A stretch of 64,000 nucleotides of DNA from positions 12,524 through 76,523 of the forward strand of contig JAFQQW010000051.1 in the NCBI GenBank assembly GCA_017410375.1. The letters are read 5' to 3'. The notes under the pieces are model-generated. The model was not told where the DNA came from. It did not search any database and saw only the letters and a list, made by a program, of their open reading frames with translations. The translations under genes were made by a program, and so were the position numbers. Below are positions 1 to 64,000 of this stretch, piece after piece. The DNA is from Clostridia bacterium. GTDB taxonomy: Bacteria > Bacillota > Clostridia > RGIG6154. Numbering within the stretch: the stretch's first letter is position 1; the number at the start of each line of letters is the position of its first letter.

Positions 1-582
1 ACTTGACTCAATATTTTCAAAATCCCTTGTCCTGAAATAGGTGTACTTAAAGTCAGACGAATCAATTGTGTTGGATGGATATTGTGGCGATATCCGTTCC
101 ATAGTTACATAATGAAACATCCCATCCCGGAAACCATATCGAATAATAGCTCCTGGGTGTTCTATTGTTTTTAATATGTTGAAATTTTCGTCCAGAATAT
201 AAAATGGGGATGTATAGTTACTGCTGTCAAAAAGATAGTCCTGTCCGGGTAAATATGTCGATATAGACAAGTATACAGATTTCTCCTTAAGCCAGATTAA
301 ATCCATTTTCTTCCACTGAGAATATTGCTCAATCTTTTCCAAGGAAAATCCGTCAACATCCACATACCAAAGCTCAAACTCGTCCGTTTCTTCGTTATAT
401 TCTTTGTGCAATACTTCTTTTCCGGTCCACACCTGTGTGCCGGGATATCTTTCTGCCTCTTCCTTTGTTATCACTTCAACATCTTCATTGCTTATCCGTG
501 GTACATCTGCAAATACCACCTCAGCAGAAAAGATGCAACTTATGAAAAACAAAATAAATGTTAACATAATTTCTCTCTTCAT
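1..582 (-). CDS. Secreted hypothetical protein (C-terminus cut by window edge)
   Basis: Not in the ORF track because it runs off the window. The reverse strand from ATG (580-582) reads MKREIMLTFILFFISCIFSAEVVFADVPRISNEDVEV... and stays open for 194 codons to position 1 (checked codon by codon: no tta/cta/tca triplets in frame on the + strand). It has a signal-peptide-like N-terminus, a G-rich SD (AAAGGGGG) upstream and a consensus promoter at 608-636. No family recognised. Confidence 0.55.
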   Translation of the reverse strand, partial: MKREIMLTFILFFISCIFSAEVVFADVPRISNEDVEVITKEEAERYPGTQVWTGKEVLHKEYNEETDEFELWYVDVDGFSLEKIEQYSQWKKMDLIWLKEKSVYLSISTYLPGQDYLFDSSNYTSPFYILDENFNILKTIEHPGAIIRYGFRDGMFHYVTMERISPQYPSNTIDSSDFKYTYFRTRDFENIESS

Positions 583-607
583 AAGAGCGCCCCCTTTATG
601 CAAGATT

Positions 608-636
608 AGTATAGTACAGTTTTTTATTTTTGTCAA
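608..636 (-). promoter_or_regulatory. Sigma-A-type promoter for the 1-582 gene
   Basis: Minus strand: TTGACA (631-636), 17-nt spacer, TATACT (608-613), about 25 nt upstream of the ATG at 582. Confidence 0.5.
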
Positions 637-765
637 CAATTCGGAACAAACGTTGCGTTTTAGGGAGCAATCGTATAATTAAATCTAAAAAAGTCAGATT
701 TTGCAAATTTGTCCCGCTTCAGGGTTAGCAATTTTTCATAAATTCGTGAATATAACATAAATTGA

Positions 766-794
766 TTGACAGAAATTCTGTTTTGTGATAGGAT
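766..794 (+). promoter_or_regulatory. Candidate promoter for the GH20 gene
   Basis: TTGACA (766-771), 17 nt, TAGGAT (789-794) preceded by TGa (extended -10). The GTG at 785 used by the ORF track lies inside this spacer, which argues for ATG 824 as the start. Confidence 0.4.
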
Positions 795-823
795 TAACTC
801 ATCAAAAAACGGGAGGAAATACT

Positions 824-2254
824 ATGCAGATTGTTCCGAAACCAAAACAGTATTCCGAAAACGGCAGGATAACCATTCCGCCTGAAATTACGGCAGACGA
901 GACACTTTTATTTTGTGTAAAGGCGTTTTCACGCATGGTTAAAAAGCTGTATGGCATTTACTTAAATCAGGGTGACAACGGCATTAAGCTTTGCTGTAAG
1001 GCTGATTTGCCTGCTGATGCATATGAAATAGACGGTGCGACCATTTTTGCATCTTCTCCCGAGGGTGCAAGATACGGCTTAGCCTCGCTTTTACAGTTGA
1101 TGGAGGTCAATGAAGATAAAAGCATTACCCTTGTCAATGCAAAATTCGCAGAAAAGCCCGATAAAGATTTCCGCGGATTTATGTCTGACCTTGCACGGCA
1201 ATGGCATCCGGTTGAGGTCATTATTGAATACATTGATTTGTGCTATATCAACAAGATTAAATATCTGCAGCTGCATTTTACTGACAATCCCAGCTGGACA
1301 TTGCCCTTTGATGCGTTCCCAAAAGCTGCAACACCGGGCAGAAGCTACACCAAGCAGGAAATTGCATTTATTGTAGAATATGCGCACGAGGCAGGCGTGG
1401 AATTGGTGCCCGAATTTGAGGGCATCGGACACTCGGAAGCCTTGATTGATACATATCCTGAGCTGTTTGGTAATGTATTCGAGGACGAAATGGACAACCG
1501 TGCCGCAGTGAGTGCCCACGCAGATGCTTTGCGTGCCGCAAAAGACAGACTAATGTGCATCGGCAGACCCGATATTTTCCAAAACATCCGTGCATTTTTA
1601 AAGGAAATCTGCGAAACGTTTGTGTATTCAAAATACATTCATGTGGGCTGTGACGAAGCGCGCCACGAAAACTGGGCAAAATGCACCCTATGCAAAGCGT
1701 ATATGGAAAAACATAATATTCCCACTACCCTTGCCCTTTACAGCCACTTTGTAAAAAAGGTCACCGACATCTGCTTAGAGCTTGGCAAAACGCCAATCGT
1801 GTGGGAGGGCTTCCCCAGAGAAGGGGCAGACGACATTTCAAGAGACGTAATTGTTATGGAATTTGAAAGCTATTACCAGTTAGCGCCCGACCTGTTAGAA
1901 CAAGGCTTTCGCGTAATCAACACCTCCTGGAAGCCTATGTACATTCTTCCGCCCTCCAGAAAGGACAGACAATGGACCGTTATCGAAAAGGACTGGAACG
2001 TACACAACTGGCAGCATTTTGCTGACTTTTCACCGGCATTCAAAAACCCCATCAATGTTACGCCCACCGACATGGTTTTAGGCGGTATGCTTTGTCAATG
2101 GGAATGCACGCCCGAGCAGGAAAAAGGAAGCTTTCTTACCAATCTGCCCATGGCTGCAGACCGCTTATGGAACGAAAAAAGCTACTATTCGGCAGAGGAA
2201 TTTGAATCCGCGTGCAAAAAGCTTCGCTCACTCCAAAGCAAACTTACCCAATAA
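824..2254 (+). CDS. GH20-like beta-N-acetylhexosaminidase (no signal peptide)
   Basis: GH20-type blocks are present: FRGFMSDLARQW, YLQLHFTDNPSW, ELVPEFEGIGHSEA and the catalytic-pair motif YIHVGCDEA (H-x-G-G/C-D-E). GGGAGG lies 8 nt upstream of ATG 824. The N-terminus MQIVPKPKQYSE is not hydrophobic. Confidence 0.8.
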   Translation: MQIVPKPKQYSENGRITIPPEITADETLLFCVKAFSRMVKKLYGIYLNQGDNGIKLCCKADLPADAYEIDGATIFASSPEGARYGLASLLQLMEVNEDKSITLVNAKFAEKPDKDFRGFMSDLARQWHPVEVIIEYIDLCYINKIKYLQLHFTDNPSWTLPFDAFPKAATPGRSYTKQEIAFIVEYAHEAGVELVPEFEGIGHSEALIDTYPELFGNVFEDEMDNRAAVSAHADALRAAKDRLMCIGRPDIFQNIRAFLKEICETFVYSKYIHVGCDEARHENWAKCTLCKAYMEKHNIPTTLALYSHFVKKVTDICLELGKTPIVWEGFPREGADDISRDVIVMEFESYYQLAPDLLEQGFRVINTSWKPMYILPPSRKDRQWTVIEKDWNVHNWQHFADFSPAFKNPINVTPTDMVLGGMLCQWECTPEQEKGSFLTNLPMAADRLWNEKSYYSAEEFESACKKLRSLQSKLTQ

Positions 2255-2271
2255 TACAAAAGGAGAAGCTT

Positions 2272-3060
2272 ATGGCATTTGAAATCATTGATTTTCATAC
2301 ACACCCCTTTACCTGTGCAGAAAATAACATCTGTGCGCACAAGGATGTGTGTGACATGGACATTCAAAAAACAAAAGAAGAATTCCTAAGCTTTGGGGTT
2401 TCAAAAATCTGTGGTTCTGTGGTATCGACCCAAAAGCCTGAAGACGGAAATTATTTATCCAAAATCAAAAAGAATAACGATGATGCATTACGTTTGAAAG
2501 AAATCTACGGTTCGTTTTATGTGCCGGGTTTTCATGTACATCCGAAATTCGTGGATGAATCGGTTAAAGAAATTCACAGAATGCACGAAAAGGGCATCCG
2601 ACTAATCGGCGAACTGGTTCCGTATCTTGATGGTTGGGATTCTTATGCATGCGACGAATTTTCCTGTATTTTAGAGGAAGCACAAAAGTTTAATATGGTG
2701 GTAAGCTTTCATTCTTCAGCTGACGAAGACGGCATGGATGCACTTGTTAAAAGGCATCCGAATGTAACCTTTGTGGCAGCACATCCGGGAGAATACAACC
2801 ATGTTATGCGTCATTTAGAGCGCATGAAAATGAGTGAAAACTATTACCTGGATTTATCGGGCACGGGACTCTTTCGTTACGGCGTGCTCAGAAAATTGAT
2901 TGACAAAAGCAGTGCAGAACGTATTTTGTACGGTTCGGACTATCCCATCTGTAACACGTCAATGTTCTTAGGCGGTGTGCTTTGGGATAACCGCATTAAA
3001 GACAGCGAAAAAGAAATGATTCTTTCAGGAAACGCAAAACGTATACTTGGCATAAAATAA
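2272..3060 (+). CDS. Amidohydrolase-family (TIM-barrel metal-dependent hydrolase) protein
   Basis: Trimmed to ATG 2272 (AAAGGAGAAG just upstream, 18 nt after the GH20 stop). MAFEIIDFHTHPF carries the H-x-H metal motif. Later blocks FVAAHPGE and LYGSDYP are typical of Amidohydro_2-type proteins. Confidence 0.7.
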   Translation: MAFEIIDFHTHPFTCAENNICAHKDVCDMDIQKTKEEFLSFGVSKICGSVVSTQKPEDGNYLSKIKKNNDDALRLKEIYGSFYVPGFHVHPKFVDESVKEIHRMHEKGIRLIGELVPYLDGWDSYACDEFSCILEEAQKFNMVVSFHSSADEDGMDALVKRHPNVTFVAAHPGEYNHVMRHLERMKMSENYYLDLSGTGLFRYGVLRKLIDKSSAERILYGSDYPICNTSMFLGGVLWDNRIKDSEKEMILSGNAKRILGIK

Positions 3061-3091
3061 AAAAACAGCCTTGCATTGCAAGGCTGTTTTT
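3061..3091. terminator. Bidirectional rho-independent terminator
   Basis: AAAAACAGCCTTGCattgCAAGGCTGTTTTT is a perfect GC-containing stem flanked by an A-run and a T-run. It lies between the convergent genes ending at 3060 (+) and 3096 (-). Confidence 0.75.
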
Positions 3092-3095
3092 ATGC

Positions 3096-3872
3096 TTAGT
3101 TTAAGCCCATAGATTTTAAGTAATCGTAGCTCTTTTTAAGATTTACGAACGGGTCTTCGCCATAAGAATTATCCTGTTCTACAAACGCAAATTCTACGCC
3201 TAAGTCCAAAGAGGTCTGAATGATTTTTTCAAAATCCAGTTCACCGTGGCCAACAGGCGCGAATCTCTTTTCGCCGTCGGGCATTGTGATTAAATCTTTG
3301 TAATGCACGCAGGGAATTCTACCTTTAAAGCGGTTAAATTCCGAAATAACATCCTCGCCGCCGCGAACAATCCAATGGGTATCCAATGTAAAGCCCATCA
3401 AATCTGCCGGGAATTCATCTTTTAAGAAATCCATAGCACGTTTGCCGTTTACATCCATGTATTCTTTGTCATGGTTATGGTACATATAGTACGCACCGTT
3501 TTCCTGTAAGATTTTAAGTGCCGGCAACGCCTTTTCTTTAAATTCTTCCCAGTAACCGTTGTTTTGTTCACTAACGCTGTCCCAAAGATGCGGCATTGAG
3601 CCAAGGCCAACATATTTGCAACCAAAAATTTTGTGATCCTCTGCCACTTTTTTTGCATCCGCTACCACGGCATCAAATGCAAAATGTGTTAAATCACAAG
3701 TCAAGCCATTCTTTTTCAGTTCATCACGAAGCCATTCAGGCTCGTATGCGCAGGTACCCGAAACCTGCACAGAGGTATAACCGATATCTGCTACCTTTTT
3801 TAAGGTTTCGGAAAAATCTTCTAAAGTTTTGGTGTAATCATGTACAGTGTAAAGCTGTGCACCAATTTTCAT
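3096..3872 (-). CDS. Sugar phosphate isomerase/epimerase (xylose-isomerase-like TIM barrel)
   Basis: Start moved to MKIGAQLYTVHDY (ATG at 3870-3872, GGAG upstream). The N-terminal block MKIGAQLYT...DIGY..VQ and the C-terminal H..D.....E pattern are typical of AP_endonuc_2-family proteins. Confidence 0.8.
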   Translation of the reverse strand: MKIGAQLYTVHDYTKTLEDFSETLKKVADIGYTSVQVSGTCAYEPEWLRDELKKNGLTCDLTHFAFDAVVADAKKVAEDHKIFGCKYVGLGSMPHLWDSVSEQNNGYWEEFKEKALPALKILQENGAYYMYHNHDKEYMDVNGKRAMDFLKDEFPADLMGFTLDTHWIVRGGEDVISEFNRFKGRIPCVHYKDLITMPDGEKRFAPVGHGELDFEKIIQTSLDLGVEFAFVEQDNSYGEDPFVNLKKSYDYLKSMGLN

Positions 3873-3949
3873 AATACATCTTCTCCTTTGCATTTTTTCT
3901 TATTTTAATTGTACCACAAATCAGGAATATGTCAAGGTATTTTTCTTTC

Positions 3950-3978
3950 TTGACAAAGAATTTTTGCTGTGCTAAAAT
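3950..3978 (+). promoter_or_regulatory. Strong sigma-A-type promoter for the GH36 gene
   Basis: TTGACA (3950-3955), exactly 17 nt, TGcTAAAAT (extended -10, TAAAAT 3973-3978). AAAGGAGGA SD at 3992-4000 and ATG at 4008. Confidence 0.65.
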
Positions 3979-4007
3979 GACAATATCGAACAAAGGAGGA
4001 AAAGCAA

Positions 4008-5942
4008 ATGTTAAACTATTCCGCATACATAAATACTGCATCCGACACCGTCTGCAAAGACATTGTCACCGTTTACGAAAAAGCCTCGGATAACGGTGTT
4101 ACCGCTGTTTTTATTGACGCAATTGCTCCAAACAGTATTGGAATCGGTGAAGATTATACCATTCATCCCGATAAAGGTGTTGTGGCAGATGTTGCGATAA
4201 ACGCCGATATCAAAAGCTGTATGGCAAACTACAGAAGATGCGAATACTGGTGTGCACCGTATTTTGCAGACAACACAAAGAATTTGCCCGACGAAACACA
4301 GCTTTTGATTATAAAGCTTAAAACCAATGAATTTTTGGTTGTTGTACCCGTGGTGAACGACAAATACAAGTCGGTTATCCGCGGTAAATCCGAATCAGAG
4401 TTTTCGGTGCGTTGCTTTTCCCACTACGAGGGCCTTTTTGACTGCAAAGGCTTATCCTTCTTGTACGCAGTTGGTAAAAACCCCTTTGAGCTTACCGAAA
4501 AATGTGTTAAAACAGCTCTTGAAATTTTAAACAACGGCACAAGACACCGTCACGACAGAAGATACCCTGCTATTTTTGATACCTTAGGCTGGTGTAGCTG
4601 GGATGCGATGCAAATCCGTGTCAGCGAAGAGGGCTTGCTTGAAAAGTGCGAAGAATTTAAAGAAAAAAACATTCCCGTAAAATGGGCAATTCTTGATGAT
4701 ATGTGGATGGAAGTGCATAGCTTCTACGGAAAAGAGTATGCAAATTTCGGGGAAATGGTAACCCTTATGCATCGGTCTGCACTCTCCCACTTTGACGCCG
4801 ACCCCATACGTTTTCCGAACGGTTTAAAGCACACCATTGATAAAATAAAGGAATATGGCATAAGTGTTGGCTTGTGGCATCCCACCACAGGCTACTGGCG
4901 CGGTATCGAAAAGGACGGTGAAGCTTACCGCCGTTTAAAAGATTGCCTGATAAAGACTAAAAACCACCTATATGTCCCCGACTGGCACACCGAAAAATCC
5001 TATATGTATTACAAAACCATTCACGATTTTTATAAAAAGTGTGGTGCGGAATTTGTAAAAATTGACAACCAATCTATGTCAAACCGTTATTATAACGGCT
5101 TAGCACCTGTCGGGCAGGTTGCAAAGGAATTCCATGACGGTATGGAAGCCTCGGTGGGTGAACATTTTGATAACCAAATGATTAACTGCATGGGTATGGC
5201 AAGCGAGGATATGTGGACAAGAACCGTAAGCCCCATTTCCAGAACCTCGGGCGATTTCCAACCCGAAAACAAAGAGTGGTTCCAAAAACACATTTTGCAA
5301 TGTGCCTATAATTCTATTTTGCAGGGACAGTTTTACTGGTGCGACTGGGATATGTGGTGGACAGATGACGGTCAGGCATCCAAAAACAGCCTGATGCGTG
5401 CGGTAAGTGGCGGTCCGATTTACATCAGCGACAAAATCAATCGTAGCAATGCTGACCTTTTAAAACCGCTTGCACTTGACAATGGTCAGATTCTCCGTTG
5501 CGACCGACCGGGCGTGCCTGCCATGGATTGCGTAACCGAAGACTGTACAATAAACGGCAAGGCTTTAAAAGTACAAAACATTGCAGGTGAACATGGCGTG
5601 CTTGCGGTTTTGAACATTGATAACGACGAAAAAGCGGTTACCGCAACCATTTGCATTGAAGATGTTGACGGATTAAAAGGTGAAGAATATGCGGTTTACG
5701 AGCATTTTTCCAAATCGCTTACTTTCTTAAAGCCGGGCGAAAGCTTTGAAGTGACTCTCGCCTCTCCCGATGCATACAAGCTATACATTTTCGCACCTGT
5801 AAAGGACGGCTTTGCAGTAATCGGCAGAACCGACAAATTTATTTCACCTAAAACCATAAAGTATGTTCATAACAAGGAAGTTGTACTTACAGAAGAGGGG
5901 CCTTACGCCTATGTAGAAAACGGAAAACTCATTTTTAAATAA
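4008..5942 (+). CDS. GH36-family alpha-galactosidase / raffinose-synthase (Sip1)-like protein
   Basis: Blocks FDTLGWCSWDAM, VKWAILDDMW and AEFVKIDNQ match the raffinose-synthase/GH36 signatures (GWC[ST]WDAF, DDGW, VK-x-D). 644 aa, no signal peptide. Confidence 0.75.
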   Translation: MLNYSAYINTASDTVCKDIVTVYEKASDNGVTAVFIDAIAPNSIGIGEDYTIHPDKGVVADVAINADIKSCMANYRRCEYWCAPYFADNTKNLPDETQLLIIKLKTNEFLVVVPVVNDKYKSVIRGKSESEFSVRCFSHYEGLFDCKGLSFLYAVGKNPFELTEKCVKTALEILNNGTRHRHDRRYPAIFDTLGWCSWDAMQIRVSEEGLLEKCEEFKEKNIPVKWAILDDMWMEVHSFYGKEYANFGEMVTLMHRSALSHFDADPIRFPNGLKHTIDKIKEYGISVGLWHPTTGYWRGIEKDGEAYRRLKDCLIKTKNHLYVPDWHTEKSYMYYKTIHDFYKKCGAEFVKIDNQSMSNRYYNGLAPVGQVAKEFHDGMEASVGEHFDNQMINCMGMASEDMWTRTVSPISRTSGDFQPENKEWFQKHILQCAYNSILQGQFYWCDWDMWWTDDGQASKNSLMRAVSGGPIYISDKINRSNADLLKPLALDNGQILRCDRPGVPAMDCVTEDCTINGKALKVQNIAGEHGVLAVLNIDNDEKAVTATICIEDVDGLKGEEYAVYEHFSKSLTFLKPGESFEVTLASPDAYKLYIFAPVKDGFAVIGRTDKFISPKTIKYVHNKEVVLTEEGPYAYVENGKLIFK

Positions 5943-5948
5943 AGCAAA

Positions 5949-5978
5949 AGTGCAGTCAATCTGACTGCACTATTTTTT
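5949..5978. terminator. Bidirectional rho-independent terminator
   Basis: AGTGCAGTCAatcTGACTGCACT followed by ATTTTTT. It overlaps the stop codon (5970-5972) of the convergent DUF3795-like gene. Confidence 0.65.
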
Positions 5979-6359
5979 ACAAACATGTGGTTTTTCGTGC
6001 CACCACATCAATTCTCCGCATTTTTCGCAGAGATTTTCCTTTGTTTGCCGGTCTGCCCAGGCTCTTGCTCCGATTTGCTTCATCTCATTTAAATCTCTGA
6101 TGATGTTTTCGTGATGGCAAATGCCGTTTACAATGTGAATTTTGCTGAAATCGAAAAGTCTCTGACACGGAAACGCACTGCATTCAAAGCAGTATGTTAC
6201 ACCGTGTTCTTTCGAGCAAGTGCGAAAACCGGGAACGCACTCTACACAGTTGCTTCTGACCTTATCGGAAAGACAACCGTGACACGCCTCCGGATAGCTC
6301 GGACAAGTCCCGCAAAACAAACCGCAGATACCCACCGCTTTTTCATCGGGTTTTCTCAT
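5970..6359 (-). CDS. Cys-rich DUF3795-like protein
   Basis: 129 aa with CGLFCGTCPSY...CHGC...C.EC...C..C pattern, as in DUF3795 (putative metal/FeS-binding) proteins. GGGGGAAG SD. Confidence 0.55.
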   Translation of the reverse strand: MRKPDEKAVGICGLFCGTCPSYPEACHGCLSDKVRSNCVECVPGFRTCSKEHGVTYCFECSAFPCQRLFDFSKIHIVNGICHHENIIRDLNEMKQIGARAWADRQTKENLCEKCGELMWWHEKPHVCKK

Positions 6360-6382
6360 TTTTATCTTCCCCCTTTTTTTAC

Positions 6383-7459
6383 TTAGTATACAACTGTTAT
6401 AAACACAGAATTATCGCTGCCATAGGCTTCACATCCCTTAGGCTGCATCCATTCCGCTGCCATCACAACCGCCTTTCCCTCTTTATAGGGCGCAACGCAA
6501 AAATTTCCGAGTCTTGCGCCTCTTTCTTTCACAACTACAAATTCGCTGTCCTTTAAAAGACGCATATTTTCAACCTTAGCTGCAAACAAGGGTGCTCTGT
6601 GGCGAAATACATGGTCATTATCCGCTCCTCGTCTTGTGTACACCAGATAAAGCGCATCACGAACTTGCATAAAATGCTGTTGGGTGTTGTAATTCTGTAA
6701 AATACTTCCATCCTCCCATTTCCAGAGCTGAAGATTTTTATAATGCAATCCGTCCTCACTTTCGGCAACCATACCGCATTCATCATTGCGAAGCGTCATG
6801 TAGTAAACACCGTTATGAAAAACAATGGATGGTTCATAAAGGCCTCTGCCTATTTGGGCGGTAATAGAATTTCCCATTTCCAGAAGCTTTACATTTTCTC
6901 CGTCAAAGGCGCAACGAATAACCATGGAATGATAATACTTTTCGTCCGCTTTTTTATAGTACACCGGAATAAGCAAATCACCGTTTGCAAGCTCTATACT
7001 TTGTCCGCTGCCGTTTCCGCAATCGAAATACCCCTCGGGCATTTCAAGAAACTTCATTCTAGAAAATGTCTGCGATTTTTCATCATAAATGCTGTAAAAG
7101 GTATATCTTCTGTTGTCAGCAGATGTCATCGCACCCTTTTCATACGCTGTAGTATGACCAAGCAAAAGAATTTTTCCTGTTTTTTTGTGATACATCGGCG
7201 TTGCATCGCAGCCAACCGTTATTGTATTTCCCTCCTCGATAGGCGCAAGTCCTGCCTGCGGTTTAAAAGGGCTCCAGGTTTTACCCCCGTCTGAGCTTAA
7301 ACTTGAATAAAGTCCGGAAAAAAGATCACATCCGTCCACACTCAAATATTGCGCTGTTGCCAGCATAAAAGCATCGGTATAACAGCACCGTGCGTGTACA
7401 AAACACTGTTTTCCGTCATATCCGTTTTCAATTACATAGGTTTCACAGTTCACTCCCAA
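6383..7459 (-). CDS. BNR/Asp-box sialidase-superfamily protein, no signal peptide
   Basis: Canonical Asp-box SSDGGKTWS (S-x-D-x-G-x-T-W). The size and beta-rich composition fit a six-bladed propeller. The start is TTG (7457-7459) or a nearby GTG, so it is uncertain. Confidence 0.65.
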   Translation of the reverse strand: MGVNCETYVIENGYDGKQCFVHARCCYTDAFMLATAQYLSVDGCDLFSGLYSSLSSDGGKTWSPFKPQAGLAPIEEGNTITVGCDATPMYHKKTGKILLLGHTTAYEKGAMTSADNRRYTFYSIYDEKSQTFSRMKFLEMPEGYFDCGNGSGQSIELANGDLLIPVYYKKADEKYYHSMVIRCAFDGENVKLLEMGNSITAQIGRGLYEPSIVFHNGVYYMTLRNDECGMVAESEDGLHYKNLQLWKWEDGSILQNYNTQQHFMQVRDALYLVYTRRGADNDHVFRHRAPLFAAKVENMRLLKDSEFVVVKERGARLGNFCVAPYKEGKAVVMAAEWMQPKGCEAYGSDNSVFITVVY

Positions 7460-7513
7460 TCACCCTCTTCCTTTCTGTAACCAGTATAACAGATTCAAAC
7501 ATTTCTTGCAATA

Positions 7514-7549
7514 AAAAAACAGACATTTTTGAAAGAAAATGTCTGTTTT
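7514..7549 (-). terminator. Rho-independent terminator after the esterase gene
   Basis: AAACAGACATTTTtgaaagAAAATGTCTGTTT with a T-run on the minus strand (A-run 7514-7519 on +), 8 nt downstream of the stop at 7557. Confidence 0.65.
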
Positions 7550-7556
7550 ACCATAT

Positions 7557-8555
7557 TTATTTTCCTAAAAGCTTATGTACATACGGCCATGCGTCGTCTG
7601 CATAAAAGCGATGTCCGCCGTTTCCTTTAACCAGTACGCAGTTTTCTTCTTTACCCATGGAAGCATAGGCGTTTTTACCGTCATTAAATACTTTTTCTGC
7701 CGCCTGAACCGGGAAAATCGTATCTTCCAAGCCCGAAACCTGTATAAATGGCTTCGGATACGCCATCGCCATCAAATCGCCCATATCAAAGTATTCTGCA
7801 ATATGCGGAACATAATTGCACGCACAATGACGCATTGCACCGATGGAATCTTTATATGTACACATTGCACAAGACGGCATAGCAAGCTTAATTCTGTCCT
7901 CTAACGCCGAAACATAAGCGGTTGCCGTACCGCCGCCGGAGTTTCCCATGCAACAAACAGTGTTTACATCTACTTTATCCGAAAAATCCTTTTCCAGAAC
8001 GTCAATCAAACGGCAAACATCCCACACTCTTTCGCCAACTGTGGTTCTGCCCATCAAAAGAGCAGTCAGTGCAGGCTCAAAGCATTTCGGTCCGGTTTCG
8101 TCACCGCCGCATTCACCAAAGTTTCTCTGTTCTAAGGCGATTGCCGCAAAGCCTTCTTTTACCGCACGCACACAAAAATCTCTGTCGCCTCCGCTGATGG
8201 TAATTTCGTCTCCCTCAAACTTAGGTCTGCCTAACGAGATGTGCATCCCCTTAGAGTGCCCCTGCAGACAAATCATAACAGGCGGATTTTCAATGCCGTC
8301 CGGCAAAAGCAAATGGCAAGGCACACGGTATCCCGCTTCAGACTGAAAATTAAAACGGATTTCGGTTGCCCCCTCTATTTTCTGCTCATATTCGATGACT
8401 GTTTCAGGCAAAACATATGAAAATTTATCCATACCCAAAAGCTTTTTTAACTTTTCTCTGGCAACCGGCTGCCATGCGGAAAGATTTCCGTCATACGGCA
8501 TAGACGGTGTTTGTTCCTGCACTTTTTCTTTTAAATACTCGTATGCTGTTTTCAT
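7557..8555 (-). CDS. Alpha/beta-hydrolase esterase (Abhydrolase_7 / acetyl-esterase-like)
   Basis: Nucleophile elbow CMGNSGGG (G-x-S-x-G). The C-terminal H in GNGGHRF is consistent with a Ser-Asp-His triad. Start placed at MKTAYEYLKEK (ATG 8553-8555, AAGGAGG upstream); the longer ORF to 8621 is possible. Confidence 0.65.
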   Translation of the reverse strand: MKTAYEYLKEKVQEQTPSMPYDGNLSAWQPVAREKLKKLLGMDKFSYVLPETVIEYEQKIEGATEIRFNFQSEAGYRVPCHLLLPDGIENPPVMICLQGHSKGMHISLGRPKFEGDEITISGGDRDFCVRAVKEGFAAIALEQRNFGECGGDETGPKCFEPALTALLMGRTTVGERVWDVCRLIDVLEKDFSDKVDVNTVCCMGNSGGGTATAYVSALEDRIKLAMPSCAMCTYKDSIGAMRHCACNYVPHIAEYFDMGDLMAMAYPKPFIQVSGLEDTIFPVQAAEKVFNDGKNAYASMGKEENCVLVKGNGGHRFYADDAWPYVHKLLGK

Positions 8556-8660
8556 AATTCCAAAACAACCTCCTTTAACAAATATTCGCTTCATATTAGC
8601 ACATTTTTCACGCCTTGTCAAGTAAAAAGGAATACCCGGAAACGGCTATTCCTTGTTTAT

Positions 8661-9533
8661 TCAGCTGTTCAGCAAAATGACCGATAAAACACCAGTACAA
8701 ATGCCTGCAATCTGCAAAAGCGTAAATTTTTCTTTGAACATGAATCGGGATGCTAAAACGCTGAACAGCGTGCCGTAGATTGCATCTAACGGGAACATAA
8801 TCATAGCATCCACTCTTGCGGCAACAAATAAGCAAACATACTGCATCGCTGCCACGCAAATGCCCGCCAGAGAACCATAGAATACTTTTGCAGAAGTTTT
8901 TTCCCGGTCTTTGCCGGCTTTCTTTTTATGTATGAAGCCGTTTATAATCATCAGCACCAAAAACACCACAAACGCAACCGCCAATGCATCGGCAACCATT
9001 TCATTCTGATACTGATTGGGGAAATGTGTCTGGTGCATTTTATTAATTACCAACAAACCGCCATTGCAAATGAACGAAATGCACACATATAATGGCCAGC
9101 CTTTTTGGGTTGTTTTATCTTCATCATCCTTCTTGTTAATCAGCAACATAGAAACGAGCAGCAAAAGGATACCGGCAATCCGCATGACTCCCAAAGCTTC
9201 ATTTAAAAAGAACAAGCCGTAAAAGCAGGGTATTACAATTGCATACGAGCAAATAAGTGATGTTAACGCAAGCGGTCCTGCAGACAAAGCCTTGTAATCG
9301 GATATCATACCCACAAGATAAAAAACAGCATATGCCATTGCATAATAAAAAGTTGGCAGATGGAAACGCAGACTAAAGCCTGACATCACAAGCATTAAAA
9401 GTATGCCTGAAATACTTTGTACTGCATTAAAAGCAAAAATGTTTACCTTCTTTTCTCCTTTGGAGGATTGCTTGATGAATGCACAGCGAATAACCGACAA
9501 AAGCGGAATCAGCGGAATCAACAACATAGCCAT
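8661..9533 (-). CDS. DMT/EamA-like 10-TM permease (possible sugar transporter)
   Basis: 290 aa and almost entirely hydrophobic, with about 10 predicted TM segments in two similar halves. GGAG SD. It is the only transporter in the window. Confidence 0.6.
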   Translation of the reverse strand: MAMLLIPLIPLLSVIRCAFIKQSSKGEKKVNIFAFNAVQSISGILLMLVMSGFSLRFHLPTFYYAMAYAVFYLVGMISDYKALSAGPLALTSLICSYAIVIPCFYGLFFLNEALGVMRIAGILLLLVSMLLINKKDDEDKTTQKGWPLYVCISFICNGGLLVINKMHQTHFPNQYQNEMVADALAVAFVVFLVLMIINGFIHKKKAGKDREKTSAKVFYGSLAGICVAAMQYVCLFVAARVDAMIMFPLDAIYGTLFSVLASRFMFKEKFTLLQIAGICTGVLSVILLNS

Positions 9534-9545
9534 AGTTAACTCTCC

Positions 9546-11666
9546 TTAATTTATTTTTTCAAAAGTTGCACCGGCATTTAAGGTGATTTCACCGAGTTTA
9601 AAACCGATTGCGTATTGGGGATTAACCGAAATTTTTAAGACCCGGTTTTGTGCAGAATTGTTTTGTAGCTTCAGATACACCATTTTTCCGTTTTCCACCT
9701 TCAGACTGACCGCAATGTTTCCGCTGACCCGGATATCTCTGCAGGAAAACGTTTCCCAGGGTGCATCTATACCGCCTGCTATAAGAATTTCATTTTCGTC
9801 CGTTGCACAGGCAAACGCCTCATTCACGGCAGCAACGCAAAGCCCTGCCGGTGAAGGGTAATAATAATTAATCGGGCATCCATCCAGACGGATTTTCTCG
9901 GGTAACGCCCCGAGCGAGGATGCCCCGTAACCGAAATGCCGAATCAACTCCATTGCCTTTTGGCTTTCTTTCAGCCGTATATAGCAACGTGCCGTTTTGG
10001 AATCATTCCAAGGCCAATGCCTGTATTCTTCCGAAGTGGTGTCATTATCCATGCCCCACGGTGTCTTCCCCACTTCAACTTCTGCATCCATAGATGCTTT
10101 TATGTCAAATCCCTTTGGCAAAAATTTATACAACTCTTTCATCGTGCCACCGATATAGGGGGCATTTTCATGGGAAAGAAGCACACCGTCGGCACGCACA
10201 TTTTTTTGTAGTGCACGATACATTTTTTCAGAAGTTTCTATATAGGTTTCATCCTCTAAAATGATGCCTGCGTAGCGAAACGCCGCTGCAAAAAGCGCTT
10301 GTGTAAAGCTGTCCACCTCAACCGCATAGCCGGCTTCGGTCGCAGACTCTACGCTTTTGATGTATGCTACATCTTCTTTTTCAATCAGCATAGAATCCGT
10401 ATAGAACAAAAGCAATTCTTTAAGCACTTCTTTCAAATCCTCACCGATTGCTTCGGGTTGATACACCCACTCGGAATAAATGGCAACCGCACAGTATGCA
10501 CTAAAAAGCGGCTTAACCTGCGTAATCCAGTCAAAGGGATCGATATAGTGGGTCACATACGTTCCGTCAGTTGTTGTCCAGCCGTAAAAGGTTGTTCCTT
10601 TTACGCCTTTACTGCTGAGTATTTCTCTGCACACATCCGCAAACATAAAATACGAGTGCGTATATGCAAGGGATTCTTTAAAGTTGCCTGCGGTTAAAAA
10701 CGCATCATGGGCAAAGGACGCATCGTACGCACAGCATATACCGCCCTGCCAGAGATTCGGAAGCATACCCAGACACACAAGTCCGCTTTCGGGATGCTGA
10801 TGCGCCCTGATAGTATAACGGCTGAGCTCATAAACACCTTTAAGCTTTTCGTCGGGAATTTCAATGCCACAGCTTGAAAAATAGGTTTCCCATCCCAATT
10901 TATGCGCCACGTAGAGCACCGAATAGTTTTCTTTTGCTTTTTGCAAAAGCGAAAGATAATCAATCTGCTCTTCCGCGCCCACGCAAATCATTGCGCGTTC
11001 CACACAAAAACCGGATTTTACATTTTTATACATTCCCTTTGCGAAAGCACGTTTTTTGTTTTTGCTGTCTGCCGTGATTTCATCAAAGGGTATGGAAGGA
11101 ATTAATGCACCTTTTCCTCTATAGGCAGACTTTTCCGGCGGTTGGTTTTCGTAGGCAAACAAAAGCATATCCCGCTTCGCATCTGTCGTCACCGCGGAAT
11201 CATTTGCAAACTGCATACACCGAAAACCTGTATCGGGTGCGCTGATTTCAAAGCCTAAATCCAGTTCCGCACCATCAGGATTTTCAAGAACCGTCACTCT
11301 TTCGCACCAAATACTTTCGGCGTTAAGAAAGGCATCAATAGAAATCTTTATGCCTTTTGCAAAGGCAAGAACAGTGTGTGCTGTTGCCGTTTTTGCATCA
11401 AAGCTCTGCTCAAAAAACTTAGGCTCTGCAGGCGCGTTATATAAAATCACCTGCACACCTGCACGGATAAGCGGCTGCTGATTGGCAGCATAAGCAGCGG
11501 TAGACATTTTGTACCATCCGCAGGGCGCACCCTGATGGGATTCAGCGTGCGTATGTCCGTTTCGGGAAACATAATTGCTTCCGTCATAATTAATCAGCAC
11601 GCCATCCCTGCCGTTTGCCAAAAGCAACGGATAATATGGTTCATTGGATAAAGGGGTTGCCTTCAT
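9546..11666 (-). CDS. Uncharacterised 706-aa cytoplasmic protein, possibly a six-hairpin-type glycosidase
   Basis: Long ORF with a GGAGAG SD and tight operon spacing (12 nt to the permease, 28 nt from nagB). No signal peptide and no motif I can assign. The fold guess is inference from helix-rich, Trp/aromatic-rich composition. Confidence 0.55.
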   Translation of the reverse strand: MKATPLSNEPYYPLLLANGRDGVLINYDGSNYVSRNGHTHAESHQGAPCGWYKMSTAAYAANQQPLIRAGVQVILYNAPAEPKFFEQSFDAKTATAHTVLAFAKGIKISIDAFLNAESIWCERVTVLENPDGAELDLGFEISAPDTGFRCMQFANDSAVTTDAKRDMLLFAYENQPPEKSAYRGKGALIPSIPFDEITADSKNKKRAFAKGMYKNVKSGFCVERAMICVGAEEQIDYLSLLQKAKENYSVLYVAHKLGWETYFSSCGIEIPDEKLKGVYELSRYTIRAHQHPESGLVCLGMLPNLWQGGICCAYDASFAHDAFLTAGNFKESLAYTHSYFMFADVCREILSSKGVKGTTFYGWTTTDGTYVTHYIDPFDWITQVKPLFSAYCAVAIYSEWVYQPEAIGEDLKEVLKELLLFYTDSMLIEKEDVAYIKSVESATEAGYAVEVDSFTQALFAAAFRYAGIILEDETYIETSEKMYRALQKNVRADGVLLSHENAPYIGGTMKELYKFLPKGFDIKASMDAEVEVGKTPWGMDNDTTSEEYRHWPWNDSKTARCYIRLKESQKAMELIRHFGYGASSLGALPEKIRLDGCPINYYYPSPAGLCVAAVNEAFACATDENEILIAGGIDAPWETFSCRDIRVSGNIAVSLKVENGKMVYLKLQNNSAQNRVLKISVNPQYAIGFKLGEITLNAGATFEKIN

Positions 11667-11694
11667 AAAATTCTCTCCACTCTTTTTCTTTCAT

Positions 11695-12426
11695 TTATGC
11701 TAAGATGCCTGCCGCGCTGTCTTCATCCAAATACAAAACAAAGTCGGGATGTGTTTTTAAAAGGGTTGCAGGGACCAAATTTGTTACTTCTTTGGCTTTA
11801 ATGGTGTTCTCAATCGCCTCCGCCTTTACTTTATAGGGTACACAGGAAACGATTTTTTTGCACTGCATAATCTGGTATGCAGTCATAGAAACTGCCTGCT
11901 TGGGCACATCATTAATGGTAGCAAACCAGCCTTCACCCATCTGCTGCTGCTTGCAACGTTCATTTAAATTAACAATAATATAAGCTTCCCTGGTATCAAA
12001 GTCAGCCGGCGGGTCGTTAAAAGCAATGTGCCCGTTTTCGCCAATGCCGATTAACCCGATATCAATGGGTTCTTTGCGGATTTCTTCGGTAAGCTTTGCA
12101 ATACATTCTTCTGTACCGTCCACAAAATGTGCAGCTTTTAAAGTGCCAACCTTTGCCACAAAACGTTCCTTTAAATATTTTCTGAAAGAAGCACCGTGGG
12201 TTTCGGGCAAATCCACATATTCGTCTAAGTGAAACATTTCCACGCAATCCCATTGAATGCCCGGTTCTTTCACCAAAGCTTTCAAGGTATCAAACTGCGA
12301 TGCACCGGTAGAAAGCACAATTCTTGCACTTCCCTTTTCCGCAATTGCTTCTCTTAACACCTGTGCAGTGTATTTTGCCGCACTTTTGCCCAATTCCTCA
12401 CTGTTTTTACAAATTCTGATTTCCAT
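11695..12426 (-). CDS. nagB: Glucosamine-6-phosphate deaminase
   Basis: VLSTGASQ, FHLDEYV and GIGENGHIAFNDP are hallmark NagB/6-phosphogluconolactonase-family blocks. 243 aa. Confidence 0.9.
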   Translation of the reverse strand: MEIRICKNSEELGKSAAKYTAQVLREAIAEKGSARIVLSTGASQFDTLKALVKEPGIQWDCVEMFHLDEYVDLPETHGASFRKYLKERFVAKVGTLKAAHFVDGTEECIAKLTEEIRKEPIDIGLIGIGENGHIAFNDPPADFDTREAYIIVNLNERCKQQQMGEGWFATINDVPKQAVSMTAYQIMQCKKIVSCVPYKVKAEAIENTIKAKEVTNLVPATLLKTHPDFVLYLDEDSAAGILA

Positions 12427-12441
12427 AATTTTCCCTCCGTT

Positions 12442-13611
12442 TTATCTTAATTTTTTTCCGTTTATTATAACTTCTTTTACGGATATGTTTGCATCAAAAA
12501 ATACTAAATCTGCAAAATATCCGTCTTTGATTGCACCGCGTTTTTCAAGTTTCATGATTTTCGCAGGCGTTTCGCACATCATTTTAACGCATTCCGTAAG
12601 GGGTAAGCCTACCTCCTTATGCATCACGCGCATCAGCCGGTCACAGGTGGCAACACTCCCTGCAAAGGCGGACATATCGGTAAGATATGCCACATCATCC
12701 TTTTTTACAATGCAGTCCATGCCGTCTGCTTTCGGTCCTAAAACAGACGGACCGCTTTCCTGACAGGCACCGCGCATGGAATCTGTCACCATGCACATTT
12801 TGTCCGCACCTTTTATCTTATAGACAAGTTTTAAAAGCTCCACAGGCAAATGCACACCGTCTGCAATAACTTCAACCGTAACATCCTCTTCTAAAAAAGC
12901 CGTTTCCACCGCGCCAAGCTTTCGGTACATATTTCGTCTTGTGACACCGTTCATGCCCGAATACAGATGCGTTGCAATTTTGCACCCCATATCCACAAGG
13001 GGTTTAATTTCCTCATAAATCCCGTCGGTGTGGGCAAATGCAGACACTATCCCGTTTTCATTCAAGTATGTGCAAAGTGCTTCACTTCCCTCTCGCTCGG
13101 GCGCATAGCTGATTCGCTTTAATGTGCCGCAGCTCGCCTTGTTCCACGCCTTATATTCTTCGGGCACGGGCGATTTGATGTATTTTGGATTCTGCGCACC
13201 TCTCTGGGCATCCGCGAAATACGGGCCCTCCAGATGCGAGCCTGCAATATAAGGCTTGCCGGGTGCATTTTGCTTCATGGCATCTCTTACATTTTCAACA
13301 AATTTCAAAGTATCTTCGAAAGACACGGAAGGCGCGGTAGGATAAATGGTTGTAGTGCCGTGCTTTGCATGGGCGAAGGCCGCATTTAAAACATCTGAAA
13401 CCGCTCCGTCTGCAAAATCGTATCCGCCGCCGCCATGCACATGAATATCTATGAATCCCGGAGAAACATACAATCCCTTTGCATCTATTTCCGCATCGAA
13501 ATCCATTTCTTCATCTGTAAGCGCAAGAATTTTTTCATCTTGAATATATAAGCTTTGCCCTTCCACCGGTCGGTCGGTCAAAAAGACAGCATTTTTGATT
13601 TTTGTAATCAC
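12442..13611 (-). CDS. nagA: N-acetylglucosamine-6-phosphate deacetylase
   Basis: GFIDIHVHGGGGYDF (metal-binding HxH plus GG.G.D), later HLEGP and FAHTDG blocks. 389 aa. It overlaps the upstream gene by 4 nt. Confidence 0.9.
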   Translation of the reverse strand: MITKIKNAVFLTDRPVEGQSLYIQDEKILALTDEEMDFDAEIDAKGLYVSPGFIDIHVHGGGGYDFADGAVSDVLNAAFAHAKHGTTTIYPTAPSVSFEDTLKFVENVRDAMKQNAPGKPYIAGSHLEGPYFADAQRGAQNPKYIKSPVPEEYKAWNKASCGTLKRISYAPEREGSEALCTYLNENGIVSAFAHTDGIYEEIKPLVDMGCKIATHLYSGMNGVTRRNMYRKLGAVETAFLEEDVTVEVIADGVHLPVELLKLVYKIKGADKMCMVTDSMRGACQESGPSVLGPKADGMDCIVKKDDVAYLTDMSAFAGSVATCDRLMRVMHKEVGLPLTECVKMMCETPAKIMKLEKRGAIKDGYFADLVFFDANISVKEVIINGKKLR

Positions 13612-14858
13612 GGCTTCACTTCCTTTAATTCGTCATAAAATTCCGAAAGCTTCACATTTCGTCCTTCTGCCATGGATGCATTTGCCGCCATGCCGATGCC
13701 GATAGACATCATGCCTGCTCTTAAATCTGCCATCTGCGTGATGGGGTCTGTCCTGTCGGGATGGCGGAACAATCTGTCCCGAAGCTCGGTATCTGCACCA
13801 CCGTGTCCGCCTGCTGTTGTTTGCGGAATGTACATGTTAATAATTTCACCCTTGCGATTGTAGATGGTCAGCGAGCTATTGGATTTAGAGTCATAATTGG
13901 CTGCAGTCGCCAAACCGTTCTGTTTGATTTCCATTCTGCCCTCTGTACCGTTTAAAACAAGGTTTAATCCTTCGTAGGGTGAATGCGCCGTAAGAGAATA
14001 GCTCATAATCGCACCGCCCGAATATCGCACATTTACGCTTACGCTGTCTTCAATATCAATTTCGTCTGCAAAAACACATTTATCTCTGTAATAACCGTCC
14101 ACGTCCTCACAATCGCGGTAAATTTTTTTAAGAGAGATTTCTTTATCAATATCCAAAAAGAATTTGCAGGTTTCTTTATGCGGACAGTTTGTGCAACGCT
14201 CCGCACGTTCTTCCCGCGTATTGCCGTAAAAACGTCTGGTACCAAACGCCATAACCTCAACCGGGTCTTCTTCCAAATACCAGTTTACCAGGTCAAAATG
14301 ATGGGTAGATTTATGTACCATAAGCGATCCGGAGTTCTTCCGTTCTCTATGCCATCTTCGGAAATAATCTGCCCCGTGAGAAGTGTTTAACATCCACTCA
14401 TAGTGCACACTTAAAATTTTGCCGATTGTGCCCGATGCCACAATTTCCTTGATTCTTTTAAAAAACGGATGAAAACGCAAATTAAAGGTAACAATGACCT
14501 TTTTTCCCGTTTCCTCCTGTGCTTTTTTGATGCGCAATGCCTTTTCAAAGGTGGTGGTCAGCGGTTTTTCGGATATTACATCACACCCTGCATAAAGTGC
14601 TCTTAAAATGTAATCGTCGTGCGCACAGTCTTTGGTGGTAACAATAACCGTATCAGGCTTTACGATTTTAAGCATTTCGTCAAAATCGTCAAACACAGGA
14701 ATATCCTTCCCCGAAAATTCGCTCACCAGCTTTGCACGCTTGAAATTAATATCATACACACCGCAAAGCACAGCACAATCTTCATATTCTTTTACAAGCG
14801 GTACGGCATAGGAATGAATGCCTCTGTGTCCGCATCCGACCAAAACGTATTTTTTCAA
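13608..14858 (-). CDS. Gfo/Idh/MocA-family NAD(P)-dependent oxidoreductase
   Basis: Rossmann start KKYVLVGCGHRG and the family EKP motif (VISEKPL). Start placed at TTG 14856-14858 (GAAAGAGG upstream), because the longer ORF start at 14921 lies inside the predicted promoter spacer. Confidence 0.75.
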   Translation of the reverse strand: MKKYVLVGCGHRGIHSYAVPLVKEYEDCAVLCGVYDINFKRAKLVSEFSGKDIPVFDDFDEMLKIVKPDTVIVTTKDCAHDDYILRALYAGCDVISEKPLTTTFEKALRIKKAQEETGKKVIVTFNLRFHPFFKRIKEIVASGTIGKILSVHYEWMLNTSHGADYFRRWHRERKNSGSLMVHKSTHHFDLVNWYLEEDPVEVMAFGTRRFYGNTREERAERCTNCPHKETCKFFLDIDKEISLKKIYRDCEDVDGYYRDKCVFADEIDIEDSVSVNVRYSGGAIMSYSLTAHSPYEGLNLVLNGTEGRMEIKQNGLATAANYDSKSNSSLTIYNRKGEIINMYIPQTTAGGHGGADTELRDRLFRHPDRTDPITQMADLRAGMMSIGIGMAANASMAEGRNVKLSEFYDELKEVKP

Positions 14859-14900
14859 AGTCAAACAACCTCTTTCTCCACAAAAAGTTTTTTCTCTTGC

Positions 14901-14929
14901 ATTATAGTATGGAATCCGCACAATGTAAA
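14901..14929 (-). promoter_or_regulatory. Promoter of the oxidoreductase-nagA-nagB operon
   Basis: Minus strand: TTTACA (14924-14929), 17 nt, TATAAT (14901-14906). Confidence 0.55.
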
Positions 14930-15059
14930 GAGATTATATTATGTAGTTCATGATAAAATTACGTTAAAAACAAAAATTCAAATCGCTATTTTAAAAGGTT
15001 TTTCCGACGAGTCAGGATTTTTTTATACTTCATCGGATTATATTACAATCCATTTTTCC

Positions 15060-15088
15060 TTTACTTTTTGACTGCAGTATGGTATACT
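15060..15088 (+). promoter_or_regulatory. Candidate promoter of the divergent AraC gene
   Basis: TTTACT (15060-15065), 17 nt, TGgTATACT (extended -10, TATACT 15083-15088). AAGGAGG SD before ATG 15109. Confidence 0.45.
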
Positions 15089-15108
15089 GAATACAAGGAG
15101 GCGATAAT

Positions 15109-15924
15109 ATGCCAAACCAAATTTTCGAATTAAAAGAATTGTCTGTCTCACCCAAAGAGCTTTCTCTATACGTTCCGCCTATTGTTTGGAAAGGCGACTC
15201 TGTCGGTCACATTGGTGTAAACGATTTATTCTTCTGGGTGCTTGAAGGGGAATGCTTTTTAAATATTGATTCCAAAACCCACATCATAAGACCCAACCAG
15301 CTTGCGTTTTTGCCCAAAGGCAAAATGCGTGCCTATACACACGCCTCAGAACACTTTTCTATGTACGAAATGGCATTTTCCGCCACCTCAAACGGAGAAA
15401 ACCTGATGAACATCTTAGGACTTTGTGAACAAAACTTTGTAGTTGATATTCCAAATCCTGCCGAAATGACTGCTCTGTTTGAAAATTCCAACCGGATTGA
15501 GTTCACTAAAAATCCCTTGCATGATTTAAAATGGTGTGCAAATATCATCAACATCATCAGCATATATACCGAGGAAAGACGCAAGCTTTCCGATAACGAC
15601 AACAACACTTTCAAAGTTGTTTTGGAATACATGTCAAACAACCTTTCAAGCCCCATAAAAATTGAAGAACTTGCTTCCCTTGTGTATATGCAACCCACCT
15701 ATTTTATCAAAAAATTCGGTGATACATATGGTCTGCCTCCCATGACCTATCTAAATCGCATGCGTATGTATAAAGCCATGGGTATGCTTGCAGGAACAGA
15801 AAAGAGCATAGAACAGATTTCACACGAAATCGGCATTTCGGACGTTTCCTATTTCGCGCGTGTATTCAAAAAGCATTGCGGCATTTCCCCGACCGCTTAT
15901 CGGGCGGAATTTAAAAAGCTTTAA
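15109..15924 (+). CDS. AraC-family regulator (cupin sensor + double HTH)
   Basis: The C-terminal region (IEELASLVYMQPTYFIKKF... SYFARVFKKHCGISPTAYR) is the AraC/XylS HTH signature. The N-terminal half is cupin-like. Confidence 0.85.
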   Translation: MPNQIFELKELSVSPKELSLYVPPIVWKGDSVGHIGVNDLFFWVLEGECFLNIDSKTHIIRPNQLAFLPKGKMRAYTHASEHFSMYEMAFSATSNGENLMNILGLCEQNFVVDIPNPAEMTALFENSNRIEFTKNPLHDLKWCANIINIISIYTEERRKLSDNDNNTFKVVLEYMSNNLSSPIKIEELASLVYMQPTYFIKKFGDTYGLPPMTYLNRMRMYKAMGMLAGTEKSIEQISHEIGISDVSYFARVFKKHCGISPTAYRAEFKKL

Positions 15925-15939
15925 CAAAGGAGAACAAAA

Positions 15940-17095
15940 ATGAAAACATTAGATAAATCCCTGCTGTACGAAAAGGTTTCTGCCACCATCCAAAAAGATA
16001 TTGAAGAATGTAATCTTGCAGGCGCAGCGGTCATGGTGGCACAGCACGGCGAGCTTTTGTTGGATGCGCGGTTCGGATTCAGCAACTATTTAACCCAAAA
16101 ACCGCTTAAGCGAAATGCAATGTTCCGTTTAGCATCCATGACAAAACCCGTAACTGCCGTGGCAACAATGATTGGTGCACAAAAGGGCTGGTTTGACTTA
16201 AACGCCCCTGTAAGCAAGCATTTTCCCGAATTTGAAAAAGCTTTATGTAGGTCGGTTGGAAGGAGGAAGAGTTGTTCCGGACCATAAGCCCAAAAAGGCG
16301 GTTTGTCTGCATCAGCTTTTGTCCCACAACAACGGATTTATGGCATCAAGTCCCCTTTATGAAGTGCAGGAAAATGCCATGCCCCTTTCTGCTTTTGAAA
16401 ACAACAAGACCGCTGTCAGATATTGTCTTGAAAATACCTGCTTAACTTTAGAGCCATACTTTGAAACGGGCTACAGTGGATATTTTGCCTATGATTTAAT
16501 CGCGCTTTTACTTGAACGGCACAGTGGTCTGCAATATGCCGATTTCATTGCCGAATATATTTTTAAACCGCTCGGCATTCGGGATATTACCTACACACCC
16601 ACAAGCGAGCAATGGCAACGCGCCGTAACCATGTTTGATAAAACCGTTGGCAGATGTGGTGCAAATGTGGATATGGGCAATCACACCTTTGAAGGATTTC
16701 CTTTAAGCTACACCTGTGCAGGTGCCGGGCTGATGGGCAGTATTGAGGATTATTTTGTGTTTGCCGAAATGCTTCGGAATGGTGGCACTTACAACGGCGT
16801 GGAAATTGTAAAACCTGATCTTTTTTCAAAAATTTATCAAAAATATGTACCTATGGAATATATGCCGAAAGGATCACGGCACACCTGGGGCTTAGGTGTA
16901 AGAATCGCCGTAAACGATTTAAACCTCCCGGACGGTTGCTGGGGCTGGAGCGGCGCTTATGGCACCCATTTCTGGATAGACCCTGTAAACGATATAACTG
17001 CTGTTTATATGAAAAACAACCGCTGGCACGACAGTCGAGGCTGCGGAAGCACCGGCGGAAAATTTGAAGCCGACGTTATGGCTTCTCTCAGATAA
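15940..17095 (+). pseudogene. Beta-lactamase-family serine hydrolase, split by a +1 frameshift (or a sequencing error)
   Basis: ORF 15940-16287 carries the S-x-x-K motif (ASMTKP). ORF 16232-17095 continues the family in the next frame (VCLHQLLSHNNGF, GWSGAYGTHFWIDP). The frames switch at the A5 run 16235-16239 (gaatttgAAAAAgc). Confidence 0.7.
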
Positions 17096-17115
17096 GAATA
17101 AAAAGGAGTGGTTTT

Positions 17116-19155
17116 ATGTGGTATTCGGATTCGTACAGACGGCATTTGTGTGATATGCACATTGAGGATTGGAATGAGCAGTTTTTATCAGCGTTTTCCA
17201 TTGAAGATTATGTGCAAAACTTAAAAACCGCAAACATTCAGAACGCAATGATTTACCTGCAGTCGCATGTGGGCTTGTGTAACTTCCCCACCAAAACGGG
17301 ACATATGCACAAGGCGTTCATCGGAAACGAAGATAAGATTAAACGTCTGATTGATTTGTGTCATAAGAACAATATTTTAGTGACCGGCTATTACAGCTTA
17401 AATTACAACACAATCGAGCACGATATGCACCCCGACTGGCAGATGAAAACCCTTTCGGGCAAGTCACAGCGCGAGGGTGGAATGTCAGACGGTGAAACGC
17501 TCGACTTTGCATCTGTACGAAAAACCAGATACGGTTTTTGCTGTCCCAACAACCCCGATTACAGAAATTTTGTGTATGCACAGATAAAGGATATGACCGA
17601 TTATTTTGATTGCGAGGGCTATTTCTTTGATATGCCCTTTTGGCCGCACACCTGCTATTGTGACAAGTGTAAGCAACGCTGGGCAAAAGAATTCGGTGGC
17701 GACATACCTGTAAAACCGAAAAACGGAACTGATGATTTTTACAGACTTGTAGAAGCTAAAAACAGATGGATGGGTGAATGGATACAGTCGGTAACCGATT
17801 GTGTGAAAAAGATAGATTCATCCCTTTCTGTAGAGCATAATTTTGCTTCTGCCATTGCTGCAGACTACTATTCCGGATGTACAGAGCCCGTAAATGAAGC
17901 CAGCGATTTTGTGGGCGGTGATTTGTACGGTGGTATTTTAAACCATTCCCTTGCCTGCAAATTTTATAAAAACATCACAAAAAATCAGCCCTTTGATTAT
18001 ATGTTTTCAAGATGTAAGCCCGCGCTTCAGTCCCACACACTTACCAAATCCTCTGACGAGATGAAAACAGAGGTTATGCTAACTGCCGCACATCACGGTG
18101 CAACCATGGTGATTGACGCAATCGACCCGATTGGTACCCTTGATAAACGCGTATACGAACGCATTGGCGAAGTTTTTGCATTTCAGAAAATGTACGAGCC
18201 GTATTTTAAAGGCGAAATGTTGGAAGATATTGGCCTTTATTACAGCTTAAAAAGCAATTTTATATTCAGGGATGAGCCATTTACTTCCAAAACCGCCTGC
18301 ATAAACGCCTCCAAATTTATGATAGAGCATCATATTCCCTTTGGCGTCACAGGTCCTTATCATTCTCTTGACAAGTACAAAACCGTCATTTTGCCTTTGC
18401 TTGCCAAATCTGAACAAAATGACAACGAGCGAATTATAGATTATGTAAAAAACGGTGGAAAAGTCTTTTTAAGCGGCGCAGACAACCCTACGCTGATTGA
18501 GGCGCTTTTGGACTGCAAGATACAGGGCAGAACAGATGAGATAAACATTTATATTGCTCCCGAGCAAGGCTGTGAAGACTTGTTTTACGGATTCAACCAA
18601 AAGTATCCGCTACCCTTTTCGGGAAGCGCGCCTATCCTGCAATTAAAAGACAATTGCGAAATTCTGGCAAAAATCACACTGCCCTACACAAAGCCTTCCG
18701 AGAATCGCTTTGCTTCCATTCACTCCGACCCTCCGGGCATACCAACAGACTTCCCGGCAGTTGTTTTAAAAACTTACGGCAAGGGTGAAATTCTCTGGTC
18801 TGCCGTTAATTTGGAGAGTATGGGATTTTATGAATACGGCGAAATTTTCATGAATTTGCTGAAAAAATTAACAGATTTTGAGGCATTATCCTTTAAAAGC
18901 AATGCGCCCGAGGATGTGGAAATCACCGTTTTTGAAAACGGTGACGAAATGACCGTAAATACCGTTCTTGTAAACGAAAAAACGGTTGCCCCCATCATTT
19001 CTCCCTTTGAAATTCGGGTAAAGACGGCTCAAGAGCCAAAATCCGTGACCCTACTCCCCGAAAATGAAAGCATAAACTTTCGCTTTGAAAACGGATACAC
19101 CGTTTTCAACACACGAGAACTTAAAATCTTTGATATGTATCGTATTCAAAAGTAA
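17116..19155 (+). CDS. Putative glycoside hydrolase (GHL6-like TIM barrel + GATase1-like/beta-galactosidase-trimerisation-like domain)
   Basis: The N-terminus WYSDSYRRHLCDMHIEDW resembles GHL6-type proteins. A CYCDKCKQRW motif is present. The C-terminal half (KTVILPLL... VKNGGKVFLSG) looks like a GH42-type trimerisation domain. Assignment by memory only. Confidence 0.5.
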   Translation: MWYSDSYRRHLCDMHIEDWNEQFLSAFSIEDYVQNLKTANIQNAMIYLQSHVGLCNFPTKTGHMHKAFIGNEDKIKRLIDLCHKNNILVTGYYSLNYNTIEHDMHPDWQMKTLSGKSQREGGMSDGETLDFASVRKTRYGFCCPNNPDYRNFVYAQIKDMTDYFDCEGYFFDMPFWPHTCYCDKCKQRWAKEFGGDIPVKPKNGTDDFYRLVEAKNRWMGEWIQSVTDCVKKIDSSLSVEHNFASAIAADYYSGCTEPVNEASDFVGGDLYGGILNHSLACKFYKNITKNQPFDYMFSRCKPALQSHTLTKSSDEMKTEVMLTAAHHGATMVIDAIDPIGTLDKRVYERIGEVFAFQKMYEPYFKGEMLEDIGLYYSLKSNFIFRDEPFTSKTACINASKFMIEHHIPFGVTGPYHSLDKYKTVILPLLAKSEQNDNERIIDYVKNGGKVFLSGADNPTLIEALLDCKIQGRTDEINIYIAPEQGCEDLFYGFNQKYPLPFSGSAPILQLKDNCEILAKITLPYTKPSENRFASIHSDPPGIPTDFPAVVLKTYGKGEILWSAVNLESMGFYEYGEIFMNLLKKLTDFEALSFKSNAPEDVEITVFENGDEMTVNTVLVNEKTVAPIISPFEIRVKTAQEPKSVTLLPENESINFRFENGYTVFNTRELKIFDMYRIQK

Positions 19156-19169
19156 TAAAAAACAGCCCG

Positions 19170-19232
19170 ATTGTCCCGATTCTTCACAGATTTATAAAAA
19201 GTATGTACCCATAGAATATATGTCAAAAGGCA
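19170..19232 (+). pseudogene. Remnant 1 of a second beta-lactamase-family gene
   Basis: cagatttataaaaagtatgtacccatagaatatatgtcaaaagg (19187-19230) aligns with 16829-16872 of the neighbouring gene (KIYQKYVPMEYMPKG versus QIYKKYVPIEYMSKG). No upstream part of the gene is present. Confidence 0.6.
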
Positions 19233-19308
19233 CACCCGTTCTGACAGAGCAGGTGTGCTCGATTTTCATATGATTATGGTACATTTGTCCATTTACAGAT
19301 ATGCAGTT

Positions 19309-19523
19309 TAATGGTATAATAATTGCGCCCACAGAAAAAACACTTCGTGTTTTACATTTATGCAATTATTGTACCACGGAGTGATGAAGCAAGCCGACTG
19401 CGGCTTGCACTTATGGTATAATAATTGCGCCCACAGAAAAAAACACTTCGTGTTTTATATGTATGCAATTATTGTACCACGGAGTGATGAAGCAAGCCGA
19501 CTGCGGCTTGCACTTATGGTACA
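19309..19523 (+). repeat. Tandem 102/103-bp repeat (2 full units + start of a third), each unit a nested-hairpin structure
   Basis: Units are 19309-19410 and 19411-19513 and differ by one extra A and two substitutions. Each holds a 14-bp stem GGTATAATAATTGC/GCAATTATTGTACC (19313-19326 with 19362-19375), an inner hairpin AAAACACttcGTGTTTT and a second hairpin GCAAGCCGactgCGGCTTGC. Each unit begins with TGgTATAAT. Confidence 0.85.
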
Positions 19524-19557
19524 AAATATTTAAAAAACAGAAATGGAGTGTTTTGAC

Positions 19558-22320
19558 ATGCAGTATCAATCCTTTTTGTTAAACGGTAATTGGGAGATGA
19601 GCTATCAACGCAAGGCATACCAAGGAATGGAAAACCCCTGGAATGTGTCAGATATGGCACTTTCTTCCAAAACAGCATTTGTCAGCAACGCAATACCCGG
19701 CTATTGGGAGGATATGACCGAAATTTTCACATCTTTACCTTTTGCGAATGACATTAAAATCAATCCGGAATTTGGCGGTCAAAGATACCCAATGACCGGT
19801 CGCTGTCCCGATATGGCGCTTCCAAATGTAATGGGTAATTTCTTTTATCGGCGTACCTTTGATTTTAAGCCCTCAGACGGAGAAAAAACACTGTTTTTTG
19901 AAGGCGTACAAAACACGGTGATGGTCTGGTTAAATGATGCATATATCGGCAGACACGAGGGCTACAGCACGCCCTTTGAACTGCCCGTTCCCGAAAACGC
20001 ACTGAAGAACGGCGAAAATACGGTGGTGCTTTCTGTGTCTAACGATCGCCTTGCAGGGTATGGCGGTTATCCCGTTTCAGGTTTGACTTCCCGTGCCGCC
20101 AACGAATATACCGGCGGTATTACCGGAAAAGTAGAACTTAGAGTTTACGAATCACCTTTACGGGATGTGGTAATTAAAGTTTCCGAAGATGTCAAAACCG
20201 TTTCGGTGGAGGTTATTGCAACCCAAAAAGCACCCATTACCTGGAAAATCCGGGATGGCGAAACTGTATTAAAAAGCGGAAGTGCTACGGGTAATTTTTT
20301 GTTTGATACAAAGGGACTTGCGTGTTGGAGTCCCGAAAATCCGAAGCTCTACACACTTATTGCAGAATGCGAAAAGGGATATATTGAGCGAAAGTTCGGT
20401 GTACGGAAGTTGATTGCCGACGGACCGCATTTTAGTTTGAACGGCTATCCTTATTACTTAAGAGGTATTTGTGAGCATTGTTATTTCCCCGAAACCATAC
20501 ATCCCGCACATGATTTGAAGTATTATCGCAGTATCATCAGGCATATCAAAAAGCTTGGCTTTAATTTTATCCGTTTTCACACCTATATTCCGGAAGAGGA
20601 ATATATGCAGGCAGCGGATGAATTGGGTGTTTTGGTGCATGTGGAAAGCCCGGGCAACACAACACTTGCTGAATGGGCAGAGATTGTACGGTTTTGTCGC
20701 CGACACCCTTCGGTAGTGATTTACTGTTGCGGCAACGAGTTACAGATGGATGACGCCTTTATTGGCCACTTGGAAAAGTGTGCTGCTGAAGTGCATGCGC
20801 AAACAGATGCTTTATTCTCACCCATCAGTGCACTCCGGGGATTAGAATATAATTTTATTGAGCCGGAGCAGGAGCAACACTTAAAGCACGAACCTTTTAA
20901 GCATCATCCGCCGCGGTTTAAGCGGACGAGTGGCTTTTGTGATTTGTATTCCAGCTACGCCGGCGGAGATCACAGCTATACTTCGATAAAATGTGACCCT
21001 GCCGCAGAGGATGCGAAAAGTGTAGTTTATCACCACAAGCCCAGAGTCAGCCATGAAATCTGCATTGACGGTACATACACAGATTTAAGCTTAAAGGACA
21101 GATACAAAGGAACAAGAGTGGGTCGAACAGAAATGTTTTCCTCCATTGAAGAACATCTTGCCGAAAAAGGGCTGTTAAAAAACGCGCCACTGTATTTTAA
21201 GAATTCTTGTGAATGGCAACGACGTGTCAGAAAATACTGCTTTGAAGCGGTACGGCGCAGTGAATATATTGCAGGCTATGATTTTTTAGGCCCCATTGAT
21301 ACCCATTGGCACACTTTTGGTTATGATGTGGGTATGATGAACGAATTTTACGAGTTAAAACCCGGGGAGTCGGTTCGCAATGTACGTATGTACAATTCCG
21401 AAACCATTTTGCTGACCGATCTGGCAAGGAAGAGAAATTTCAAGTCGGGTGAAATACTGTCCTGTAAAATTCTTTGCTCGTCCTATCACAAAGCAGTTCT
21501 AAAAAATGCTGTACTGGATATCCGACTCACCTTAAATGGGGATGTGATCGAAAGACAACAGGCTGTAATTGAAGAAATCCAAAACGGAAAAGTGTCGGAA
21601 ATTTATCATTTGAAAATGACTCTGCCGACTGTACAAACGCCCGGTGCCATAGAGCTTTGCGTTGCTTTGAACGGAGATGTGCTTTATACTGAAAACGAAT
21701 GGGAGCTTTATCTGTTCCCCGAGCATATAATTTCAGAACGAGATATTCTGGTATCAAGCGGTATGACAGAACAAGAACTGATTGCGGCACTGCGGGCAGG
21801 CAAGGATGTTCTGCTTCTTGGTGCAGACCCCTTTGCAAGTCTGCCGTGCACCTTTAAAATAGCGCTTGCAGGGCGTTGTGCAGGTAATCTTGCAACGGTC
21901 ATAAACGACCATCCTGCCATAGGCGATATTCCGCATGAGGGCTTTTGCGGGTGGCAGTTTGCCGAGCTTTTTGAGGGTGGCAGGGCGGTTTGCTTTGAAG
22001 ATAAGAGCCTGCCTTTCCATCCCATTATAGAGGTTGTGTCCACCCATAAATGTGTCATTCGTCAGGCAGCACTTTTTGAATTTGCGGCGTTTGACGGAAG
22101 ATGTGTGGTTTGTTCCTTTAAGTTTGACTCAAAGGATCCGGCGGCAAATTATTTAAAAGCACAACTTATAAATTATATGCAAAGCAAAGCTTTTACCCCC
22201 ACCGATGTTCTGTCCGAAGAACAATTGGGGGCACTCGTTCATCAAGAAGTGACAAATGTTTCGGGAAACACAAACTTTGCAGTAAATCCAAACGACAAAA
22301 CGGCTGTCCGGAATAAATAA
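19558..22320 (+). CDS. GH2-family glycosidase (beta-galactosidase/glucuronidase-like), no signal peptide
   Basis: The N-terminal sugar-binding-domain block (FFYRRTFDF... LFFEGVQNTVMVWLNDAYIGRHEGYSTPFE) and the TIM-barrel block (GFNFIRFHTY... VIYCCGNE with the N-E acid/base) are GH2-like. Start moved to ATG 19558 (GGAG 9 nt upstream). Confidence 0.8.
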   Translation: MQYQSFLLNGNWEMSYQRKAYQGMENPWNVSDMALSSKTAFVSNAIPGYWEDMTEIFTSLPFANDIKINPEFGGQRYPMTGRCPDMALPNVMGNFFYRRTFDFKPSDGEKTLFFEGVQNTVMVWLNDAYIGRHEGYSTPFELPVPENALKNGENTVVLSVSNDRLAGYGGYPVSGLTSRAANEYTGGITGKVELRVYESPLRDVVIKVSEDVKTVSVEVIATQKAPITWKIRDGETVLKSGSATGNFLFDTKGLACWSPENPKLYTLIAECEKGYIERKFGVRKLIADGPHFSLNGYPYYLRGICEHCYFPETIHPAHDLKYYRSIIRHIKKLGFNFIRFHTYIPEEEYMQAADELGVLVHVESPGNTTLAEWAEIVRFCRRHPSVVIYCCGNELQMDDAFIGHLEKCAAEVHAQTDALFSPISALRGLEYNFIEPEQEQHLKHEPFKHHPPRFKRTSGFCDLYSSYAGGDHSYTSIKCDPAAEDAKSVVYHHKPRVSHEICIDGTYTDLSLKDRYKGTRVGRTEMFSSIEEHLAEKGLLKNAPLYFKNSCEWQRRVRKYCFEAVRRSEYIAGYDFLGPIDTHWHTFGYDVGMMNEFYELKPGESVRNVRMYNSETILLTDLARKRNFKSGEILSCKILCSSYHKAVLKNAVLDIRLTLNGDVIERQQAVIEEIQNGKVSEIYHLKMTLPTVQTPGAIELCVALNGDVLYTENEWELYLFPEHIISERDILVSSGMTEQELIAALRAGKDVLLLGADPFASLPCTFKIALAGRCAGNLATVINDHPAIGDIPHEGFCGWQFAELFEGGRAVCFEDKSLPFHPIIEVVSTHKCVIRQAALFEFAAFDGRCVVCSFKFDSKDPAANYLKAQLINYMQSKAFTPTDVLSEEQLGALVHQEVTNVSGNTNFAVNPNDKTAVRNK

Positions 22321-22424
22321 AGAGGTATACAAAACGAACTTCGCAGACACAAAAAGAACATTTTTAAACCTGCCTATTGGTTCAATGGGCAGTAATTGGT
22401 TCCCTTTGCAATGTACCGGAAGCT

Positions 22425-22469
22425 CCTGTAAACGATACAACCGCTGTTTATATGAAAAACAACCGGTGG
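22425..22469 (+). pseudogene. Remnant 2 of the same beta-lactamase-family gene
   Basis: cctgtaaacgatacaaccgctgtttatatgaaaaacaaccggtgg aligns with 16982-17026 (PVNDITAVYMKNNRW versus PVNDTTAVYMKNNRW). In the intact-length paralog the two blocks are 110 bp apart; here they are about 3.2 kb apart. Confidence 0.6.
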
Positions 22470-22905
22470 TATTTCATTTCAGGGCTATGCCTTACCCGAT
22501 ACCGGCTGTGCACAAGTGCGCTTTTACCCATCTGCCAGCCATGCAATTATTACTTGCTGCCCATAAATGGATCGTTTTTTTGCAATCTTCCCCTTGAGGG
22601 CGATGATTGCCCATGGCAATCGTTTATCGCCGACCGAGTCGGCAGACGAGACAGCTGTCGAGCATAGCGAGACTGATGAGGTGTTAATTTTATAATCTTT
22701 CCATACCTACATTGCCACCTCATCCGAGTTTTTCTCTGCAAAACCCACCTTCCCCTCACGGGGAAGGCTTTCCACCAAATTGTTTGTGCAATTTTACAAT
22801 ATTTAAAAGTAATATACTTTTTTATACGCTTTACTTTGCTGTCCGTTCATCGGTTAACCTTTATTGAATCACGCGACCATCGCGTGGTTTTCGTTGCAAA
22901 CAACG

Positions 22906-22936
22906 AAAAGAGACCGGCATATGCCGGTCTCTTTTA
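22906..22936. terminator. Palindromic hairpin, probable terminator of giant gene 1
   Basis: AGAGACCGGCAT/ATGCCGGTCTCT is a perfect 24-nt palindrome (22909-22932) flanked by AAA and TTT. It lies about 110 nt downstream of the stop at 23042. The U-tracts on both strands are short. Confidence 0.5.
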
Positions 22937-23041
22937 TCGCTCATTTTCTCGCATCAAAGTTTTATAAAACGTATCAGCAATACACGCGCGTTTCTGCAAG
23001 CACATTAACTATCTGCTTTGCTTCAAACTGATTAAACAACC

Positions 23042-26000
23042 TCACTTTATCGGCTTTAATGTACCGCTTCCGCCGCTTACTGTCTCACCTGATAAAAGTT
23101 CGGATGACAAAGTATACTCAAAGGTTTTTGTTGAATCATCTACCTTTACAATAAATTCATACGGATATACATCGTCAGTCATTGTCATGGTTTCTCCACC
23201 AATACTGTAAGACAGTGTTACGTTCTTTGTAGTATTGGGTTTATCTGTTACATAAACATATGCATAGTATCCATCGGGAGACATCTGCAAAACGTAACCC
23301 TTACCATTTGTGTGTGTTGAAACGGTATTTTCAATTTTTGAATTTGTAGTAGAGTATTCTACCTTTGAAAATGCAGGTGCTTTTACTGCATCTGTTTTAA
23401 TGATGATTGCCTTTAATGCTCTTGCAGGAATGGTAAGTTCGGCTTTTCCGTCTGTAAACATAACGGTTCCGATATTGCCTGTTTTATCATAAAGTGTTGC
23501 GCTTCCTGTGTAAGCACCAATCTTTTCACCTAAGGAAATGGTGGTTGTTACATCTTGTTGAGACTCATTCATAAATGCTATACCGGCAACGCCATCTTTC
23601 TTGGCTGCCATAAAGTCAATTTGAATATTTCCGGTTTCAACAATGCCTTCATCCAGCCATGCCCACATATTTTCTTCATCATAGAACTTTCCTGCTTCAT
23701 GTCCGTACTGATTGGAGTTAAAGTACGCATAACCTTGCTGACGGAGGGATGGGAACTTAATATTTCCGTTTGACCACAGAAGCGTCTGGTTGATTAAGAA
23801 ATCTTCCAGCATTGCCAAGAACGGCGTAATATGATGTGCATAAATAGCGGTATAGTCCGGTCCTTCAAACGGATATTGTTCGGTTTGCTGATATGTAGTA
23901 AAGCCTGTTAATTTATAACCCGGATAATTTGAAAATCTGCCGATGATTACATTTCGAGCAAGCATTTCATAGTATTCATCATCCGTATACAAGGAAAGTC
24001 TCATCAAATCCCCTGCCCATGTATTCATGGTAATATGTCCGGATGATCCCTGGAAAGTAGAAGATTGTTCAAGACCAAGACCGACACGAGACGGAATCCA
24101 GGAGGGTACTTCACCTGTAAGCTTAGTGATATTCACATTACTGGACAAGTCGCTGAAGTGTTCTCCCGGACGTCCTACACGGAATCTCTTGTCGCCTGCC
24201 CACCAGGAGTCGTTACCGTCTTTGTCCGCATCTCCGTTCCATTTCATGATTTCATTTATATCGTTCGCCAGTACAGTGCCGTTTTTCTTTTCTCCATCCA
24301 GACCCGGCACCCAAAGCGTGGTTGCAAGATAACGTGCAACTTCTTCTGCTGCATCTAAAAATCTTTGCTCTCCTGTTATCTCATAAATGTCGATTAATGA
24401 AGCTAAATTGGGGAAGTATGAAATGTTGATAAAGGAACTCCAGCCAATCATTGAGGTAGGTGTCGCATATACCACTTCCTCTAAATATTTATCGGCATCA
24501 GCAACAGCTTTATCCAAATACGTCTTGTCTCCTGTGTATTTATACATGTTCAGGAGATTTGAAAAAGATGCGATAGAACCATAGGAGTTGGTAACCTCGC
24601 TCGTTCCTTTTTTCAATGCATGTTCATGTAAGAAAGGAACCATACCACGTGTCATTTCATACATACCGCCATACACATTGGCGTTGAAACCTGCAATCGG
24701 TTCACCAATCGGCATGGGCAATTCTTTGAATGACCAGTACGAAAGTCCGCCTTTTCGGTCTGTAGAATTAAAATGTATATCCCCTCTTGTGAGTGTGGAC
24801 GCAATGGTCGGAATCGCTCTTTCGGTTAAGACATTTTCATCTTCTGTCAGCAAATACTGTTGCATTGCATACATCGGATTACCCTGGGATGTAACATTCA
24901 TACCTTCCATATTGTAGTGTCCCATGTTGTTTGCATCCCAACCACCGTAATAATCATCCATCATAAGTTTTCTTGTATTGAAGATTGCGGTTGTCAAAGA
25001 TGTATTCACATTTTCACGGTAATCGCTTACATCAAATAATTCCTGTGTGATATATTTATAGGTATCAAACCAATCTCCCGGTGTACTTACAATACGATAC
25101 TTAAAGGTATAACTGTCACCTGCATTCATTTTTGAGTCTTCTGTACCTAAAACAGGGGCAAAAGCTGACGCACGGTAATTGCCGTAAACGCCTTTCATAT
25201 TTATACCAAATATACCATTGTCGTTATAAACCCAACGAAGCGGAATGAATGAGGGCTCTACTACAACACCTTTGGTAACCTGAACGCCGTTTTTGGTTGT
25301 TGTATATGTGCCCATAGGCGTAAAGAGATATTGTTCAATAAGAAGACATTTATCGCCATGAATTCTCTTACCTTGTACACGATAGGGTGCGAGAGCGAAC
25401 GAAATGTCATCATAAGCCATTTCACTGCCTTCCCAACCGCCCATGGTATAGAAGCCTTCTTTGTTTGCCACCATATTCATTGTAACAAGAGGTGTTTTGG
25501 TATCATCCAGCGACCAGATAACTTCTAACGACACCCCATCTTTATCTTCAAAGAGGAGCTTCAACTGATTATCTGCAATTTTTTCCATTCCGATGGGCAC
25601 AAACCAAGTTTTTAAACCACTTGCGTACAAATCATTACCTGCATACAGACGACTGATTCCGTCTTCTTTGAATTGCGTGCTGAACGTATACTTATCCTCA
25701 GCAGGCGCCATTTCCTGGGCATTATCTGCCGAAATAACCACATAGCCCAATTCTTCTTTACGTTCTTTTGTTAAAACGTATTGACCATTCTGTTTTGCGT
25801 AAATTTCGTTTTGAATTACAGGTCCTTTTGCAGTCGGAACATTATAAAATACAACCTTTACATCTGCATTTTCGAGTACAATTTCTTGTGTCGGTTCTGC
25901 TTGTTCTTTTGCATATTGCGGAAAACCTGCAGACTTGCCCGATGTAGGATTGAACGGAGATGCAATTGCATACATACTATTCATATTTTCCGGCGGAACG

Positions 26001-28339
26001 TAATTGGGATCCTCTGTCAATAAAATCGCATCACATCTTGCGCCAAAAGCGGAGGTATCTATCAGCGAAAGCTCGTTTTCACCTTCTTTTACAGATACTT
26101 CGCCTGCACGCATCCATATAAATCCTGTCTTTCCATGGGTACCAAATTCTGCATCCACACGTTTGCCGTTAACTTCAATCTGAAACTTTCTGGTTCCCTG
26201 CTGGTTGTACTGGAAGTCTTTAGATCTTGCCCAAAGGGTATATGTTCCGCTCTCAGGCGCATCAAAAGTAACCTTTGCGGGTTTTGTTTTAGATGGATCC
26301 GCGTCCTTGGGCGTAGGATTGCCGACATTCGGATGCATACCTCTTAAAGCTTTTCCGTCAAAAGCACCCGACACACCGGTTTCAAACGACCATGTACCGA
26401 GTTCTTTAAAAGAAGAAGGTACAAACCAATAGGTTCTCGGTGTAACACGCGCCATAATAACTACGGTTTGTGTTTCGTCTATCCATTCTACATTTGCGCC
26501 CAATGCTTCCGATACAAAACGGAGCGGAACCAAAGTTCTGTCGTTTACAACAATGGCAGGCTGATCCATAAACTTGCCTTCGTTGTCAATTCTTGCCATA
26601 CTATCCCCGATGGGAAGCATTATTGTTTTACCGTTTCTTATACCGATTGCGGTCTGGTTGTCATTATCCCATTGTACATCGCAACCAAGTGCCTCAAAAA
26701 TAGCACGGAACGGAACCATAGTTCTGTCATTCATTAAAATCGGAGGCACATCAAATTGCATATATTCGCCATTTAATTTTACCGCAATTTCATCTGCAGG
26801 TCTGCCAGTATTATCTTGTGCCTGTTGCTTTACAGTGCCCGGTACATATTGTTTTTTGGAAAGCTCTTTGAAATTTTCAACCGAATCATCCACCTTAAAA
26901 TACAAGTCGTCCGTAATGATGATCATATCCACACGTGCATTGTATCCTTTATAGTCCATCACTTTCAGCAATTTTTCGCCGGAAGAAAACGGAAGTACGG
27001 CACTTTCCTGCCATCCCCAGGCATCCTTTCCGAGTGCACCAAAAACGATATCCGGATTTTCGCCGGCTTTCACCTTGAACAATCGGGTGCCCGGCATAGA
27101 CGCAAAATCTCTTGTATGTACCATGACTTTGTAAAAACCGTCTTTAGGAATGCCAAACTTTGCTGTAGCCGGATTATTCGACGAATCCTTGTTATCATTT
27201 CTTCCTACCATAATATTGGGAAGCACGCTGTTTTTGGTATCCTGATTTGTAATTTCCCAACTTCCCAAGCTGTTCTTAAAGGTTTCGGGTGTATATACAT
27301 AGTAGTTATACCCCTCTTTAAACTCTACAGGTTTTGCCTCTACGGATGGTGTATCGGAACTTTCTGTCTTGGTTTCGAAATCGGTAGCTAAGTAAGGAAG
27401 AACCCATGCCGGATAGGTTTCGGTCATTTTTTGGATTTCTTCTGCCGTTTCAGGCAAAGGAAGATTGTCATTTGTTGTTAAAATAATGCCCTCTAATCTT
27501 CCGTAAAACGCAGCAGTATCAAACACTTCTATTGCTGTTCTGCCCTCCTTGAGGGTAACAGAACCAACCTCTTCCCAGGCAAATCTGCTCTCGCCATGGT
27601 CGCCGATAACCGTATCAAAACGTGTGCCGCCGACCGCAATATGGAAAAATCTTGTTCCGGATTCTACGATTGAGCCGTTTGAGCTTATAAAAGCTGCATA
27701 ATCTCTTGCCCTTGCATAAACCTTATAGGTGCCATCCTTCGGCACATATATACTTACCTGTGCCGACTTTGCGCTTTGCATGCTTGATGCGTTGGATTTT
27801 AAGATTTCTAAGGTTGCGCCCACTTCAGGTGCAGCAATATTCCAAGAGCCGGGATGTTCTTTAAAATCCTGTGCTTTAACAAATATCGTAGGTGCACCTG
27901 TATAACCTGCCGGCGGATCAGGCAATTTTACCGGCTCCGGCTTGGAAATAGTAAGATTCAATGTGTAGTTATTGTACGTATCTTCACCCTTAGGTCTTGA
28001 AGGCGCCGCCGCAGTTGCTTTGACAGCCAAAACCGTACGACCGCCATCTCTCATTTCGTTGGAGATGATGGTACTATCTAAGTTATACTTTACGTTTGCA
28101 TCACTTAAATTTACAAGTTCAGCCGTAACTTTATAACCTGCAAGACTGTTTTCAGTAACCTCCATCGGAAATTCGCTCAAAGGCACAACAAAGCGAATGC
28201 TGTTGTCCCCTACACCGGAAGAAACAGCCGTTACCTGAAATGAATCCTCTTTTGTTCCTGCAAAAACGTTCATGCCAAGCAGGTTGCACAGCATACAAAA
28301 GAGCATAAAAATTGCAATCCATTTCTTCATTTTCTTCAT
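23042..28339 (-). CDS. Giant secreted multidomain protein, paralog 1 of 3 (unassigned glycan-active-like core; three N-terminal repeat modules + Cu-amine-oxidase-N-like domain)
   Basis: 1765-aa ORF with signal peptide MKKWIAIFMLFCMLCNLLGMNVFA (the likely start is the second ATG at 28330). A repeated ~140-aa module is encoded at nt 27464-27886, 26900-27307 and 26000-26431. A copper-amine-oxidase-N1-like 'stalk' domain is at nt 26450-26791 (LNGEYMQFDVPPILMNDRTMVPFRAIFEALG... NDRTLVPLRFVSEALGANV). The C-terminal ~1000 aa are collinear with paralogs 2 and 3. Confidence 0.85.
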   Translation of the reverse strand: MKKMKKWIAIFMLFCMLCNLLGMNVFAGTKEDSFQVTAVSSGVGDNSIRFVVPLSEFPMEVTENSLAGYKVTAELVNLSDANVKYNLDSTIISNEMRDGGRTVLAVKATAAAPSRPKGEDTYNNYTLNLTISKPEPVKLPDPPAGYTGAPTIFVKAQDFKEHPGSWNIAAPEVGATLEILKSNASSMQSAKSAQVSIYVPKDGTYKVYARARDYAAFISSNGSIVESGTRFFHIAVGGTRFDTVIGDHGESRFAWEEVGSVTLKEGRTAIEVFDTAAFYGRLEGIILTTNDNLPLPETAEEIQKMTETYPAWVLPYLATDFETKTESSDTPSVEAKPVEFKEGYNYYVYTPETFKNSLGSWEITNQDTKNSVLPNIMVGRNDNKDSSNNPATAKFGIPKDGFYKVMVHTRDFASMPGTRLFKVKAGENPDIVFGALGKDAWGWQESAVLPFSSGEKLLKVMDYKGYNARVDMIIITDDLYFKVDDSVENFKELSKKQYVPGTVKQQAQDNTGRPADEIAVKLNGEYMQFDVPPILMNDRTMVPFRAIFEALGCDVQWDNDNQTAIGIRNGKTIMLPIGDSMARIDNEGKFMDQPAIVVNDRTLVPLRFVSEALGANVEWIDETQTVVIMARVTPRTYWFVPSSFKELGTWSFETGVSGAFDGKALRGMHPNVGNPTPKDADPSKTKPAKVTFDAPESGTYTLWARSKDFQYNQQGTRKFQIEVNGKRVDAEFGTHGKTGFIWMRAGEVSVKEGENELSLIDTSAFGARCDAILLTEDPNYVPPENMNSMYAIASPFNPTSGKSAGFPQYAKEQAEPTQEIVLENADVKVVFYNVPTAKGPVIQNEIYAKQNGQYVLTKERKEELGYVVISADNAQEMAPAEDKYTFSTQFKEDGISRLYAGNDLYASGLKTWFVPIGMEKIADNQLKLLFEDKDGVSLEVIWSLDDTKTPLVTMNMVANKEGFYTMGGWEGSEMAYDDISFALAPYRVQGKRIHGDKCLLIEQYLFTPMGTYTTTKNGVQVTKGVVVEPSFIPLRWVYNDNGIFGINMKGVYGNYRASAFAPVLGTEDSKMNAGDSYTFKYRIVSTPGDWFDTYKYITQELFDVSDYRENVNTSLTTAIFNTRKLMMDDYYGGWDANNMGHYNMEGMNVTSQGNPMYAMQQYLLTEDENVLTERAIPTIASTLTRGDIHFNSTDRKGGLSYWSFKELPMPIGEPIAGFNANVYGGMYEMTRGMVPFLHEHALKKGTSEVTNSYGSIASFSNLLNMYKYTGDKTYLDKAVADADKYLEEVVYATPTSMIGWSSFINISYFPNLASLIDIYEITGEQRFLDAAEEVARYLATTLWVPGLDGEKKNGTVLANDINEIMKWNGDADKDGNDSWWAGDKRFRVGRPGEHFSDLSSNVNITKLTGEVPSWIPSRVGLGLEQSSTFQGSSGHITMNTWAGDLMRLSLYTDDEYYEMLARNVIIGRFSNYPGYKLTGFTTYQQTEQYPFEGPDYTAIYAHHITPFLAMLEDFLINQTLLWSNGNIKFPSLRQQGYAYFNSNQYGHEAGKFYDEENMWAWLDEGIVETGNIQIDFMAAKKDGVAGIAFMNESQQDVTTTISLGEKIGAYTGSATLYDKTGNIGTVMFTDGKAELTIPARALKAIIIKTDAVKAPAFSKVEYSTTNSKIENTVSTHTNGKGYVLQMSPDGYYAYVYVTDKPNTTKNVTLSYSIGGETMTMTDDVYPYEFIVKVDDSTKTFEYTLSSELLSGETVSGGSGTLKPIK

Positions 28340-28418
28340 CCTTTCTTTTAGTTGTAATTCTAATTTCTACCGACATTATGCTTGCAAACAAGCTTGGTCG
28401 ATTAAAGTTTACATTTTT

Positions 28419-28427
28419 ATTATAACA
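28419..28427 (-). promoter_or_regulatory. Extended -10 element (TGtTATAAT) upstream of giant gene 1
   Basis: Minus strand TGTTATAAT, about 90 nt upstream of the start. No convincing -35. Confidence 0.3.
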
Positions 28428-28435
28428 TTTTTCTA

Positions 28436-28483
28436 TTTACAAAGCACGAAAAAAGTTGTATAATACTAGATAAAAGTTATTAT
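28436..28483 (+). repeat. Left arm of a 48-bp inverted repeat; contains the AraC promoter
   Basis: TTTACA (28436-28441), 17 nt, TATAAT (28459-28464), then 19 nt of leader. 43 of 48 positions match the reverse complement of 29299-29346 (base-by-base comparison). Confidence 0.8.
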
Positions 28484-28501
28484 TTCAAAGGAGGAATCAC
28501 A

Positions 28502-29299
28502 ATGGCATTGCATCATTCTCACAATTCTGTCGGAAATTTCGACTATAAGGCAAGCATCTATAAACCCTGGTCGATACCTGCACATTTCCATAGAAATTAT
28601 GAATTGATTTACATTTACGAAGGCACCTTGGACATATTTGTTCACGGAGAGCGCTTCACCCTTTCAGAAGGTGATTTTTTCCTGATTCGCCCCAATTCCA
28701 TACACTCCTTCACGGTAACCGAAGAACAAAAGGTATGGGTAGCCGTATTTTCGGATGATTATGTCTATAAATTTGCAAAAGAGTATGAAAACTCCCAGTT
28801 TTCAAAATTCAGATGCGACCCTGATATTGAAGTATTCTTAAAGAAATATTTATTAATAGGCGGAATACCTCCGCTGTATATAATCATTTCATGTTTAAAC
28901 TTAGTTTGTGATGCCTGCATCAACAATGCAACCGAAATCACAACGCAAGAAATAAATATGAATGTATTTAATCAAATTTATGAATATATATCGAAAAATT
29001 ACAATAAAGCACTGTCTTTAAAAGAATTAGCCCGTGCGCTTGGCTATGAATACCATTATGCCTCCCTTTTGTTTCACAAATATTTTAATATGAATTTCAA
29101 AGCCTTTATCAATCTGTACCGGGTGCAGCTTGCCTGTGATTTTTTATTAACCACGAGCAAGGATATCCTCTCCATTTCCATCGAATGCGGCTTTGACAAC
29201 CTACGTAATTTTAATTATGTATTCAAAAATTATACCGGTCAAACACCTTCACAATACAGAAAGCATATTAGCAAACCAAATATACAAATTTCAAATTGA
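28502..29299 (+). CDS. AraC-family regulator (cupin + HTH), divergent from giant gene 1
   Basis: Cupin-like N-terminus (HFHRNYELIYIYEG) and C-terminal AraC HTH (LRNFNYVFKNYTGQTPSQYR). AAAGGAGGA SD. Confidence 0.85.
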   Translation: MALHHSHNSVGNFDYKASIYKPWSIPAHFHRNYELIYIYEGTLDIFVHGERFTLSEGDFFLIRPNSIHSFTVTEEQKVWVAVFSDDYVYKFAKEYENSQFSKFRCDPDIEVFLKKYLLIGGIPPLYIIISCLNLVCDACINNATEITTQEINMNVFNQIYEYISKNYNKALSLKELARALGYEYHYASLLFHKYFNMNFKAFINLYRVQLACDFLLTTSKDILSISIECGFDNLRNFNYVFKNYTGQTPSQYRKHISKPNIQISN

Positions 29300-29346
29300 T
29301 AATAACTTCTATCTAATATTATACAACTTTTATCGTGCATTGGAAA
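29299..29346 (-). repeat. Right arm of the 48-bp inverted repeat; a full inward-facing promoter copy
   Basis: It begins at the last base of the AraC stop codon. The minus strand reads TTTCCA (29341-29346), 17 nt, TATAAT (29318-29323), pointing antisense into the AraC gene. Confidence 0.75.
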
Positions 29347-29368
29347 GATAAATACGTTAGAATAAAAT
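29340..29368 (+). promoter_or_regulatory. Candidate promoter of the MBL-fold gene (its -35 overlaps the antisense promoter -35)
   Basis: TTGGAA (29340-29345), 17 nt, TAAAAT (29363-29368). Confidence 0.4.
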
Positions 29369-29414
29369 CAATAACTGGTATCGGAAATAATGAAAACGAA
29401 AAGAGGACAAACTT

Positions 29415-30239
29415 ATGAAAATTGTTCAGTTGACCAACAAAACCGCTTATCAGACCATGGGTTATGTTTTACAGTCAAAAACTGGCGAAGTACTTGTTAT
29501 TGATGGCGGTATAACAGGAAATGATGCGGAACTTTACAGGGTTATAAAAAAACTCGGCGGTAATATTTGCTTATGGCTTATTACGCACCCGCACAATGAC
29601 CACTATGATGCAGTTATTGAGCTGCTTGCCAAATATAAAGATGTCACCTATGAAAAAATGGGCGCCGCTGTGTTACCTGATTCGTGGGCAGACGATATAA
29701 ACGAAGAAGAACGAAAAGAACTGCATAACTGGAACGCTTTTGCCAAAACACTGGGTGACAGACTTTTTGAAATCAAAGAAGGTATGCAGTTTTCCCTTGG
29801 CAGTATGAAAGTGGAGGTTCTTGCCGGAAACAATCCCGATTTAAAGACAAATCCTATTAATGATCAGTCTTGCGTCTTTAAAGTTTCCGAAGATAATTTC
29901 AGCATTCTGTTTTTAGGAGATTTAGGTGCTGAAGGCGGAAACCGTCTGCTTTCCAAGCCCTGCGATTTAAAATGTACGGCAGTTCAGATGGCACACCATG
30001 GACAAGGCGGCGTTACGGAAGAAGTGTATAAAGCCATTGAGCCTGAATTTGCTTTTTGGCCGACACCCGACTGGTTATGGGAAAACAGAAAATATTTGGG
30101 AGAAGGAGAAATCGGAGAAGGTCCTTTTGAAACGCCCAAAACTGCAGAATGGATGAAATCCCTTGGCACAAAAAACATTTTTTCTTTTGACCACACGATA
30201 CTATTTGATACAACCACAATGACCACAACCGAATTTTAG
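29415..30239 (+). CDS. MBL-fold metallo-hydrolase
   Basis: H-x-H-x-D-H motif (ITHPHNDHYDAV), later MAHHGQGG. 274 aa. Confidence 0.8.
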   Translation: MKIVQLTNKTAYQTMGYVLQSKTGEVLVIDGGITGNDAELYRVIKKLGGNICLWLITHPHNDHYDAVIELLAKYKDVTYEKMGAAVLPDSWADDINEEERKELHNWNAFAKTLGDRLFEIKEGMQFSLGSMKVEVLAGNNPDLKTNPINDQSCVFKVSEDNFSILFLGDLGAEGGNRLLSKPCDLKCTAVQMAHHGQGGVTEEVYKAIEPEFAFWPTPDWLWENRKYLGEGEIGEGPFETPKTAEWMKSLGTKNIFSFDHTILFDTTTMTTTEF

Positions 30240-30249
30240 TCAAAAATTA

Positions 30250-30290
30250 CACAAAAACGAAACACCCCCACCATTTCAGGTGGGGGTGTT
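30250..30290 (-). terminator. Rho-independent terminator of giant gene 2
   Basis: AACACCCCCACCatttcaGGTGGGGGTGTT (30261-30290), followed on the minus strand by TTCGTTTTTGT. It starts 8 nt after the stop at 30298. Confidence 0.65.
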
Positions 30291-30297
30291 TATTAAG

Positions 30298-33200
30298 CTA
30301 ATTAATTGTTTTTGCAGGCAACAAAGGCGTCAGATTTGTACCATTATACAAGTCATTTTCCCAAACAAACAGCTTCTGATTTTCATTCAAAGTGTACACT
30401 TTAGAATTATTGACGCTTACAATTGCTTTATCCACCGTAAAAGATGTCATTCTGTTATCATCATAAGTAACAATTGCAACAAAGCAGTACTTTGCACCGT
30501 CACATTGCACAATGTACTGATTTCCATCCTGCACAATTTTAAGTTCTCCGTCTGTTTTGGCATCTACAATATAAAGATTTGACCAATCATAGGCTGTAGT
30601 CGCGCCATGGGTTACATTGATTACACCTTGTTTTTCGCCTATGTAATTTCCGTCACTATCATATTTGTGACAGTTATCTATATGCGCAAGATAAAATTGG
30701 GATACCGTAAAATCAGTTCTGGACTTTGATGAATTGTACATACTTTGCTCAATTTTCACCTTGTCAAAGATAATGTATCCGCTTTCCACAACATCCGTAG
30801 TAGCCTCCACATCTTTTACTTCCAAATAACCGCTCAAATAGCAATCAGTCAATGCATCGTCTGCTTTGAAATCAAATCCCCCAAATGTTTCTTCAGAATA
30901 ATTTGAATCGCCAAGACAGAATTTCAATCTTCCTTTTGTGACAGGCGCACTCACACCTCCTGCTTGTGTAAGGTCTTTTAGTGACACAGGTTCAAAATGA
31001 TTTTTACTAACCGTTTCTTCCAAAACAACAGCCATCGGTTCGATTGTATGCTCTTCTGCCAGAGTTTTAACCTCGCCGTTCCCAAACTCTGTTTCTACAT
31101 TGAATACAATTTTCTTTGCTCTGTCATAAACCGGCAAATAAAATTCATAAGGAAAATGCGTGTCGGTTTCGGTATGCACCTCGGTATCTCCTTCGTAATG
31201 CCATGTAAGTGTGGATTTTACAATACCATTTTTGCCATCACCTGCCGGCACCCCTTTTTCATCAATGCGTGCTTCGGTAGACCTTCCGCCAACAAAGATA
31301 TAGCCCATATAGTTTCTTGGGTCAACAGAAAGTGCATAAGCTTTTACATCATAACCCGTTTCTGTTTTATAACCTTTCCAGGTGTTTTCTTCGTAACTGC
31401 TCTTATATGTATTTCCTTTATACATAAGTCCCATAGCAGAATTTCCCATATAGAGGTTGTTAGCATTCGGTTCATTTTCAAAAACAACCTTGCTATACAT
31501 AGGTGCTGCAATTCCGCTGCCTGAAACCGCAATTGTCCGAATACCTTTTGCAGGAATTGTAATTGTGACTGCACCATCCGTAACATCAACCAAAGATGCA
31601 TTTCCTGCTTTGTCGTAAACGGTTGCTTTTGAACCGTCTTTAACCTTCATATCGCTGTTAAAGGCAATTGTCACTGTTTGATCGACATCGCTTGCATTGG
31701 TAAGCGCAAATGCCGCTCTCCCATCTTTTCTGCCACCAATCCAGTCAATTTGTTGTGCATCGTATAAAGATGCACCTGTGATGGTCAGCGTCCCTTCTTT
31801 AAGCCACGGCCACATATCCGTTTCATCATACATTACGCCTGCCTCTGCACCGTAATGACGGGTATTAAACCACACATAGCCTTGGCTTCTTGTGGTCGGA
31901 AAGTCAACTTTTCCCTCGGATTTTACCCAGGCATTTGAGAACAAATAATCCTGAACTGCCGCCATAAACACCGGAATATGATGAAAATATAAGCTTGTGG
32001 AATCAAAACCATCTATCGGATAATTCGGAAGACCGGGGGTTAAATAATAGCTGTCGATATAATAACCGGGATAGTTTGCAAAGCGACCGACGATAGAGTT
32101 TCGCGCCATATCCATCATCAACTGGTCATCCGAAAGATAACCCAATCTCAAAATATCTCCTGCCCAGGTTGACATAAAAATATTTGCATTTCGGCCATAG
32201 CAAGTTGTAAACTGCTCTAACCCAAGACCAACACGAGAGGTTACCCAGAAAGGATATTCCGTATCATCAACCTGAAGAGCACTCTCCAGGGCACCGGCGG
32301 TTGCGCGCTTTACATAATTGCTGTCATTCGTGTTATCGACAACATCAACCATGGTTGCACCTCGACGGTAGCCTTGTCCGTCTTTCCACCACCAGGTGTC
32401 TTTATTAAAAATCCGACTTTCGTTTTTGATTTGCTCAACATCTGCCACATACATATCTGTTTTGCTGCTTGGCATATCCGTTGTTCTTAAAGATGGCAAA
32501 AATCTTCTTGCCGCTTCTACAGCACCGTCTAAATACACCGCATTGCCCGTTGCTTCATACATATCTAGCTGCGATTGAAAATGAGGGCTGTAACTGACGT
32601 TGATGAACAATTTATCATTCAAGTAATTTGTTGCAGCAGAAAAGCTTCTGTTTTCAATATAGGAATCCGCATATTCAATAGCTGTAGACAAGGACACATT
32701 TCCTGTCGCTCTGTCGTACCACAAGGCATCAGAAGGGTTTCCAAGTCCCAGACCGCCCGATTCAACGCTTGTTAACATAAGATTGCTTTTTGCAATATTC
32801 CGAAGGATTGGCATTTGACCGCGCGTCATCACATAAGCGCCTTCAAAGTTGGAGTTTCCAAGGTCAAATTGCGTTTTTGTCAATTCTTTATTAATGGGAC
32901 CTTCTGAACGGGATTCGTATGAAAATTCACTGTTAAAATGTGTGCTGTTGCGGGTAAGCTGTGTACCGATAGATGGTAATGTTCTTTCCATTAACAGTTC
33001 CTGATCCTCTGTTAACATATAGCATTGAAGATACGCCAATCCGTTAGAGTTGGTTACACGATAGGTATCTTCTATATTGTAGTGTCCCTGCATTTCTTCA
33101 TCCCAACCGCTCTTCTCATCATCTTTCATCAAATTCAAAAGATTAAATACGGTATCTGTCATGGATGCATAGTAGTTATCACGATAGTCGTAAACATTTC

Positions 33201-35583
33201 TTAAATCTTTTACCACATGCGCATAGCAGTCATACCACCCTCTGTTGTCACCGCTTGTTGAAATGGAGGCAAGCGGTCTGTATGCAAAGGTATATGTATC
33301 ACCTACAGAAAATGTTGAGTCCAATGTACCCATCAAAGGTGCAAAAACAGAAGGTTGCACACCACCGTTTTCACCCATCGTACCTAACCCAAAGTTGGAT
33401 TGTTCCTCTGTGTAATCGATCGTAAATTCTTTGCCAAGCACATCCTTTTTGGTGTAGCCCGGAACGGTATGGGTCCAGCGATAAGGTGCAATGGAATCTA
33501 AATCTACTGCAACACCTAAGGTGATTTCCTGCCCATTTTCATTTGCTTTATAGGTCATTTGGGTATGGTCGGTGGTAGAAAATTCTTCAGGAATCAATCT
33601 GGGGTCTTCCGGAAATCTTCTTTCCTGCCACCGGAATGGGGTTAAGATATACCCAACATTCGCTCTTGAAATTTCATTGGGATCATTAAAGAATCCGAAA
33701 GAATACTCACCGTCTAAGTTTGTGGTGGCTGTCACCTCAACCTTTGGCTCTAAATCCCCTTCCTCCAATGTCCAGATTGCTGTTATATCTGCAAGCTTTC
33801 CTTTGGCTGTCATTTTAATTTTGTTTAGCGCAAGTTGTTCTAACGTGCTTGGTATTAACCATTCCGGTTCACCGGAACGATATATATCATACGAATAAAA
33901 ATTATATTTCTCACCATTTACGGTGTAATCAACATAAAACCTCGGATAACGTCTCTCATCAACTATTTTTTGTACCGAGTCCGCACGAACCGCCAAAAAA
34001 CCTAAGCCGGTTTCATACTCTAAAACAACTTGATTCTGAACTTTCAATTCACGCTGTACCAAATTGGTTCCATCCGCTAATGTGCCTAATTTAAAGTTCA
34101 ATTCGGTTTTATCATTTTTCAATGACAAGGTTTGGCTTACACTTGTCATGGTTTGCTTTGCACTTTCAGGATAAGCAATTTTATCTCTGTATGCTAAATA
34201 TGACGGGAAAGCATCTGCACAATCCGCATAAGATTTAACATTTTCAAGTGTGCAGAAAGGATCCTGCGTAATCAAAATAGCGTCAAGTCTTGCAGAATTT
34301 GCTTTTGCATTCAGTTTGATTTCTATTTGCCCATTCTCTACCATAAACGCCCCTGAAGGGTAAGTTGCCTGCTCCCACGCCCATGCCGGTGTATTGCTGC
34401 TTGCAGTTCCCGTATTTGTTCCCGGATATTGGTGTGTGCCGAAAAATCTTGTATTTTTTGACGAATCCCCATCTATTGCGTTTTCTCTTTTGCGATATTC
34501 GGTACCATTTACAGAAATACTGAAAATTCTGTTTGCTGTTGAATAATCCGAATAATCACAGGTTCTGGCAAAAAGGTAGTAAGCGCCGTTTTCAACATCG
34601 TCAGTCTTAAAAACAGCGGATTCTTTCGTTCCGACGCTTTTTAAAATATCGGACGAATACAGGTTATATTTACCACTCTCATCATGAATAAAGTCATCTT
34701 GCCAGCTACCGAGCATCTGACTGCTTGTTGCAGGAATAAGATAGGAAGCATATCCATTTGGATTTGCAACCAATTTAAAACCAGAAAGTCTGGTGGTGCC
34801 GCCATTTGTTGAAGATTTAACCTCAAGGGTTTCTCCGCCCTTGCCACTAAATTCAACCGTTGCAACCTTTACCCAACCTGCCGTTTGTTTTGCACTTCCC
34901 ACTTCACAAGTGCGTTTATTTTCCTCAATATCCGTAAATGTAACCGAAACACTGCAATCCGACAATCCTTCGCCTACAAAGGATTTGTTCTCAGGCAAAT
35001 AATAGTAAACATCAGTTTTACCTGAAGCAGTTGCGGGCACCGTCCATTTTGCGTAGCCCGATCCATGATATGTCTTTGTTCCGTCAAAATTTTTCAATGA
35101 TGAAGACCACCAGTCTCTGAACTGATGGATATCTGTTTGATCCAAGTCGGCAGTCGATAAAAAGATTGGATTTGCACTTTCTGTTTTTAATGAGCCAATA
35201 ACAGCTGTTTTACCATTATCCGTAATGGTTACTGTATCTCCGTTTGTAAAATTGTAGCATCCGAGCTCATACCAATTATCAAAAGCTGCAATTAAGTTCT
35301 TTGTTGTCACTTTCCCTTCTGAAGAGATGTCGATTTTAATATTTGAATTTTTTTGGACATATAATCTTAAATTTGATTCACCTGTATCCGGCAATGTCCA
35401 TACAGCTGTTGCGCCCTCCGTCATTGCCGTTGCAAAATCAGAAGTTATCGTAAAACCATTGGACGAAAACGCACTGCTTGTTACCTTATATTCGATATTT
35501 CCTGTTGTTTCCGCTGTAGCCGGAACCGTTACCAACATGAATATAATGGCTACAATCAGCAATAAACTAATCTTTTTTTTCAT
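30298..35583 (-). CDS. Giant secreted multidomain protein, paralog 2 of 3
   Basis: Start moved to MKKKISLLLIVAIIFMLVTVPATA (ATG 35581-35583, GGGGGAAGG SD). It is collinear with paralog 3 over nearly its whole length, with identical runs such as TTDHTQMTYK, YDYRDNYY, STWAGD, GRFANYPGYY, SLYFHHIPVF, GYDVKAYALS, KKIVFNVETE and CYLSGYLEVKD. Confidence 0.85.
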   Translation of the reverse strand: MKKKISLLLIVAIIFMLVTVPATAETTGNIEYKVTSSAFSSNGFTITSDFATAMTEGATAVWTLPDTGESNLRLYVQKNSNIKIDISSEGKVTTKNLIAAFDNWYELGCYNFTNGDTVTITDNGKTAVIGSLKTESANPIFLSTADLDQTDIHQFRDWWSSSLKNFDGTKTYHGSGYAKWTVPATASGKTDVYYYLPENKSFVGEGLSDCSVSVTFTDIEENKRTCEVGSAKQTAGWVKVATVEFSGKGGETLEVKSSTNGGTTRLSGFKLVANPNGYASYLIPATSSQMLGSWQDDFIHDESGKYNLYSSDILKSVGTKESAVFKTDDVENGAYYLFARTCDYSDYSTANRIFSISVNGTEYRKRENAIDGDSSKNTRFFGTHQYPGTNTGTASSNTPAWAWEQATYPSGAFMVENGQIEIKLNAKANSARLDAILITQDPFCTLENVKSYADCADAFPSYLAYRDKIAYPESAKQTMTSVSQTLSLKNDKTELNFKLGTLADGTNLVQRELKVQNQVVLEYETGLGFLAVRADSVQKIVDERRYPRFYVDYTVNGEKYNFYSYDIYRSGEPEWLIPSTLEQLALNKIKMTAKGKLADITAIWTLEEGDLEPKVEVTATTNLDGEYSFGFFNDPNEISRANVGYILTPFRWQERRFPEDPRLIPEEFSTTDHTQMTYKANENGQEITLGVAVDLDSIAPYRWTHTVPGYTKKDVLGKEFTIDYTEEQSNFGLGTMGENGGVQPSVFAPLMGTLDSTFSVGDTYTFAYRPLASISTSGDNRGWYDCYAHVVKDLRNVYDYRDNYYASMTDTVFNLLNLMKDDEKSGWDEEMQGHYNIEDTYRVTNSNGLAYLQCYMLTEDQELLMERTLPSIGTQLTRNSTHFNSEFSYESRSEGPINKELTKTQFDLGNSNFEGAYVMTRGQMPILRNIAKSNLMLTSVESGGLGLGNPSDALWYDRATGNVSLSTAIEYADSYIENRSFSAATNYLNDKLFINVSYSPHFQSQLDMYEATGNAVYLDGAVEAARRFLPSLRTTDMPSSKTDMYVADVEQIKNESRIFNKDTWWWKDGQGYRRGATMVDVVDNTNDSNYVKRATAGALESALQVDDTEYPFWVTSRVGLGLEQFTTCYGRNANIFMSTWAGDILRLGYLSDDQLMMDMARNSIVGRFANYPGYYIDSYYLTPGLPNYPIDGFDSTSLYFHHIPVFMAAVQDYLFSNAWVKSEGKVDFPTTRSQGYVWFNTRHYGAEAGVMYDETDMWPWLKEGTLTITGASLYDAQQIDWIGGRKDGRAAFALTNASDVDQTVTIAFNSDMKVKDGSKATVYDKAGNASLVDVTDGAVTITIPAKGIRTIAVSGSGIAAPMYSKVVFENEPNANNLYMGNSAMGLMYKGNTYKSSYEENTWKGYKTETGYDVKAYALSVDPRNYMGYIFVGGRSTEARIDEKGVPAGDGKNGIVKSTLTWHYEGDTEVHTETDTHFPYEFYLPVYDRAKKIVFNVETEFGNGEVKTLAEEHTIEPMAVVLEETVSKNHFEPVSLKDLTQAGGVSAPVTKGRLKFCLGDSNYSEETFGGFDFKADDALTDCYLSGYLEVKDVEATTDVVESGYIIFDKVKIEQSMYNSSKSRTDFTVSQFYLAHIDNCHKYDSDGNYIGEKQGVINVTHGATTAYDWSNLYIVDAKTDGELKIVQDGNQYIVQCDGAKYCFVAIVTYDDNRMTSFTVDKAIVSVNNSKVYTLNENQKLFVWENDLYNGTNLTPLLPAKTIN

Positions 35584-35693
35584 ACCTTCCCCCATCACTA
35601 TAGAATTTGTTCTTTTTTGCAAATTTTGTAGTTAATTCGTATGCGTTTTTAAAAGCGCATGCCTACTATACTATGCATACTATACCCACATTA

Positions 35694-35722
35694 ATTGTAT
35701 AGCTTTCTCACTATTTTGTCAA
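35694..35722 (-). promoter_or_regulatory. Promoter of giant gene 2
   Basis: Minus strand: TTGACA (35717-35722), 17 nt, TACAAT (35694-35699), about 110 nt upstream of the ATG. Confidence 0.5.
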
Positions 35723-35792
35723 TTTTTCATGTAAAAAAGTTAATTTTTTTCGATAATATAGTAATTTTTATTCAAAACCGATAGCAGTTACA

Positions 35793-36131
35793 TTATCTCC
35801 CCCAAAAGATGTAGTATTTCATATCGATAAGGCATTGTGCAATGGCTGTTTCTTCCTCGCTAAGACGGGATTCTTTAAAGGGAAACGCATATAAAACCTT
35901 GTCTTTAAATATCATTTTGTCGATATAAAATCCATCAAGCAATCTATATATTGAGTTTATTAGCAAGAACAAAGTATCAGCATATCCGGTATCAATTAGT
36001 ATTAGCCCATCTCCTGTGTCTATCAAATGTGAAGATGCAGGGAAAGTTCCCACGAAATATGTGTTTCCAATAATTTTAAAAGGTTCAATCGCTCCCTCAT
36101 AATGATTTTTAAAAGTCTTTCTTTCAAACAT
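35793..36131 (-). pseudogene. Truncated MBL-fold remnant
   Basis: The first ~60 aa (FKIIGNTYFVGTFPASSHLIDTGDGLILIDTGY) match the N-terminal strands of MBL-fold hydrolases. The HxHxDH motif and the rest of the fold are absent, and the tail is unrelated sequence. Confidence 0.45.
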
Positions 36132-36157
36132 TTTAGTGTTTTGCTAACGGATGTTTT

Positions 36158-36901
36158 TTATTGCGTTTGCGTATATTTTTTGGGAGAAATTCCCATTTCC
36201 TTTTTAAAAGCTCTGCTGAAAGCATATATACTGCAGAAATTTAAGTATTCTGCAACCTCGCTTATGTTCATGTCTTCAGATTTTAGAAGTGCCGATGCAT
36301 ACCTCATCAGTAATGCATTTTTATATTTCACAGGCGACATTTTTATTTTTTCGCGAAACAGACTTCTGAAATGGGATTCGCTCAACCCGCAAAGTACGGC
36401 AAGCTCTTTAACAGACACAACTTTGTCGAAATTGGCTTCCAGATATTTTACAGCGGGACCGATTTTACCTAAGTCGTCGTTTTTATTCAGCTTCATCTCG
36501 AACATGGCGGCGATGCCGAACAGATTTGACAAAACGACATACTGCTCATTTTTGTAAAAGGCACGATGCAAATCATAAAACAGCCGTTTGCCATCTCCTC
36601 CTGCCTGAATCACTTCGGGATACACAGAAATAACAACTTCCTCATCTGTTTCCGGCTCAAAATCAGTTATGATAACCTCAGCAGTTTCAGATGTAATCAC
36701 AAAGCTGTAGTCTGACTTTTTGGGCAGATACACCGCATCATTTTCTTTGGCACAAAATGTACCTACCTTAGTTTCAAATATAAATTCACCCTTAACAATA
36801 AAGAAAAACGCCGCTCGTATTCGATTGTTTTGAGCAAGTTGTCTTTTATTCGGATTTCTGTGTACCACCGTTATATCTTTTACGGAATATCCTTTATTCA
36901 T
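36158..36901 (-). CDS. AraC-family regulator
   Basis: Start moved to MNKGYSVKDI (AGAGGTG SD). C-terminal AraC HTH (IYAFSRAFKKEMGISPKKY). Divergent from 37045. Confidence 0.8.
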   Translation of the reverse strand: MNKGYSVKDITVVHRNPNKRQLAQNNRIRAAFFFIVKGEFIFETKVGTFCAKENDAVYLPKKSDYSFVITSETAEVIITDFEPETDEEVVISVYPEVIQAGGDGKRLFYDLHRAFYKNEQYVVLSNLFGIAAMFEMKLNKNDDLGKIGPAVKYLEANFDKVVSVKELAVLCGLSESHFRSLFREKIKMSPVKYKNALLMRYASALLKSEDMNISEVAEYLNFCSIYAFSRAFKKEMGISPKKYTQTQ

Positions 36902-36992
36902 AGGTAATTCACCTCTTTTTTCATTATATATAACTTTTTTGGACAAGTCAATAAAAATCGTCGAAATGGTTAAAAAATAGTTATATTCGTTA

Positions 36993-37021
36993 TTGTAAAC
37001 AGCCAAATAATCTTATATACT
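36993..37021 (+). promoter_or_regulatory. Candidate promoter of DUF4838-like paralog A
   Basis: TTGTAA (36993-36998), 17 nt, TATACT (37016-37021). AAGGAGG SD before ATG 37045. Confidence 0.45.
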
Positions 37022-37044
37022 TTTTAAAAAAAGGAGGTTTAATT

Positions 37045-38958
37045 ATGAGACTGATTTTAGCACAAATCGGCACAAACCAAACGGTTGCGCTTGCCGTAAA
37101 GGAAATTGTGCGTCTGATTAAAGCCATGGACAAAACAATCGCTTTGGATGTAAGACGCTACGATGAGAAAAAAGCAGACGTTAAAAATGCCTTATGGGTA
37201 GGTATTGACGGATCGGTAGAAAAAAGCAAAGACGACCATATCGTTATAAAGGTAAAAGATGCAGAGGGTATTATTACAGGTAGTAATGAAAGAAGTGTAC
37301 TTATCGCTGCATATCGTTTTATGACAGAGCTTGGTTGTCGCTTTTTGCGTCCCGGTCCTGCCGGAGAAAAAATTCCGGAACAGCCCCTTGATTATGCGGA
37401 TTTAACAGTAGATATTGACGAGTTGCCCAGCTACAGACACAGAGGTATTTGTATTGAAGGTTCTGTTGGTTATGAGCATGTGATAAACACCATTGAATGG
37501 TTGCCTAAAGTGGGCATGAACAGTTTCTATATTCAGTTTTTCACCCCCACAACCTTCTTTAAGCGCTATTACAGCAAATACTACGAAAACGAGCAGGATA
37601 AGGATTTTGGAAACAATCTCACCGATGCAGATATTGATGCAATGATGGAGCTTGTAAAAGATGAAATTCAGAAAAGAAGTCTGGTGCTACATGCAGTAGG
37701 ACACGGCTGGTCAAGTGCACCGTACGGCTTTGTTGCAACCGGCTGGGAAAAATATGAGGGTGAAATTGATGATAAAATGAGAGCAGCACTTGCTCTTTAC
37801 AAAGGCGAACGCAAGTTCTTCAACGATACGCCCATCAGCACCCAGCTTTGCTATTCCAATCCCGGTGTTATGGAGCATGTTACTGATTTCGCTGTAGAAT
37901 ACTGCAGAAAAAATCCACACATTCATTATCTTAGCTTTGGTATGGGTGACGGTGGCAGAAACCATTGTGAATGTGAAGAATGCATCAAAAAAACGCCTTC
38001 TGACCATTATGTGGATATGCTTAATTTGCTGGATATCAAGCTGGAAAAAGCGGGTCTTGATACAAAAATTGTATTTACCGTCTATGCAGACACCCTGTTT
38101 GCACCAAAACAGGAAAAACTGCGTGACAGCGGTCGTTTTTGTCTTAAATTTGCACCCATCGCCCGTTCTTTCTCGCAGTCTTATGACGAAATTGACCTTG
38201 ATAATCTGCCCGAAACCGCACCCTTTGTGTTAAATCAGGATATGGTGCGCAACACGGTAGAGCTGAATGTGGCATATCTTGAAAAATGGCAGAGAAATTA
38301 TAAAGGAGACGCATTTGTTTTTGATTATCACCTGATGTGGGACCACGATACCGACCCGGGTTATTATAATGTTTCAAAAATCATAAACCGAGATATGGCA
38401 GCCCTTGACAGAATCAAGCTCAACGGTATGTTAAGCTGTCAGTTACTCCGCTCGGCATTCCCGACAGGACTACCGACCTACACCATGGCAAAAACACTCT
38501 GGAACAAAAAATGCACCTTTGAAGAAATTAAAAACGATTATTTCACCACCGCCTTTGGCGAAGACGCAAAGCTGGTAGAAAACTATCTTTCTGAAATTTC
38601 AGACCTTGCCTGCCCACCCTTTGTGAGAGGCAACTTAAAGCTTTCTCCTGAAGAAGTGATTGAACGGTATACCAAGCTTAAAGAAGTCGTTATTGCATTC
38701 CGTGAAAAACATGCACAAAAAATGGCAGATGTATCTCCTGACTGGGAACATCTTTACATTCACACATTTATGATTCCGATATTTGCGGATGTGTATATGG
38801 CAAGATACAGCGGCGACGAAGATGCCGTGCAGGTTCATTCAGATGCGTTCCGTGCCTGCGTCCAAAAATATCAGCCTATGATTGACGATGTTTGCGACGA
38901 TTATCATATGAAATTTACCTTACTTAAAAAATATCTGGCACGGCATAAACCCGAATAA
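37045..38958 (+). CDS. DUF4838-like putative glycoside hydrolase, paralog A
   Basis: 637 aa. HRGICIEGSVGYEHV, LPKVGMNSFYIQF and a CECEECIKK motif. About 60% identical by eye to the product of 42201-44114, which has the same length. The family name is recalled from memory. Confidence 0.6.
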   Translation: MRLILAQIGTNQTVALAVKEIVRLIKAMDKTIALDVRRYDEKKADVKNALWVGIDGSVEKSKDDHIVIKVKDAEGIITGSNERSVLIAAYRFMTELGCRFLRPGPAGEKIPEQPLDYADLTVDIDELPSYRHRGICIEGSVGYEHVINTIEWLPKVGMNSFYIQFFTPTTFFKRYYSKYYENEQDKDFGNNLTDADIDAMMELVKDEIQKRSLVLHAVGHGWSSAPYGFVATGWEKYEGEIDDKMRAALALYKGERKFFNDTPISTQLCYSNPGVMEHVTDFAVEYCRKNPHIHYLSFGMGDGGRNHCECEECIKKTPSDHYVDMLNLLDIKLEKAGLDTKIVFTVYADTLFAPKQEKLRDSGRFCLKFAPIARSFSQSYDEIDLDNLPETAPFVLNQDMVRNTVELNVAYLEKWQRNYKGDAFVFDYHLMWDHDTDPGYYNVSKIINRDMAALDRIKLNGMLSCQLLRSAFPTGLPTYTMAKTLWNKKCTFEEIKNDYFTTAFGEDAKLVENYLSEISDLACPPFVRGNLKLSPEEVIERYTKLKEVVIAFREKHAQKMADVSPDWEHLYIHTFMIPIFADVYMARYSGDEDAVQVHSDAFRACVQKYQPMIDDVCDDYHMKFTLLKKYLARHKPE

Positions 38959-38965
38959 GCAAAAA

Positions 38966-38999
38966 GGAGCTGTAATTTTATTACAGCTCCCTTTTATTT
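38966..38999. terminator. Bidirectional rho-independent terminator
   Basis: GGAGCTGTAAttttaTTACAGCTCC, followed by CTTTTATTT on + and by TTTTTGC on -. It lies between the convergent genes ending at 38958 and 39026. Confidence 0.75.
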
Positions 39000-39025
39000 C
39001 GTCACCCATTCAAAAACATGGACAT

Positions 39026-40897
39026 TTATTTTTTATGCAGTTTTAAGAATGCACCGTCACATTTTGAAATGCAATCGGCATTGCCGTAAACGGTTTCGGA
39101 GATTTCCCAGCCATCCTTCATTATAATTTCAGGTTTTATGTCTTTATCCGAATAATTAAGCAGCGTTGCATAACATTCATTGTCGTTTATGGGATGAATG
39201 GTAACACCGATATTGCGGTCATCCACTCTGACAATTTTGTCTTTGAGGATATCTTTACCCACCTCCATATAAAGCTTGTAGTAAGGCATCGTATTATACA
39301 GGTCGGTCCCTTCAAAAGCAATGCGTTCAACGGGCATATTCAGGAAATATACCGTACCTTTTCCGTACTTATTTTTCAAAAATACGGGATTGTCATTGTC
39401 GTTTGTCAAAAGCACCTCTGCTGTGGTTGGTTCAAGAATAATTTCTTTGCAGGTATAAGGAACTTCTTCCCCATCTATGTCAACTTTTCTGCTTGCATTA
39501 TTTAAAAAGCCACAGGATTTTGCACCCACAAGTTCGGGAAAATCGGTAATCTGACCGCCATTAAATGACAGATACATGGTTGCACCCTTTTGCACACGGT
39601 CAAGTAAGGTCATCCAGGTTTTCTTGTAGAAATTTTTCCAACCGCCGATACAAGGAACAAAATAGATATCCCGTTCGGGTATATCGCCATTTTGCGTGTA
39701 TACAACATCCATCTCGATACCTGCCTGTTTCCCCAGTAAAATGGAAGATATTGCGGTGTGTTCTCTGTTTTGTTCAATGGAAAGTACGCAAACTGCATTC
39801 ACTTCTCTTTCAGGAAGACCATCGGGAAGCTTGTCTACAAGCTTAGACATTTCCTGCATGGTAAATGCTACAGGCTTCGGCGAAACATCCTGATTGAATA
39901 AGCCAAGCTCTCTTTCAATCATAGACCAGGAGTAAGGCGGAAAATCAAGATGCTTTTGTTCCCACGCACACCACCATTGATAGCCCTTTAAATTGTTTGC
40001 AAGGGCGGATAAAATCTGAATACGCATAAAGTCGGCACTCATATCCTGACTGCCTATGGTTTGCGAGAAAGTACCGCTTTCCTGTATGTAGGCAGGTTTG
40101 CCTGAAACCCCTGCATAGTATATGGTCTGTGCGGTGGGAAGACAGGTGGTGCGCATACGGTTGTAAGGCTCTACATCACCACATACAGTCAGCGACGGAT
40201 AAGGATGTGTACAAACCATGTCGTTCAGCTCGCCCTGGTGCTCAAGCAGCCAGAGATTATTTTTAGTAGAGGACCCCCACACGCCCGATTCTAAGCTGTG
40301 CATATCGCTGCAAACAGGTCTTGTGGTATCCTCACTGCGTATAGCATCTACAACAGCAGCAGTCCAGTTGTAGGATTTGTAAGCATTATCAGCAGGGCTT
40401 AGACAGTTACATTCATTGCCAAGTCCCCACATGACAATCGCCTTTTCGTTTTTCAATTCACGCACAAAGCGTTTGATAAAACGACGCATCCACATCAAAG
40501 CTTCCGGGTCGGTAATTAAGTTTTTATCATTAAGTACGGGCGGACAGTATATTTTGCCACTCATCCAGCCTGTGACAATCGCTACAACAAGCTCTATTCC
40601 GTTCTCTTCGGCAGCCTTGCAAAAATCGCGGAAATGTTCAATCATTTCCATATCCACACCGTCGTCATATACAGGCTCGCCTGTTTTGGCGTTTATATAT
40701 TCACCATGCAGACCGCACCATTCGCTTGCACGTTCAACCGGCTGAAAATCTCTCCAGTTAGGGAATACGCGCAGATTTTTCACACCGTATTCTGAAAGTA
40801 ACTTCATTTCCTCGCGGATTTTTTTACCGTCATAGTGCAGCCACATTTCGGTCCCCCAATCACGTCCCCAATAATTTGCGCCTAAAATAAATTTCAT
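39026..40897 (-). CDS. Clan GH-A TIM-barrel glycoside hydrolase (GH5/GH42-like) with a C-terminal extension
   Basis: Start at MKFILGANYWG (AGGAGG SD 8 nt upstream). LRVFPNWRDFQP and the acid/base block VMWGLGNECN are clan GH-A signatures. Confidence 0.65.
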   Translation of the reverse strand: MKFILGANYWGRDWGTEMWLHYDGKKIREEMKLLSEYGVKNLRVFPNWRDFQPVERASEWCGLHGEYINAKTGEPVYDDGVDMEMIEHFRDFCKAAEENGIELVVAIVTGWMSGKIYCPPVLNDKNLITDPEALMWMRRFIKRFVRELKNEKAIVMWGLGNECNCLSPADNAYKSYNWTAAVVDAIRSEDTTRPVCSDMHSLESGVWGSSTKNNLWLLEHQGELNDMVCTHPYPSLTVCGDVEPYNRMRTTCLPTAQTIYYAGVSGKPAYIQESGTFSQTIGSQDMSADFMRIQILSALANNLKGYQWWCAWEQKHLDFPPYSWSMIERELGLFNQDVSPKPVAFTMQEMSKLVDKLPDGLPEREVNAVCVLSIEQNREHTAISSILLGKQAGIEMDVVYTQNGDIPERDIYFVPCIGGWKNFYKKTWMTLLDRVQKGATMYLSFNGGQITDFPELVGAKSCGFLNNASRKVDIDGEEVPYTCKEIILEPTTAEVLLTNDNDNPVFLKNKYGKGTVYFLNMPVERIAFEGTDLYNTMPYYKLYMEVGKDILKDKIVRVDDRNIGVTIHPINDNECYATLLNYSDKDIKPEIIMKDGWEISETVYGNADCISKCDGAFLKLHKK

Positions 40898-41020
40898 ATA
40901 TTTACCTCCTTTGTTTGTTGACAAATTTCTTTTATAATGTTAAAATAACATAAATTTAGTTTTTTTGCATCATAAAACAAAACAAAATCTTCCCATTTAT
41001 TTACTTTTTAAGGAGAAAAT

Positions 41021-41785
41021 ATGAATACTATCTTTTACGAGGCGATAAAAGATTCTGCAGATGCCGTTTTTGCAGAAGAGCAAATAGCTTACAGCGGACG
41101 GTTACATTTTCATCGCGCTTTTGAAATTGCGTATATCATAGACGGCAGAGCCGAGTACACCATAGAGGATAAAACCTTTATAGCAGAAGCAGGCGATATT
41201 GTTTTTGCCCATTGTTATTACAGGCATACCAGCTCGGACAGAATACCGCACCGAAAACATGTCATCGCTGTACCTGAGCGCCTGACCCGTGATATCGCCA
41301 AGCTTTTTGAAAACAAAACACTGCCTATGTTGCTTTCGGATAAGGCATTTAACCTGACCTTGTTTCCGTGCTTTGATGCTTTGGTGAAAAACCACGGAAA
41401 AGCACTTAAAATCACAGAAAAAGGGTATGCAAGTGTAATTTTCGGGTCGGTTGCGTCCCACTACGATATGGAGGACATCAAAAGACCACTAAGAGCCGTA
41501 TCTCAGATTTCGGAAATTTTGCAATTTGTGGACGATAACTATACCGAACCGCTTTCACTGGAAAGTATTTCTGCGAATTTTGGTTATAACAAAACCTATT
41601 TTTCAAGAATGTTTAATCGGTATATCGGTATGTCGCTGACTGATTATATCAACATGGTTCGCTATGATAACTTTGAAAAACTACTTAAAAACAATCCTGA
41701 AAACAACATCACAAGCCTTGCCTTAGAGTGCGGTTTTTCTTCGCTCGCAACCTTTTACCGCGTGAGAAATGTGAGAAATAAATAA
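41021..41785 (+). CDS. AraC-family regulator
   Basis: Cupin-like N-terminus (HFHRAFEIAYIIDG) and C-terminal AraC HTH. Divergent from 39026-40897. Confidence 0.85.
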   Translation: MNTIFYEAIKDSADAVFAEEQIAYSGRLHFHRAFEIAYIIDGRAEYTIEDKTFIAEAGDIVFAHCYYRHTSSDRIPHRKHVIAVPERLTRDIAKLFENKTLPMLLSDKAFNLTLFPCFDALVKNHGKALKITEKGYASVIFGSVASHYDMEDIKRPLRAVSQISEILQFVDDNYTEPLSLESISANFGYNKTYFSRMFNRYIGMSLTDYINMVRYDNFEKLLKNNPENNITSLALECGFSSLATFYRVRNVRNK

Positions 41786-41918
41786 TAAAGTTCCCATGCT
41801 GTTGCTACCTTATATTATCACTTGTCTTTATGTTTGATACAAAGAGTCTGCGCACTTCGATTCTTAGCATTTTTTCTTTTTTTGTAATGAACATATCTCC
41901 ATAAATTTAAAGGTACAG

Positions 41919-42106
41919 CCCATAAGTTTCACGATTACTGTTAAACTTTCACGATTTGAATATAAAAAAATAACCGCCACCCAAAATTTAGCTCTCGGAT
42001 GGCGGTGTTTTTGTGTGTAAAATTATAACGAAAAGCCCGAAAAAGGCTTAAATAAAGGCAAAAATAAAAGGACAACAATTCTATCAAAACTGTTGTCCTT
42101 ATGTGG
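41919..42106 (+). repeat. Composite intergenic repeat, copy A (2 iteron-like units + two terminator hairpins)
   Basis: TTTCACGATT motifs at 41927 and 41947. Hairpin ACCGCCAcCC...GGaTGGCGGT + TTTTT (41973-42012). Hairpin AAGGACAACA...TGTTGTCCTT (42068-42100) has TTTTATTTTT on the minus strand. Roughly 85-90% identical by eye to copies B and C. Confidence 0.85.
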
Positions 42107-42200
42107 ATAAAGACCACAACTTTAATAGAAAGTTTCATCTTTGAACCACAAGGTTTCATTTTAAAGTCAATGATAAATTTCAATATGAAAATTAAAGAAA

Positions 42201-44114
42201 TTACAGATGGCGGTTTAAATACATTTCGAGTGTATTTCTACAGTAACTTGTTTCAGCGCAAACCATATCAATTATTTTTTCCGACTGTTTGACATAAGCA
42301 CGAAACTTTTCTTTCAAAGCAGGAACTTTTTCCTTTTCACCGCTGTATGCGGCAATGTATGCATCTGCAAGAATATCGGTAAGCATTGCATGGACAGCTA
42401 AATATTGCCATTCCTTTGACAAGTCCCGGTACCGTTTAATATATTTTTCGGAAAAATCCTTTATAACAGCTTTAACTTTTTTGCAACGTCCTACATATTC
42501 TTCTTTCTCAAAAAGATGAACCTGACCGCGAATAAAATTCGGACAGAAAAGCGCAGAAATTTCCGCAAGATATTGCGAAACCGCATCTGCATTATCCTGA
42601 AAAGCGGCTGTAAAATATTCATTCTTGACATCTTCAAAGCTTTTGCTCTTATTCCACAAAGCCGATGCCATACAATATTGGGGCAAGCCTGTCGGAAAAG
42701 CAGAACGAAGCAGTTGACAACTTACCATACCGTCAAGATTCAATTTTTCCAATGCAACCATATCTCTGTGCATAAGTTCTGCCACGTTATAGTATCCCGG
42801 ATCTGCGTGGTGGTCCCACATCAGATGATAATCAAAATCAAAAGCTTCGCCATTGTAGTGCTTTTGCCACTCTTTCAAATACGAAATGTTTATAGCGGTG
42901 CCGCATCTGTTAAACTCTTTGTTGCGTATATAAGGCGGAATTTTCGGCAAATTATCCAAATCAATTTCATCATAAAATTCAGAATACCAACGATTAATCG
43001 GTGCAAACATAAGCGTAAATCTGTCGGGATTTTTAAATTTTTCCTTTTCAGGTGCAAACAACAAATCCACATATATCAGAAAAACAATTTTGGTATCAAT
43101 GCCTGCTAAGCTCAGCTTTTCATCCAGCATATTGAGCATATCCACATAATAGTCAGAGGGTCTTTTTTCAGCACATTTCTCACACTCACACTGATTAAGC
43201 GCCTCGTCTGCCAGCCAGAAATGCAAATAATCTACCGCTGGATGATTTTTACAGTACTCTACCACAGCATCCGTCATTTTATTTTGCACATATGGGTTGG
43301 AATAGCAAAGATTTGTGTTTTTCGGCACTCCGCCGAAAAATTCTCTTTTTCCATTTCTCAACGCAAGAATGTTTTTAACACTTTCATCTATCTCGCCCTC
43401 AAATTTCTCCCAGCCTGAATCATCAATGCCGAAAGGTGCACAATTCCATCCGTGTCCTACCGCATGATAAACAAGACCTCTTGTTTCTATTTCGCACAAA
43501 AGCGAGTCAATCATCGCATCAATGTCCCGGTTTGGAATTTCATTGCCGAAGTCACGGTCTTTGCTATCTTTATAAAACTTTTCATAATACTTTCGGAAGA
43601 AAATGCCGGGAGTGGAAAACTGTGTGAAGAAAGCACTCATTCCCACTTTAGGAAGCCAGTCAATGGTATTAAAAACATGCTCATACCCAACCGCTCCTTC
43701 AATACAAATACCTCTGTGATTATAGCTTGGTGTTTCTTGTACGTCTGCTGAAACATCTGCATAATCAAGTGTCCGTTTTGGAATTTTTTCACCGTCTGTG
43801 CCGGGATAAAGATATCTGCATCCCATCTCGTACATAAACCGATATGCCGCAATAAGAACACTTCGTTCATTTGCACCGGTTATTATACCTGCACCATTTT
43901 TGACTCTGATAAAAATGCCGTCTTTCTTTTGGTCATATTTCATAGAGCCGTCAAGCCCTACCCAAAGTGCATTTTTAACCGATTCATTCTTTTCGGGATA
44001 TTTTCTGACATCCAAAACAAGCGAGTTGTCCATTGTTTTAATCAGACGCATAATTTCTTTTACGGCAAATCTTATCGTTTGGTTATCCCCGATTTGTGCC
44101 AATATCAATCGCAT
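42201..44114 (-). CDS. DUF4838-like putative glycoside hydrolase, paralog B
   Basis: 637 aa. It starts MRLILAQIGDNQT (paralog A: MRLILAQIGTNQT) and has HRGICIEGAVGYEHV and a CECEKCAEK motif. GGAGGA SD. Confidence 0.6.
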   Translation of the reverse strand: MRLILAQIGDNQTIRFAVKEIMRLIKTMDNSLVLDVRKYPEKNESVKNALWVGLDGSMKYDQKKDGIFIRVKNGAGIITGANERSVLIAAYRFMYEMGCRYLYPGTDGEKIPKRTLDYADVSADVQETPSYNHRGICIEGAVGYEHVFNTIDWLPKVGMSAFFTQFSTPGIFFRKYYEKFYKDSKDRDFGNEIPNRDIDAMIDSLLCEIETRGLVYHAVGHGWNCAPFGIDDSGWEKFEGEIDESVKNILALRNGKREFFGGVPKNTNLCYSNPYVQNKMTDAVVEYCKNHPAVDYLHFWLADEALNQCECEKCAEKRPSDYYVDMLNMLDEKLSLAGIDTKIVFLIYVDLLFAPEKEKFKNPDRFTLMFAPINRWYSEFYDEIDLDNLPKIPPYIRNKEFNRCGTAINISYLKEWQKHYNGEAFDFDYHLMWDHHADPGYYNVAELMHRDMVALEKLNLDGMVSCQLLRSAFPTGLPQYCMASALWNKSKSFEDVKNEYFTAAFQDNADAVSQYLAEISALFCPNFIRGQVHLFEKEEYVGRCKKVKAVIKDFSEKYIKRYRDLSKEWQYLAVHAMLTDILADAYIAAYSGEKEKVPALKEKFRAYVKQSEKIIDMVCAETSYCRNTLEMYLNRHL

Positions 44115-44130
44115 ATCTATTCCTCCACTA

Positions 44131-44436
44131 TTAAGACTTAAATATATATAATGCCGTTTCGTAAGCTTTTAATTGTAACGAAACCTCTCTTCCCGTTCCG
44201 CTTTCTGAAGTGCCTGCTTTTTTCCAGGCTTTTTCTTCGCCGAAATCCAAAGTTCCCGAAAACCCTTTATCATTTGCAATCACGGCAAGAAAACGGTTGT
44301 CGCCATATAAGATGTACTCTGCATCACAGTAAATATGACACCCTGCTTCTGCTGCAATTTCTTTCAAATCGGCAACAGAAAGAAACGGAATGGTATTCAT
44401 AATAATTGTTCTGTCTTTTTCTTTTCTTTGTGCCAA
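44131..44436 (-). CDS. Small hypothetical protein (about 90-101 aa)
   Basis: The ORF fills the 16-nt/8-nt gaps between two operon genes. The start is uncertain (TTG 44436 or ATG 44400; neither has a well-spaced SD). No family recognised. Confidence 0.4.
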   Translation of the reverse strand: MAQRKEKDRTIIMNTIPFLSVADLKEIAAEAGCHIYCDAEYILYGDNRFLAVIANDKGFSGTLDFGEEKAWKKAGTSESGTGREVSLQLKAYETALYIFKS

Positions 44437-44444
44437 TGTCCCCT

Positions 44445-45917
44445 TTACAAACTTTTGGTAGATACAAGATACATCATATTCCGAAGGTCATTTATAAGCC
44501 AAATCCATCTGCCTTTTACCTCCTTGGGAGTGTGGCTTAACGAGCGCAGAATTTCATCTGCCTGATTAAAATATTCCTCCAACAATGCCATTTTTCGGCT
44601 TTCATCATAAGTAAGTGCCTTTTCTCTGAAATTCGGGTCATCTGTCAGTTTTTCAAGCGGCTGACGGGAAAGGGGCATAGCCTTCACCCGTTCACCCAAC
44701 ATAAGCATACGACCCTTGATATACAAATTTCGCCAGCACAAAGCCATTCCCGTACCACCATACAACGGATCAAGGGTTCCGGCATAAAATTTGTCTATGG
44801 ACAAATTAAGATTTACTTTTCCCAATCCGCAAGCCTCTTCAAATGCCAGATAATTTGCTTCGTTGGGCGGTGCAAGAAAAGATTCTTCCCCGAATATGCT
44901 TACACCGTTTACATTGTGTTTTCTTGCTTCTGTAACCAACTGCCATATAAGCTCCACACCCCAATCGGCAGACCCGAGTATAGAATACTGACTGCCTGCG
45001 TGTACACGCAAAATGTTATCGGCTTTTGGGGTATAAATATTCTCCGTCCAACAATCTGTTGCATAATCGCCGATTGCTCTGTCGCCTGCCCACTGCAAAA
45101 TGGCATCATCCGGCAAGGCAGACAACAGTTTTCGATCTTCATCGGGCATCGATTGCCAGTTGCCGTCAACATATCCACCTTTAGGATAAGCAAATCCCGA
45201 ATAGGTTTCGCAAATCACCCACGCATCCGCCTTTTTCTTTTTGGATACATCAACTGCAACACGATAAGTATTTATCATATCCTCTACAGAATAATCCCGT
45301 TTTACATTTCTGTTTTTTCTGCGCTCTTCACAAAGCGGACAATGACAAACGCTGTAGTCACCCACTTCTACCTGAATACCGTCAACATCAATCTCATCAT
45401 AGAGCCACCCCAATGCCTCTTTAAACCATTCTAAATTTTCAGGTCTTGAAGGACACGCGAGAATGTTCATAGGCCCGAAAGGATAAGGATTTCCATTTTC
45501 ATCCACAGATTTATATTCCGGATGTTCCGTCAGCCATGTATTTAAAGAATATGGATGCGAACCAAATTTTCTGTCAATTCCGAGTGAAGCTTCTTCGGAA
45601 GGATCATAAAAAACACCTCCATAACTGAACGCACTTACCCCCGGCATAATTCTGACATTCTTTTTTCTGCCGTATTTTACAAGCTCCTTTAATTGGTTCA
45701 AACCGTCATTATGTGCGCGGAGTGCACCCCAGATCACAATTCCGTTGAAATGATGCGCACTTGCATAGTCCACCATTCGTTTGTAATCGCTTAAAAACGC
45801 CTCTCTTCTGAAATTTTTACCTGAGCAACCCATAATCTTGCTTTCAACAGATATATCCCAGTTCGAGCCTAAGTCCCATGTCCAAAGCACACGATATTTT
45901 GGTGTATTCACATTCAT
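44445..45917 (-). CDS. Putative glycoside-hydrolase-like TIM-barrel protein (family unassigned)
   Basis: 490 aa with an alternating beta/alpha pattern and a CHCPLCEERRKN motif, as in the other CxCxxC proteins of this locus. AGGAGGA abuts ATG 45917, so GTG 45911 may be the real start. Confidence 0.55.
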   Translation of the reverse strand: MNVNTPKYRVLWTWDLGSNWDISVESKIMGCSGKNFRREAFLSDYKRMVDYASAHHFNGIVIWGALRAHNDGLNQLKELVKYGRKKNVRIMPGVSAFSYGGVFYDPSEEASLGIDRKFGSHPYSLNTWLTEHPEYKSVDENGNPYPFGPMNILACPSRPENLEWFKEALGWLYDEIDVDGIQVEVGDYSVCHCPLCEERRKNRNVKRDYSVEDMINTYRVAVDVSKKKKADAWVICETYSGFAYPKGGYVDGNWQSMPDEDRKLLSALPDDAILQWAGDRAIGDYATDCWTENIYTPKADNILRVHAGSQYSILGSADWGVELIWQLVTEARKHNVNGVSIFGEESFLAPPNEANYLAFEEACGLGKVNLNLSIDKFYAGTLDPLYGGTGMALCWRNLYIKGRMLMLGERVKAMPLSRQPLEKLTDDPNFREKALTYDESRKMALLEEYFNQADEILRSLSHTPKEVKGRWIWLINDLRNMMYLVSTKSL

Positions 45918-46016
45918 TCCTCCTACAACAACACTTTTACGAGCAGCATTTTTATTTTATTATATTTACATTTCCATCTTAGTTCCTTGATAATTTTGAT
46001 TTATTGTAGCACAATT

Positions 46017-46069
46017 TTGACTTTTCTTTTTCTGTTTCCGTTGACTTTTCTTTTTGGATATTATATAAT
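46017..46069 (+). promoter_or_regulatory. Consensus promoter of the AraC gene, with a 15-bp direct repeat
   Basis: TTGACT (46041-46046), 17 nt, TATAAT (46064-46069). TTGACTTTTCTTTTT occurs twice (46017-46031 and 46041-46055). Confidence 0.55.
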
Positions 46070-46111
46070 AGCATCAACAAAGTATTCACCACTACATGAC
46101 AGGAGTTAAAC

Positions 46112-46942
46112 ATGAATCCTTTAACGCAATACGAAAAAAGTAATTTCCAAAAACAAAATTCCCCAATCCTTTTTAGTATTTGGCAAGAAAGAGGTTATTT
46201 CAGTGCGCATTGGCATGAACACACCGAAATTCTTTTTTTTAAGACTAACGGCTATAAAGTCACTGTAAACGGAACTACCTACGAAACCCAAAAAGGCGAT
46301 ATGCTGCTCATTAACGGCTATGAGCCTCATTCCTCGGTACGCCTGGAGGATGAAACCATTTTTTACGTACTCCGAATCAATACTTCCTTTTTAGCTGATG
46401 CCTCCTTTCAGAATTATTCCTTTCCCACACGCATACAAGGTGATCACGTCATTCGGGACTATTTTGACAAGTTGTGCGAGGAAAGCACACTGCAAGAGCC
46501 CGGGTATGAACTGGAATTAAAAGGAATCACTTACAGGCTTTTGTGCCACTTACTCAGAAACTATAAATCAGGGCAATTATCCCCAGAAGAGATTTCCCTG
46601 AAACAAAATAAATTGCGGAAAATTAACAGCATTTTAGAGTACATCGCCGCCCACTATTCCAATCCGCTTACCACCGCCGATCTGGCAAAGCAGTTTCATT
46701 TGAATGAGCAGTATTTTTGCCGCTATTTTAAAAAGGAAACGGGTCAGTCGGTCACCGGCTACATCAATCAGTATCGCTCGGAAATAGCCGCATCATTTTT
46801 AAAGGAATCCGATTACAGCATTACCGAAATTGCACTATTGGTCGGTTTTACCGATTCCAACTATTTCGCCAGAATTTTCAAAAAATATACCGGAGTTTCC
46901 CCGAGAGAGTATAAAAAAACACTTGGCATTCATTTAATTTAA
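46112..46942 (+). CDS. AraC-family regulator
   Basis: Cupin-like N-terminus (HWHEHTEILFFKTNG) and C-terminal AraC HTH (NYFARIFKKYTGVSPREY). Confidence 0.85.
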   Translation: MNPLTQYEKSNFQKQNSPILFSIWQERGYFSAHWHEHTEILFFKTNGYKVTVNGTTYETQKGDMLLINGYEPHSSVRLEDETIFYVLRINTSFLADASFQNYSFPTRIQGDHVIRDYFDKLCEESTLQEPGYELELKGITYRLLCHLLRNYKSGQLSPEEISLKQNKLRKINSILEYIAAHYSNPLTTADLAKQFHLNEQYFCRYFKKETGQSVTGYINQYRSEIAASFLKESDYSITEIALLVGFTDSNYFARIFKKYTGVSPREYKKTLGIHLI

Positions 46943-46992
46943 AATCGGTCATTTATTAATAGCGACAGCACATAAAAAGCATCTACCTACTC

Positions 46993-47232
46993 AAAAATTT
47001 GACGATTATATAAAAATTTCACGACTACCCCATAAGTTTCACGATTACTGCAAAGTTTTCACGAATATTATAAAATTTCACGATTTGTTTATAAAAAATA
47101 ACCGCTACCCGGAATTTTACGCTCGGATAGCGGTGTTTTTGTATGTAAAATTATAATGAGAAGCCAGAAAAAGGCTTAAATAAAGGCAAAAATAAAAGGA
47201 CAACATCTCACAAAATTGTTGTCCTTATGTGG
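46993..47232 (+). repeat. Composite intergenic repeat, copy B (5 iteron-like units + two terminator hairpins)
   Basis: TT(T/G)(C/A)ACGA cores begin at 46999, 47018, 47038, 47058 and 47077 (spacing 19-20 bp). Hairpin ACCGCTA...TAGCGGT (47101-47134) + TTTTT. Hairpin AAGGACAACA...TGTTGTCCTT ends at about 47226. Confidence 0.85.
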
Positions 47233-47372
47233 GGCACGGTGACTCTGCGTTTCGCATTTCTTCGGGCGACCTCGTCGCCGGCGAAGAAATTTGTTCACTC
47301 GAGACACGACAGTCCATCAGTTTGGTATTTTTCAAAAATGTTATCAGCAACATATATGCTACATAACGCATC

Positions 47373-48350
47373 CTATCTAGTGCGTGAGCGATCGGCACTA
47401 CTCCATTCATTATAAATCTTCTCTGCAGGGCGCCCCTTTATCGGCCACCGACGGTCACCGAAGGGACGGTCGACCTGCTCGTCCCACTTCCACCAATAAA
47501 GACCGTACCACCAAGGCTCGCTTTCAAACATTTCAATAAACATTGCAAGATAATCGGCCTGCTCTTCGGGCGGAAGATTGCTTCCAAATTCTCCGAAGAG
47601 AATGGGCTTTTCATATATTTCGGCAACTCTTCTGAAACGGTGGAGCTGCGGAAGGAAATCTTCCTTTCTTTCCTCTTTTGTGAGACCGAGAATAGCGGCA
47701 GAATGATAGCAAGAAAGGGAAAGAAAATCCAAATCGTAAAACCAATGGTTTTTATCGTTTAAAACTTTTTCATAATCTATTATTCCCGTATGGGTAGTGT
47801 GGCAGGAGGTAACGGGTCCGCTGTAAACGGCACGCACCTTTTCTATCAGATTTTTCCAATAGTCGTTATAGTCAACAAGACGGTCAAGCTCACTGTCAAT
47901 ACAGTATATCTCGGCACCAGTTTTTTCTGCAATTTTTGCATAATAAACGGCGCGCTCGGTCATAGACGTAAACCAATCGGAAAGCTCGGTACGGATAAGA
48001 CCGGGTATACGTTTTCCCGTGTGATCCGCTTTCGGGAACCATATACCAAGTCTACCGGAGCCGTCAAGAGTTTCTAACATAGGACGTAGCTGAACCTTAA
48101 GTCCTAAACTATGCAAGTAGTCTATCATTTCCATAACTTCCAAATCTGAGGGTGTCATAACAAAATCCTTAAACTGCTTTACCGAATAGGTATGTTCCTG
48201 ATATACAGTCACAACAAGCACCACCCAATCGGCACCCGATTCCTTTATGGCTCTCGCTTCAGCCTTAGCTTCCTCGGTAGAAAACCAACCATTTTTTGCA
48301 CGAAATCCGAAAGTAACCCCAAGATGCCAGTTGCTAAATATATTATTCAT
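47373..48350 (-). CDS. Clan GH-A-like TIM-barrel glycoside hydrolase (GH113/GH5-like), small
   Basis: 325 aa. GADWVVLVV, IDSELD and FGEFGS blocks fit an acid/base Glu and a nucleophile Glu on strands 4 and 7. AAAGGAG SD. Confidence 0.5.
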   Translation of the reverse strand: MNNIFSNWHLGVTFGFRAKNGWFSTEEAKAEARAIKESGADWVVLVVTVYQEHTYSVKQFKDFVMTPSDLEVMEMIDYLHSLGLKVQLRPMLETLDGSGRLGIWFPKADHTGKRIPGLIRTELSDWFTSMTERAVYYAKIAEKTGAEIYCIDSELDRLVDYNDYWKNLIEKVRAVYSGPVTSCHTTHTGIIDYEKVLNDKNHWFYDLDFLSLSCYHSAAILGLTKEERKEDFLPQLHRFRRVAEIYEKPILFGEFGSNLPPEEQADYLAMFIEMFESEPWWYGLYWWKWDEQVDRPFGDRRWPIKGRPAEKIYNEWSSADRSRTR

Positions 48351-48503
48351 TTCACTTCTCCTTTGTTTTTTTATTTCATTATAGCTTCAATATAAATTTT
48401 ATCATACATATCAATTACCGGAACATCATATTCTTCCAGGATGTGATTTCAAAGGTGTACACGCCACCCTCGGGGATGCAGGAAGAAATATAAACAAATG
48501 TAT

Positions 48504-49445
48504 TCACGCTTCAAGTCCCTCCAGTAAGCCTTTTAAATAGCCAATGGCATACAATCTGCCCAACGCTGTATAGCCGTCTCCGTCTGTTTCGCCTGCCATA
48601 GCAGGAACATGATCTACACGGATGGGGACATTTATACCAAGACTTTGATAGAGTTTTAAAATTTTACCCATTTCAATTTCTCCGTTATCGTGGAATGTTT
48701 CACGAAAGCAGGTTTTGTTCCCTGTGGTATTTCTGAAATGGATAAAGAAAATTTTGTCACGAAGTTTTGGAATGATGTCATATAAATCTTCGCCCATCAT
48801 CAGGTAGGTTGCCTGACACATGGTAACACCAAGGTTTTTACTATCAACTATGTTGATAGCTTTTTTTATATTTTCATAATTTATCATTATTCGTTCAACC
48901 GTTCCTAACTTTTCCAATGGCGGATCATCAGGATGTAAGGCAAGCTTTATATTGAATTTTTCAGCATATGGAATTGCAGCTTTTATAAAGTATTCATAGT
49001 TATTCCATAATTCTGTTGCAGTTATTTTTTTGTCAACTTCTTTAAAGTCACTCAAATCAAATCCGGTAACCAAAGCACCACCGCGTTCTTCGATGCTATC
49101 CGACGTCCTCAGCCATCCAATATGTGCCATCCAGTTAAAGCAAATGGTGCGAATGTCGAGCTTGTCCATATACTCAAACATTTTAATTACTTTTTCAATG
49201 CATGCATCACGATATTCATCGCCAATTTTGATGTGGTCATGTAATTCATTGGGCATTGGCTCTATAACAATTGGTTTTATCCCAAAATCGACAAAATCCT
49301 TATATACCTTTTCCCAATGCGAAAAATCTGAAATATCAAATTCTGTGTCCTCAGGCAAGCGGATAACACCGTGTTCTACGCCGCACTGTTTTGCATAGTC
49401 CCATGTCATATCGTGACTGCTCTTAAAGTAATCTGTTAAAATCAT
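48504..49445 (-). CDS. Mannonate-dehydratase (UxuA)-family protein
   Basis: ICFNWMAHIGWLRT resembles the UxuA block CYNFMPV.DWTRT. The layout is xylose-isomerase-like TIM barrel. 313 aa and AT-rich. Confidence 0.55.
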   Translation of the reverse strand: MILTDYFKSSHDMTWDYAKQCGVEHGVIRLPEDTEFDISDFSHWEKVYKDFVDFGIKPIVIEPMPNELHDHIKIGDEYRDACIEKVIKMFEYMDKLDIRTICFNWMAHIGWLRTSDSIEERGGALVTGFDLSDFKEVDKKITATELWNNYEYFIKAAIPYAEKFNIKLALHPDDPPLEKLGTVERIMINYENIKKAINIVDSKNLGVTMCQATYLMMGEDLYDIIPKLRDKIFFIHFRNTTGNKTCFRETFHDNGEIEMGKILKLYQSLGINVPIRVDHVPAMAGETDGDGYTALGRLYAIGYLKGLLEGLEA

Positions 49446-49457
49446 AATTAAACCTCA

Positions 49458-51110
49458 TTACATAATCTTAAAAATTGTTCCGTATAATAAATTTTCAAAT
49501 TTTACTTTTTCGTCACCAACACTTATTTTTGTGCTGTCATCTTCCCAAATCTTAAATTCTTTTATGCTTGTGCCATTAAAAGAGATTTCTTTTTCTTTTA
49601 TTACAGTTGTACTCTTAAAGTCCCTTAACACTTTTTGCCAGCAATCCGACTTGTTTCTGATAAATCCAAGACTTACAGTCTTACCTTTTAAAATAAATAT
49701 ATATGCTTCATCATCAGAAAAATCTATACTTTCAAACTCTTCATTCTGAAAATCAATTTCCGAAACCATATCTGCAAGGGGTTTGAAATATTTATATAAA
49801 TTTTTCGATTCCACATATCTTTGGTCCCAATGCCATATATGTCCGCATGACGCACTCCCCAAAAAAACCGGGGTATAAACACAATCCACAAATATAATTC
49901 CTCTGTCATCACATGAGTAATATTTAAACTCGCCACTATGATTGTTATTGACAGCACCCGTTTCTGCCACTATAAATGGCATGGTGTCATCTTTAATCAT
50001 CTTCATTCCTTCTTGTATTACTTCAACGGGATGTCTTGTAGTATCAATATATTTTCCACCCTGGTCAAGATATCGATGCATCTGCTTAAAATCACATTTC
50101 CCCCACGGGAACTCATTATACACATCAAGAGTTTCCTCACAGTCTAAACTTCCGTTTGAATTTACAACTAAGTGGTCAGGAAAAAGCTTCTTAACCTTCG
50201 GAAGCATTTCTTCATTCCATTTTATAATATTTCCACTTTCTTCTCCCATGGCATTCATCTCATTCCAAAGCTCAATCGCAAAAATTACGGTATCTCCCGC
50301 ATATCTTTTTGCATATTCCTCCACTTTTTTAAGCCATTCTTTTTTCCACTTATCTTCTGTGAGCCATTCTTTTGCAGAAGAGCATTTTTCACCATTTAAA
50401 TAGAAATTTTTATTAAACATTTCGAAAATATAACTATTTTCTGATTTGTCGTAGTAAAACCATCTGAACTGCTCCAATGTGATTTTCAATTTAATCCGGT
50501 ATTTTTTTGCCATCTCTACAATCATGTCAAGCTTGGCAAACTGTTCCCACTTATACTCATCGGCATTTTGGGTATCAGGTGAAAAATATGGATGTCCTAC
50601 CCATATTCTTACAAGATTAACACCGTTTTCCGCACATTTTTTAAACCAACGCTCGTATTGTCGTAATCCCATATAATTAAACTTACCACTAAGACCAAAC
50701 TCTTTCCCATTTGACACTCCGCAAGCCCTTGGAAATGCCAGGTTTACACCAATAGGATAAAAATCTTTTCCGGATGAATAGGAAAAATATCGTCTGTCCT
50801 TCTTGCTGACTTCGATATACCCATCATCAATATTCTCTTCTGCAACAAATTCTTCATTTTTGCTCTCTCCGGATTCAAAAGTTATCTGCAAAATATATTT
50901 GCCTTTACTTTTTAGCGTAAATCTTATTTTATGACAAATGTCTCCCTCCGGATAAAGATGTTCAATTCCCTCGTTATCATATTCAATTCGCACAGGTTGA
51001 TATTCATACGAAAAAAGTTCTATCACTTTTTTATTTTCATCAACAAGATAAATACTTTTAGGTTTTTCTTTCAATTCCCTTTCGATTCTTTCATAGCATT
51101 TAATTTTCAT
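49458..51110 (-). CDS. GH5-like (clan GH-A) glycoside hydrolase
   Basis: VNLVRIWVGHPYF and the acid/base block FAIELWNEMN. Start placed at the second ATG (51110) for SD spacing. Very AT-rich codon usage. Confidence 0.6.
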   Translation of the reverse strand: MKIKCYERIERELKEKPKSIYLVDENKKVIELFSYEYQPVRIEYDNEGIEHLYPEGDICHKIRFTLKSKGKYILQITFESGESKNEEFVAEENIDDGYIEVSKKDRRYFSYSSGKDFYPIGVNLAFPRACGVSNGKEFGLSGKFNYMGLRQYERWFKKCAENGVNLVRIWVGHPYFSPDTQNADEYKWEQFAKLDMIVEMAKKYRIKLKITLEQFRWFYYDKSENSYIFEMFNKNFYLNGEKCSSAKEWLTEDKWKKEWLKKVEEYAKRYAGDTVIFAIELWNEMNAMGEESGNIIKWNEEMLPKVKKLFPDHLVVNSNGSLDCEETLDVYNEFPWGKCDFKQMHRYLDQGGKYIDTTRHPVEVIQEGMKMIKDDTMPFIVAETGAVNNNHSGEFKYYSCDDRGIIFVDCVYTPVFLGSASCGHIWHWDQRYVESKNLYKYFKPLADMVSEIDFQNEEFESIDFSDDEAYIFILKGKTVSLGFIRNKSDCWQKVLRDFKSTTVIKEKEISFNGTSIKEFKIWEDDSTKISVGDEKVKFENLLYGTIFKIM

Positions 51111-51168
51111 ATTCATACCTTCTTTTCTTTTTTTTCAGTGTAACATCAAAAAAAATCCATGTCAAGAA

Positions 51169-51185
51169 ATTTCATATTATGAAAT
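51169..51185. promoter_or_regulatory. 17-bp palindrome, candidate IclR operator
   Basis: ATTTCATAtTATGAAAT (8-1-8 perfect inverted repeat) lies immediately upstream of the -35 of the IclR promoter, in the divergent intergenic region. Confidence 0.4.
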
Positions 51186-51186
51186 A

Positions 51187-51215
51187 TTGAACTTTGAAAC
51201 AATTTGTGATATAAT
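51187..51215 (+). promoter_or_regulatory. Promoter of the IclR gene
   Basis: TTGAAC (51187-51192), 17 nt, TGaTATAAT (TATAAT 51210-51215). AGGAGAG SD before ATG 51237. Confidence 0.55.
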
Positions 51216-51236
51216 TGGTGTCAGGAGAGTGATAGC

Positions 51237-52004
51237 ATGATAGGTTCTGTACAAAAAGCAGTAAAGATTCTCAATACAATTTCCGAAGAGAAAAACAGAC
51301 CGGTTTCTCTTTTGCATATAAACAAGATTACGGGAATCAACAAATCAACCTGCTCACACATAATATCCACACTTGAATCAGAAGGCTTTGTTAAAAAGAT
51401 TTCTCACTCAAAGGGTTATGTACTTGGCCCTGCAGCATATTGTCTTTCGAGACATGGAAGGTATGAAAATGAATTTGTATCCACATGCCACCCATTGATA
51501 AACTGGCTCCATAAAAAAACAGGATATTCTGTAATTCTTGCTGTAATTGAAGGAGGTCAGAAATATACAATAGATTATATTGAGACCGAAAAAATACTTC
51601 CAGAATCTTCAGAGATTATGCCCGACGACATATATCGCACCGCAACAGGCAGAATTATAATGGCAAATATGAATAAGGATGATATAAAAAGAGTTTTTGA
51701 AAAAAACGGAATTCCGCCTGAAGGACACTGGGATGAAGTTACATCCTTTGATACATTGAATGCTGAACTTTCGGAGATTGATAAAAACGGTATCGTACAG
51801 ACACACAATGCAAGAAATGATGGCAAAATTACACTTGGTTATGCTGCCGCCGTTTTCAGATATACCAAATGCGTAGGTGCAATCGGCATTGCTGTTTTAT
51901 GCACAAGAGAAGAGTATGATCATTTTGAGGAAAAAGAAAAGCTTATAAAGCAGAATATTATAAAAGCAAGAACAGAAATAGGCAGACGCCTTAAATATTC
52001 ATAG
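51237..52004 (+). CDS. IclR-family transcriptional regulator
   Basis: N-terminal winged HTH (VQKAVKILNTISEE...INKITGINKSTCSHIISTLESEGFVKK) and a C-terminal effector-binding domain. 255 aa. Confidence 0.8.
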   Translation: MIGSVQKAVKILNTISEEKNRPVSLLHINKITGINKSTCSHIISTLESEGFVKKISHSKGYVLGPAAYCLSRHGRYENEFVSTCHPLINWLHKKTGYSVILAVIEGGQKYTIDYIETEKILPESSEIMPDDIYRTATGRIIMANMNKDDIKRVFEKNGIPPEGHWDEVTSFDTLNAELSEIDKNGIVQTHNARNDGKITLGYAAAVFRYTKCVGAIGIAVLCTREEYDHFEEKEKLIKQNIIKARTEIGRRLKYS

Positions 52005-52182
52005 GCGAAGATGGTGTAAAATAAATTCAAAGCCATTTTAAAATTACTCCCTTTGCATCTTTTTTACCTTTACAATCAATATTGTGTCCACAACCCGGAA
52101 TTCAAACTTTTAGTATGTCCATAGATTAGGATTCACACTTTTAAAGTGTCCATTTTATAGGGTACATTTTATCACGTTTATT

Positions 52183-52406
52183 CAAAAATTTAACGATTAC
52201 CCCACAAGTTTCACGATTACTATAAAAGTTTCACGATTACTGTTAAAATTTCACGATTTGTTTATAAAAAAATAACCGCTACCCGAAAATTTGATCTCGG
52301 ATAGCGGTGTTTTTATATGTGAAAATATAACGAAAAACCTAGGAATGGCTTAAATAAAGGCAAAAATAAAAGGACAACATCTCACAAAATTGTTGTCCTT
52401 ATGTGT
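52183..52406 (+). repeat. Composite intergenic repeat, copy C (4 in-phase iteron-like units + degenerate ones upstream + two terminator hairpins)
   Basis: TT(A/C)ACGA cores begin at 52190, 52210, 52230 and 52250 (exact 20-bp phase). Degenerate TTCAAAC/TTCACAC/ATCACGT cores lie at 52101, 52132 and 52171. Hairpin ACCGCTA...TAGCGGT (52275-52308) + TTTT. The second hairpin ends at about 52400. Confidence 0.85.
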
Positions 52407-52515
52407 GTTGAAGGTATGCGTTTAATAGAATTTTCCCCAGGGGGGTGCAAGCCTATAAAGTTGTCATTTCAACTTCATTCTAACGCGAAACACTTGGCAT
52501 GAAAGTTGAAAAATT

Positions 52516-54474
52516 TTATTTTACAGAATAATTATCAACTTCAAATTCGTTAAGTATGTTGCGATGCCATGTGTATCCATACAAACCGGTTTTGCCTGAC
52601 GAAAAAGTGTTGTCTGTTGCGGTAAGCAAAGCTTTGCCGTTTACACCGCACTGTAGCTGACCACCTTGCATATCCAAAAACAATTCATACGCCATTCCGG
52701 TTTGAATGGCAGTTTCCTTGCTCGCAAGCAAGGTCATTTTTTTATTCTGCACTTTATAAAGCTCCAAGTTTCCGTTTTTGTTGTTTAAGCGAGCAAGATA
52801 ATAGTTATCTTCATCCTTTGCCCTGCCGACAACGCCTGCTGTCTGTCCATCAGATAAAAGTTTGATTGTCGCCGTTACACGGCAGTTGTCATAAACATTT
52901 TTATGCAGAGCCAAAGCCGAGCCACCAACCCCTGTTTGCTTAAACGCACCATCTGCAATATGCCAGTTACCCTGCCGTATTTGCCAATCTGTACAGAAAC
53001 GCAATCCGTCTGTAAAATCGTCTGTTACACCAACTTGCTTTGCAGGTGTTACCGTAACATTTTTGGAAAAGTCATTGCTAAGTACCTGTTCCAAAGAAGC
53101 AATGGACTCGCCTGAAATTTTCAAGCCATCTAACGTTATGTTTTCGGTAAGATGCTTTGCATCATATCCTAAGACCACAACACCCCTGCCGTTTTCTGCC
53201 ACAAGATTTTTTACGGTAACACCGTCAATATGACCGCGATAATCTTCTTTTTCCACAGGGTCGGTAAGCTCTACATCGTTGCTGTAGTTTTCTTTTACAA
53301 TCTGCATATGCAATACAGCCCAGCCCGGTTCATTTTCCACAAACACATTTTCAATGTGCACATTCTTAAGGGTTACCCAGTCTTGAATATCCAGCATCAC
53401 AGCATTGCAGGAGGAATTTAAAATATATGTATTGGTAATCTTTATGTTTTCCCATAATTCTGTTTCCATAGACGAGCCGAAACGAATACCGTTGCCGCCT
53501 TCTGAGGAGTTATAAATGGTATTGTTATGCGCCACAACATTTCTTGTCGGTTCTTCTAATGTTTCCACCGCACGGACTGTATGCCAGCCAAAGCCATCAT
53601 CACCCGACATAATAAAATTGTCGTGAATATGGAAATCTTCAATGGTATCTACATCCAGTCCGTCATTTTGCACGCGCATTGCCATGGTATTCATGTTTGA
53701 AATTTCAAAGTTCTTACACTTCAAATATAATGCCTGCCATTTATGTGCGTTTCTGACACTTATACCCTCTATTTTGCCGTTGGTGCACCCTTGGAAATAC
53801 AAACCTTTTGTGCGGTTGTTGGTTTTCCACACACCTTCGTTTATTTCAGGATTGTCCACACCCGGATAAGGAGATGTGGTATATTTCTCCGCTTCAAGAA
53901 CACCGCGTCCCAAAACCTTTATATTTTCCACATTAACACCCTGAATTCTTCCGTGCACAACCGCACCTGAAGCGATGTATACCGTCTGATTACTTTTAAG
54001 ATTTATAACACCCGCCTCATGCACACCCGGTCCAAAATAAATCACATTCGGGTCATTTTTATCCGGAATTTCCGTTTCCGGTGGTGTAATCAGCAAAATC
54101 AAAGCAGGACTGTCGGGCATTTCCATCATAAGGTACATAGGCTCATTCAGTTTGAAAGAAACCGTGTTTTCCTGCACTGTTGCTTCAACGTCCCTTGCTG
54201 TAGGAGAAATTTTATACTTTTCAAGTCCTTTGCGTGCAGTAACGCTTACTTCGTACGCCCCCTCTGCAGAAAATGTGGCTACATCCCAGGAGTATCCATC
54301 CACCTTTTCGGCACGGACGGGCACTTTTATGCCATTTACCGTAACCGCATACACATCACTTTCAGGAAACAGAATATTCCCTTCGTGCGGGATTATTCTA
54401 TCCTCTGCAGAAGCTGTAAATGTAAACAGCATCAGCATAAGCAGAAAAGATATTGTAAATATTATTTTCTTCAT
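52516..54474 (-). CDS. Secreted right-handed beta-helix glycosidase-like protein (GH28/GH49-type Asp motifs) with C-terminal DUF1080/LamG-like domain
   Basis: Signal peptide MKKIIFTISFLLMLMLFTFTASA. QNDGLDVD...IMSGDDGFGWH resembles the GH28 NTDG.D / G.DD motifs. The C-terminal WQIRQGNWHIADGAFKQT... is typical of the 3-keto-disaccharide-hydrolase (DUF1080) jelly roll. Confidence 0.65.
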   Translation of the reverse strand: MKKIIFTISFLLMLMLFTFTASAEDRIIPHEGNILFPESDVYAVTVNGIKVPVRAEKVDGYSWDVATFSAEGAYEVSVTARKGLEKYKISPTARDVEATVQENTVSFKLNEPMYLMMEMPDSPALILLITPPETEIPDKNDPNVIYFGPGVHEAGVINLKSNQTVYIASGAVVHGRIQGVNVENIKVLGRGVLEAEKYTTSPYPGVDNPEINEGVWKTNNRTKGLYFQGCTNGKIEGISVRNAHKWQALYLKCKNFEISNMNTMAMRVQNDGLDVDTIEDFHIHDNFIMSGDDGFGWHTVRAVETLEEPTRNVVAHNNTIYNSSEGGNGIRFGSSMETELWENIKITNTYILNSSCNAVMLDIQDWVTLKNVHIENVFVENEPGWAVLHMQIVKENYSNDVELTDPVEKEDYRGHIDGVTVKNLVAENGRGVVVLGYDAKHLTENITLDGLKISGESIASLEQVLSNDFSKNVTVTPAKQVGVTDDFTDGLRFCTDWQIRQGNWHIADGAFKQTGVGGSALALHKNVYDNCRVTATIKLLSDGQTAGVVGRAKDEDNYYLARLNNKNGNLELYKVQNKKMTLLASKETAIQTGMAYELFLDMQGGQLQCGVNGKALLTATDNTFSSGKTGLYGYTWHRNILNEFEVDNYSVK

Positions 54475-54486
54475 ATTTCCACCTCC

Positions 54487-55920
54487 TTACTGAATGACAA
54501 CCGCATTGCTTAGCGGATACGGTGCACCGATGTTCTCAAAAGCAGTAATCTCAATTGTATCACCTGTTTGCTTTACAAATCCATTAAGCGGAATATCAAT
54601 CGCTTGTGCTACATCCTTCTGAAGCGTAACCAAATCACTCTGCCAAGCTTCTATCATGGTACCCTCGCTGTTATACCGGGTAACCAAAAGCTTTACCGTT
54701 TTATTTTCTGCGTCCAAAATCTTTGCCTTAACTGTCGCATCCTGCAAAACGCCTGTTAGCTTCAGCTTGTGACAGTATGCAGTAAACACGGTTGATTTAT
54801 CCGTAAAAGTTTTACCGTCTGTGCTTGTGAACCGATTAAATGCCACCGAATATGTCTTTCCTGCTTTAAAGCCGCTTTCCGGTTTTACAAAAAGGACACC
54901 GTTTTTTTCAGAAACTTCAAATTGAATTTTCTTACCGTCTTCCAAAACATCGATAAAATCTTCTGTTACACCACTTGCATTTTGAAAACAGAACGCTTCG
55001 GTATTTTCTGAAAGATCTTTCAACTTTCCGTTTTGTGTACCATCCTTTTCATTAAGGAACGCAAATGTAGGAACAATTGCTTCTTTCACATGTTTGGCAA
55101 ACAAAACATCATCATACACAACCATGCTTTCAGGTGCATCGGCTGACGGTGTATAGGCAAGTCTGAAACGGTAAGTACCTTCTGTTGCGTGAAAATGAAT
55201 TACATTTGCAGGCTTTGCACCGGATAAAACCTTTTGTCCGTTCAACGTAAAATCAAAAGTTCCTTTCTCAACATCAAAATCAAGCACCACATGTTGCCAG
55301 CTGTTATCGGTAAAAGTTAAAGGTGTTCCGTCCGCCTTTAAAATCGGTTCATAGGTTGTAATACCCTTTTTACAAATCCCCACCGTACCGTCATACATAA
55401 AACCAATCAGACCGACTGCCGTAGTTGCACCCGGAACATCCTTGGTGTAAGTAGATACATCTGCTATAAGACCGCTTCCGGTTCCTGCTTTTCGAATAAA
55501 AACATTATATTCAAAACGGTATTTATCCGCACCGGTAATGTTTGCAACCGGTATGTTCCACACATCCAAAAGCGCACGTCCGGGCTTACTTTCGGCAGCT
55601 GTAAAGCGAATGCCGATATCTTGGCTTAACTGTCCTTCAGAAAGCGGAATTACATATGTTTTTTCGCCCAACTCGGATACATCTACGCCAACCATATTTG
55701 AACCGCTTGCCACCATACCCCAACCGGGCATTGATGTTATATCATTCTTTGTAAATGAGGCTTCCAGAAACTTCGGCTCTGTTCCGCTGAAATTCTCCGC
55801 CAGTATATTTTCGGCAGAACCTAAAATTGCCTCTAAAGCAATCGGAGCTTCCGATGCCTGCACCGTAAACCATGACATGCATAAACACAATACACATATA
55901 ACACATAAAACTTTTTTCAT
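54487..55920 (-). CDS. Secreted protein with LamG/ConA-like domain + Ig-like domains
   Basis: Signal peptide MKKVLCVICVLCLCMSWFTVQASEA. The central ~250 aa are collinear with the C-terminal domain of the SLH protein (WQHVVLDFDVEKGTFDFTLNGQ versus WIHVAADFDAEREVYTLYLDGV; VVYDDVLFAK versus ITYIDDFILAR). Confidence 0.6.
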   Translation of the reverse strand: MKKVLCVICVLCLCMSWFTVQASEAPIALEAILGSAENILAENFSGTEPKFLEASFTKNDITSMPGWGMVASGSNMVGVDVSELGEKTYVIPLSEGQLSQDIGIRFTAAESKPGRALLDVWNIPVANITGADKYRFEYNVFIRKAGTGSGLIADVSTYTKDVPGATTAVGLIGFMYDGTVGICKKGITTYEPILKADGTPLTFTDNSWQHVVLDFDVEKGTFDFTLNGQKVLSGAKPANVIHFHATEGTYRFRLAYTPSADAPESMVVYDDVLFAKHVKEAIVPTFAFLNEKDGTQNGKLKDLSENTEAFCFQNASGVTEDFIDVLEDGKKIQFEVSEKNGVLFVKPESGFKAGKTYSVAFNRFTSTDGKTFTDKSTVFTAYCHKLKLTGVLQDATVKAKILDAENKTVKLLVTRYNSEGTMIEAWQSDLVTLQKDVAQAIDIPLNGFVKQTGDTIEITAFENIGAPYPLSNAVVIQ

Positions 55921-55933
55921 CGGAATTCCCTCC

Positions 55934-58507
55934 TTACTCTACTGTATATGAAAACATCTGCGGTGTTCCGGTCAGTACACCATTTGAAGTTTCTACCCAT
56001 TTACCGACCGTTACCATAACTTTATCTCCACTCTTTAATGCTTCGGAAACCTTAAAGCTTATTATGTCTGTCTGTATATCCGTTGCAGAAAGCGGTTTGT
56101 CGTTTACGGATGCAGTAATATATTTCAACGTTTCATTTTTTATGCTTTCATCAAATGCAATTTTAATTTCTTCATCACCGTTTTTCGGAATTTGTGGCAA
56201 AACAAACGGAGCATCTGTGTACCTTGCCAGGATAAAATCATCAATATAGGTTATAGAGCTTCCCTTGGTATCAGGGGTAAGAGACATACGCAAGCGGACT
56301 TTGTTAAGTCCCGGCTCCGCCTCGCCCGTACCGTCCCAGGGGAAGGTAGAATTGTTATATGGAATGTCTTTTGCAACGGCAACACCGTCAAGATATAAGG
56401 TATACACTTCTCTTTCAGCATCAAAATCCGCTGCTACATGTATCCATTTCTTTTGCGCATAGCTTCCGCAACGAATCGCTTCATTGCCCATTCCGTAATA
56501 GTACACACCGCCGTCACCGGTGAAGAAGAATAAACGCATTCTTCTTTCGCCGCGCATATGTACCCAGGAATAAAATTGAGAATCAAAAGTTTTGTAGTCT
56601 TTAGAGAGATTATCACTTTCTATATACAAATTCATTTCCAGGCGCATTTTTTTACTTGTTTCATAACCAAGCGGAAAAGGCTTCGTGTCAAAATGCCCTG
56701 CCGTAGTAGATTTTTCCGCCCGAATTGCAACCGCCATATCCTTTGCACCATCTTTAACCTGCTTTTCGGTAAAGGGAATTTCGTATAAATTTTTGCCAGC
56801 AGGCGCAGGCGAAACCGCAAGATATGTGGTCGTACCGCCCGGTACAAAATACCACCCTAAGTGCGAGAATTTATCTGCACCGTTGTTGTAAATCTCTTCG
56901 TTTTTTTGATTAAAATTGTTTTTATAAGTCACAAACGGATCGGTTGCAGCAATAGGCTGATAGCCTGTATGCTTTCTTACTGTGTAACCGCACTTTTGCA
57001 TCAGGTTGTAAATCATGCATGCCGCCTCAGCTCGGGTTGCGGTACTGTGCGGTGCAAAGCTTCCGTCAGACATTCCGTTAATAACACCGCCTGCAGTCAA
57101 AGCATCCACTGCATCCTTTGCATAATCCGAAATTGTATTGCCGTCCGTAAAGATTTTGGGTGTTCCGTTTGTCTGATAACCAAGGAGCTGACCGGCACGG
57201 TAAATCATAGTCGCCATCTGCTCACGGGTGATTGGCTGTCCGACACCAAACGCCGTTTTGGAAACCCCGTTTACAATTCCGCTGTCCTTTGCCATCGCAA
57301 CATACGGAGCATACCATTCATTGCTTTTAACATCTGAAAAACCGGAGTCGGTCATCTGCTCACCATCCCCCAGCATTGCCATAATCATTTTTGCAAACTG
57401 TTCTCTGGTCACCTGACCGTTCGGCTGAAAAACGCCGTCATTCACACCGTTTACAATACCCGCCTCATATAAAGCATTCACACTTGCAGATGCCCAGTCC
57501 GTCTCGGTAAAAACATCTTCAAAAATGATTTTTTTATCCGAATTTTTATGGATTTCCCGCTCAAATGCAACTAAAAAACTTTCTGAATTAAAGGTTTTGC
57601 CCGCCAGTGCCATGCCGATTGCTTCGGGTGTTTTTGTATACGCATCCATATTAAGCGAAAGCAAAGGTGCCATCACTTTTATAGCTCTGTCCACATCAAA
57701 CCAGCCTTTTGCATTTGCGATTACAGAGAGACAAATCTCTATATCAAAAGCCTGATGAGCGGTCTCACCGTTTTCAAAATTCCTTCCGTTTAACAAAAGT
57801 CCGATTTGCTTTAGGTCAATCTGCTCCGAAAATTCCTTGTACGCCTCACTTTCCGAAAGCCCTGTATTTTCACCGTAAATGCCGGTTACCAGGTCGGCAA
57901 AATCCCCGGGATAAAACGCAATTGCCACCGCAACGGAAGCACTCTGAAAAACATCCCGTGCTTCATAAAGGTTATTCACCGTTTTTCCACCCAATGCCGT
58001 AAATTTTTCAATCACCACATTTTTAGAAGCATCAGGCAGAGTGCTATACAACACAAAATCGAAATTCCATTCTGTGCCGTGCTTTTCAATGATTCTTCGT
58101 GTATCTTCCGGCGAAACGGTCTCTTTCAACACGGCAAAATCACCGGTTAAATCGGATGTGCTTTTATACTCCGCAGAAATTGTCTGTTTCTGCCCACTCT
58201 CGTAAAAGAACTGCACCGGATAAGTGCCGGTTTCCATGGAATCATGTGCAGTAAATGCAACAGAAAACACACCGTTTTCATCAGCTATAACCTGCTTTTG
58301 GAATACAATATCCGATAAATCAGACGCCTCGCTTATACCGGGCTTTAGCATCTGCACCGTAACATTTTGTCCGCCACATGGTGCTATGCCTGAAATTTCT
58401 ATTCTGTTTCCACCGTTCTTAACAAGCACATCCACCTTTTCGTCTGCCGCAAAAACGGGCTGTGCCAGCATCAAAAATACAAGCAATAACGAAATTACTT
58501 TTTTCAT
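55934..58507 (-). CDS. Secreted SLH-domain cell-surface protein
   Basis: Signal peptide MKKVISLLLVFLMLAQPVFA. Three consecutive SLH repeats are encoded at nt 56993-57526 (FEDVFTETDWASASVNALYEAGIVNG, FSDVKSNEWYAPYVAMAKDSGIVNG, FTDGNTISDYAKDAVDALTAGGVING), followed by a LamG-like domain and an Ig-like domain. Confidence 0.8.
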   Translation of the reverse strand: MKKVISLLLVFLMLAQPVFAADEKVDVLVKNGGNRIEISGIAPCGGQNVTVQMLKPGISEASDLSDIVFQKQVIADENGVFSVAFTAHDSMETGTYPVQFFYESGQKQTISAEYKSTSDLTGDFAVLKETVSPEDTRRIIEKHGTEWNFDFVLYSTLPDASKNVVIEKFTALGGKTVNNLYEARDVFQSASVAVAIAFYPGDFADLVTGIYGENTGLSESEAYKEFSEQIDLKQIGLLLNGRNFENGETAHQAFDIEICLSVIANAKGWFDVDRAIKVMAPLLSLNMDAYTKTPEAIGMALAGKTFNSESFLVAFEREIHKNSDKKIIFEDVFTETDWASASVNALYEAGIVNGVNDGVFQPNGQVTREQFAKMIMAMLGDGEQMTDSGFSDVKSNEWYAPYVAMAKDSGIVNGVSKTAFGVGQPITREQMATMIYRAGQLLGYQTNGTPKIFTDGNTISDYAKDAVDALTAGGVINGMSDGSFAPHSTATRAEAACMIYNLMQKCGYTVRKHTGYQPIAATDPFVTYKNNFNQKNEEIYNNGADKFSHLGWYFVPGGTTTYLAVSPAPAGKNLYEIPFTEKQVKDGAKDMAVAIRAEKSTTAGHFDTKPFPLGYETSKKMRLEMNLYIESDNLSKDYKTFDSQFYSWVHMRGERRMRLFFFTGDGGVYYYGMGNEAIRCGSYAQKKWIHVAADFDAEREVYTLYLDGVAVAKDIPYNNSTFPWDGTGEAEPGLNKVRLRMSLTPDTKGSSITYIDDFILARYTDAPFVLPQIPKNGDEEIKIAFDESIKNETLKYITASVNDKPLSATDIQTDIISFKVSEALKSGDKVMVTVGKWVETSNGVLTGTPQMFSYTVE

Positions 58508-58533
58508 ACACACGCATCCTTTCTATCTGCTTT

Positions 58534-61500
58534 TCAGTTACATTCTACCGCTTCAAACAGTGGTTTTAATGAAGAGCCTTTGTTTACATCGCATTCCCAT
58601 ACAAACATCCTCTGATTTTCTTCAAGTATATATTTTTTACTGTTATTTACACTCACAATAACTTTATCGGCTTCTATATCTTTCATTATACCATTCTTAT
58701 ATGTTGCAATCAATACAAAGCAACAACAAGCTCCGTCATTTGTAAGTGTATATGTGTTGCCATTACGTATCAGCTGCAACCCTTTTTTACCGCTTGCGTT
58801 GGAAATATAAAGGTTTTCCCATTCATATGTCTTTAGTGCGCTGTTTGTTGTATTAACCAATCCCTGTTGTTCACCTACATACACACCGTTTACATATTCA
58901 GCCGTATTTGTACTGATTGAAATGCCGTCCACCGAAAAATCCAGACGGTCATCTTTATCTGAATTTATCGCACTGTTGACAATAGGTACATTGTCAAACA
59001 GCACATACCCCGACTCAACTACATCGGCTGTTGACGCATTATCCTTCACCTCAAGGTAACCGCTTAAATAACAACCGACTAACGCGTCATTTGCTGTAAC
59101 ATCTATCGGGATACTGCCTAAATCTTCATTGAGAATACAGTATTTGCTTTTACCTGCTGTAAGAGGCGAGGTCACTCTGCCCATAGCATAAAGTACGGAA
59201 AGAGATATCGGCTCAAAACTGTATTTATCGCCTGTTTCAAGCTCGATTGCCTGTGGTGCAATTGTGTATTCTTTGTCAAGCGTTCTGCTTTCAGTCAGAT
59301 ATTCGGTTTCCACATTAAATACAATTTTCTTGTTTCTATCAGAAACAGGGATGAAAAATTCGTACGGAAATTTGTCATCCACAACGGTTGAAATTTCATC
59401 TTCTCCCTCAAAATGCCATTTAAGTGTTGCTTTCACAATTCCGTTTTCACCATCACCACCGCCAACGGAAGCAATACCTTTATCATTTGTAAACGGATAC
59501 TGCTCAACAGACCGACCTCCCACAAAGATATACCCCATGTAGCTGCTTGGTTCGAGGGAAAGAGCGTACGCCTTTACATCATAGCCTTTATCGGTGTCAT
59601 AGCTGAAGCTGTAATTTCCGCTTGCATTTACGGTATAGCTTTGTGTGTATGTGTTTCCCTCATACATAAGACCTAAAGCGGTATTTTCTAAATTTGTTTG
59701 TGCCGTTTCATCGAATTTAATTTTTGCATATTCCGGAATATGAATGCCCGTACCACTTACTGCAACTGTTGCAATTCCTTTTTGGGAAATTGTAAGGGTA
59801 AGTTTGTTTTCGGCAACAATTGCCTCTGTTGTGTTTCCTGCTTTATCGTACACAGTCGCACTTGCACCCTCTTTGATACCAAGGTCGGTATTAAAAGTTA
59901 CGGTTACCGTTTCGTCACTATCTCCTGCATTGGTCAGCACGAATGCTGCTCTACCCTCGCTTCTGCCTGCAATCCAATCAATCTGCTTGGAAGAAACTTC
60001 TATCGTTCCTTCTTTTAGCCATGGCCACATTTGGTTTTCATCGTAAATTACGCCGGGTGCATGCCCGTATATCCTGTTGTTGAACCACGCATATCCTTGT
60101 GCTCTGGTGGTTGGAAAATCAACTTTTCCGTCGGATTTTACATACGCATTGGAAAAGAGATAATCATGAATTGCAGATAAGAACACAGGGATATGATGAA
60201 AATACAGACTTGTGGAGTCGAATGCTTCTGTAGGATAATTTTCAATTCCCGGAAGCATTGTATAATTTGAATAATAGTAACCGGGATAATTTGCAAATCT
60301 TCCTACCAATGAGGCGCGCGCCAAATCCATCATAAGTGTATCATCTGAAAGATACCCGAGTCTTAAGACATCTCCCGCCCATGTAGACAGGAAAATATTT
60401 CTTCCCTCTCTGCATGTAGAAAAGCGCTCTAATCCAAGTCCTGTTCTTGCAGTTACCCATGCAGGATATGCATCTTTTACATTTCTTACATTCAGATAAC
60501 CTTCTTCGTAACCCACAACATTGTATTCTGTATAGTCAGCACCATTTTCAAAAACGTTAGTACCTGTAGGCTCCATACATGCACCTCTGCGGTATCTTCT
60601 ATCACCCATAGACCACGCAGATGTTCTGTCTCGTTTATCCTGTGCAACCAGTTGCTCTGTTTTTTCAACGCGCATTTCCTCTTTGCTCTCCGGCATATCG
60701 GTTATACGGAGTGTTGGCAAAAATCGCCTTGCACCTTCCACTGCACCCTTTAAATACTTTTCGTCTCCCATAAACGCATAGGCATCAAGCTGTGCCTGGA
60801 ACTGCGGCGAGTATCCTGTACTCAAAAAAGCCTCCACATCAGGACCGCTTTCACTCGAAAGAAAAGCTCTTTTTTCTAAATATTCATCTGCGTTTTTCAC
60901 AGAAAGCGGATAATCGGAAGAATTGTTTGCGTGCTCATACCAAAAATAGTCAGTGGTATTTTTTAAATTTAAGCCTGCTGATTCCACCTCAGTGTTCATA
61001 AATCTGCTTTTCGCAATTTCTCTGTATATTGGCATCTGTCCGCGACTTAAAAGATATGCCCCCTCAAAGGTTGCGTTACCCATCGTAGCCTGCGTATAGG
61101 AAAGTTCTTTGTTTATAGGACCTTCCGATTGATTTTCAATAGAAAAGCCATTATGCATGTGACTGCCTCTTGTGAGCATATATGCCATGGAAGGAAGAGT
61201 TCGTCGCATTAAAAGGTCTTCATCCTCCGTAAGCATATAGCCTTGCAAATATACGAGACCGTTTGCATTTGTTGCCCAGGCAGAATCTTCTATGTTATAG
61301 TGGGCAAGCATATCAGAATCCCACCCGCTTGCTTCATCATCTTTCAAAAGATTCAGTATATTAAATGCCGCATCGGTCATAGAGGAATAATAATTATCGC
61401 GGTAATCATATACACCTCTTAAATCTTTTGCAACATGGCTGTAAGCATCATACCAACCCTGATTTTCTCCTTCTGCGGACACAACAGACAACGGTCTGTA

Positions 61501-63519
61501 AGAAAAAGTATATGTATCTCCCGTCTTAAAAGCAGAATCTATACTTGACATTTTCGGTGCAAAAACAGCAGGTAATACACCGCCGCCTTTTCCGGTAATA
61601 TTCATTACAAAATCTGCATTTTCATCGGTATAATCCAATGTAATCTGTTTATATGTGCCATCCTCCAGCAAATCTTCCTTCCATGTACTTTCAAAGGTGT
61701 ATCCTGTTGCGTCGTGCGGCCATCTGCCGGCTTCATAAGGAGAACCTTCCACGGGTACTGTTAAATCAATAGAAGATTGATCAACCGCAACACCAACCGT
61801 AATTTCCTGACCGCTTTCATTCATTTTGTAGGTCATTTGTGTATGGTCTGTGGTCGAATTGGTTTCGGTAATTGTAACGCCAGGTTCAGGCATTCTTTTT
61901 TCCTGCCATCTGAACGGATTTAAAACATAGCCTACCTTTTGTTTATCAATTTCACGAACATCATTGAAAAATCCGAAGGATAGTTCGCCATCTTTTTTAG
62001 CCGTTGCTGTAACAGTTACTTTGGGCTCTAAATCGTTTTCATCTAAAGTCCACACAGCAACTAACGATGCATATGTGCCCTCCGCAGTCATACGAACTGT
62101 TTTTTCATCCACTTGCTCTAACGTTTTCGGAATCAGCCATTCGGGGATGCCTGAACGAAATACGTTTTGTGTCGCAGACGTATAAAGCTCACCGTCTTCA
62201 TCAAAGAATTCTGTATAAAAATTTGCGTAATAATTAGAGCCCTGATAATTGATTGCGCGATTTGCATAAAGTGACATAAAACCAAGTCCGCTTTCGTACG
62301 GAACGGTTATTAAGCCTTGTGTTTCGATTTCTCGTTGTACCGCCGTGTTTCCGTTATTTAAAACACCTTTTCTGAATTGTATGGTTGTGTTCTCATTATG
62401 TAAAACAGCGGTATTTAAAATTTCGTCCATTTCACCCAAGTATTCTTTTGGGAACGGGACTTTTTCGCTGTATGGAATTTTCGGTAAAATACGGTTTGCC
62501 AATTCAATTTCGTGACTTGCCGCAGCATTGGTATCAAAATTTTCATTCTGTGTAAGAATGATTGCATCAAACCTCGCATAAGTGGCATCTGCAACCATTT
62601 CAAGTGTAAATGTACCATCATTTCCCACCGTAACCGTTTCCGCCGGATATGACATTTTCTCCCAGGCAAAAATCGGTGTGGACTTTGCGGAATCATCAAC
62701 CTTGTTTTCAAACTCTGTACCTACAAGATGTGTGCCAAACCATTCTGCCTTTTCCGTTTCAGCATCATACCCTTTGTAGCAGAGCTTGTCATTAAAGCGA
62801 ATGGCAAACTTACGCTTACCTGTGTTATAGTTATAATCCACAGAATGGACATACACATAATACTCGCCCGGCTCAATGCCTACGGCTTTTATAATTGCAT
62901 TTCCATCATTCAGATTCCTTGAAACCAGTGCCTGATTTTTGTATGCACCAATTTTTAAGTCTTCGGTTGACCTGTTCCAACCTCCAAGCACAGAAAAATC
63001 CTCCGGCAAAATGCTATAAGTCGCTTCTCCACCCGACACAAATTTTATATCGGTCAATCTGTTTTTACCCGAACCTTTACCGATTATATTTACAAATTCA
63101 TCTTTATCTGCGTAGAAAAAGGCACTTCCTGCCGGTACCCACTCTCCGCCGTTTCCTTCAGCAACTCTGATTTGCACCGTGCTTGTTTTACCATCTGCAT
63201 TTATAATTTCAACGGTCGCACAGCAATCAATATCCTCTGTATATCCGCTGCTGTATTGCGGAACCCAGTAGTAAAGTGTTGTCCAGCCGCTTATATCTTC
63301 GGGAACCTTGAATTTCGCAGCACCCGAACCTGTCGGTGCCATAGTAATTCCGTCCTGTCTTTTTAACCCGGAAGTACCTGTCCAACCGGAAAATTCAACA
63401 CAGGTTTCTTCTGTTGGCGTAACTATAATGCCGTCCGAATTCTGTGCAGAAACCGGCATTGTAAATACAGATACTATCATTACAACAGCAATCAGCCATG
63501 AGATTTTCCGTTTTTCCAT
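58534..63519 (-). CDS. Giant secreted multidomain protein, paralog 3 of 3
   Basis: 1661 aa with signal peptide MEKRKISWLIAVVMIVSVFTMPVSA and an AAGGAGG SD. It starts 19 nt after the upstream BNR gene. Collinear with paralog 2 (see that entry). Confidence 0.85.
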   Translation of the reverse strand: MEKRKISWLIAVVMIVSVFTMPVSAQNSDGIIVTPTEETCVEFSGWTGTSGLKRQDGITMAPTGSGAAKFKVPEDISGWTTLYYWVPQYSSGYTEDIDCCATVEIINADGKTSTVQIRVAEGNGGEWVPAGSAFFYADKDEFVNIIGKGSGKNRLTDIKFVSGGEATYSILPEDFSVLGGWNRSTEDLKIGAYKNQALVSRNLNDGNAIIKAVGIEPGEYYVYVHSVDYNYNTGKRKFAIRFNDKLCYKGYDAETEKAEWFGTHLVGTEFENKVDDSAKSTPIFAWEKMSYPAETVTVGNDGTFTLEMVADATYARFDAIILTQNENFDTNAAASHEIELANRILPKIPYSEKVPFPKEYLGEMDEILNTAVLHNENTTIQFRKGVLNNGNTAVQREIETQGLITVPYESGLGFMSLYANRAINYQGSNYYANFYTEFFDEDGELYTSATQNVFRSGIPEWLIPKTLEQVDEKTVRMTAEGTYASLVAVWTLDENDLEPKVTVTATAKKDGELSFGFFNDVREIDKQKVGYVLNPFRWQEKRMPEPGVTITETNSTTDHTQMTYKMNESGQEITVGVAVDQSSIDLTVPVEGSPYEAGRWPHDATGYTFESTWKEDLLEDGTYKQITLDYTDENADFVMNITGKGGGVLPAVFAPKMSSIDSAFKTGDTYTFSYRPLSVVSAEGENQGWYDAYSHVAKDLRGVYDYRDNYYSSMTDAAFNILNLLKDDEASGWDSDMLAHYNIEDSAWATNANGLVYLQGYMLTEDEDLLMRRTLPSMAYMLTRGSHMHNGFSIENQSEGPINKELSYTQATMGNATFEGAYLLSRGQMPIYREIAKSRFMNTEVESAGLNLKNTTDYFWYEHANNSSDYPLSVKNADEYLEKRAFLSSESGPDVEAFLSTGYSPQFQAQLDAYAFMGDEKYLKGAVEGARRFLPTLRITDMPESKEEMRVEKTEQLVAQDKRDRTSAWSMGDRRYRRGACMEPTGTNVFENGADYTEYNVVGYEEGYLNVRNVKDAYPAWVTARTGLGLERFSTCREGRNIFLSTWAGDVLRLGYLSDDTLMMDLARASLVGRFANYPGYYYSNYTMLPGIENYPTEAFDSTSLYFHHIPVFLSAIHDYLFSNAYVKSDGKVDFPTTRAQGYAWFNNRIYGHAPGVIYDENQMWPWLKEGTIEVSSKQIDWIAGRSEGRAAFVLTNAGDSDETVTVTFNTDLGIKEGASATVYDKAGNTTEAIVAENKLTLTISQKGIATVAVSGTGIHIPEYAKIKFDETAQTNLENTALGLMYEGNTYTQSYTVNASGNYSFSYDTDKGYDVKAYALSLEPSSYMGYIFVGGRSVEQYPFTNDKGIASVGGGDGENGIVKATLKWHFEGEDEISTVVDDKFPYEFFIPVSDRNKKIVFNVETEYLTESRTLDKEYTIAPQAIELETGDKYSFEPISLSVLYAMGRVTSPLTAGKSKYCILNEDLGSIPIDVTANDALVGCYLSGYLEVKDNASTADVVESGYVLFDNVPIVNSAINSDKDDRLDFSVDGISISTNTAEYVNGVYVGEQQGLVNTTNSALKTYEWENLYISNASGKKGLQLIRNGNTYTLTNDGACCCFVLIATYKNGIMKDIEADKVIVSVNNSKKYILEENQRMFVWECDVNKGSSLKPLFEAVECN

Positions 63520-63538
63520 CCGTTTTCCTCCTTATTGT

Positions 63539-64000
63539 TTAAGGCTTACTTACAATTTTTACTTCGATCGTTCTATCATTCATGATATCCTCTTCCGTAA
63601 AAGAACAAAAGAGAATTTCTTTTTCTTCCGTTCTGCCGTGGTCAAATACCAAATAAATTTTACCATCGTAAAAATCCACGTCCGGATAGGAAGAATTTTC
63701 TTCATAAATACATTTTTTGTATTTAAATGTCTTGCCGTCATCTTCGGAAAGATATACAGTCATAAGAATTCTCTTATCTTTACAATCGTTATTTACAAGT
63801 AAAATTCTCCCTGACGGTGTTCTTGCAATAAAAAATCTTGTATTGGGATTTTCTATATCTGTAAGCTTGGTTTCTGACCAGGTTTTGCCACCGTCTTCCG
63901 ACACAGTTTCCGCAAGATAGCCGGTGGTGTTTCGTGCGAGCATATGTAAAGAACCGTCTTTTCGCTCATACACCATGGTTTCGTCACAAGGCGTTTCAAT
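63539..64000 (-). CDS. BNR/Asp-box sialidase-superfamily protein (N-terminus outside window)
   Basis: Asp-boxes SEDGGKTWS and SEDDGKTF. The frame stays open upstream of the listed Met to the window edge. Confidence 0.65.
   Translation of the reverse strand: METPCDETMVYERKDGSLHMLARNTTGYLAETVSEDGGKTWSETKLTDIENPNTRFFIARTPSGRILLVNNDCKDKRILMTVYLSEDDGKTFKYKKCIYEENSSYPDVDFYDGKIYLVFDHGRTEEKEILFCSFTEEDIMNDRTIEVKIVSKP

Follow-up and report, generated by a model that had tools for sequence, protein, structure and literature searches.

A candidate carbohydrate-active enzyme family of large secreted proteins with a predicted six-hairpin barrel

Three large proteins, here termed W1, W2 and W3, are encoded in a 64,000-nt stretch of DNA from a Clostridia bacterium (hereafter the window) and represent a candidate new carbohydrate-active enzyme family, as judged by a comparison that took in Pfam, NCBIfam and the PDB. 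In the reading that we favour, with about even confidence, the members are depolymerases that are secreted, use a six-hairpin barrel for catalysis and probably act on an acidic glycan, a Glu/Glu hydrolase being preferred and a lyase being the main rival. Were biochemistry to bear this out, about a thousand 50%-identity clusters from soil Paenibacillus, Bacteroidota, the PVC phyla and uncultured gut Clostridia would together make up a new CAZy family; some of the largest “hypothetical proteins” secreted by these organisms would gain a function, and stray “GH127” labels could be put right. Our literature search found neither a paper describing this family nor biochemistry of any member.

Homology, modular organization and distribution

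The initial annotation had described three paralogous ORFs with a common core, and both the ORFs (all on the minus strand, Table 1) and a collinear core of ~1,000 aa were confirmed. W1 and W2 aligned at E 3e-153 (32% identity, ~1195 aligned columns), and W2 and W3 at E 0 (48% identity); the latter alignment runs over 1656 columns and includes a C-terminal region without a counterpart in W1, bearing out the claim that these two proteins are close along their full length. A family HMM run against the six-frame translation of the window recovered exactly three members; ORFs 9546-11666 and 49458-51116 are neither family members nor PF12831 flavoproteins. All three proteins contain the motif blocks listed earlier in collinear order, with TWAGD at nt 24008-24022, 32155-32172 and 60370-60387 exactly as noted, but some patterns were written slightly too strictly: W1 carries SDYREN where YDYR(D/E)N was given, W3 carries TGLGLER where VGLGLE was given, the spacing of the GWD...HYNME block differs in W1, the gap from DS to GD in the FAP block is four residues instead of three, and KVIVSVNNSK is exact in W3 only (W2 has AIVSVNNSK). 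Sec-like N-termini, judged by eye, agree with the signal peptides assigned to all three proteins. The TTG called as the start of W2 probably lies 13 codons ahead of the real one, which would be the ATG at aa 14 (nt 35583); the MKKKISLLL... that begins there matches homologue P0004.

Table 1 Coordinates of the three family members, their domains and conserved glutamates, and neighbouring genes in the window
Feature	Position (nt)	Strand	Remark
W1, secreted family member, 1765 aa	23042..28339	(-)	
W1 signal peptide, ~aa 1-27 (MKKMKKWIAIFMLFCMLCNLLGMNVFA followed by G)	28259..28339	(-)	Read by eye from sequence
W1 CBM-like repeat 1, aa ~150-297	27449..27892	(-)	Golvesin_C/malectin-like
W1 CBM-like repeat 2, aa ~347-478	26906..27301	(-)	
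W1 Cu_amine_oxidN1 “stalk” domain, aa 522-628	26456..26776	(-)	E 1.2e-35
W1 CBM-like repeat 3, aa ~636-785	25985..26434	(-)	
W1 core N-terminal beta-sandwich, aa ~818-1087	25079..25888	(-)	AlphaFold2 + Foldseek
W1 (alpha/alpha)6 six-hairpin barrel, putative catalytic domain, aa ~1090-1522	23774..25072	(-)	Predicted structure
W1 Glu1145 (HYNMEG), candidate catalytic residue	24905..24907	(-)	Invariant, 200/200 members
W1 Glu1424 (VGLGLEQ), candidate catalytic residue	24068..24070	(-)	Invariant, 200/200 members
W1 two C-terminal beta-sandwich domains, aa ~1532-1761	23057..23746	(-)	
AraC-family regulator	28502..29299	(+)	Divergent from W1
W2, 1774-aa ORF	30298..35622	(-)	Small subfamily shared with W3
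W2 shared core, aa 480-1380	31483..34185	(-)	
W2 Glu851	33070..33072	(-)	Invariant
W2 Glu1136	32215..32217	(-)	Invariant
W2 C-terminal extension, aa ~1520-1774	30301..31065	(-)	
AraC-family regulator	36158..37006	(-)	Immediately upstream of W2, same strand
GH28-like beta-helix protein	52516..54474	(-)	Downstream of W3
LamG-like protein	54487..55920	(-)	Downstream of W3
SLH-domain protein	55934..58513	(-)	Downstream of W3
W3, secreted family member, 1661 aa	58534..63519	(-)	First gene of same-strand run
W3 shared core, aa ~346-1267	59719..62484	(-)	
W3 Glu744	61288..61290	(-)	Invariant
W3 Glu1031	60427..60429	(-)	Invariant

From its N-terminus, W1 consists of a signal peptide, two CBM-like repeats, a Cu_amine_oxidN1 stalk, a third CBM-like repeat, a beta-sandwich, the (alpha/alpha)6 barrel and two further beta-sandwiches. 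The N-terminal modules vary among the proteins (Golvesin_C/malectin/CBM35-like repeats, to which W1 adds the stalk); the third repeat of W1 has one aligned counterpart each in W2 (aa ~341-455) and in W3 (aa ~167-328), and a profile search gave a weak CBM35 match of an N-terminal module to PDB 2w3j. No known domain was found in the C-terminal extension of W2, which W3 and P0002 also have and W1 does not. CBM35, Golvesin_C, SLH and dockerin domains occur among the family members, and such accessory modules are typical of extracellular polysaccharidases.

An exhaustive HMM search recovered 996 clusters at 50% identity; an apparently ultra-rare family (4 matches) was an artefact of word-indexed search. 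Carriers comprise Paenibacillus, gut Clostridia, Bacteroidota, Verrucomicrobiota, Lentisphaerota and Planctomycetota, and the database names encountered for members are uninformative save for one MAG protein mislabelled GH127. Two gut Clostridia MAGs hold 8-9 family loci per genome, in line with the expanding family proposed earlier; if the enzymatic function is confirmed, such copy numbers would imply a major nutrient niche invisible to current CAZyme annotation, and the identity of the substrate would explain the diet of these uncultured organisms. The three diverged copies in the window, which fall into two subfamilies, may be specificity variants produced by lineage-specific expansion.

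Predicted fold and conserved residues

The shared core was unplaced by Pfam, NCBIfam and PDB searches at both sequence and profile level, where its matches to GH127, GH88 and GH76 were confined to a helix hairpin or two; within their scope, these searches and Foldseek agree with the earlier statement that the core could be placed in no glycoside hydrolase or lyase family. AlphaFold2 modelled the core with high confidence (pLDDT 93.2, pTM 0.93) as a beta-sandwich, a barrel of at least 12 helices and two beta-sandwiches, the same layout as the beta-sandwich / alpha-alpha toroid / beta-sandwich arrangement that had been guessed at the outset. Since whole-model Foldseek, whose matches included galactose mutarotase chains, gave poor multi-domain superpositions (TM <= 0.35), the barrel was re-predicted alone (pLDDT 90, at least 12 helices) and searched separately. 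This search returned AGE epimerases, PL27, GH88, GH76, GH9, GH127/146 and LanC-type lanthipeptide synthetase domains; the best matches had probabilities of ~0.9-1.0, yet E-values of at least 6e-4 and TM-scores of at most 0.5. All top barrel matches are six-hairpin proteins, which assigns the barrel to the six-hairpin (alpha/alpha)6 glycosidase-like superfamily, and the structural check thus found generic six-hairpin relatives only.

To describe conservation, 200 diverse family members were aligned and columns were scored at a threshold of 85%. Only two acidic residues, E1145 and E1424 of W1, are invariant, and nine further residues (R1108, N1121, W1134, R1185, R1468, Y1475, D1495, Y1500 and H1503, W1 numbering) are at least 96% conserved; W1, W2 and W3 retain all of them. 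W1 Glu1728 (YPYEF), in the C-terminal beta-sandwich region, is near-invariant. Conserved acids across homologues were thus found, as anticipated, and the Glu of VGLGLE is one of the invariant pair; the Asp of TWAGD, put forward alongside it, failed to hold (TWAPE in P0003; under the 85% threshold in the 200 aligned members). Cys stays below that threshold in every column of the same alignment and is absent from the invariant and near-invariant columns of alignments A2, A3 and A7. As far as sequence can tell, the three or four conserved Arg point to a negatively charged substrate, probably a glycan that contains uronate.

We hypothesize that the (alpha/alpha)6 barrel is the catalytic domain, that its loops would present E1145 and E1424, one serving as general acid and the other as general base in glycoside hydrolysis, and that sugar-binding subsites would be made up of a ring of Arg, Asn, Tyr, His, Asp and Trp residues that are near-invariant. 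The conserved Tyr/His/Arg/Asn set, however, suits a lyase equally well. In a polysaccharide lyase family, an alternative that we consider possible though rather doubtful, the barrel would bind a uronate polymer, Y1475 or Y1500 together with His1503 would carry out beta-elimination, Arg and Asn would neutralize the carboxylate, and the glutamates would be binding or structural residues. The near-invariance of Y1475, Y1500, H1502/H1503, N1121 and the three or four Arg is consistent with that chemistry, as is the fact that PL27 (BACCELL_00875), which has the N-terminal beta-sandwich and the (alpha/alpha)6 barrel in common with the core, gives the best whole-model TM-score. Conversely, PL27 superposes at a TM-score of no more than 0.35-0.46 and shows no similarity in sequence, and strict invariance is limited to the two glutamates, a pattern more typical of hydrolases.

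Members might also be non-catalytic surface proteins for glycan binding or adhesion built on a degenerate six-hairpin scaffold; many CBM-like repeats, the stalk domain and SLH/dockerin anchors would suit this role, and none of the members is known to have an activity. We regard it as very improbable: an invariant polar and charged barrel-loop cluster that persists across six phyla and down to <25% overall identity is the signature of an active site, and the genes occur in substrate-uptake cassettes as the sole candidate enzyme.

Genomic context and candidate activities

Adjacent AraC genes (Table 1) bear out, for W1 and W2, the proposal that each copy has its own regulator; none is visible for W3, whose upstream side lies beyond the window. 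The AraC-MBL gene pair to which the AraC gene divergent from W1 belongs recurs beside the W1 orthologue in a related metagenome contig. W3 leads a same-strand run with SLH, LamG-like and GH28-like genes (52516..58513). Because the window is a mixed CAZyme island (GH20, GH2, GH36-like, GH113, NagA/B), it points to no single substrate. It also encodes UxuA and GFO/IDH/MocA oxidoreductases; the latter adjoin a member in locus L055 as well.

Elsewhere the contexts are mixed, with orphans among the members. Chitinophagaceae and Sphingobacteriales hold GntR-SusC-SusD-member-GH92 loci, and in Paenibacillus the member, often the sole glycan enzyme, lies in cassettes of ABC transporter and His-kinase/AraC response-regulator genes. 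The P. oceani member adjoins DHDPS-SDR-enolase-type dehydratase genes, that of Paenibacillus sp. YN15 has Heparinase II/III-like (Hepar_II_III_C-like) and BNR_4 neighbours, and that of P. allorhizosphaerae lies ~9 kb from a PL8 gene. UxuA in the window, the P. oceani and YN15 neighbours and the 2w3j CBM35 match are weak hints of uronate. A consistent exo-glycosidase partner was not seen across phyla, GH92 being confined to one Bacteroidota group, and this heterogeneity, like the mixed content of the window, also counts against the hydrolase reading. The endo-acting role on a HexNAc- or uronate-containing glycan suggested by the initial annotation remains conjectural: contexts elsewhere lean weakly towards uronate or mannose, and not towards HexNAc.

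For the lyase alternative, the uronate-type contexts (window UxuA and the P. oceani, YN15 and P. allorhizosphaerae neighbours) are favourable, whereas GH88/GH105 and KduI/KduD are not enriched beside members and are absent from the window. The gellan lyase of Bacillus sp. GL1, an unclassified enzyme, is reportedly made as a ~263-kDa precursor of which the N-terminal ~130 kDa is the enzyme, a layout that SLH-bearing members from Paenibacillus (P0053, 2479 aa) may share. In the favoured hydrolase model, the proteins would act outside the cell as depolymerases, the released oligosaccharides would be imported by ABC transporters (Bacillota) or SusC/D systems (Bacteroidota), and exo-glycosidases would then finish degradation.

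PF12831 FAD-dependent oxidoreductases are repeated neighbours of members in both Bacteroidota and Paenibacillus, and in one metagenome locus the distance is a few genes; in this recurrent neighbour (~750 aa), only the N-terminal FAD-binding motif matches anything known. These genes, together with the GFO/IDH/MocA oxidoreductases of L055 and the window, would accord with a transformation that leaves the polymer uncleaved (dehydration, epimerization or isomerization of a glycan end) or with an oxidative route involving the flavoprotein. AGE-superfamily epimerases/isomerases head the barrel Foldseek list, and GH154, likewise six-hairpin, has recently proved to be a glucuronate dehydratase and not a hydrolase (PMC12269599), a precedent that weighs against our own assignment too. 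Still, this option appears improbable: secreted, very large, CBM-rich, SLH/dockerin-anchored proteins fit attack on a polymer far better, the epimerase matches are marginal (E 6e-4, TM ~0.25), and the window holds no PF12831 gene. Equally speculative would be a novel six-hairpin chemistry on polymeric glycans, in which the family would supply a secreted glycan-end dehydratase or the first half of a PF12831-coupled oxidative cleavage system; the target would be a polysaccharide without a known degrading enzyme.

Comparison with known enzyme families

GH127/GH146 enzymes resemble the core in having a six-hairpin barrel followed by beta-sandwich domains. They catalyse hydrolysis with a Cys nucleophile in a Cys3-Glu zinc site (HypBA1, BT0349). 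Weak PF07944 matches in W1 (E 0.0017) and several homologues, a few just above threshold, and a homologue named “glycoside hydrolase family 127 protein” could indicate ordinary divergent members of this group (beta-L-arabinofuranosidase-like, DUF1680). Nevertheless, W1 scores 17.9 bits against a gathering cut-off of 24.9 (positions 131-204 of 376), W2 and W3 have no match, and homologues match the same ~75 positions; across the family the matches span only profile positions ~131-210, a single helix hairpin, and Foldseek TM-scores are 0.11-0.20. Membership was excluded because the match is one hairpin and the family lacks a conserved Cys, and we find this explanation scarcely credible.

GH111 keratanase II was considered in view of the GH20/NagA/NagB context and the SLH-bearing Paenibacillus homologues, and was excluded because the predicted core has an (alpha/alpha)6 barrel whereas a (beta/alpha)8 TIM barrel is the modelled fold of GH111 (PMC8602953). 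Multidomain enzymes of the GH95/GH139/GH65/GH94/GH121 type have the same overall succession of domains (beta-sandwich, (alpha/alpha)6 toroid, beta-sandwich), but global TM-scores to them are 0.12-0.19 and they show no sequence similarity. Specifically, no PDB sequence match at E <= 10 was obtained to solved GH139 and GH95 members (9HYQ, 9HMB, 2EAE; GH139 structures are described in PMC12282258), and 2eae superposed on the whole model at TM 0.13-0.15. GH154, now proposed to comprise uronate dehydratases (structures 8OI4 and BcGDH; PMC12269599), likewise gave no PDB sequence match at E <= 10, and 8OI4 was absent among the top 50 Foldseek matches. In 2021 GH139 and GH154 were the (alpha/alpha)6 families that still lacked structures; both have since entered the PDB.

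The highest whole-model TM-score was that of PL27 L-rhamnose-alpha-1,4-D-glucuronate lyase (5no8), although its superpositions have an rmsd of 8.7-14 A at 10-14% identity, HMMER gives no match, and PL27 lacks the two C-terminal beta-sandwiches. Membership of PL27 would call for sequence similarity to BT0263 or BACCELL_00875 and for a conserved catalytic Tyr within the barrel pocket; the resemblance seen here lies in fold and layout. GH88/GH105 unsaturated uronyl hydrolases and AGE epimerases are neighbours of the barrel only (TM up to 0.5), and YteR (GH105) gave a weak match in the family profile search; these are single-domain, intracellular or periplasmic proteins of ~350-400 aa, matched marginally and by fold only.

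At the sequence level, the best PDB match was to GH76 (Bacillus circulans Aman6, BT2949; best E 1.2e-4), over ~110 residues that correspond to two hairpins (chain residues ~26-137 only); a Pfam GH76 match in one homologue stayed below threshold (E 0.0057). The (alpha/alpha)6 fold is the same, the matched hairpins contain a Y-x-T-G-D-x-x-Y-L-x-x-A motif, and some Bacteroidota members adjoin a GH92 alpha-mannosidase, GH92 being the companion of GH76 in yeast-mannan loci. GH76 membership was rejected, as the catalytic dyad is not kept. We take Asp124/Asp125 of Aman6 to be that dyad, its position having been set by comparing wild-type “FNDD” (4boj) with D125N “FNDN” (5agd); in the HMMER alignment it falls on the family consensus “aFynis” (FINISY in W1), which holds no acidic residue, and the DD at 1128-1129 of W1 is not conserved family-wide. 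Only two of the six hairpins align, and GH76 enzymes are single-domain proteins of ~350 aa, whereas W1, W2 and W3 share a four-domain core of ~1,000 aa.

Three secreted paralogues and the reach of their family

The window encodes exactly three members of one protein family (family HMM against the six-frame translation), termed W1, W2 and W3, which lie on the minus strand at exactly the coordinates initially annotated. The paralogy it proposed was confirmed by alignment: W1 and W2 share 32% identity over ~1,195 aligned columns (E 3e-153), and W2 and W3 share 48% identity across 1,656 columns, including the C-terminal ~255–270 aa that had been assigned to these two proteins and that W1 indeed lacks. 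All three N-termini, described as signal peptides, appear Sec-like when judged by eye. Translation of W2 probably begins 13 codons downstream of the called TTG, at Met14, the position equivalent to the start of the homologue P0004. W1, W2 and W3 all contain the reported motif blocks in the same order, and the nucleotide coordinates of TWAGD are exact; some patterns were slightly over-strict (W1 reads SDYREN for YDYR(D/E)N, W3 TGLGLER for VGLGLE, and W2 AIVSVNNSK for KVIVSVNNSK), and the FAP block was written with a spacing error.

The shared core (~1,000 aa) had been described as unplaceable in glycoside hydrolase (GH) or polysaccharide lyase (PL) families, and this held for Pfam, NCBIfam and PDB searches. 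The sole recognised Pfam domain is a Cu_amine_oxidN1 stalk in W1 (E 1e-35); sub-threshold matches to GH127 (PF07944, 17.9 bits vs a cut-off of 24.9) and GH88 span only ~75–85 residues, W3 has zero Pfam matches, NCBIfam yielded nothing relevant for the three proteins, and phmmer with single sequences against all PDB chains gave no match at E ≤ 1. Family profiles matched only GH76 alpha-1,6-mannanases in the PDB (E 3e-3 with an 11-sequence profile, 1e-4 with a profile of 60 diverse sequences), within one or two helix hairpins bearing a generic Y-x-T-G-D-x-x-Y-L-x-x-A motif. The few homologues that exceed the PF07944 threshold do so in the same hairpin region (profile positions ~135–210 of 376), and no GH127 similarity was found in the family beyond these short matches. 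Source databases name members 'hypothetical protein' or after an accessory domain (copper amine oxidase N-terminal, stalk, S-layer homology); the one exception, 'glycoside hydrolase family 127 protein' for the MAG protein P0034, is likely a propagating mis-annotation, because the sole GH127 similarity found is a ~75-residue single-hairpin Pfam match.

Word-indexed searches recovered 4, 20 and then 85 homologues, and searching 1.84 billion cluster representatives exhaustively with the family profile returned 996 proteins at E ≤ 1e-3, of which 457 reached E ≤ 1e-30. Many matches are ~1,140 aa long, a size class with no Pfam match whatever. This is a sizeable family without representation in Pfam, NCBIfam or the PDB, inside the known six-hairpin superfamily. 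A scan with one genome per species located 50 loci, in many Paenibacillus species, in uncultured gut Clostridia MAGs, on the Bacteroidota side (Chitinophagaceae, Flavihumibacter, Parapedobacter, Arachidicoccus, Porphyromonadaceae, Bacteroidales), and in Ruficoccus, Opitutales, Oligosphaera and Victivallales; cluster look-ups added Phycisphaeraceae. Two uncultured gut Clostridia MAGs hold 8–9 separate loci each, and Paenibacillus or Bacteroidota genomes one or two, a strong lineage-specific expansion in gut Clostridia that bears out the earlier suggestion of an expanding family. The nearest relative of W1 is P0025 (97% identical across the core; Clostridia MAG, locus tags IKJ55_), and W2 and W3 form a small separate subfamily of ~7 cluster representatives. 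Accessory modules among members comprise CBM35, Golvesin_C, SLH and dockerin; the pairing of a dockerin (PF00404) with a Cu_amine_oxidN1 stalk in P0086 (2038 aa) suggests that some gut Clostridia members are recruited into cellulosome-like complexes.

Features of the W1/W2/W3 family, its predicted core and associated loci
Feature	Position	Strand	Remark
W1	23042-28339	minus	1765 aa ORF
W2	30298-35622	minus	1774 aa ORF as called
W3	58534-63519	minus	1661 aa ORF
W2 alternative start	ATG nt 35583 (aa 14); region 35583-35622	minus	opens typical signal peptide MKKKISLLL...; matches P0004 start
W1 core beta-sandwich	aa ~818-1087		AlphaFold2 model
W1 helical barrel	aa ~1090-1522		at least 12 helices; AlphaFold2 model
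W1 two beta-sandwiches	aa ~1532-1761		AlphaFold2 model
Invariant Glu, HYNMEG	W1 E1145, W2 E851, W3 E744
Invariant Glu, VGLGLEQ	W1 E1424, W2 E1136, W3 E1031
PF12831 stretches	L001 15901-21319; L002 15031-22684; L056 14567-16798; L055 19384-20308
MAG E27__bin387 family loci	L006, L014, L017, L028, L031, L035, L037, L040, L041
Hadza MAG family loci	L012, L015, L016, L018, L029, L032, L052, L053

Predicted fold and conserved residues

AlphaFold2, given W1 aa 790–1765 and a 41-sequence alignment, produced a highly confident model (pLDDT 93.2, pTM 0.93) whose predicted layout agrees with the beta-sandwich/alpha-alpha-toroid/beta-sandwich architecture guessed initially. Whole-model Foldseek against the PDB gave only loose multi-domain matches (TM ≤ 0.35), among them GH101, GH31, GH65, GH95, GH121, GH94 and GH63, with PL27 BACCELL_00875 at the top by TM-score. 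Predicted alone (pLDDT 90), the barrel retrieved a mixed set at a lowest E-value of 6e-4 and TM ≤ 0.5: AGE-superfamily epimerases, LanC-type lanthipeptide synthetase domains, PL27, GH88, GH76, GH9 and GH127/146. Since these neighbours are all six-hairpin proteins at low TM, the predicted fold class is clear and a close relative among solved structures is absent.

Alignment of homologues had been proposed as a way to find invariant acids, and among 200 full-length members aligned to the family HMM exactly two acidic residues are invariant, E1145 and E1424 (W1 numbering). The latter is the Glu of VGLGLE, one of two initial candidates; the other, the Asp of TWAGD, is not conserved family-wide, nor is W1 DD 1128–1129. 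A further set is at least 96% conserved (W1090, R1108, N1121, W1134, R1185, R1468, Y1475, D1495, Y1500 and H1503), and E1728 in the last beta-sandwich reaches 98.5%. W1, W2 and W3 each keep every one of these residues, and therefore none looks like a dead paralogue. Six-hairpin active sites usually form in inter-helix loops, and DSSP assignment of the predicted barrel places both glutamates in long loops of this kind.

Several named families were excluded. GH127/146 enzymes need a Cys nucleophile and Zn-site cysteines, and no cysteine is conserved across the 200 members; Pfam coverage and score likewise argue against this family. For GH76, comparison of wild type (FNDD) with the D125N variant 5agd (FNDN) locates the catalytic dyad within the HMMER alignment, and the family has non-acidic residues at these positions. 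The keratanase II family GH111, considered because of the GH20, NagA and NagB neighbours, has a modelled TIM-barrel fold (PMC8602953), vs the helical barrel here. GH139 and GH154 were (alpha/alpha)6 families without structures in 2021, and PDB entries now exist; those of GH139 (9HYQ and 9HMB; PMC12282258) were missing from family-profile PDB searches and fold searches, and that of GH154 (8OI4; PMC12269599) from PDB sequence searches and the best 50 Foldseek matches.

Genomic context in the window and in other bacteria

The window forms a CAZyme island in which five AraC regulators occur. Its genes encode GH20, a GH36-like protein, a BNR propeller, a CE15-like esterase, NagA, NagB, a GFO/IDH/MocA oxidoreductase, a GHL6 protein, GH2, a second GH2-like protein, two DUF4838 proteins, GH113, UxuA and a GH28-like beta-helix protein. 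One AraC gene is divergent from W1 and another lies directly upstream of W2, and W3 opens a same-strand run of SLH, LamG-like and GH28-like genes. The W1 orthologue on a related metagenome contig retains its AraC-MBL neighbours, and a nearby ~1,760-aa protein without Pfam match is probably the W2 counterpart. A 1208-aa RCC1/WD40-repeat, Big_2 protein (L059 3860-7486, on a closely related metagenome contig) sits between the positional W2 counterpart and the MBL/AraC/W1 genes and is missing from the window.

Outside the window, a conserved GntR-SusC-SusD-member-GH92-FAD_oxidored(+GDSL) locus is common to Chitinophagaceae and Sphingobacteriales. In Paenibacillus loci the member, often the sole candidate glycan enzyme, typically lies together with genes for an ABC sugar transporter and for a His kinase paired with an AraC response regulator. 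Some loci also carry DHDPS-SDR-enolase-type dehydratase genes, a heparinase II/III-like protein with BNR_4, or PF12831 flavoproteins, and some copies are orphans. Taken together, window, other loci and accessory modules support an extracellular polymer-attacking role, with weak hints of a substrate containing uronate and/or mannose.

Other features of these loci were observed. The DUF4838 paralogues, 637 aa each (37045-38958, plus; 42201-44114, minus), lie near AraC regulators and GH2-like or GH97/GH31-like genes; they represent another putative glycosidase type that is duplicated in the island and poorly characterised. Two minus-strand ORFs embedded among CAZyme genes (9546-11666, 706 aa; 49458-51116, 552 aa) fall outside the family and have no Pfam or NCBIfam match even at permissive thresholds. 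Amidohydro_2, xylose-isomerase-like TIM-barrel and GFO/IDH/MocA proteins among the glycosidases (2212-3893 and 13608-14921) are reminiscent of oxidative or 3-keto-glycoside sugar processing; a GFO/IDH/MocA gene also adjoins a member in the metagenome locus L055. Uncharacterised PF12831 FAD-dependent oxidoreductases (~540–960 aa) are recurrent neighbours of the family in Paenibacillus and in Bacteroidota, and in L055 they occur ~5 kb away from the member. Apart from the N-terminal GxGxxG FAD motif, no part of them matched PDB or NCBIfam entries, and the window holds no PF12831 gene.

Putative mechanism and relation to known systems

Our best reading is a secreted depolymerase with a catalytic six-hairpin barrel, in which E1145 and E1424, the invariant pair, would serve as general acid and general base; subsites, probably for an anionic glycan, would be shaped by the Arg, Tyr, His, Asn and Trp residues, and the products would be imported, then finished by exo-enzymes. 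A non-cleaving chemistry, with dehydratase or epimerase activity that might be coupled to the PF12831 flavoprotein, is unlikely but has a precedent in GH154, a six-hairpin family proposed as uronate dehydratases (PMC12269599). The main rival to the depolymerase with a Glu pair is a polysaccharide lyase employing Tyr/His catalysis, with Arg/Asn neutralising charge; it is compatible with the residues conserved, with the uronate hints and with a layout like that of PL27, but GH88/GH105 or KduI/KduD partners are lacking, and we regard it as rather unlikely.

The family is credible as a candidate new GH or PL family, but as a kind of system it is not categorically new. In the fold searches the W1 core model resembled PL27 in layout, and the family profiles gave no PL27 match among PDB chains. 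A possible lead is the gellan lyase of Bacillus sp. GL1, itself unclassified, which is made as a ~263-kDa precursor with a ~130-kDa N-terminal enzyme and is similar in size and layout to the SLH-bearing Paenibacillus members.

Follow-up and report, generated by a model that had tools for sequence, protein, structure and literature searches.

The window analysed here, a 64-kb stretch of DNA from a rumen Clostridia MAG, contains three copies (A, B and C) of a composite repeat in the same orientation, and the original prediction held that such copies always stand between the 3′ end of a regulator gene and a convergent enzyme operon. The locus raises the question of whether the repeat is a dedicated device for separating operons or a member of a more widely dispersed family, and of what its hairpins would do in either case.

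Architecture of the three copies

Copies A, B and C are 87–90% identical to one another and are linked by both pairwise blastn (E = 1e-53 to 1e-73) and nhmmer (E = 1e-64 to 1e-77); the 64-kb window has no copy beyond these three. All four predicted parts were found where they had been placed, in the common order 20-bp TTTCACGA units, hairpin 1, 33-nt spacer and hairpin 3. An additional small hairpin (hairpin 2, AAGCC-N7-GGCTT) sits between hairpins 1 and 3. The spacer, GGCTTAAATAAAGGCAAAAATAAAAGGACAACA, is the same in all three copies (chance expectation 0). While the predicted limits enclosed every part, they proved too short, as the repeat reaches further.

In copy A, the plus-strand unit array (41905–41963) comprises intact cores at 41927 and 41947 and a decayed unit at 41905–41923. 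It is followed by hairpin 1 (41973–42006, minus strand; ACCGCCACCC...GGATGGCGGT), which is terminator-like in both directions, by hairpin 2 (42033–42049, minus strand), the spacer (42045–42077) and hairpin 3 (42068–42105, minus strand; AAGGACAACA...TGTTGTCCTT), and the element ends sharply at 42098–42105 with CTTATGTG. A right-flank module (42102–42158) recurs with 88% identity over 57 bp beside a fourth copy, D, which lies outside the window.

Copy B carries five 20-bp units on the plus strand (46990–47092; cores at 46998, degenerate, and at 47017, 47037, 47057 and 47076), then, all on the minus strand, a T-A variant of hairpin 1 (47101–47134), hairpin 2 (47161–47177) and hairpin 3 with the end motif CTTATGTG (47196–47231), with the invariant spacer at 47173–47205. 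Its right end lies at 47316 and includes an extra structured module of ~85 bp that is common to copy D. This module is the 3′ half of a separate X element (GTCTCGAGTGAACAAA – hairpin – CGCAGAGTC; 47233–47320, minus strand) joined to copy B; the full-length X element occurs in copy D and in a second locus, L152, described below.

The true start of copy C is 52018, where a 165-bp left module (L0; 52018–52182, minus strand) with three GTCCA(T/C)A motifs precedes the array; the same module is found in a fifth copy, E. On its minus strand, L0 retains a vestigial ribosome-binding site and an ATG (MALN...), and the stop codon of the IclR gene is at most 14 nt from its edge. Four 20-bp units follow on the plus strand (52186–52265; cores at 52189, degenerate, and at 52209, 52229 and 52249), and then hairpin 1 (52275–52308), a degenerate hairpin 2 (52335–52351; AAACC...GGCTT, about −0.5 kcal/mol) and hairpin 3 with CTTATGTG (52370–52405), all on the minus strand, with the invariant spacer at 52347–52379.

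The window has 11 occurrences of the unit motif TTTCACGA, where 3.15 would be expected, and nine of them fall inside the three arrays, where the spacing is 20 bp in A, 20/20/19 bp in B and 20/20 bp in C. Further degenerate units lie on the left sides of B and C, and the number of units per copy varies from 1 to 6. Across 24 units, the 12-bp core (AAnTTTCACGAtT) is nearly constant and the linker diverges. This conservation suggests that the core is a putative binding site for some protein, in which case the 20-bp units would be bound with their cores kept and their linkers drifting. The unit motif was absent from the local promoter regions in which it was looked for.

At the gathering score, Rfam returned no match in the window, and its best sub-threshold hits (E at least 0.2) belonged to unrelated eukaryotic or viral families; in L152 and two further loci (L154 and L160) it detected nothing but tRNAs. 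The Rfam comparison proposed with the original prediction thus leaves the element without a match. Nor was a match returned by searches of GTDB and JGI or by blastn with 72,556 plasmid and 50,697 phage records as targets.

Hairpins and predicted termination

In a terminator scan of 12 kb, hairpins of the element took the three top ranks among terminator-like sites, with minus-strand hairpins 1 and 3 at the top, consistent with the predicted resemblance to intrinsic terminators. On that strand, both present a G+C-containing stem-loop followed by a U-tract. Hairpin 1 forms 11–14 contiguous pairs in copies A, B, C and E (−17.6 to −22.9 kcal/mol) ahead of the tail UAUUUUUUU with 7–8 U, and hairpin 3 folds at −11.8 to −16.6 kcal/mol ahead of UUAUUUUUG. 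In plus-strand RNA, hairpin 1 reaches −13 to −15 kcal/mol, contains a C.A mismatch and ends in GUUUUUG with 5 U. Copy A illustrates this asymmetry (14 pairs, −22.8 kcal/mol and the UAUUUUUUU tail on the minus strand; −12.9 kcal/mol and GUUUUUG on the plus strand), as do copies B (−17.6 minus, −14.2 plus) and C (−22.9 minus, −15.1 plus); the minus-strand hairpin 1 of copy D, with a C.A mismatch, folds at −13.0 kcal/mol. The difference between strands depends on G.U pairs and on the longer minus-strand U-tail.

Hairpin 1 had been cast as a plus-strand and hairpin 3 as a minus-strand terminator. Folding energies and U-tails uphold the terminator-like character of both but make hairpin 1 the stronger on the minus strand and the weaker on the plus strand, so that the element is predicted to be mainly a tandem minus-strand terminator. 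A transcription unit running into the core on the minus strand would be terminated there, and hairpin 1 would also weakly stop plus-strand transcripts. Where a copy lies between convergent units, it would insulate the regulator gene from read-through out of the induced enzyme operon. The element is most likely a transcription stop and not a special operon-boundary device.

The compensatory change noticed in hairpin 1 is real: one pair is C-G in copy A and T-A in copies B and C, and copy D holds the T-G intermediate. Over seven instances of the hairpin, 91.5% of cells were paired and three pairs had changed on both sides. None of 500 shuffles matched the observed paired fraction or covariation score, six equalled the number of doubly changed pairs, and slid controls were just 30–55% paired. 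Hairpin 1 is thus maintained by compensatory change, in agreement with the proposed selection on the stem.

Copies beyond the window and mosaic spread

We extended the contig beyond the window, covering ~85 kb of the source contig. Copy D lies on this contig in the same orientation, 16.8 kb to the right, 3′ of an operon with a sigma-factor and a 72-aa gene and upstream of a 760-aa gene; these genes are co-directional and no regulator adjoins. Another contig (L152) carries the fifth full copy (E) together with a rearranged one (F/G), directly 3′ of tRNA-His in a clpX-MBL-tRNA locus with a tRNA-Gly/Arg/His cluster. L152 comes from other samples and may represent another species than the window's, and its ClpX is also present in one sample of XIEF21-1, the same project as the window's. 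We also observed that short-read assemblies break at element copies. Across ~116 kb of lineage DNA, part of which was found via the repeat itself, we counted seven palindromes of the hairpin 1 type and eight of the hairpin 3/D type.

In a close relative (L154; ClpX 94%), the orthologous tRNA-His site lacks a segment of ~480 bp, and two more distant relatives carry other terminators there. At other places, L154 does carry family sequence, namely a truncated copy and a solo hairpin 1. Sequence comparison shows one copy as an apparent insertion relative to the close relative; in principle, a deletion could also explain the 'empty' site. Comparison of the filled with the empty site gave no clear target duplication: the left junction has ACATAAG and the right one ACACAAATAA, but because CACATAAG also begins every copy and the resident terminator, homology-driven insertion fits equally well. 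In other copies the left end is ragged.

Read on the minus strand, the core runs from the end CACATAAGG through hairpin 3 with its U-tract, hairpin 2, the spacer and hairpin 1 with its U-tract to the units, and L0, the X element and the right-flank module are optional additions on either side. These modules are joined in varying combinations, and sequence has been exchanged among copies. Variation is reticulate: C and E are 96.8% identical, yet E has an A-like loop in hairpin 3, and B and D share the same hairpin 1 loop. The internal hairpins are the only inverted repeats, and none pairs the repeat-unit end with the hairpin 3 end, so the element does not have the terminal inverted repeats of a MITE. 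The gene tables for ~116 kb of the lineage show no transposase, and in the annotated parts of ~100 kb neither a transposase nor an integrase was seen. Spread and homogenisation would have proceeded via recombination or gene conversion, or via a trans-acting factor, and classical transposition is probably not the route.

Copies of the family are scattered over unrelated loci. Copy D, copy E in a housekeeping/tRNA locus and the empty site in the relative bear out the view that it spread independently of its neighbours. The same copies contradict the claim that it always separates a regulator 3′ end from a convergent enzyme operon, since D lies between co-directional genes and E and F/G follow tRNA-His. 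A generic dispersed repeat was the outcome that the original prediction had named as speaking against it; dispersal is what we see, and the special operon-boundary reading is weakened accordingly, while a post hoc association with regulators persists.

Resemblance to known repeats and competing readings

We favour, with a probability of roughly 0.6, the reading that, in this uncultured rumen bacterium, A, B and C belong to a lineage-restricted family of small, mosaic, non-coding interspersed repeats of the BOX/SPRITE/BIME kind, with a tandem intrinsic terminator as its core. BOX of Streptococcus pneumoniae is a composite non-coding intergenic repeat with a variable tandem module, found mostly downstream of genes and without a transposase of its own (PMC3049150). 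SPRITE is a terminator-like interspersed repeat, a stem followed by a U-rich tract, which is enriched near CDS 3′ ends and thought to have been co-opted as a terminator; both families are described as streptococcal (PMC3049150). Our element is likened to them by description and not by sequence: it is also modular, non-coding and multi-copy with a tandem module of variable number, as is BOX, and its stems are also followed by a U-rich tract near gene 3′ ends, as in SPRITE. In contrast to the boxA–boxB(n)–boxC order, however, the variable 20-bp array is terminal, and the two ends of the element neither pair with each other, as boxA and boxC do, nor resemble TIRs. The boxB unit is ~45 bp long. 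Further differences from BOX are the two intrinsic-terminator hairpins in the core and the host, rumen Clostridia and not a streptococcus. Whereas SPRITE is one long hairpin, the element has three tandem hairpins, an array and optional modules.

The REP/BIME elements of Proteobacteria are extragenic mosaics of imperfect palindromes and short motifs. They typically lie where transcription units end or where two genes converge, and have been suggested to act in termination and in mRNA stability (PMC2817692, PMC3733652). Mosaic combination and extragenic 3′ location are seen here as well. Unlike REPs, the palindromes have no GTAG/CGTC head, their first letters being ACCGC and CACATAAG (GTAG is confined to the stem of some copies, and copy A has lost it), do not alternate in orientation and carry U-tracts, which makes them true terminator-like hairpins. 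No RAYT (Y1-transposase) gene was present in the available gene tables. The original statement that no element of this composition had been described is right as regards sequence but not as regards kind: BOX and SPRITE are described, so such repeats exist in Firmicutes (PMC3049150). The family adds a new case to a known kind of bacterial repeat.

The arrays also recall iterons of plasmid or phage origins and centromeres, with ~20-bp direct repeats in arrays of 2–6, a conserved core and a variable linker, but rep/par genes, DnaA boxes and other origin features do not adjoin them, and there are several chromosomal copies. A plasmid-type iteron origin or centromere was rejected on the CAZyme, regulator and tRNA genes in the neighbourhood and on the lack of a plasmid or phage match.

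A more specific role is that of a boundary or insulator dedicated to glycan-utilisation units, in which the regulator would bind the array at the 3′ end of its own gene and the double terminator would separate the convergent operon. The conserved unit core fits this proposal, as does the orientation of A, B, C and a truncated copy in L154, whose unit sides all face an AraC or IclR 3′ end; the truncated copy abuts its AraC gene, and the solo hairpin 1 of L154 coincides with the stop codon of an AraC gene. On the source contig, the element occupies three of four convergent junctions with a regulator and none of six without (Fisher ~0.03, a post hoc value from a window chosen for the pattern). 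This bias, together with the L154 matches at AraC 3′ ends, may point to a placement more specific than chance dispersal, and leaves a residual, post hoc link to regulator 3′ ends. Nevertheless, D, E and F/G have neither regulator nor glycan operon on their unit side, E lies behind a tRNA operon amid housekeeping genes, and the convergent AraC-260/esterase junction has no copy. Since the adjoining regulators come from different families (AraC, IclR), a single shared operator is improbable, and the unit motif is missing from local promoters. We regard this role as unlikely.

Rather poor odds also attach to the copies being passive relics, immobile and functionless, left when a single ancestral intergenic region underwent local segmental duplication. 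Four copies within 28 kb, and flanking DNA of differing length (L0 with its ribosome-binding site and ATG, half an X element) as expected from recombination-based copying, would suit such an origin. It is countered by the absence of nucleotide similarity between flanking genes, by the near-identity to C of the core of E at an unrelated locus, by the empty site in the close relative and by the constraint evident in the compensatory changes and the unit core.

Another reading, which we consider improbable, treats the copies as att-like recombination sites at the junctions of tandemly integrated modules, with the 20-bp units as arm-type recombinase-binding sites. Structured direct repeats in one orientation do part regulator-plus-operon modules of 5.1, 5.2 and 16.8 kb, copy E directly adjoins tRNA-His on its 3′ side, tRNA 3′ ends being classic integration sites, and the DNA 3′ of tRNA-His differs among five relatives. 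Yet entire elements are repeated and not a short core, the tRNA-His insert is non-coding and just ~480 bp long, and the element has no direct repeat derived from the tRNA. It also has no attC-type R/L boxes and no R″/L″–L′/R′ organisation, and the modules span 5–17 kb with their own promoters and regulators. An integron attC/att site was rejected, as gene tables (~85 kb of source contig, L152/L162 and L154) and Pfam scans (~85 kb of flanks, L152 and L154, covering not every window ORF at ~23–36 kb) yielded no integrase or recombinase.

Least probable by far is a small-RNA locus, with a short RNA ending at hairpin 1 or a type III antitoxin-like plus-strand array and terminator: the layout resembles the tandem repeats and terminator of ToxI/CptI, and a TATAAT/TATATT box is conserved in the minus-strand spacer, but there is no conserved −35 box, no promoter predicted in all copies, no promoter-like site common to all copies ahead of the arrays and no Rfam similarity. 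Type III toxin-antitoxin loci consist of a promoter, tandem repeats of ~34–45 nt, a terminator and a toxin ORF; this candidate was rejected, as the 20-nt units are far below the length of known antitoxin repeats and hairpin 1 is followed on the plus strand by hairpin 3 and the 3′ end of the convergent gene, with no toxin gene or other ORF.

Beyond the preferred reading of a mosaic, BOX/SPRITE/BIME-like family lies a bolder proposal, doubtful in our view. The array, with its core AAnTTTCACGAtT phased every two helical turns, may be the landing pad of a dedicated trans-acting protein, and the cassette a new non-autonomous 'terminator-iteron' element, devoid of TIRs or target duplications, whose new copies would be placed where transcription units end, with a preference for sites behind regulator genes. 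If this were true, 'terminator-iteron' cassettes would mark off the regulator-plus-operon modules of rumen Clostridia, insulate them and possibly shuffle them as well.

Architecture of the repeat and its surroundings

The three stretches of the original prediction lie where it placed them. Called here copies A (window ~41905-42158), B (46990-47320) and C (52018-52405), they share their parts in a common order and orientation when aligned, and pairwise blastn returned E values of 1e-53 to 1e-73. An HMM built from the copies found no additional copy within the 64-kb window. Read on the minus strand, the element runs from a sharp end, CACATAAGG, through hairpin 3 (hp3), UUAUUUUUG, hairpin 2 (hp2), a 33-nt spacer, hairpin 1 (hp1) and UAUUUUUUU into an array of 20-bp tandem units. 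The spacer string is the same in copies A, B and C (chance expectation 0). In these copies hp1 reads ACCGC(C/T)ACCC...GGAT(G/A)GCGGT, with an A-run and a T-run on its flanks and the C-G versus T-A difference described at the outset. The small hairpin hp2 (AAGCC-N7-GGCTT) was absent from the original parts list, and hp3 (AAGGACAACA...TGTTGTCCTT) is followed by a constant end, TTATGTG. We rejected the repeat as coding sequence, as it holds only short ORFs whose frame is not kept between copies.

The array is built on the octamer TTTCACGA, of which the window has 11 occurrences where 3.15 are expected; nine of these lie within the arrays at a spacing of 20/20/19 bp (TRF period 20). Among 24 units, selected by the requirement of a central ACGA, the core AAnTTTCACGAtT is nearly invariant and the 8-bp linker variable, a pattern that suggests selection on a putative binding site for a protein, repeated every two helical turns. 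Units of a given type occupy homologous positions in the different copies. A role of the motif as a local operator was discarded: it is not found in local promoter regions outside the arrays, and its 21 total matches at ≤2 mismatches are near the 15.7 expected by chance. To our knowledge, cre, the parS half-site GTTTCACG, Spo0A, Rex, LytTR and CodY offer no convincing fit to the units.

The sequence of the window recurs without change within a 246.8-kb metagenome scaffold (ENA ERZ28653904, XIEF21-1 scaffold_36), whose sample names suggest a ruminant gut origin. S-layer-homology proteins, sporulation genes in a related contig and the nearest GTDB relative by GH113 assign it to the Clostridia. 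The region is a series of glycan-degradation modules, each consisting of a minus-strand enzyme operon and a divergent AraC or IclR regulator. The neighbours of the copies are those first described, with AraC-254, AraC-276 and IclR-255 on the left (plus strand) and DUF4838, GH113 and GH28 on the right (minus strand) of copies A, B and C, respectively.

The window also holds other repeats. A 69-bp inverted repeat (28415-28483 and 29299-29367; 85.5%) surrounds the entire AraC-265 gene (28502-29299), and each arm carries a good predicted promoter (TTTACA or TTTCCA, 17 nt, TGTATAAT); antisense transcription from the right arm would therefore enter the AraC-265 3' end. Directly upstream of a GH2 gene (19543-22320) lies a 103-bp tandem duplication (19311-19521; 2.1 copies, 97%) whose unit contains TGGTATAAT, so the GH2 promoter region may be duplicated. 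Further pairs are inverted paralogous DUF4838 genes (37033-38468 versus 44126-42688; 66% nt), paralogous segments of two giant (>1600 aa), putative surface-protein genes (31088-33774 versus 59303-62052; 66-68% nt) and a 45-bp intergenic/3'-end repeat (16982-17026 versus 22425-22469; 93%).

Predicted termination by the hairpins

On the minus strand, hp1 folds at -17.6 to -22.9 kcal/mol (-13.0 in copy D, which lies outside the window) with 11-14 contiguous pairs including G.U and 7-8 U, while its plus-strand version reaches -13 to -15 kcal/mol with a C.A mismatch and 5 U. For hp3, minus-strand energies are -11.8 to -16.6 kcal/mol, and a U-tract follows on the minus strand only. In a scan of 12 kb, hp1 and hp3 read on the minus strand supplied the three top terminator-like sites. 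Judged by these energies, U-tails and scan ranks, the element is predicted to be chiefly a tandem minus-strand terminator, with hp1 as a weaker predicted stop for plus-strand transcripts. The proposal that the hairpins are terminators thus stands as a prediction, but its assignment of one hairpin to each strand does not, the strongest candidates being on the minus strand. Behind the three regulator genes, the scan returned no convincing plus-strand terminator besides hp1. GH113 already has a native hairpin and U-run ahead of the element, so the repeat copy is additional to these.

The compensatory change noted in hp1 extends to seven instances, in which 91.5% of cells are paired and three pairs are changed on both sides. 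Neither the paired fraction nor the covariation score was matched by any shuffle, the count of doubly changed pairs was matched by 6/500, and slid controls paired at 30-55%.

Further copies, an empty site and probable modes of spread

The contig was extended by one step per side to 79.5 kb, and one further locus added 6 kb. Copy D (4043-4284 of contig L148) lies 16.8 kb to the right of copy C in unchanged orientation, among co-directional minus-strand genes and with no adjacent regulator; a sigma-factor/72-aa operon lies upstream of it and a 760-aa gene 450 bp downstream. Its hp3 has lost the 5' arm through an 11-bp deletion, and its hp1 carries an intermediate T...G, which forms a G-U pair in plus-strand RNA only. 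Copies B and D have an additional ~85 bp on the right in common, and the right flank of copy A reappears 190 bp further right of copy D.

Contig L152 was found with a 65-aa peptide, the gene-caller translation of the shared right module; a six-frame 'polyprotein' of the repeat used as query found nothing among the matches listed. L152, which may derive from the same species as the window, carries housekeeping genes (yabP-yabQ-divIC-S1-truA-thrC-tig-clpP-clpX-MBL, followed by tRNA-Gly, -Arg and -His), and its ClpX also occurs in other samples of the XIEF21-1 project. Directly 3' of the tRNA-His CCA end sits copy E, a full copy with six units, which has a 165-bp left module, L0, in common with copy C. 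After it comes copy F/G, comprising a palindromic terminator, a full right module (97% identical to that of copy D), a perfect hp3 palindrome, 170 unrelated bases and a distal part with one unit and an hp1 variant whose inner stem is different yet complementary.

Orthologous loci of relatives were fetched with the L152 ClpX as a handle. In L154 (ClpX 94%), a palindromic terminator, CACATAAGTAAAAAGGACACC-TTTA-GGTGTCCTTTTTACTTATGTG, comes immediately after tRNA-His, with half a right module behind it; in the alignment, this site is without the ~480 bp comprising hp3, hp2, hp1, units and L0. The absence points to copy E as an insertion, a deletion in L154 being less likely. Insert and resident terminator have the same start, CACATAAG, which makes homology-driven insertion as likely as target duplication. 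Relatives with ClpX at 93% and 81-82% have other terminators after tRNA-His and no family member there. Although not picked for repeats, L154 contains two family members elsewhere, a truncated copy (two units and half of hp1) between convergent genes and a solo hp1-like terminator overlapping an AraC stop codon. Across all fetched loci (1.66 Mb), the core is confined to this lineage. With copies in unrelated loci and an empty site in L154, the view that the element spread independently of its neighbours is upheld.

No terminal inverted repeats and no clear target duplication were found at the repeat, and gene tables covering ~116 kb of the lineage list no transposase or recombinase. A classical MITE was rejected because terminal inverted repeats are absent. 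On the hp3 side, the element ends sharply against six different neighbours; its unit end is ragged, with copy A truncated and copies C and E continuing through L0 to a few bases short of a regulator stop codon. The copies vary in a reticulate manner: C and E agree at 96.8% in the core, E has an A-like hp3 loop, and B and D have one and the same hp1 loop. Taken with the mosaic joining of modules, these features point to probable spread by recombination or gene conversion, or by a trans factor, more than to classical transposition.

The expectation that the element always marks a regulator/operon boundary was not borne out: copies D, E and F/G lie elsewhere, and the 13-bp AraC-260/esterase junction has no copy. 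On the source contig, the element occupies three of four convergent junctions with a plus-side regulator versus none of six without (Fisher ~0.03, a post hoc value for a window chosen for the pattern). In L154, an unbiased relative, both family matches adjoin AraC 3' ends. The co-directional copies D, E and F/G all (3/3) present strong predicted terminators oriented towards incoming transcription. Plausibly, selection would keep strong terminators where read-through from an induced operon would go antisense into a regulator gene.

The right module, or X element, is structured and ~135 nt long. It is present in full in L148 (3907-4040, plus) and L152 (9959-10092, plus), as its 3' half at copy B (window 47233-47320, minus) and as its 5' half in L154 (7044-7115), with homologues in L159 (12326-12464) and L160 (12312-12451 and 12500-12639). 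It lies directly downstream of tRNA-His in four related genomes, and additional X elements adjoin repeat copies B and D. Pairing in its three hairpins is kept by compensatory change (between two lineages, both partners differ in 7/33 pairs), its single-stranded motifs GTTCGTYGA, GTCTCGAGYGAGCAAA and CGCAGAGTC are kept, and its single-sequence z-score is -7. Gene callers treat it as a 65-78 aa ORF. Rfam gave no match, and the element is a candidate for a structured RNA not yet described or for a tRNA-linked repeat. In L159 (12290-12520) and L160 (12270-12690), both with ClpX at 81-82%, tRNA-His is followed by a ~188-bp tandem repeat whose unit joins a terminator, the 3' end of tRNA-His in inverted orientation (TGGGGCGATTATAGGGA) and the X element. 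Perfect palindromic, bidirectional predicted terminators related to hp3, CACA(T/A)A..AAAAAGGA(C/T)ACC-loop-GG(T)(G/A)TCCTTTTT..TGTG, occur in L154 (6985-7029), L148 (3855-3891; window-equivalent 69626-69668) and L152 (9905-9947), with compensatory T-A/C-G stem differences between species.

Kind of element and consequences

The exact spacer 24-mer had no match in GTDB species representatives or JGI metagenomes; the organism is simply not represented there. A unit pair and a spacer 20-mer gave five IMG/VR matches, all due to chance and none with the remaining element. A triple unit pattern retrieved 73 metagenome loci, all of them unrelated 10- or 20-bp tandem repeats, in which nhmmer matched only the repeat-unit part, the remaining element being absent from all. 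The GH113 neighbour led to 66 GTDB loci, none carrying the repeat; the closest ('uncultured Eubacteriales') is 72% identical and not syntenic. Neither blastn of the repeat against plasmids and phages nor Rfam at gathering and E-value thresholds returned a match.

Elements that work similarly are known. BOX is a composite interspersed repeat with a variable tandem module in a Firmicute, and SPRITEs are interspersed repeats resembling Rho-independent terminators, clustered at CDS 3' ends (PMC3049150). BIMEs are by definition palindromic-unit mosaics at transcription-unit 3' ends (PMC2817692, PMC3733652). The present family, which we liken to streptococcal BOX and SPRITE by description, differs from BOX in being without pairing end modules, and from REP/BIME in having no GTAG/CGTC head and no RAYT gene in the available gene tables. 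Given these precedents and no sequence match in the collections searched, we assign it to a known kind, as a mosaic interspersed repeat that is specific to this lineage and contains predicted tandem terminators. The conserved unit core and the loose tie to regulator 3' ends leave room for more specific biology, but a more unusual protein-guided 'terminator-iteron' cassette strikes us as improbable.

Such a mosaic repeat matters in practice. Short-read assembly of rumen MAGs is interrupted at the copies: two Logan contigs terminate within copies, and assemblies of public runs break exactly at them (L003 corresponds to window 42109-47122; L149 ends in hp3 of copy C, window ~52385). The small 'proteins' P0001-P0004 (36, 65 and 78 aa) are spurious calls, translations of the repeat and neighbouring modules. 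Variation in unit number is a potential strain marker, and the compact tandem, partly bidirectional predicted terminator is a possible insulator part for Clostridia. If our reading is true, the family would represent an ordinary phenomenon in an unstudied lineage, namely small interspersed mosaic repeats co-opted as terminators.

Follow-up and report, generated by a model that had tools for sequence, protein, structure and literature searches.

The window analyzed here, a 64,000-nt stretch of a Clostridia contig, carries arrays of ca. 20-bp direct repeats at the 3′ ends of regulator genes, which raises the question of what such arrays do in a place where an operator would not be expected.

Structure of the arrays and of the element that contains them

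The window holds three arrays of 19–20-bp units with the core TTTCACGATTAC, consisting of two (copy A), five (copy B) and four to five (copy C) units, all on the plus strand. In copy A, TTTCACGATT starts at positions 41927 and 41947; in copy B, TTTnACGAnT starts at 46998, 47017, 47037, 47057 and 47076 (spacings of 19, 20, 20 and 19 bp); in copy C, units at 52189, 52209, 52229 and 52249 are preceded by a degenerate one at ca. 52170 (spacings of 19, 20, 20 and 20 bp). A first-pass annotation of this DNA had described arrays of two, five and four or more units; these are real, with starts 1 nt away from those given there, and the consensus it proposed, AAA(A/G)TTTCACGATTAC followed by 3–4 variable nucleotides, matches the units found. 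Tandem Repeats Finder called period-20 arrays at 46994–47085 and 52183–52269, and TTTCACGATT with at most one mismatch occurs 20 times in the window versus 9.65 ± 2.9 times in shuffled sequences; 13 of the 20 occurrences lie inside the three arrays, the other seven being at chance level. Both results rule out a chance origin of the arrays. Since unit types (alpha, beta, gamma and omega) are shared by position between different copies and ca. 16 of the 20 unit positions are conserved, with 3–4 variable, the units are old and their core is constrained.

The repeats had also been proposed to lie in helical phase. With 10.5 bp per turn of B-DNA, units 19–20 bp apart are separated by ca. 1.8–1.9 turns, so that neighboring units are only roughly on one face of the helix and the ends of a five-unit array are on nearly opposite faces. 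In folding predictions the arrays are unstructured (z about 0), which favors a role at the DNA level.

Each array is the 5′ part of a ca. 230–330-bp composite repeat, named here the CACGATTAC-array element, which, judging by its sequence, is conserved composite non-coding DNA. The order of parts is array, bidirectional terminator hairpin (hairpin 1), degenerate inverted unit, mini-hairpin and second hairpin (hairpin 3), and the three composites extend over positions 41890–42106 (A), 46979–47237 (B) and 52076–52406 (C). In copy A, the array (41927–41958, plus strand) comprises two 20-bp units, gamma and a terminal omega (TTTCACGATTAC / TTTCACGATTTG); the sequence upstream of it, at 41895–41926, is homologous to the copy C left block but survives as a decayed remnant (TCTCCATAAATTTAAAGGTACAG...CCCATAAG). 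Hairpin 1 follows at 41973–42006 (14-bp stem, −23.4 kcal/mol, z −6.9); because of an A-run upstream and a T-run downstream, it is terminator-like on both strands. Next come the mini-hairpin AAGCCcgaaaaaGGCTT with the conserved linker AAATAAAGGCAAAAATAAAAGG (42033–42067) and, on the minus strand, hairpin 3 (AAGGACAACA / loop ATTCTATCAAAAC / TGTTGTCCTT) with the boundary ATGTGG (42068–42106), a terminator, as predicted from sequence and folding, for the minus-strand DUF4838 operon.

Array B (46979–47087, plus strand) begins with a leader, CATCTACCTACTCAAAAA, followed by alpha, beta, gamma, delta and omega units; the leader with alpha-beta-gamma-omega is also present at the IclR locus of a related lineage. 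Its hairpin 1 (47101–47134), also bidirectionally terminator-like, belongs to a module present in roughly 8–20 copies per genome, as estimated from summed contig depth. The degenerate inverted unit (TGTAAAATTATAAT), mini-hairpin AGCCagaaaaaGGCT and linker occupy 47144–47195, and hairpin 3 with the boundary ATGTGGGGC is located on the minus strand at 47196–47237. This boundary has GGGGC in common with a further genomic copy that runs straight into tRNA-like T-loop sequence.

Copy C has a left block (52076–52171, plus strand) made of TGTGTCCACAACCCGG..., a 31-bp minisatellite (ACTTTTA..TGTCCAT..GGATTCAC) and AAAGTGTCCATTTTATAGGGTACATTTTA, which is kept at loci L143 and L106 of other species. In its array (52170–52260, plus strand), a degenerate unit at 52170 is followed by beta, gamma, gamma and omega units. 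Hairpin 1 (52275–52308), again terminator-like in both directions, is deleted in a related lineage (L026/L027/L029). It is followed by the inverted unit GTGAAAATATAAC, mini-hairpin and linker (52319–52369) and by the minus-strand hairpin 3 with the boundary ATGTGT (52370–52406), the predicted terminator, again from sequence and folding, of the minus-strand GH28 operon.

Strong folding is predicted for the composite hairpins on either strand (z −3 to −7). A GC-containing stem followed by a T-run, as in an intrinsic terminator, is present in hairpin 1 on both strands and in hairpin 3 on the minus strand. The terminator hairpins show compensatory changes between copies, such as a C:G pair in hairpin 1 of copy A versus T:A in copies B and C. 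The composite hairpins are thus predicted also to terminate convergent transcripts. It is in this simpler sense, through strong bidirectional terminators, that the insulator role suggested in the first-pass annotation may hold.

Position of the element in the window and in related genomes

The three composites, all in the same orientation, bound two ca. 5.1-kb glycan-utilization modules, each made of an operon and a divergent regulator. The module between A and B (42107–46978) encodes a DUF4838-type glycosidase, a 101-aa ORF and a 490-aa protein on the minus strand and the AraC-276 regulator (46112–46942) on the plus strand; the latter gene is missing from related genomes and other strains. 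The module between B and C (47238–52075) encodes GH113, a UxuA-like protein and a 552-aa protein on the minus strand and an IclR-family regulator on the plus strand. Three same-orientation copies that bound two such cassettes resemble the outcome of tandem accretion.

At each of the three copies, synteny with related genomes is broken and sequence identity changes abruptly. The X7 genome is 86–91% identical to the left of A, 94–99.8% identical from A to C and 85% identical to the right of C. To the right of the IclR copy, strains have either GH28 or pnuC with phage head genes, and orthologues of AraC-254, DUF4838 and GH28 in a related lineage have plain terminators in place of the element. Within the species, the unit number ranges from two to five, and variants include a two-unit array, a reshuffled four-unit array and an element with one hairpin deleted. 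Given hairpin loss and variable unit number, much of the element is dispensable. The element is multi-copy in the genome, with a depth several times that of its flanks, which are varied, and there are about four arrays per genome. A Pfam scan of ORFs revealed no integrase, transposase or Rep genes in the window. The window species is absent from the GTDB representatives, among which the nearest relatives are 64–73% identical on a NagA-like protein.

The search for homologues relied on a core-only pattern, with members of the family recognized by features outside that pattern; members with other cores are invisible to such a search, and since it requires two units per locus, their conservation follows from its design. 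Many uncultured Clostridia, Christensenellales and Acutalibacteraceae have homologues of the composite; in Bacilli and Mollicutes the forms are simpler, the pattern there being GTTCAACC plus four units. The homologues retain the CACGATTAC core at a 19–22-bp period, but their spacers are wholly different: AT-rich in the window, GGGCAC in L058/L108/L135 and CCCATCTCGCA in L078/L137/L143. Also retained are one inverted unit, the GGGGTGCAAAA box (G box) and a hairpin in which the loop is conserved and the stems are unrelated. At least 15 loci, in Clostridia, Christensenellales, Acutalibacteraceae and Bacilli, have all three motifs beside an array: the inverted unit (GTAATCGTGTG), G box and loop motif. 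For 13 loop-hairpins, the mean pairwise stem identity is 0.31, and in all 13 the same loop is closed by 6–12 paired bp; copy A and a hairpin beside tRNA-Leu in L058 share an identical 13-nt loop, ATTCTATCAAAAC.

In its full form, the element starts with a left block with TGTCCA motifs, followed by 2–11 head-to-tail units of 19–22 bp with the core (TTT)CACGATTAC, a strong bidirectional terminator hairpin, one inverted unit, a small hairpin, the GGGGTGCAAAA box and a variable-stem hairpin with the conserved plus-strand loop AT(T/C)GTATC(A/C)AAAT or ATTCTATCAAAAC. It ends in a short boundary, ATGGTG or ATGTG. In many genomes this boundary is formed by the CCA end of a tRNA or tmRNA gene in convergent orientation, and the element adjoins the 3′ ends of tRNA-Leu (three loci), tRNA-Pro, tRNA-Tyr, tRNA-Asn and tmRNA, and a 58-nt tRNA-Leu fragment. 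There is no tRNA gene in the 64-kb window, where the copies carry the ATGTG remnant only. The array side carries variable or accessory genes: GH genes, defense genes, R-M systems, CadA and phage genes, and beside L106 a serine recombinase. Two MAGs, one of Bacillales and one of Acholeplasmataceae, carry an identical array with cadA cargo (L064 = L083). A Mob_Pre element is located near L058.

Several matches were discarded. Shuffled 9-mers gave 6 and 15 viral matches versus 22 for the real core, which indicates that core-pair hits are for the most part background and that most single hits in unrelated phyla are background minisatellites. Matches of the first iteron scan in Niastella, Gemmatimonadota and Ignavibacteria are heptad microsatellites, the L056 match is a eukaryote-like 21-bp satellite, and arrays in Undibacterium, Acidimicrobiales, Saccharofermentans and Prevotella are unrelated repeats. 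IS21 end repeats were also ruled out, since the IS21 beside L107 has its own, different ends. Exact scans for the linker 28-mer, the 21-mer and the hairpin-3 stem of the window returned nothing or chance terminators only. Rfam 15 at the gathering score gave no match in the window and, at 13 homologous loci, retrieved only tRNA, tmRNA and a cobalamin riboswitch, none of them within the element. A blastn search of plasmids and phages produced zero matches, which rules out a plasmid or phage origin by similarity. In the literature, the motifs turn up only as unrelated primers, and no paper matches the element.

Possible functions of the arrays

We tentatively suggest, as a quite plausible explanation, that the arrays are an iteron-like, putative protein-binding module within an att- or ori-like junction element. 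The core is constant across distant lineages and the spacers are not, as expected of a protein-binding iteron, and the earlier proposal that non-random, copy-variable arrays bind protein gains from this comparison of sequences. A sequence-specific DNA-binding protein would bind the direct units head to tail and cooperatively, and the same putative protein may also bind the inverted unit. Binding would assemble a bent or looped nucleoprotein complex, like those of mobile DNA at att-type sites of recombination or at origin-type sites. In this way the element would mark, and probably mediate, junctions between conserved genes and exchangeable gene blocks, while the unit number would drift by slippage or unequal exchange between copies. 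Among the three roles that the first-pass annotation had considered (insulator or roadblock, recombination or cassette junction, locus-wide master regulator), the cassette junction fits best, the window copies being at synteny breaks and the homologues at tRNA/tmRNA 3′ ends and edges of accessory blocks. The position at tRNA and tmRNA 3′ ends is that of an att site. A search for a second copy of the tRNA 3′ end, which would be the att repeat at the far junction, gave nothing within 8 kb of the tRNA-linked copies and nothing in one viral contig. An adjacent integrase was absent too, apart from an unrelated IME beside L058 and the serine recombinase beside L106; as the fetched flanks are at most 8 kb long, this test is weak. 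When flanking ORFs were searched with Pfam, both in the window and at over 25 homologous loci, neither an integrase nor a transposase or Rep gene proved to be a consistent neighbor of the element.

One alternative takes the element for a passive, selfish or hitch-hiking repeat, an intergenic mosaic like BOX or SPRITE, in which the array would be a slippage minisatellite of the left flank of hairpin 1 without a dedicated binding protein, and bidirectional termination by the strong terminators inside the composite would be the sole function. We consider it unlikely, even though much of what is described above suits it: the element is dispersed, multi-copy and modular, with modules present or absent and a variable tandem sub-unit, its outer units are decayed, and it is missing from orthologous loci of related species. 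Moreover, the degenerate inverted unit across hairpin 1 makes the array look like a multiplied hairpin flank, and both the A-B(n)-C logic of BOX and the terminator-like nature of SPRITE are shared (PMC3049150). A passive repeat would not readily account for a core retained in lineages whose spacers have nothing in common, for conservation across families of the loop and of non-hairpin motifs (the G box and left block) or for specific placement at tRNA/tmRNA 3′ ends. An inverted-repeat scan of the three copies found internal hairpins only, with no terminal inverted repeats or target-site duplications. Free variation of array length between strains would agree with a neutral minisatellite. Array length indeed differs between near-identical strains, as the strain comparison proposed earlier reveals, but neutrality is opposed by conservation across lineages, and a purely neutral minisatellite is poorly supported.

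The element might instead be a small-RNA locus, which we regard as quite unlikely. Here, the minus-strand loop TTTTGATAC(A/G)AT would be an extended −10-like element (TGnTAcAAT) driving a ca. 110–130-nt RNA with its 5′ end predicted about 7 nt after the loop motif TTTTGATACAAT. The RNA would hold the C-rich GCACCCCAC box, the small hairpin and one CACGAUUAC unit and end at hairpin 1; the array beyond the terminator would serve the RNA as a target for regulation or pairing, much as repeats do for an anti-repeat. The minus-strand motif layout is kept in at least nine loci, stems covary, the single unit is inverted relative to the array and the loop of copy A retains TGATAGAAT, all of which agree with such an RNA. 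However, copies B and C have a degenerate −10 (TGAGAT), no Rfam family matches, and in L106 and L086 the −10-like motif is only 2–4 nt from the C-rich box, which would therefore not be transcribed. RNA-type runs of L143 cover the left block and first units and show no coverage at 3315–3519, the expected position of the RNA, evidence that is weak given an unstranded, low-depth polyA library.

A remnant or working replication or transfer origin of integrated elements, of the plasmid or satellite type, is very unlikely in our estimation. Iteron plasmids and the pC194 and pMV158 origins are the basis for comparison. The direct iterons with one inverted iteron and hairpins fit an origin, as do the motifs of the left block, which include a DnaA-box-like TGTCCACA; the hairpin loop TTTGATAC presumably resembles the CTTGATA nick site of pC194-type rolling-circle replicons. 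The phage- or satellite-like head genes beside the IclR copy in L026 and the Mob_Pre element near L058 point the same way. On the other hand, the DnaA-box and nick-site resemblances are short, no locus examined has an adjacent Rep or relaxase gene, the blastn searches were empty and three copies lie within 10 kb of a chromosome-like GH region.

Finally, the arrays might be operators of the adjacent AraC or IclR regulators or of a locus-wide master regulator of the glycan-utilization genes. For AraC-family proteins, binding to direct repeats spaced about 21 bp apart is established, and the three arrays follow regulator genes. The arrays are located, however, downstream of the regulators, between convergent genes and behind terminators, and the motif is present at no promoter of the window. 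IclR orthologues with 78–85% identity and the closest AraC-276 homologue have no array, and in other genomes the element adjoins tRNAs and unrelated genes. The earlier view that these are not ordinary operators is borne out, the suggested binding by the neighboring AraC or IclR protein finds no support in other genomes and a locus-wide master regulator is poorly supported. The absence of the motif from promoters and of arrays beside orthologous regulators largely refutes the regulator-operator idea, which we consider highly improbable.

A more far-reaching form of the junction reading, which we hold to be doubtful, is a hitherto undescribed, Firmicutes-wide class of recombination or cassette-junction elements, in which a dedicated protein would polymerize on 20-bp units beside a loop-specific hairpin at tRNA/tmRNA 3′ ends and drive capture and tandem accretion of cassettes. 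If so, the cassettes would be regulator-plus-operon glycan modules here and defense and resistance genes elsewhere, an integron-like arrangement for multi-gene cassettes that would use other machinery. The CACGATTAC arrays, loop-specific hairpin and G box would then mark sites in gut Firmicutes at which multi-gene cassettes for polysaccharide use, defense and metal resistance are exchanged. Such a signature would be a handle for finding cassettes in metagenomes, the putative binding or recombination protein could be sought by co-occurrence or pull-down, and strain-level variation of glycan loci in uncultured rumen and gut Clostridia would be explained in part. Even on a modest reading, the element represents a new, widespread family of conserved non-coding elements with no counterpart in the Rfam, plasmid, phage and literature searches described above.

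Comparison with known systems

The ends of Tn7-like, Mu and Tn5053 transposons contain multiple transposase-binding sites, and the element is similar in that 3–4 contiguous direct repeats of ca. 20–22 bp are located downstream of a conserved gene or tRNA and are followed by cargo. It differs in having no tnsB/rve, AAA+ or TniQ genes in its flanks and no second, inverted end; since transposition genes are absent from the flanks and there is no constant TGT terminus, a Tn7-like end was ruled out.

With plasmid iterons and type II centromeres, such as parC of pSK41, which reportedly has four 20-bp repeats, the element shares head-to-tail direct repeats of ca. 20–22 bp with a conserved core in 2–11 copies. 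An iteron set of 17–22-bp tandem direct repeats with a conserved core and an inverted partial copy is indeed what was found, and the extra inverted copy nearby is as in Rep operator sites. In contrast to these systems, the setting is chromosomal and multi-copy, there is no similar plasmid record, and no rep or par gene is adjacent (for Rep, judged by the Pfam search of the window and over 25 homologous loci).

The BOX repeat of Streptococcus pneumoniae has the structure boxA-boxB(n)-boxC, with a 45-bp boxB, and SPRITE is a terminator-like repeat (PMC3049150). The likeness lies in a dispersed modular intergenic composite with variable tandem sub-units between fixed modules, one terminator-like hairpin module and a strain-dependent copy number (PMC3049150). 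The CACGATTAC-array element differs in its 20-bp unit, in about four arrays per genome, in the lack of terminal inverted repeats, in a core that is conserved across Firmicutes classes while spacers are not, and in linkage to tRNA/tmRNA 3′ ends.

Elements that integrate into tRNA and tmRNA genes possess integrase arm-type sites and tandem Xis/RDF sites, and tandem accretion is characteristic of islands and CIMEs. The arm and Xis sites known so far occur in smaller numbers and at a 10–11-bp period, unlike the arrays described here, which reach 11 units at a 20–22-bp period; moreover, no integrase adjoins our element, and no att duplication was detected within 8 kb of it. Like att regions, however, the element is a multi-site non-coding region of 300–450 bp located immediately 3′ of tRNA/tmRNA genes, with short tRNA-end-like remnants (ATGGTG / ATGTG) at its boundary, direct repeats that suit cooperative binding and bending, and same-orientation copies that bound exchangeable cassettes.

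Arrays and the composite element that contains them

The tandem units described by the first-pass annotation are present in the sequence, at positions shifted by 1 nt. They start at 41927 and 41947 in copy A (sequence TTTCACGATT), at 46998, 47017, 47037, 47057 and 47076 in copy B, and at 52189, 52209, 52229 and 52249 in copy C, which also has a degenerate unit near 52170. Every unit is on the plus strand, unit spacing is 19-20 bp in all three arrays, and period-20 arrays were called in copies B and C by Tandem Repeats Finder. With at most one mismatch allowed, the unit 10-mer occurs 20 times in the window compared with 9.65 ± 2.9 times in shuffles; 13 of these occurrences are inside the arrays, and the remainder corresponds to the chance level. 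B-DNA has 10.5 bp per turn, and 20 bp is therefore 1.9 turns, so that the proposed placement of all units on the same DNA face is only approximate. No structure is predicted for the arrays (folding z about 0).

Alignment of the three regions (A, 41890-42106; B, 46979-47237; C, 52076-52406) revealed one shared order of parts. The array is followed by hairpin 1 (AACCGCYACCC...GGATRGCGGT, preceded by an A-run and followed by a T-run), the unit in a degenerate inverted form, a mini-hairpin (AGCC..GGCT), the linker AAATAAAGGCAAAAATAAAAGG, which is invariant among the three copies, hairpin 3 (GGACAACA..TGTTGTCC) and the boundary ATGTG. Sequence and folding (z -3 to -7) predict a terminator-like character for hairpin 1 on either strand and for hairpin 3 on the minus strand; where copy A has a C:G pair, copies B and C have a compensatory T:A pair. 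The arrays are thus established parts of a composite with predicted terminators.

As annotated initially, the arrays lie at the 3′ ends of regulator genes: each composite has one of the plus-strand genes AraC-254, AraC-276 (46112-46942) and IclR-255 on one flank, and on the other a glycoside-hydrolase (GH) operon of the minus strand, which ends towards it with its 3′ end. The gene content of the window is restricted to GH genes, AraC-type regulators and sugar-metabolism genes; no recombinase, tRNA or Rfam match was found in its 64 kb. A GC-rich, hairpin-containing stretch without an Rfam match (47241-47316, GACTCTGCG...ATTTCTTCGGGCGACCTCGTCGCCGGCGAAGAAAT) separates hairpin 3 of copy B from the stop codon of GH113. 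Since its depth is 2-3 times that of the flanks and variants also follow other hairpin-3 copies, it represents a second small repeat family. Elsewhere, the interval separating a GHL6-type gene (17116-19155) from a GH2 gene (19543-22320) contains a 103-bp unit repeated 2.1 times with 97% identity (19311-19521), which may have arisen by duplication of a promoter or leader region.

Variation and breakpoints within the species

The window's scaffold (247 kb) comes from an animal-gut metagenome, and the host is an uncultured species of Clostridia; its closest relatives among the GTDB representatives share only 64-73% identity with it in a NagA-like protein. Summed contig depth in runs containing the same strain, a rough measure inflated by overlapping unitigs, is about 3-5 times the flank depth for the arrays, about 8-20 times for hairpin 1 and about 10 times for hairpin 3. 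The same-strain runs also contain a fourth array of one or two units with different flanks. A further hairpin-3 copy in this genome continues directly into a tRNA T-loop signature, the tRNA-like end being a 30-nt consensus at 0.8 agreement.

Arrays in same-strain contigs are identical. A related lineage, ~99% identical over 49773-52137, carries a rearranged element after the same IclR gene: a B-type leader is joined to an array of unit types alpha-beta-gamma-omega (98.6% identity to window copy B, 71 nt), hairpin 1 is deleted between two ATAAC repeats, the hairpin-3 loop is of the A type, and the right neighbor is pnuC followed by phage head genes. The element thus evolves much faster than the flanks do. 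Comparison between strains, which the first-pass annotation had called for, showed that array copy number varies, with two units at the IclR locus of another strain. The related genomes compared lack AraC-276, and in place of the element they have ordinary private terminators behind AraC-254, the DUF4838 gene and GH28. In comparison with one related genome, identity is 94-99.8% from A to C, and only 86-91% on the left side of A and about 85% on the right side of C. From these differences and identity jumps it follows that all three copies are located at breakpoints; within this species, coincidence of the composite with breakpoints and variation in unit number are established.

The element was not found at more distant IclR orthologues (78-85% identity) or at the closest AraC-276 homologue (70% identity). 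The latter is followed by different private hairpin repeats (AAAAAGTCGGTCTACCGCAAGCA; AACCGCCTGG..CCAGGCGGTT; L015 8850-9320 and 12440-12571), and lineage-specific terminator repeats seem to be common in these genomes. Upstream of array C, a 31-bp minisatellite (ACTTTTA..TGTCCAT..GGATTCAC) has two units in the window (52103-52170) and three in L026, a strain of the 99%-identical lineage (2400-2470). To the right of the IclR-linked composite of L026 (2740-9284), pnuC replaces GH28 and precedes an AraC-binding-domain fragment and a phage-type head module (portal, ClpP protease, capsid and connectors) without tail genes, which could be a satellite-like or remnant element.

Relatives in other lineages

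A search with two cores, CACGATTAC N10-13 CACGATTAC, retrieved at least 120 genome loci and 22 viral loci, and a related pattern retrieved four metagenome loci. Since equally spaced shuffled 9-mers matched 6 and 15 viral loci, most two-core matches are general minisatellite background; because the family was found by the core itself, elements with other cores are invisible to this search. Heptad or 12-bp microsatellites were visibly unrelated to the element, as was a eukaryote-like 21-bp satellite from a JGI metagenome (L056; GATTTCACGATTACAACACTA, about 105 units in a 2.2-kb array with non-coding, eukaryote-like flanks), whose 12-mer core in common with the element is probably a coincidence. 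Also separate is a dispersed repeat of 22-bp period present at 20 or more loci of one Candidatus Prevotella equi MAG (L066-L174; half-sites GTAATCGTTG and CACGATTAC, end AGAGCCCC), which has the 9-mer and none of the other features of the Firmicutes element.

A subset of matches is homologous to the window composite by features outside the query. In at least 15 loci the order from the array is a strong predicted bidirectional terminator, one inverted unit GTAATCGTGTGCRAGAAG, a small hairpin, GGGGTGCAAAAGAA, a hairpin with the loop AT(T/C)GTATC(A/C)AAAT, and ATGGTG. Represented among them are Clostridia, Christensenellales, Acutalibacteraceae, Eubacteriales and RF39-type Bacilli, together with a Desulfocucumaceae MAG and two IMG/VR contigs. 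L143 and L106 both contain the left block that is present in window copy C (TGTCCAC.AACC.GG; AAAGTGTCCA.TTT.T.GGGTACATTTTA). Stems of 13 loop hairpins pair over 6-12 bp with a mutual identity of only 31%. It is established that the composite is conserved across lineages, the core being constant and the spacers and stems free to vary.

The loop hairpin adjoins the 3′ end of tRNA-Leu (three anticodons), tRNA-Pro, tRNA-Tyr, tRNA-Asn or tmRNA, or a 58-nt 3′ fragment of tRNA-Leu; away from tRNA, the boundary is still ATGGTA or ATGTG. One such locus, L058, has 10-11 units with GC-rich spacers, a terminator hairpin, the mini-hairpin GCCCGAAAGCCC and a loop hairpin that directly adjoins tRNA-Leu; this hairpin has exactly the same 13-nt loop, ATTCTATCAAAAC, as window copy A, on a completely different stem. 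Past this tRNA (7405-11260) lies an integrative mobilisable element inserted in the neighboring tRNA, with a tyrosine integrase, a Mob_Pre relaxase and, from another tRNA, a 48-nt 3′ fragment. In Clostridia, genes on the array side encode GH2, phage tail, serine recombinase, GNAT, fumarase, HNH and WYL proteins. Across the family, within flanks of at most 8-10 kb, no recurrent integrase, transposase or Rep gene and no att duplication were found, though more distant integrases or duplications could be missed. At two family loci (L188 560-700 and L173), the GGGGTGCA box itself forms three tandem copies with a period of about 21 bp (GTGGGGTGCATTT), which suggests a second kind of protein-binding repeat.

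In Bacilli and Mollicutes a simpler form, GTTCAACC and four units TTTACACGATTACCYAACY, is placed behind a housekeeping-gene terminator (pfkA, rsmH) and precedes accessory genes, among them arsR-cadA, a type I R-M system, AAA_14/DUF4143 ATPases, a SNF2 helicase, Fic and a Schlafen-like protein. One MAG of Bacillales and one of Acholeplasmataceae carry an identical four-unit array with arsR and a P-type ATPase of the cadA type, which implies recent horizontal transfer or a binning artefact. Linkage of the composite to tRNA/tmRNA 3′ ends and to edges of variable gene blocks is established.

Possible function and comparison with known systems

The suggestion that the arrays are operators of the neighboring regulators or of a master regulator is essentially excluded, since the motif outside the arrays is at chance level in the window and homologues of IclR and AraC-276 lack the element. 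We tentatively favor, at somewhat less than an even chance, a joint reading in which the core is a putative protein-binding site. Protein bound head to tail along the units would build, jointly with the inverted unit and the loop hairpin, a complex of the recombination or origin type; the window's three copies would then delimit two cassettes, each acquired or exchanged as a unit. A passive terminator repeat combined with a minisatellite, comparable to BOX and SPRITE repeats (PMC3049150), accounts for the behavior within the species but leaves the cross-lineage conservation unexplained, and we consider it rather unlikely.

An sRNA locus on the minus strand is an improbable explanation: the minus-strand loop TTTTGATAC(A/G)AT resembles an extended -10 element, and a C-rich box comes after it, but the distance between the two varies, the -10-like motif is degenerate in copies B and C, and RNA-type runs, which are unstranded and so weak evidence, give no coverage. 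Even more doubtful is an origin-type element, to which the iterons and motifs that we take to resemble a DnaA box and a pC194 nick site would point; no Rep gene accompanies it.

No match to the element was found in Rfam, plasmid and phage records, and no matching paper in the literature. The element behaves like iteron- or att-type multi-site regions and also resembles mosaic repeats; further systems for comparison are Tn7 ends, arm-type/Xis sites, pSK41 parC and rolling-circle origins. However, it differs from iteron origins in lacking Rep, from mosaic mobile repeats in lacking terminal inverted repeats or target duplications, and from att sites in having no integrase or att duplication within flanks of up to 8-10 kb. 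There is a real chance that, next to these systems, the element represents a new class of cassette-junction site.
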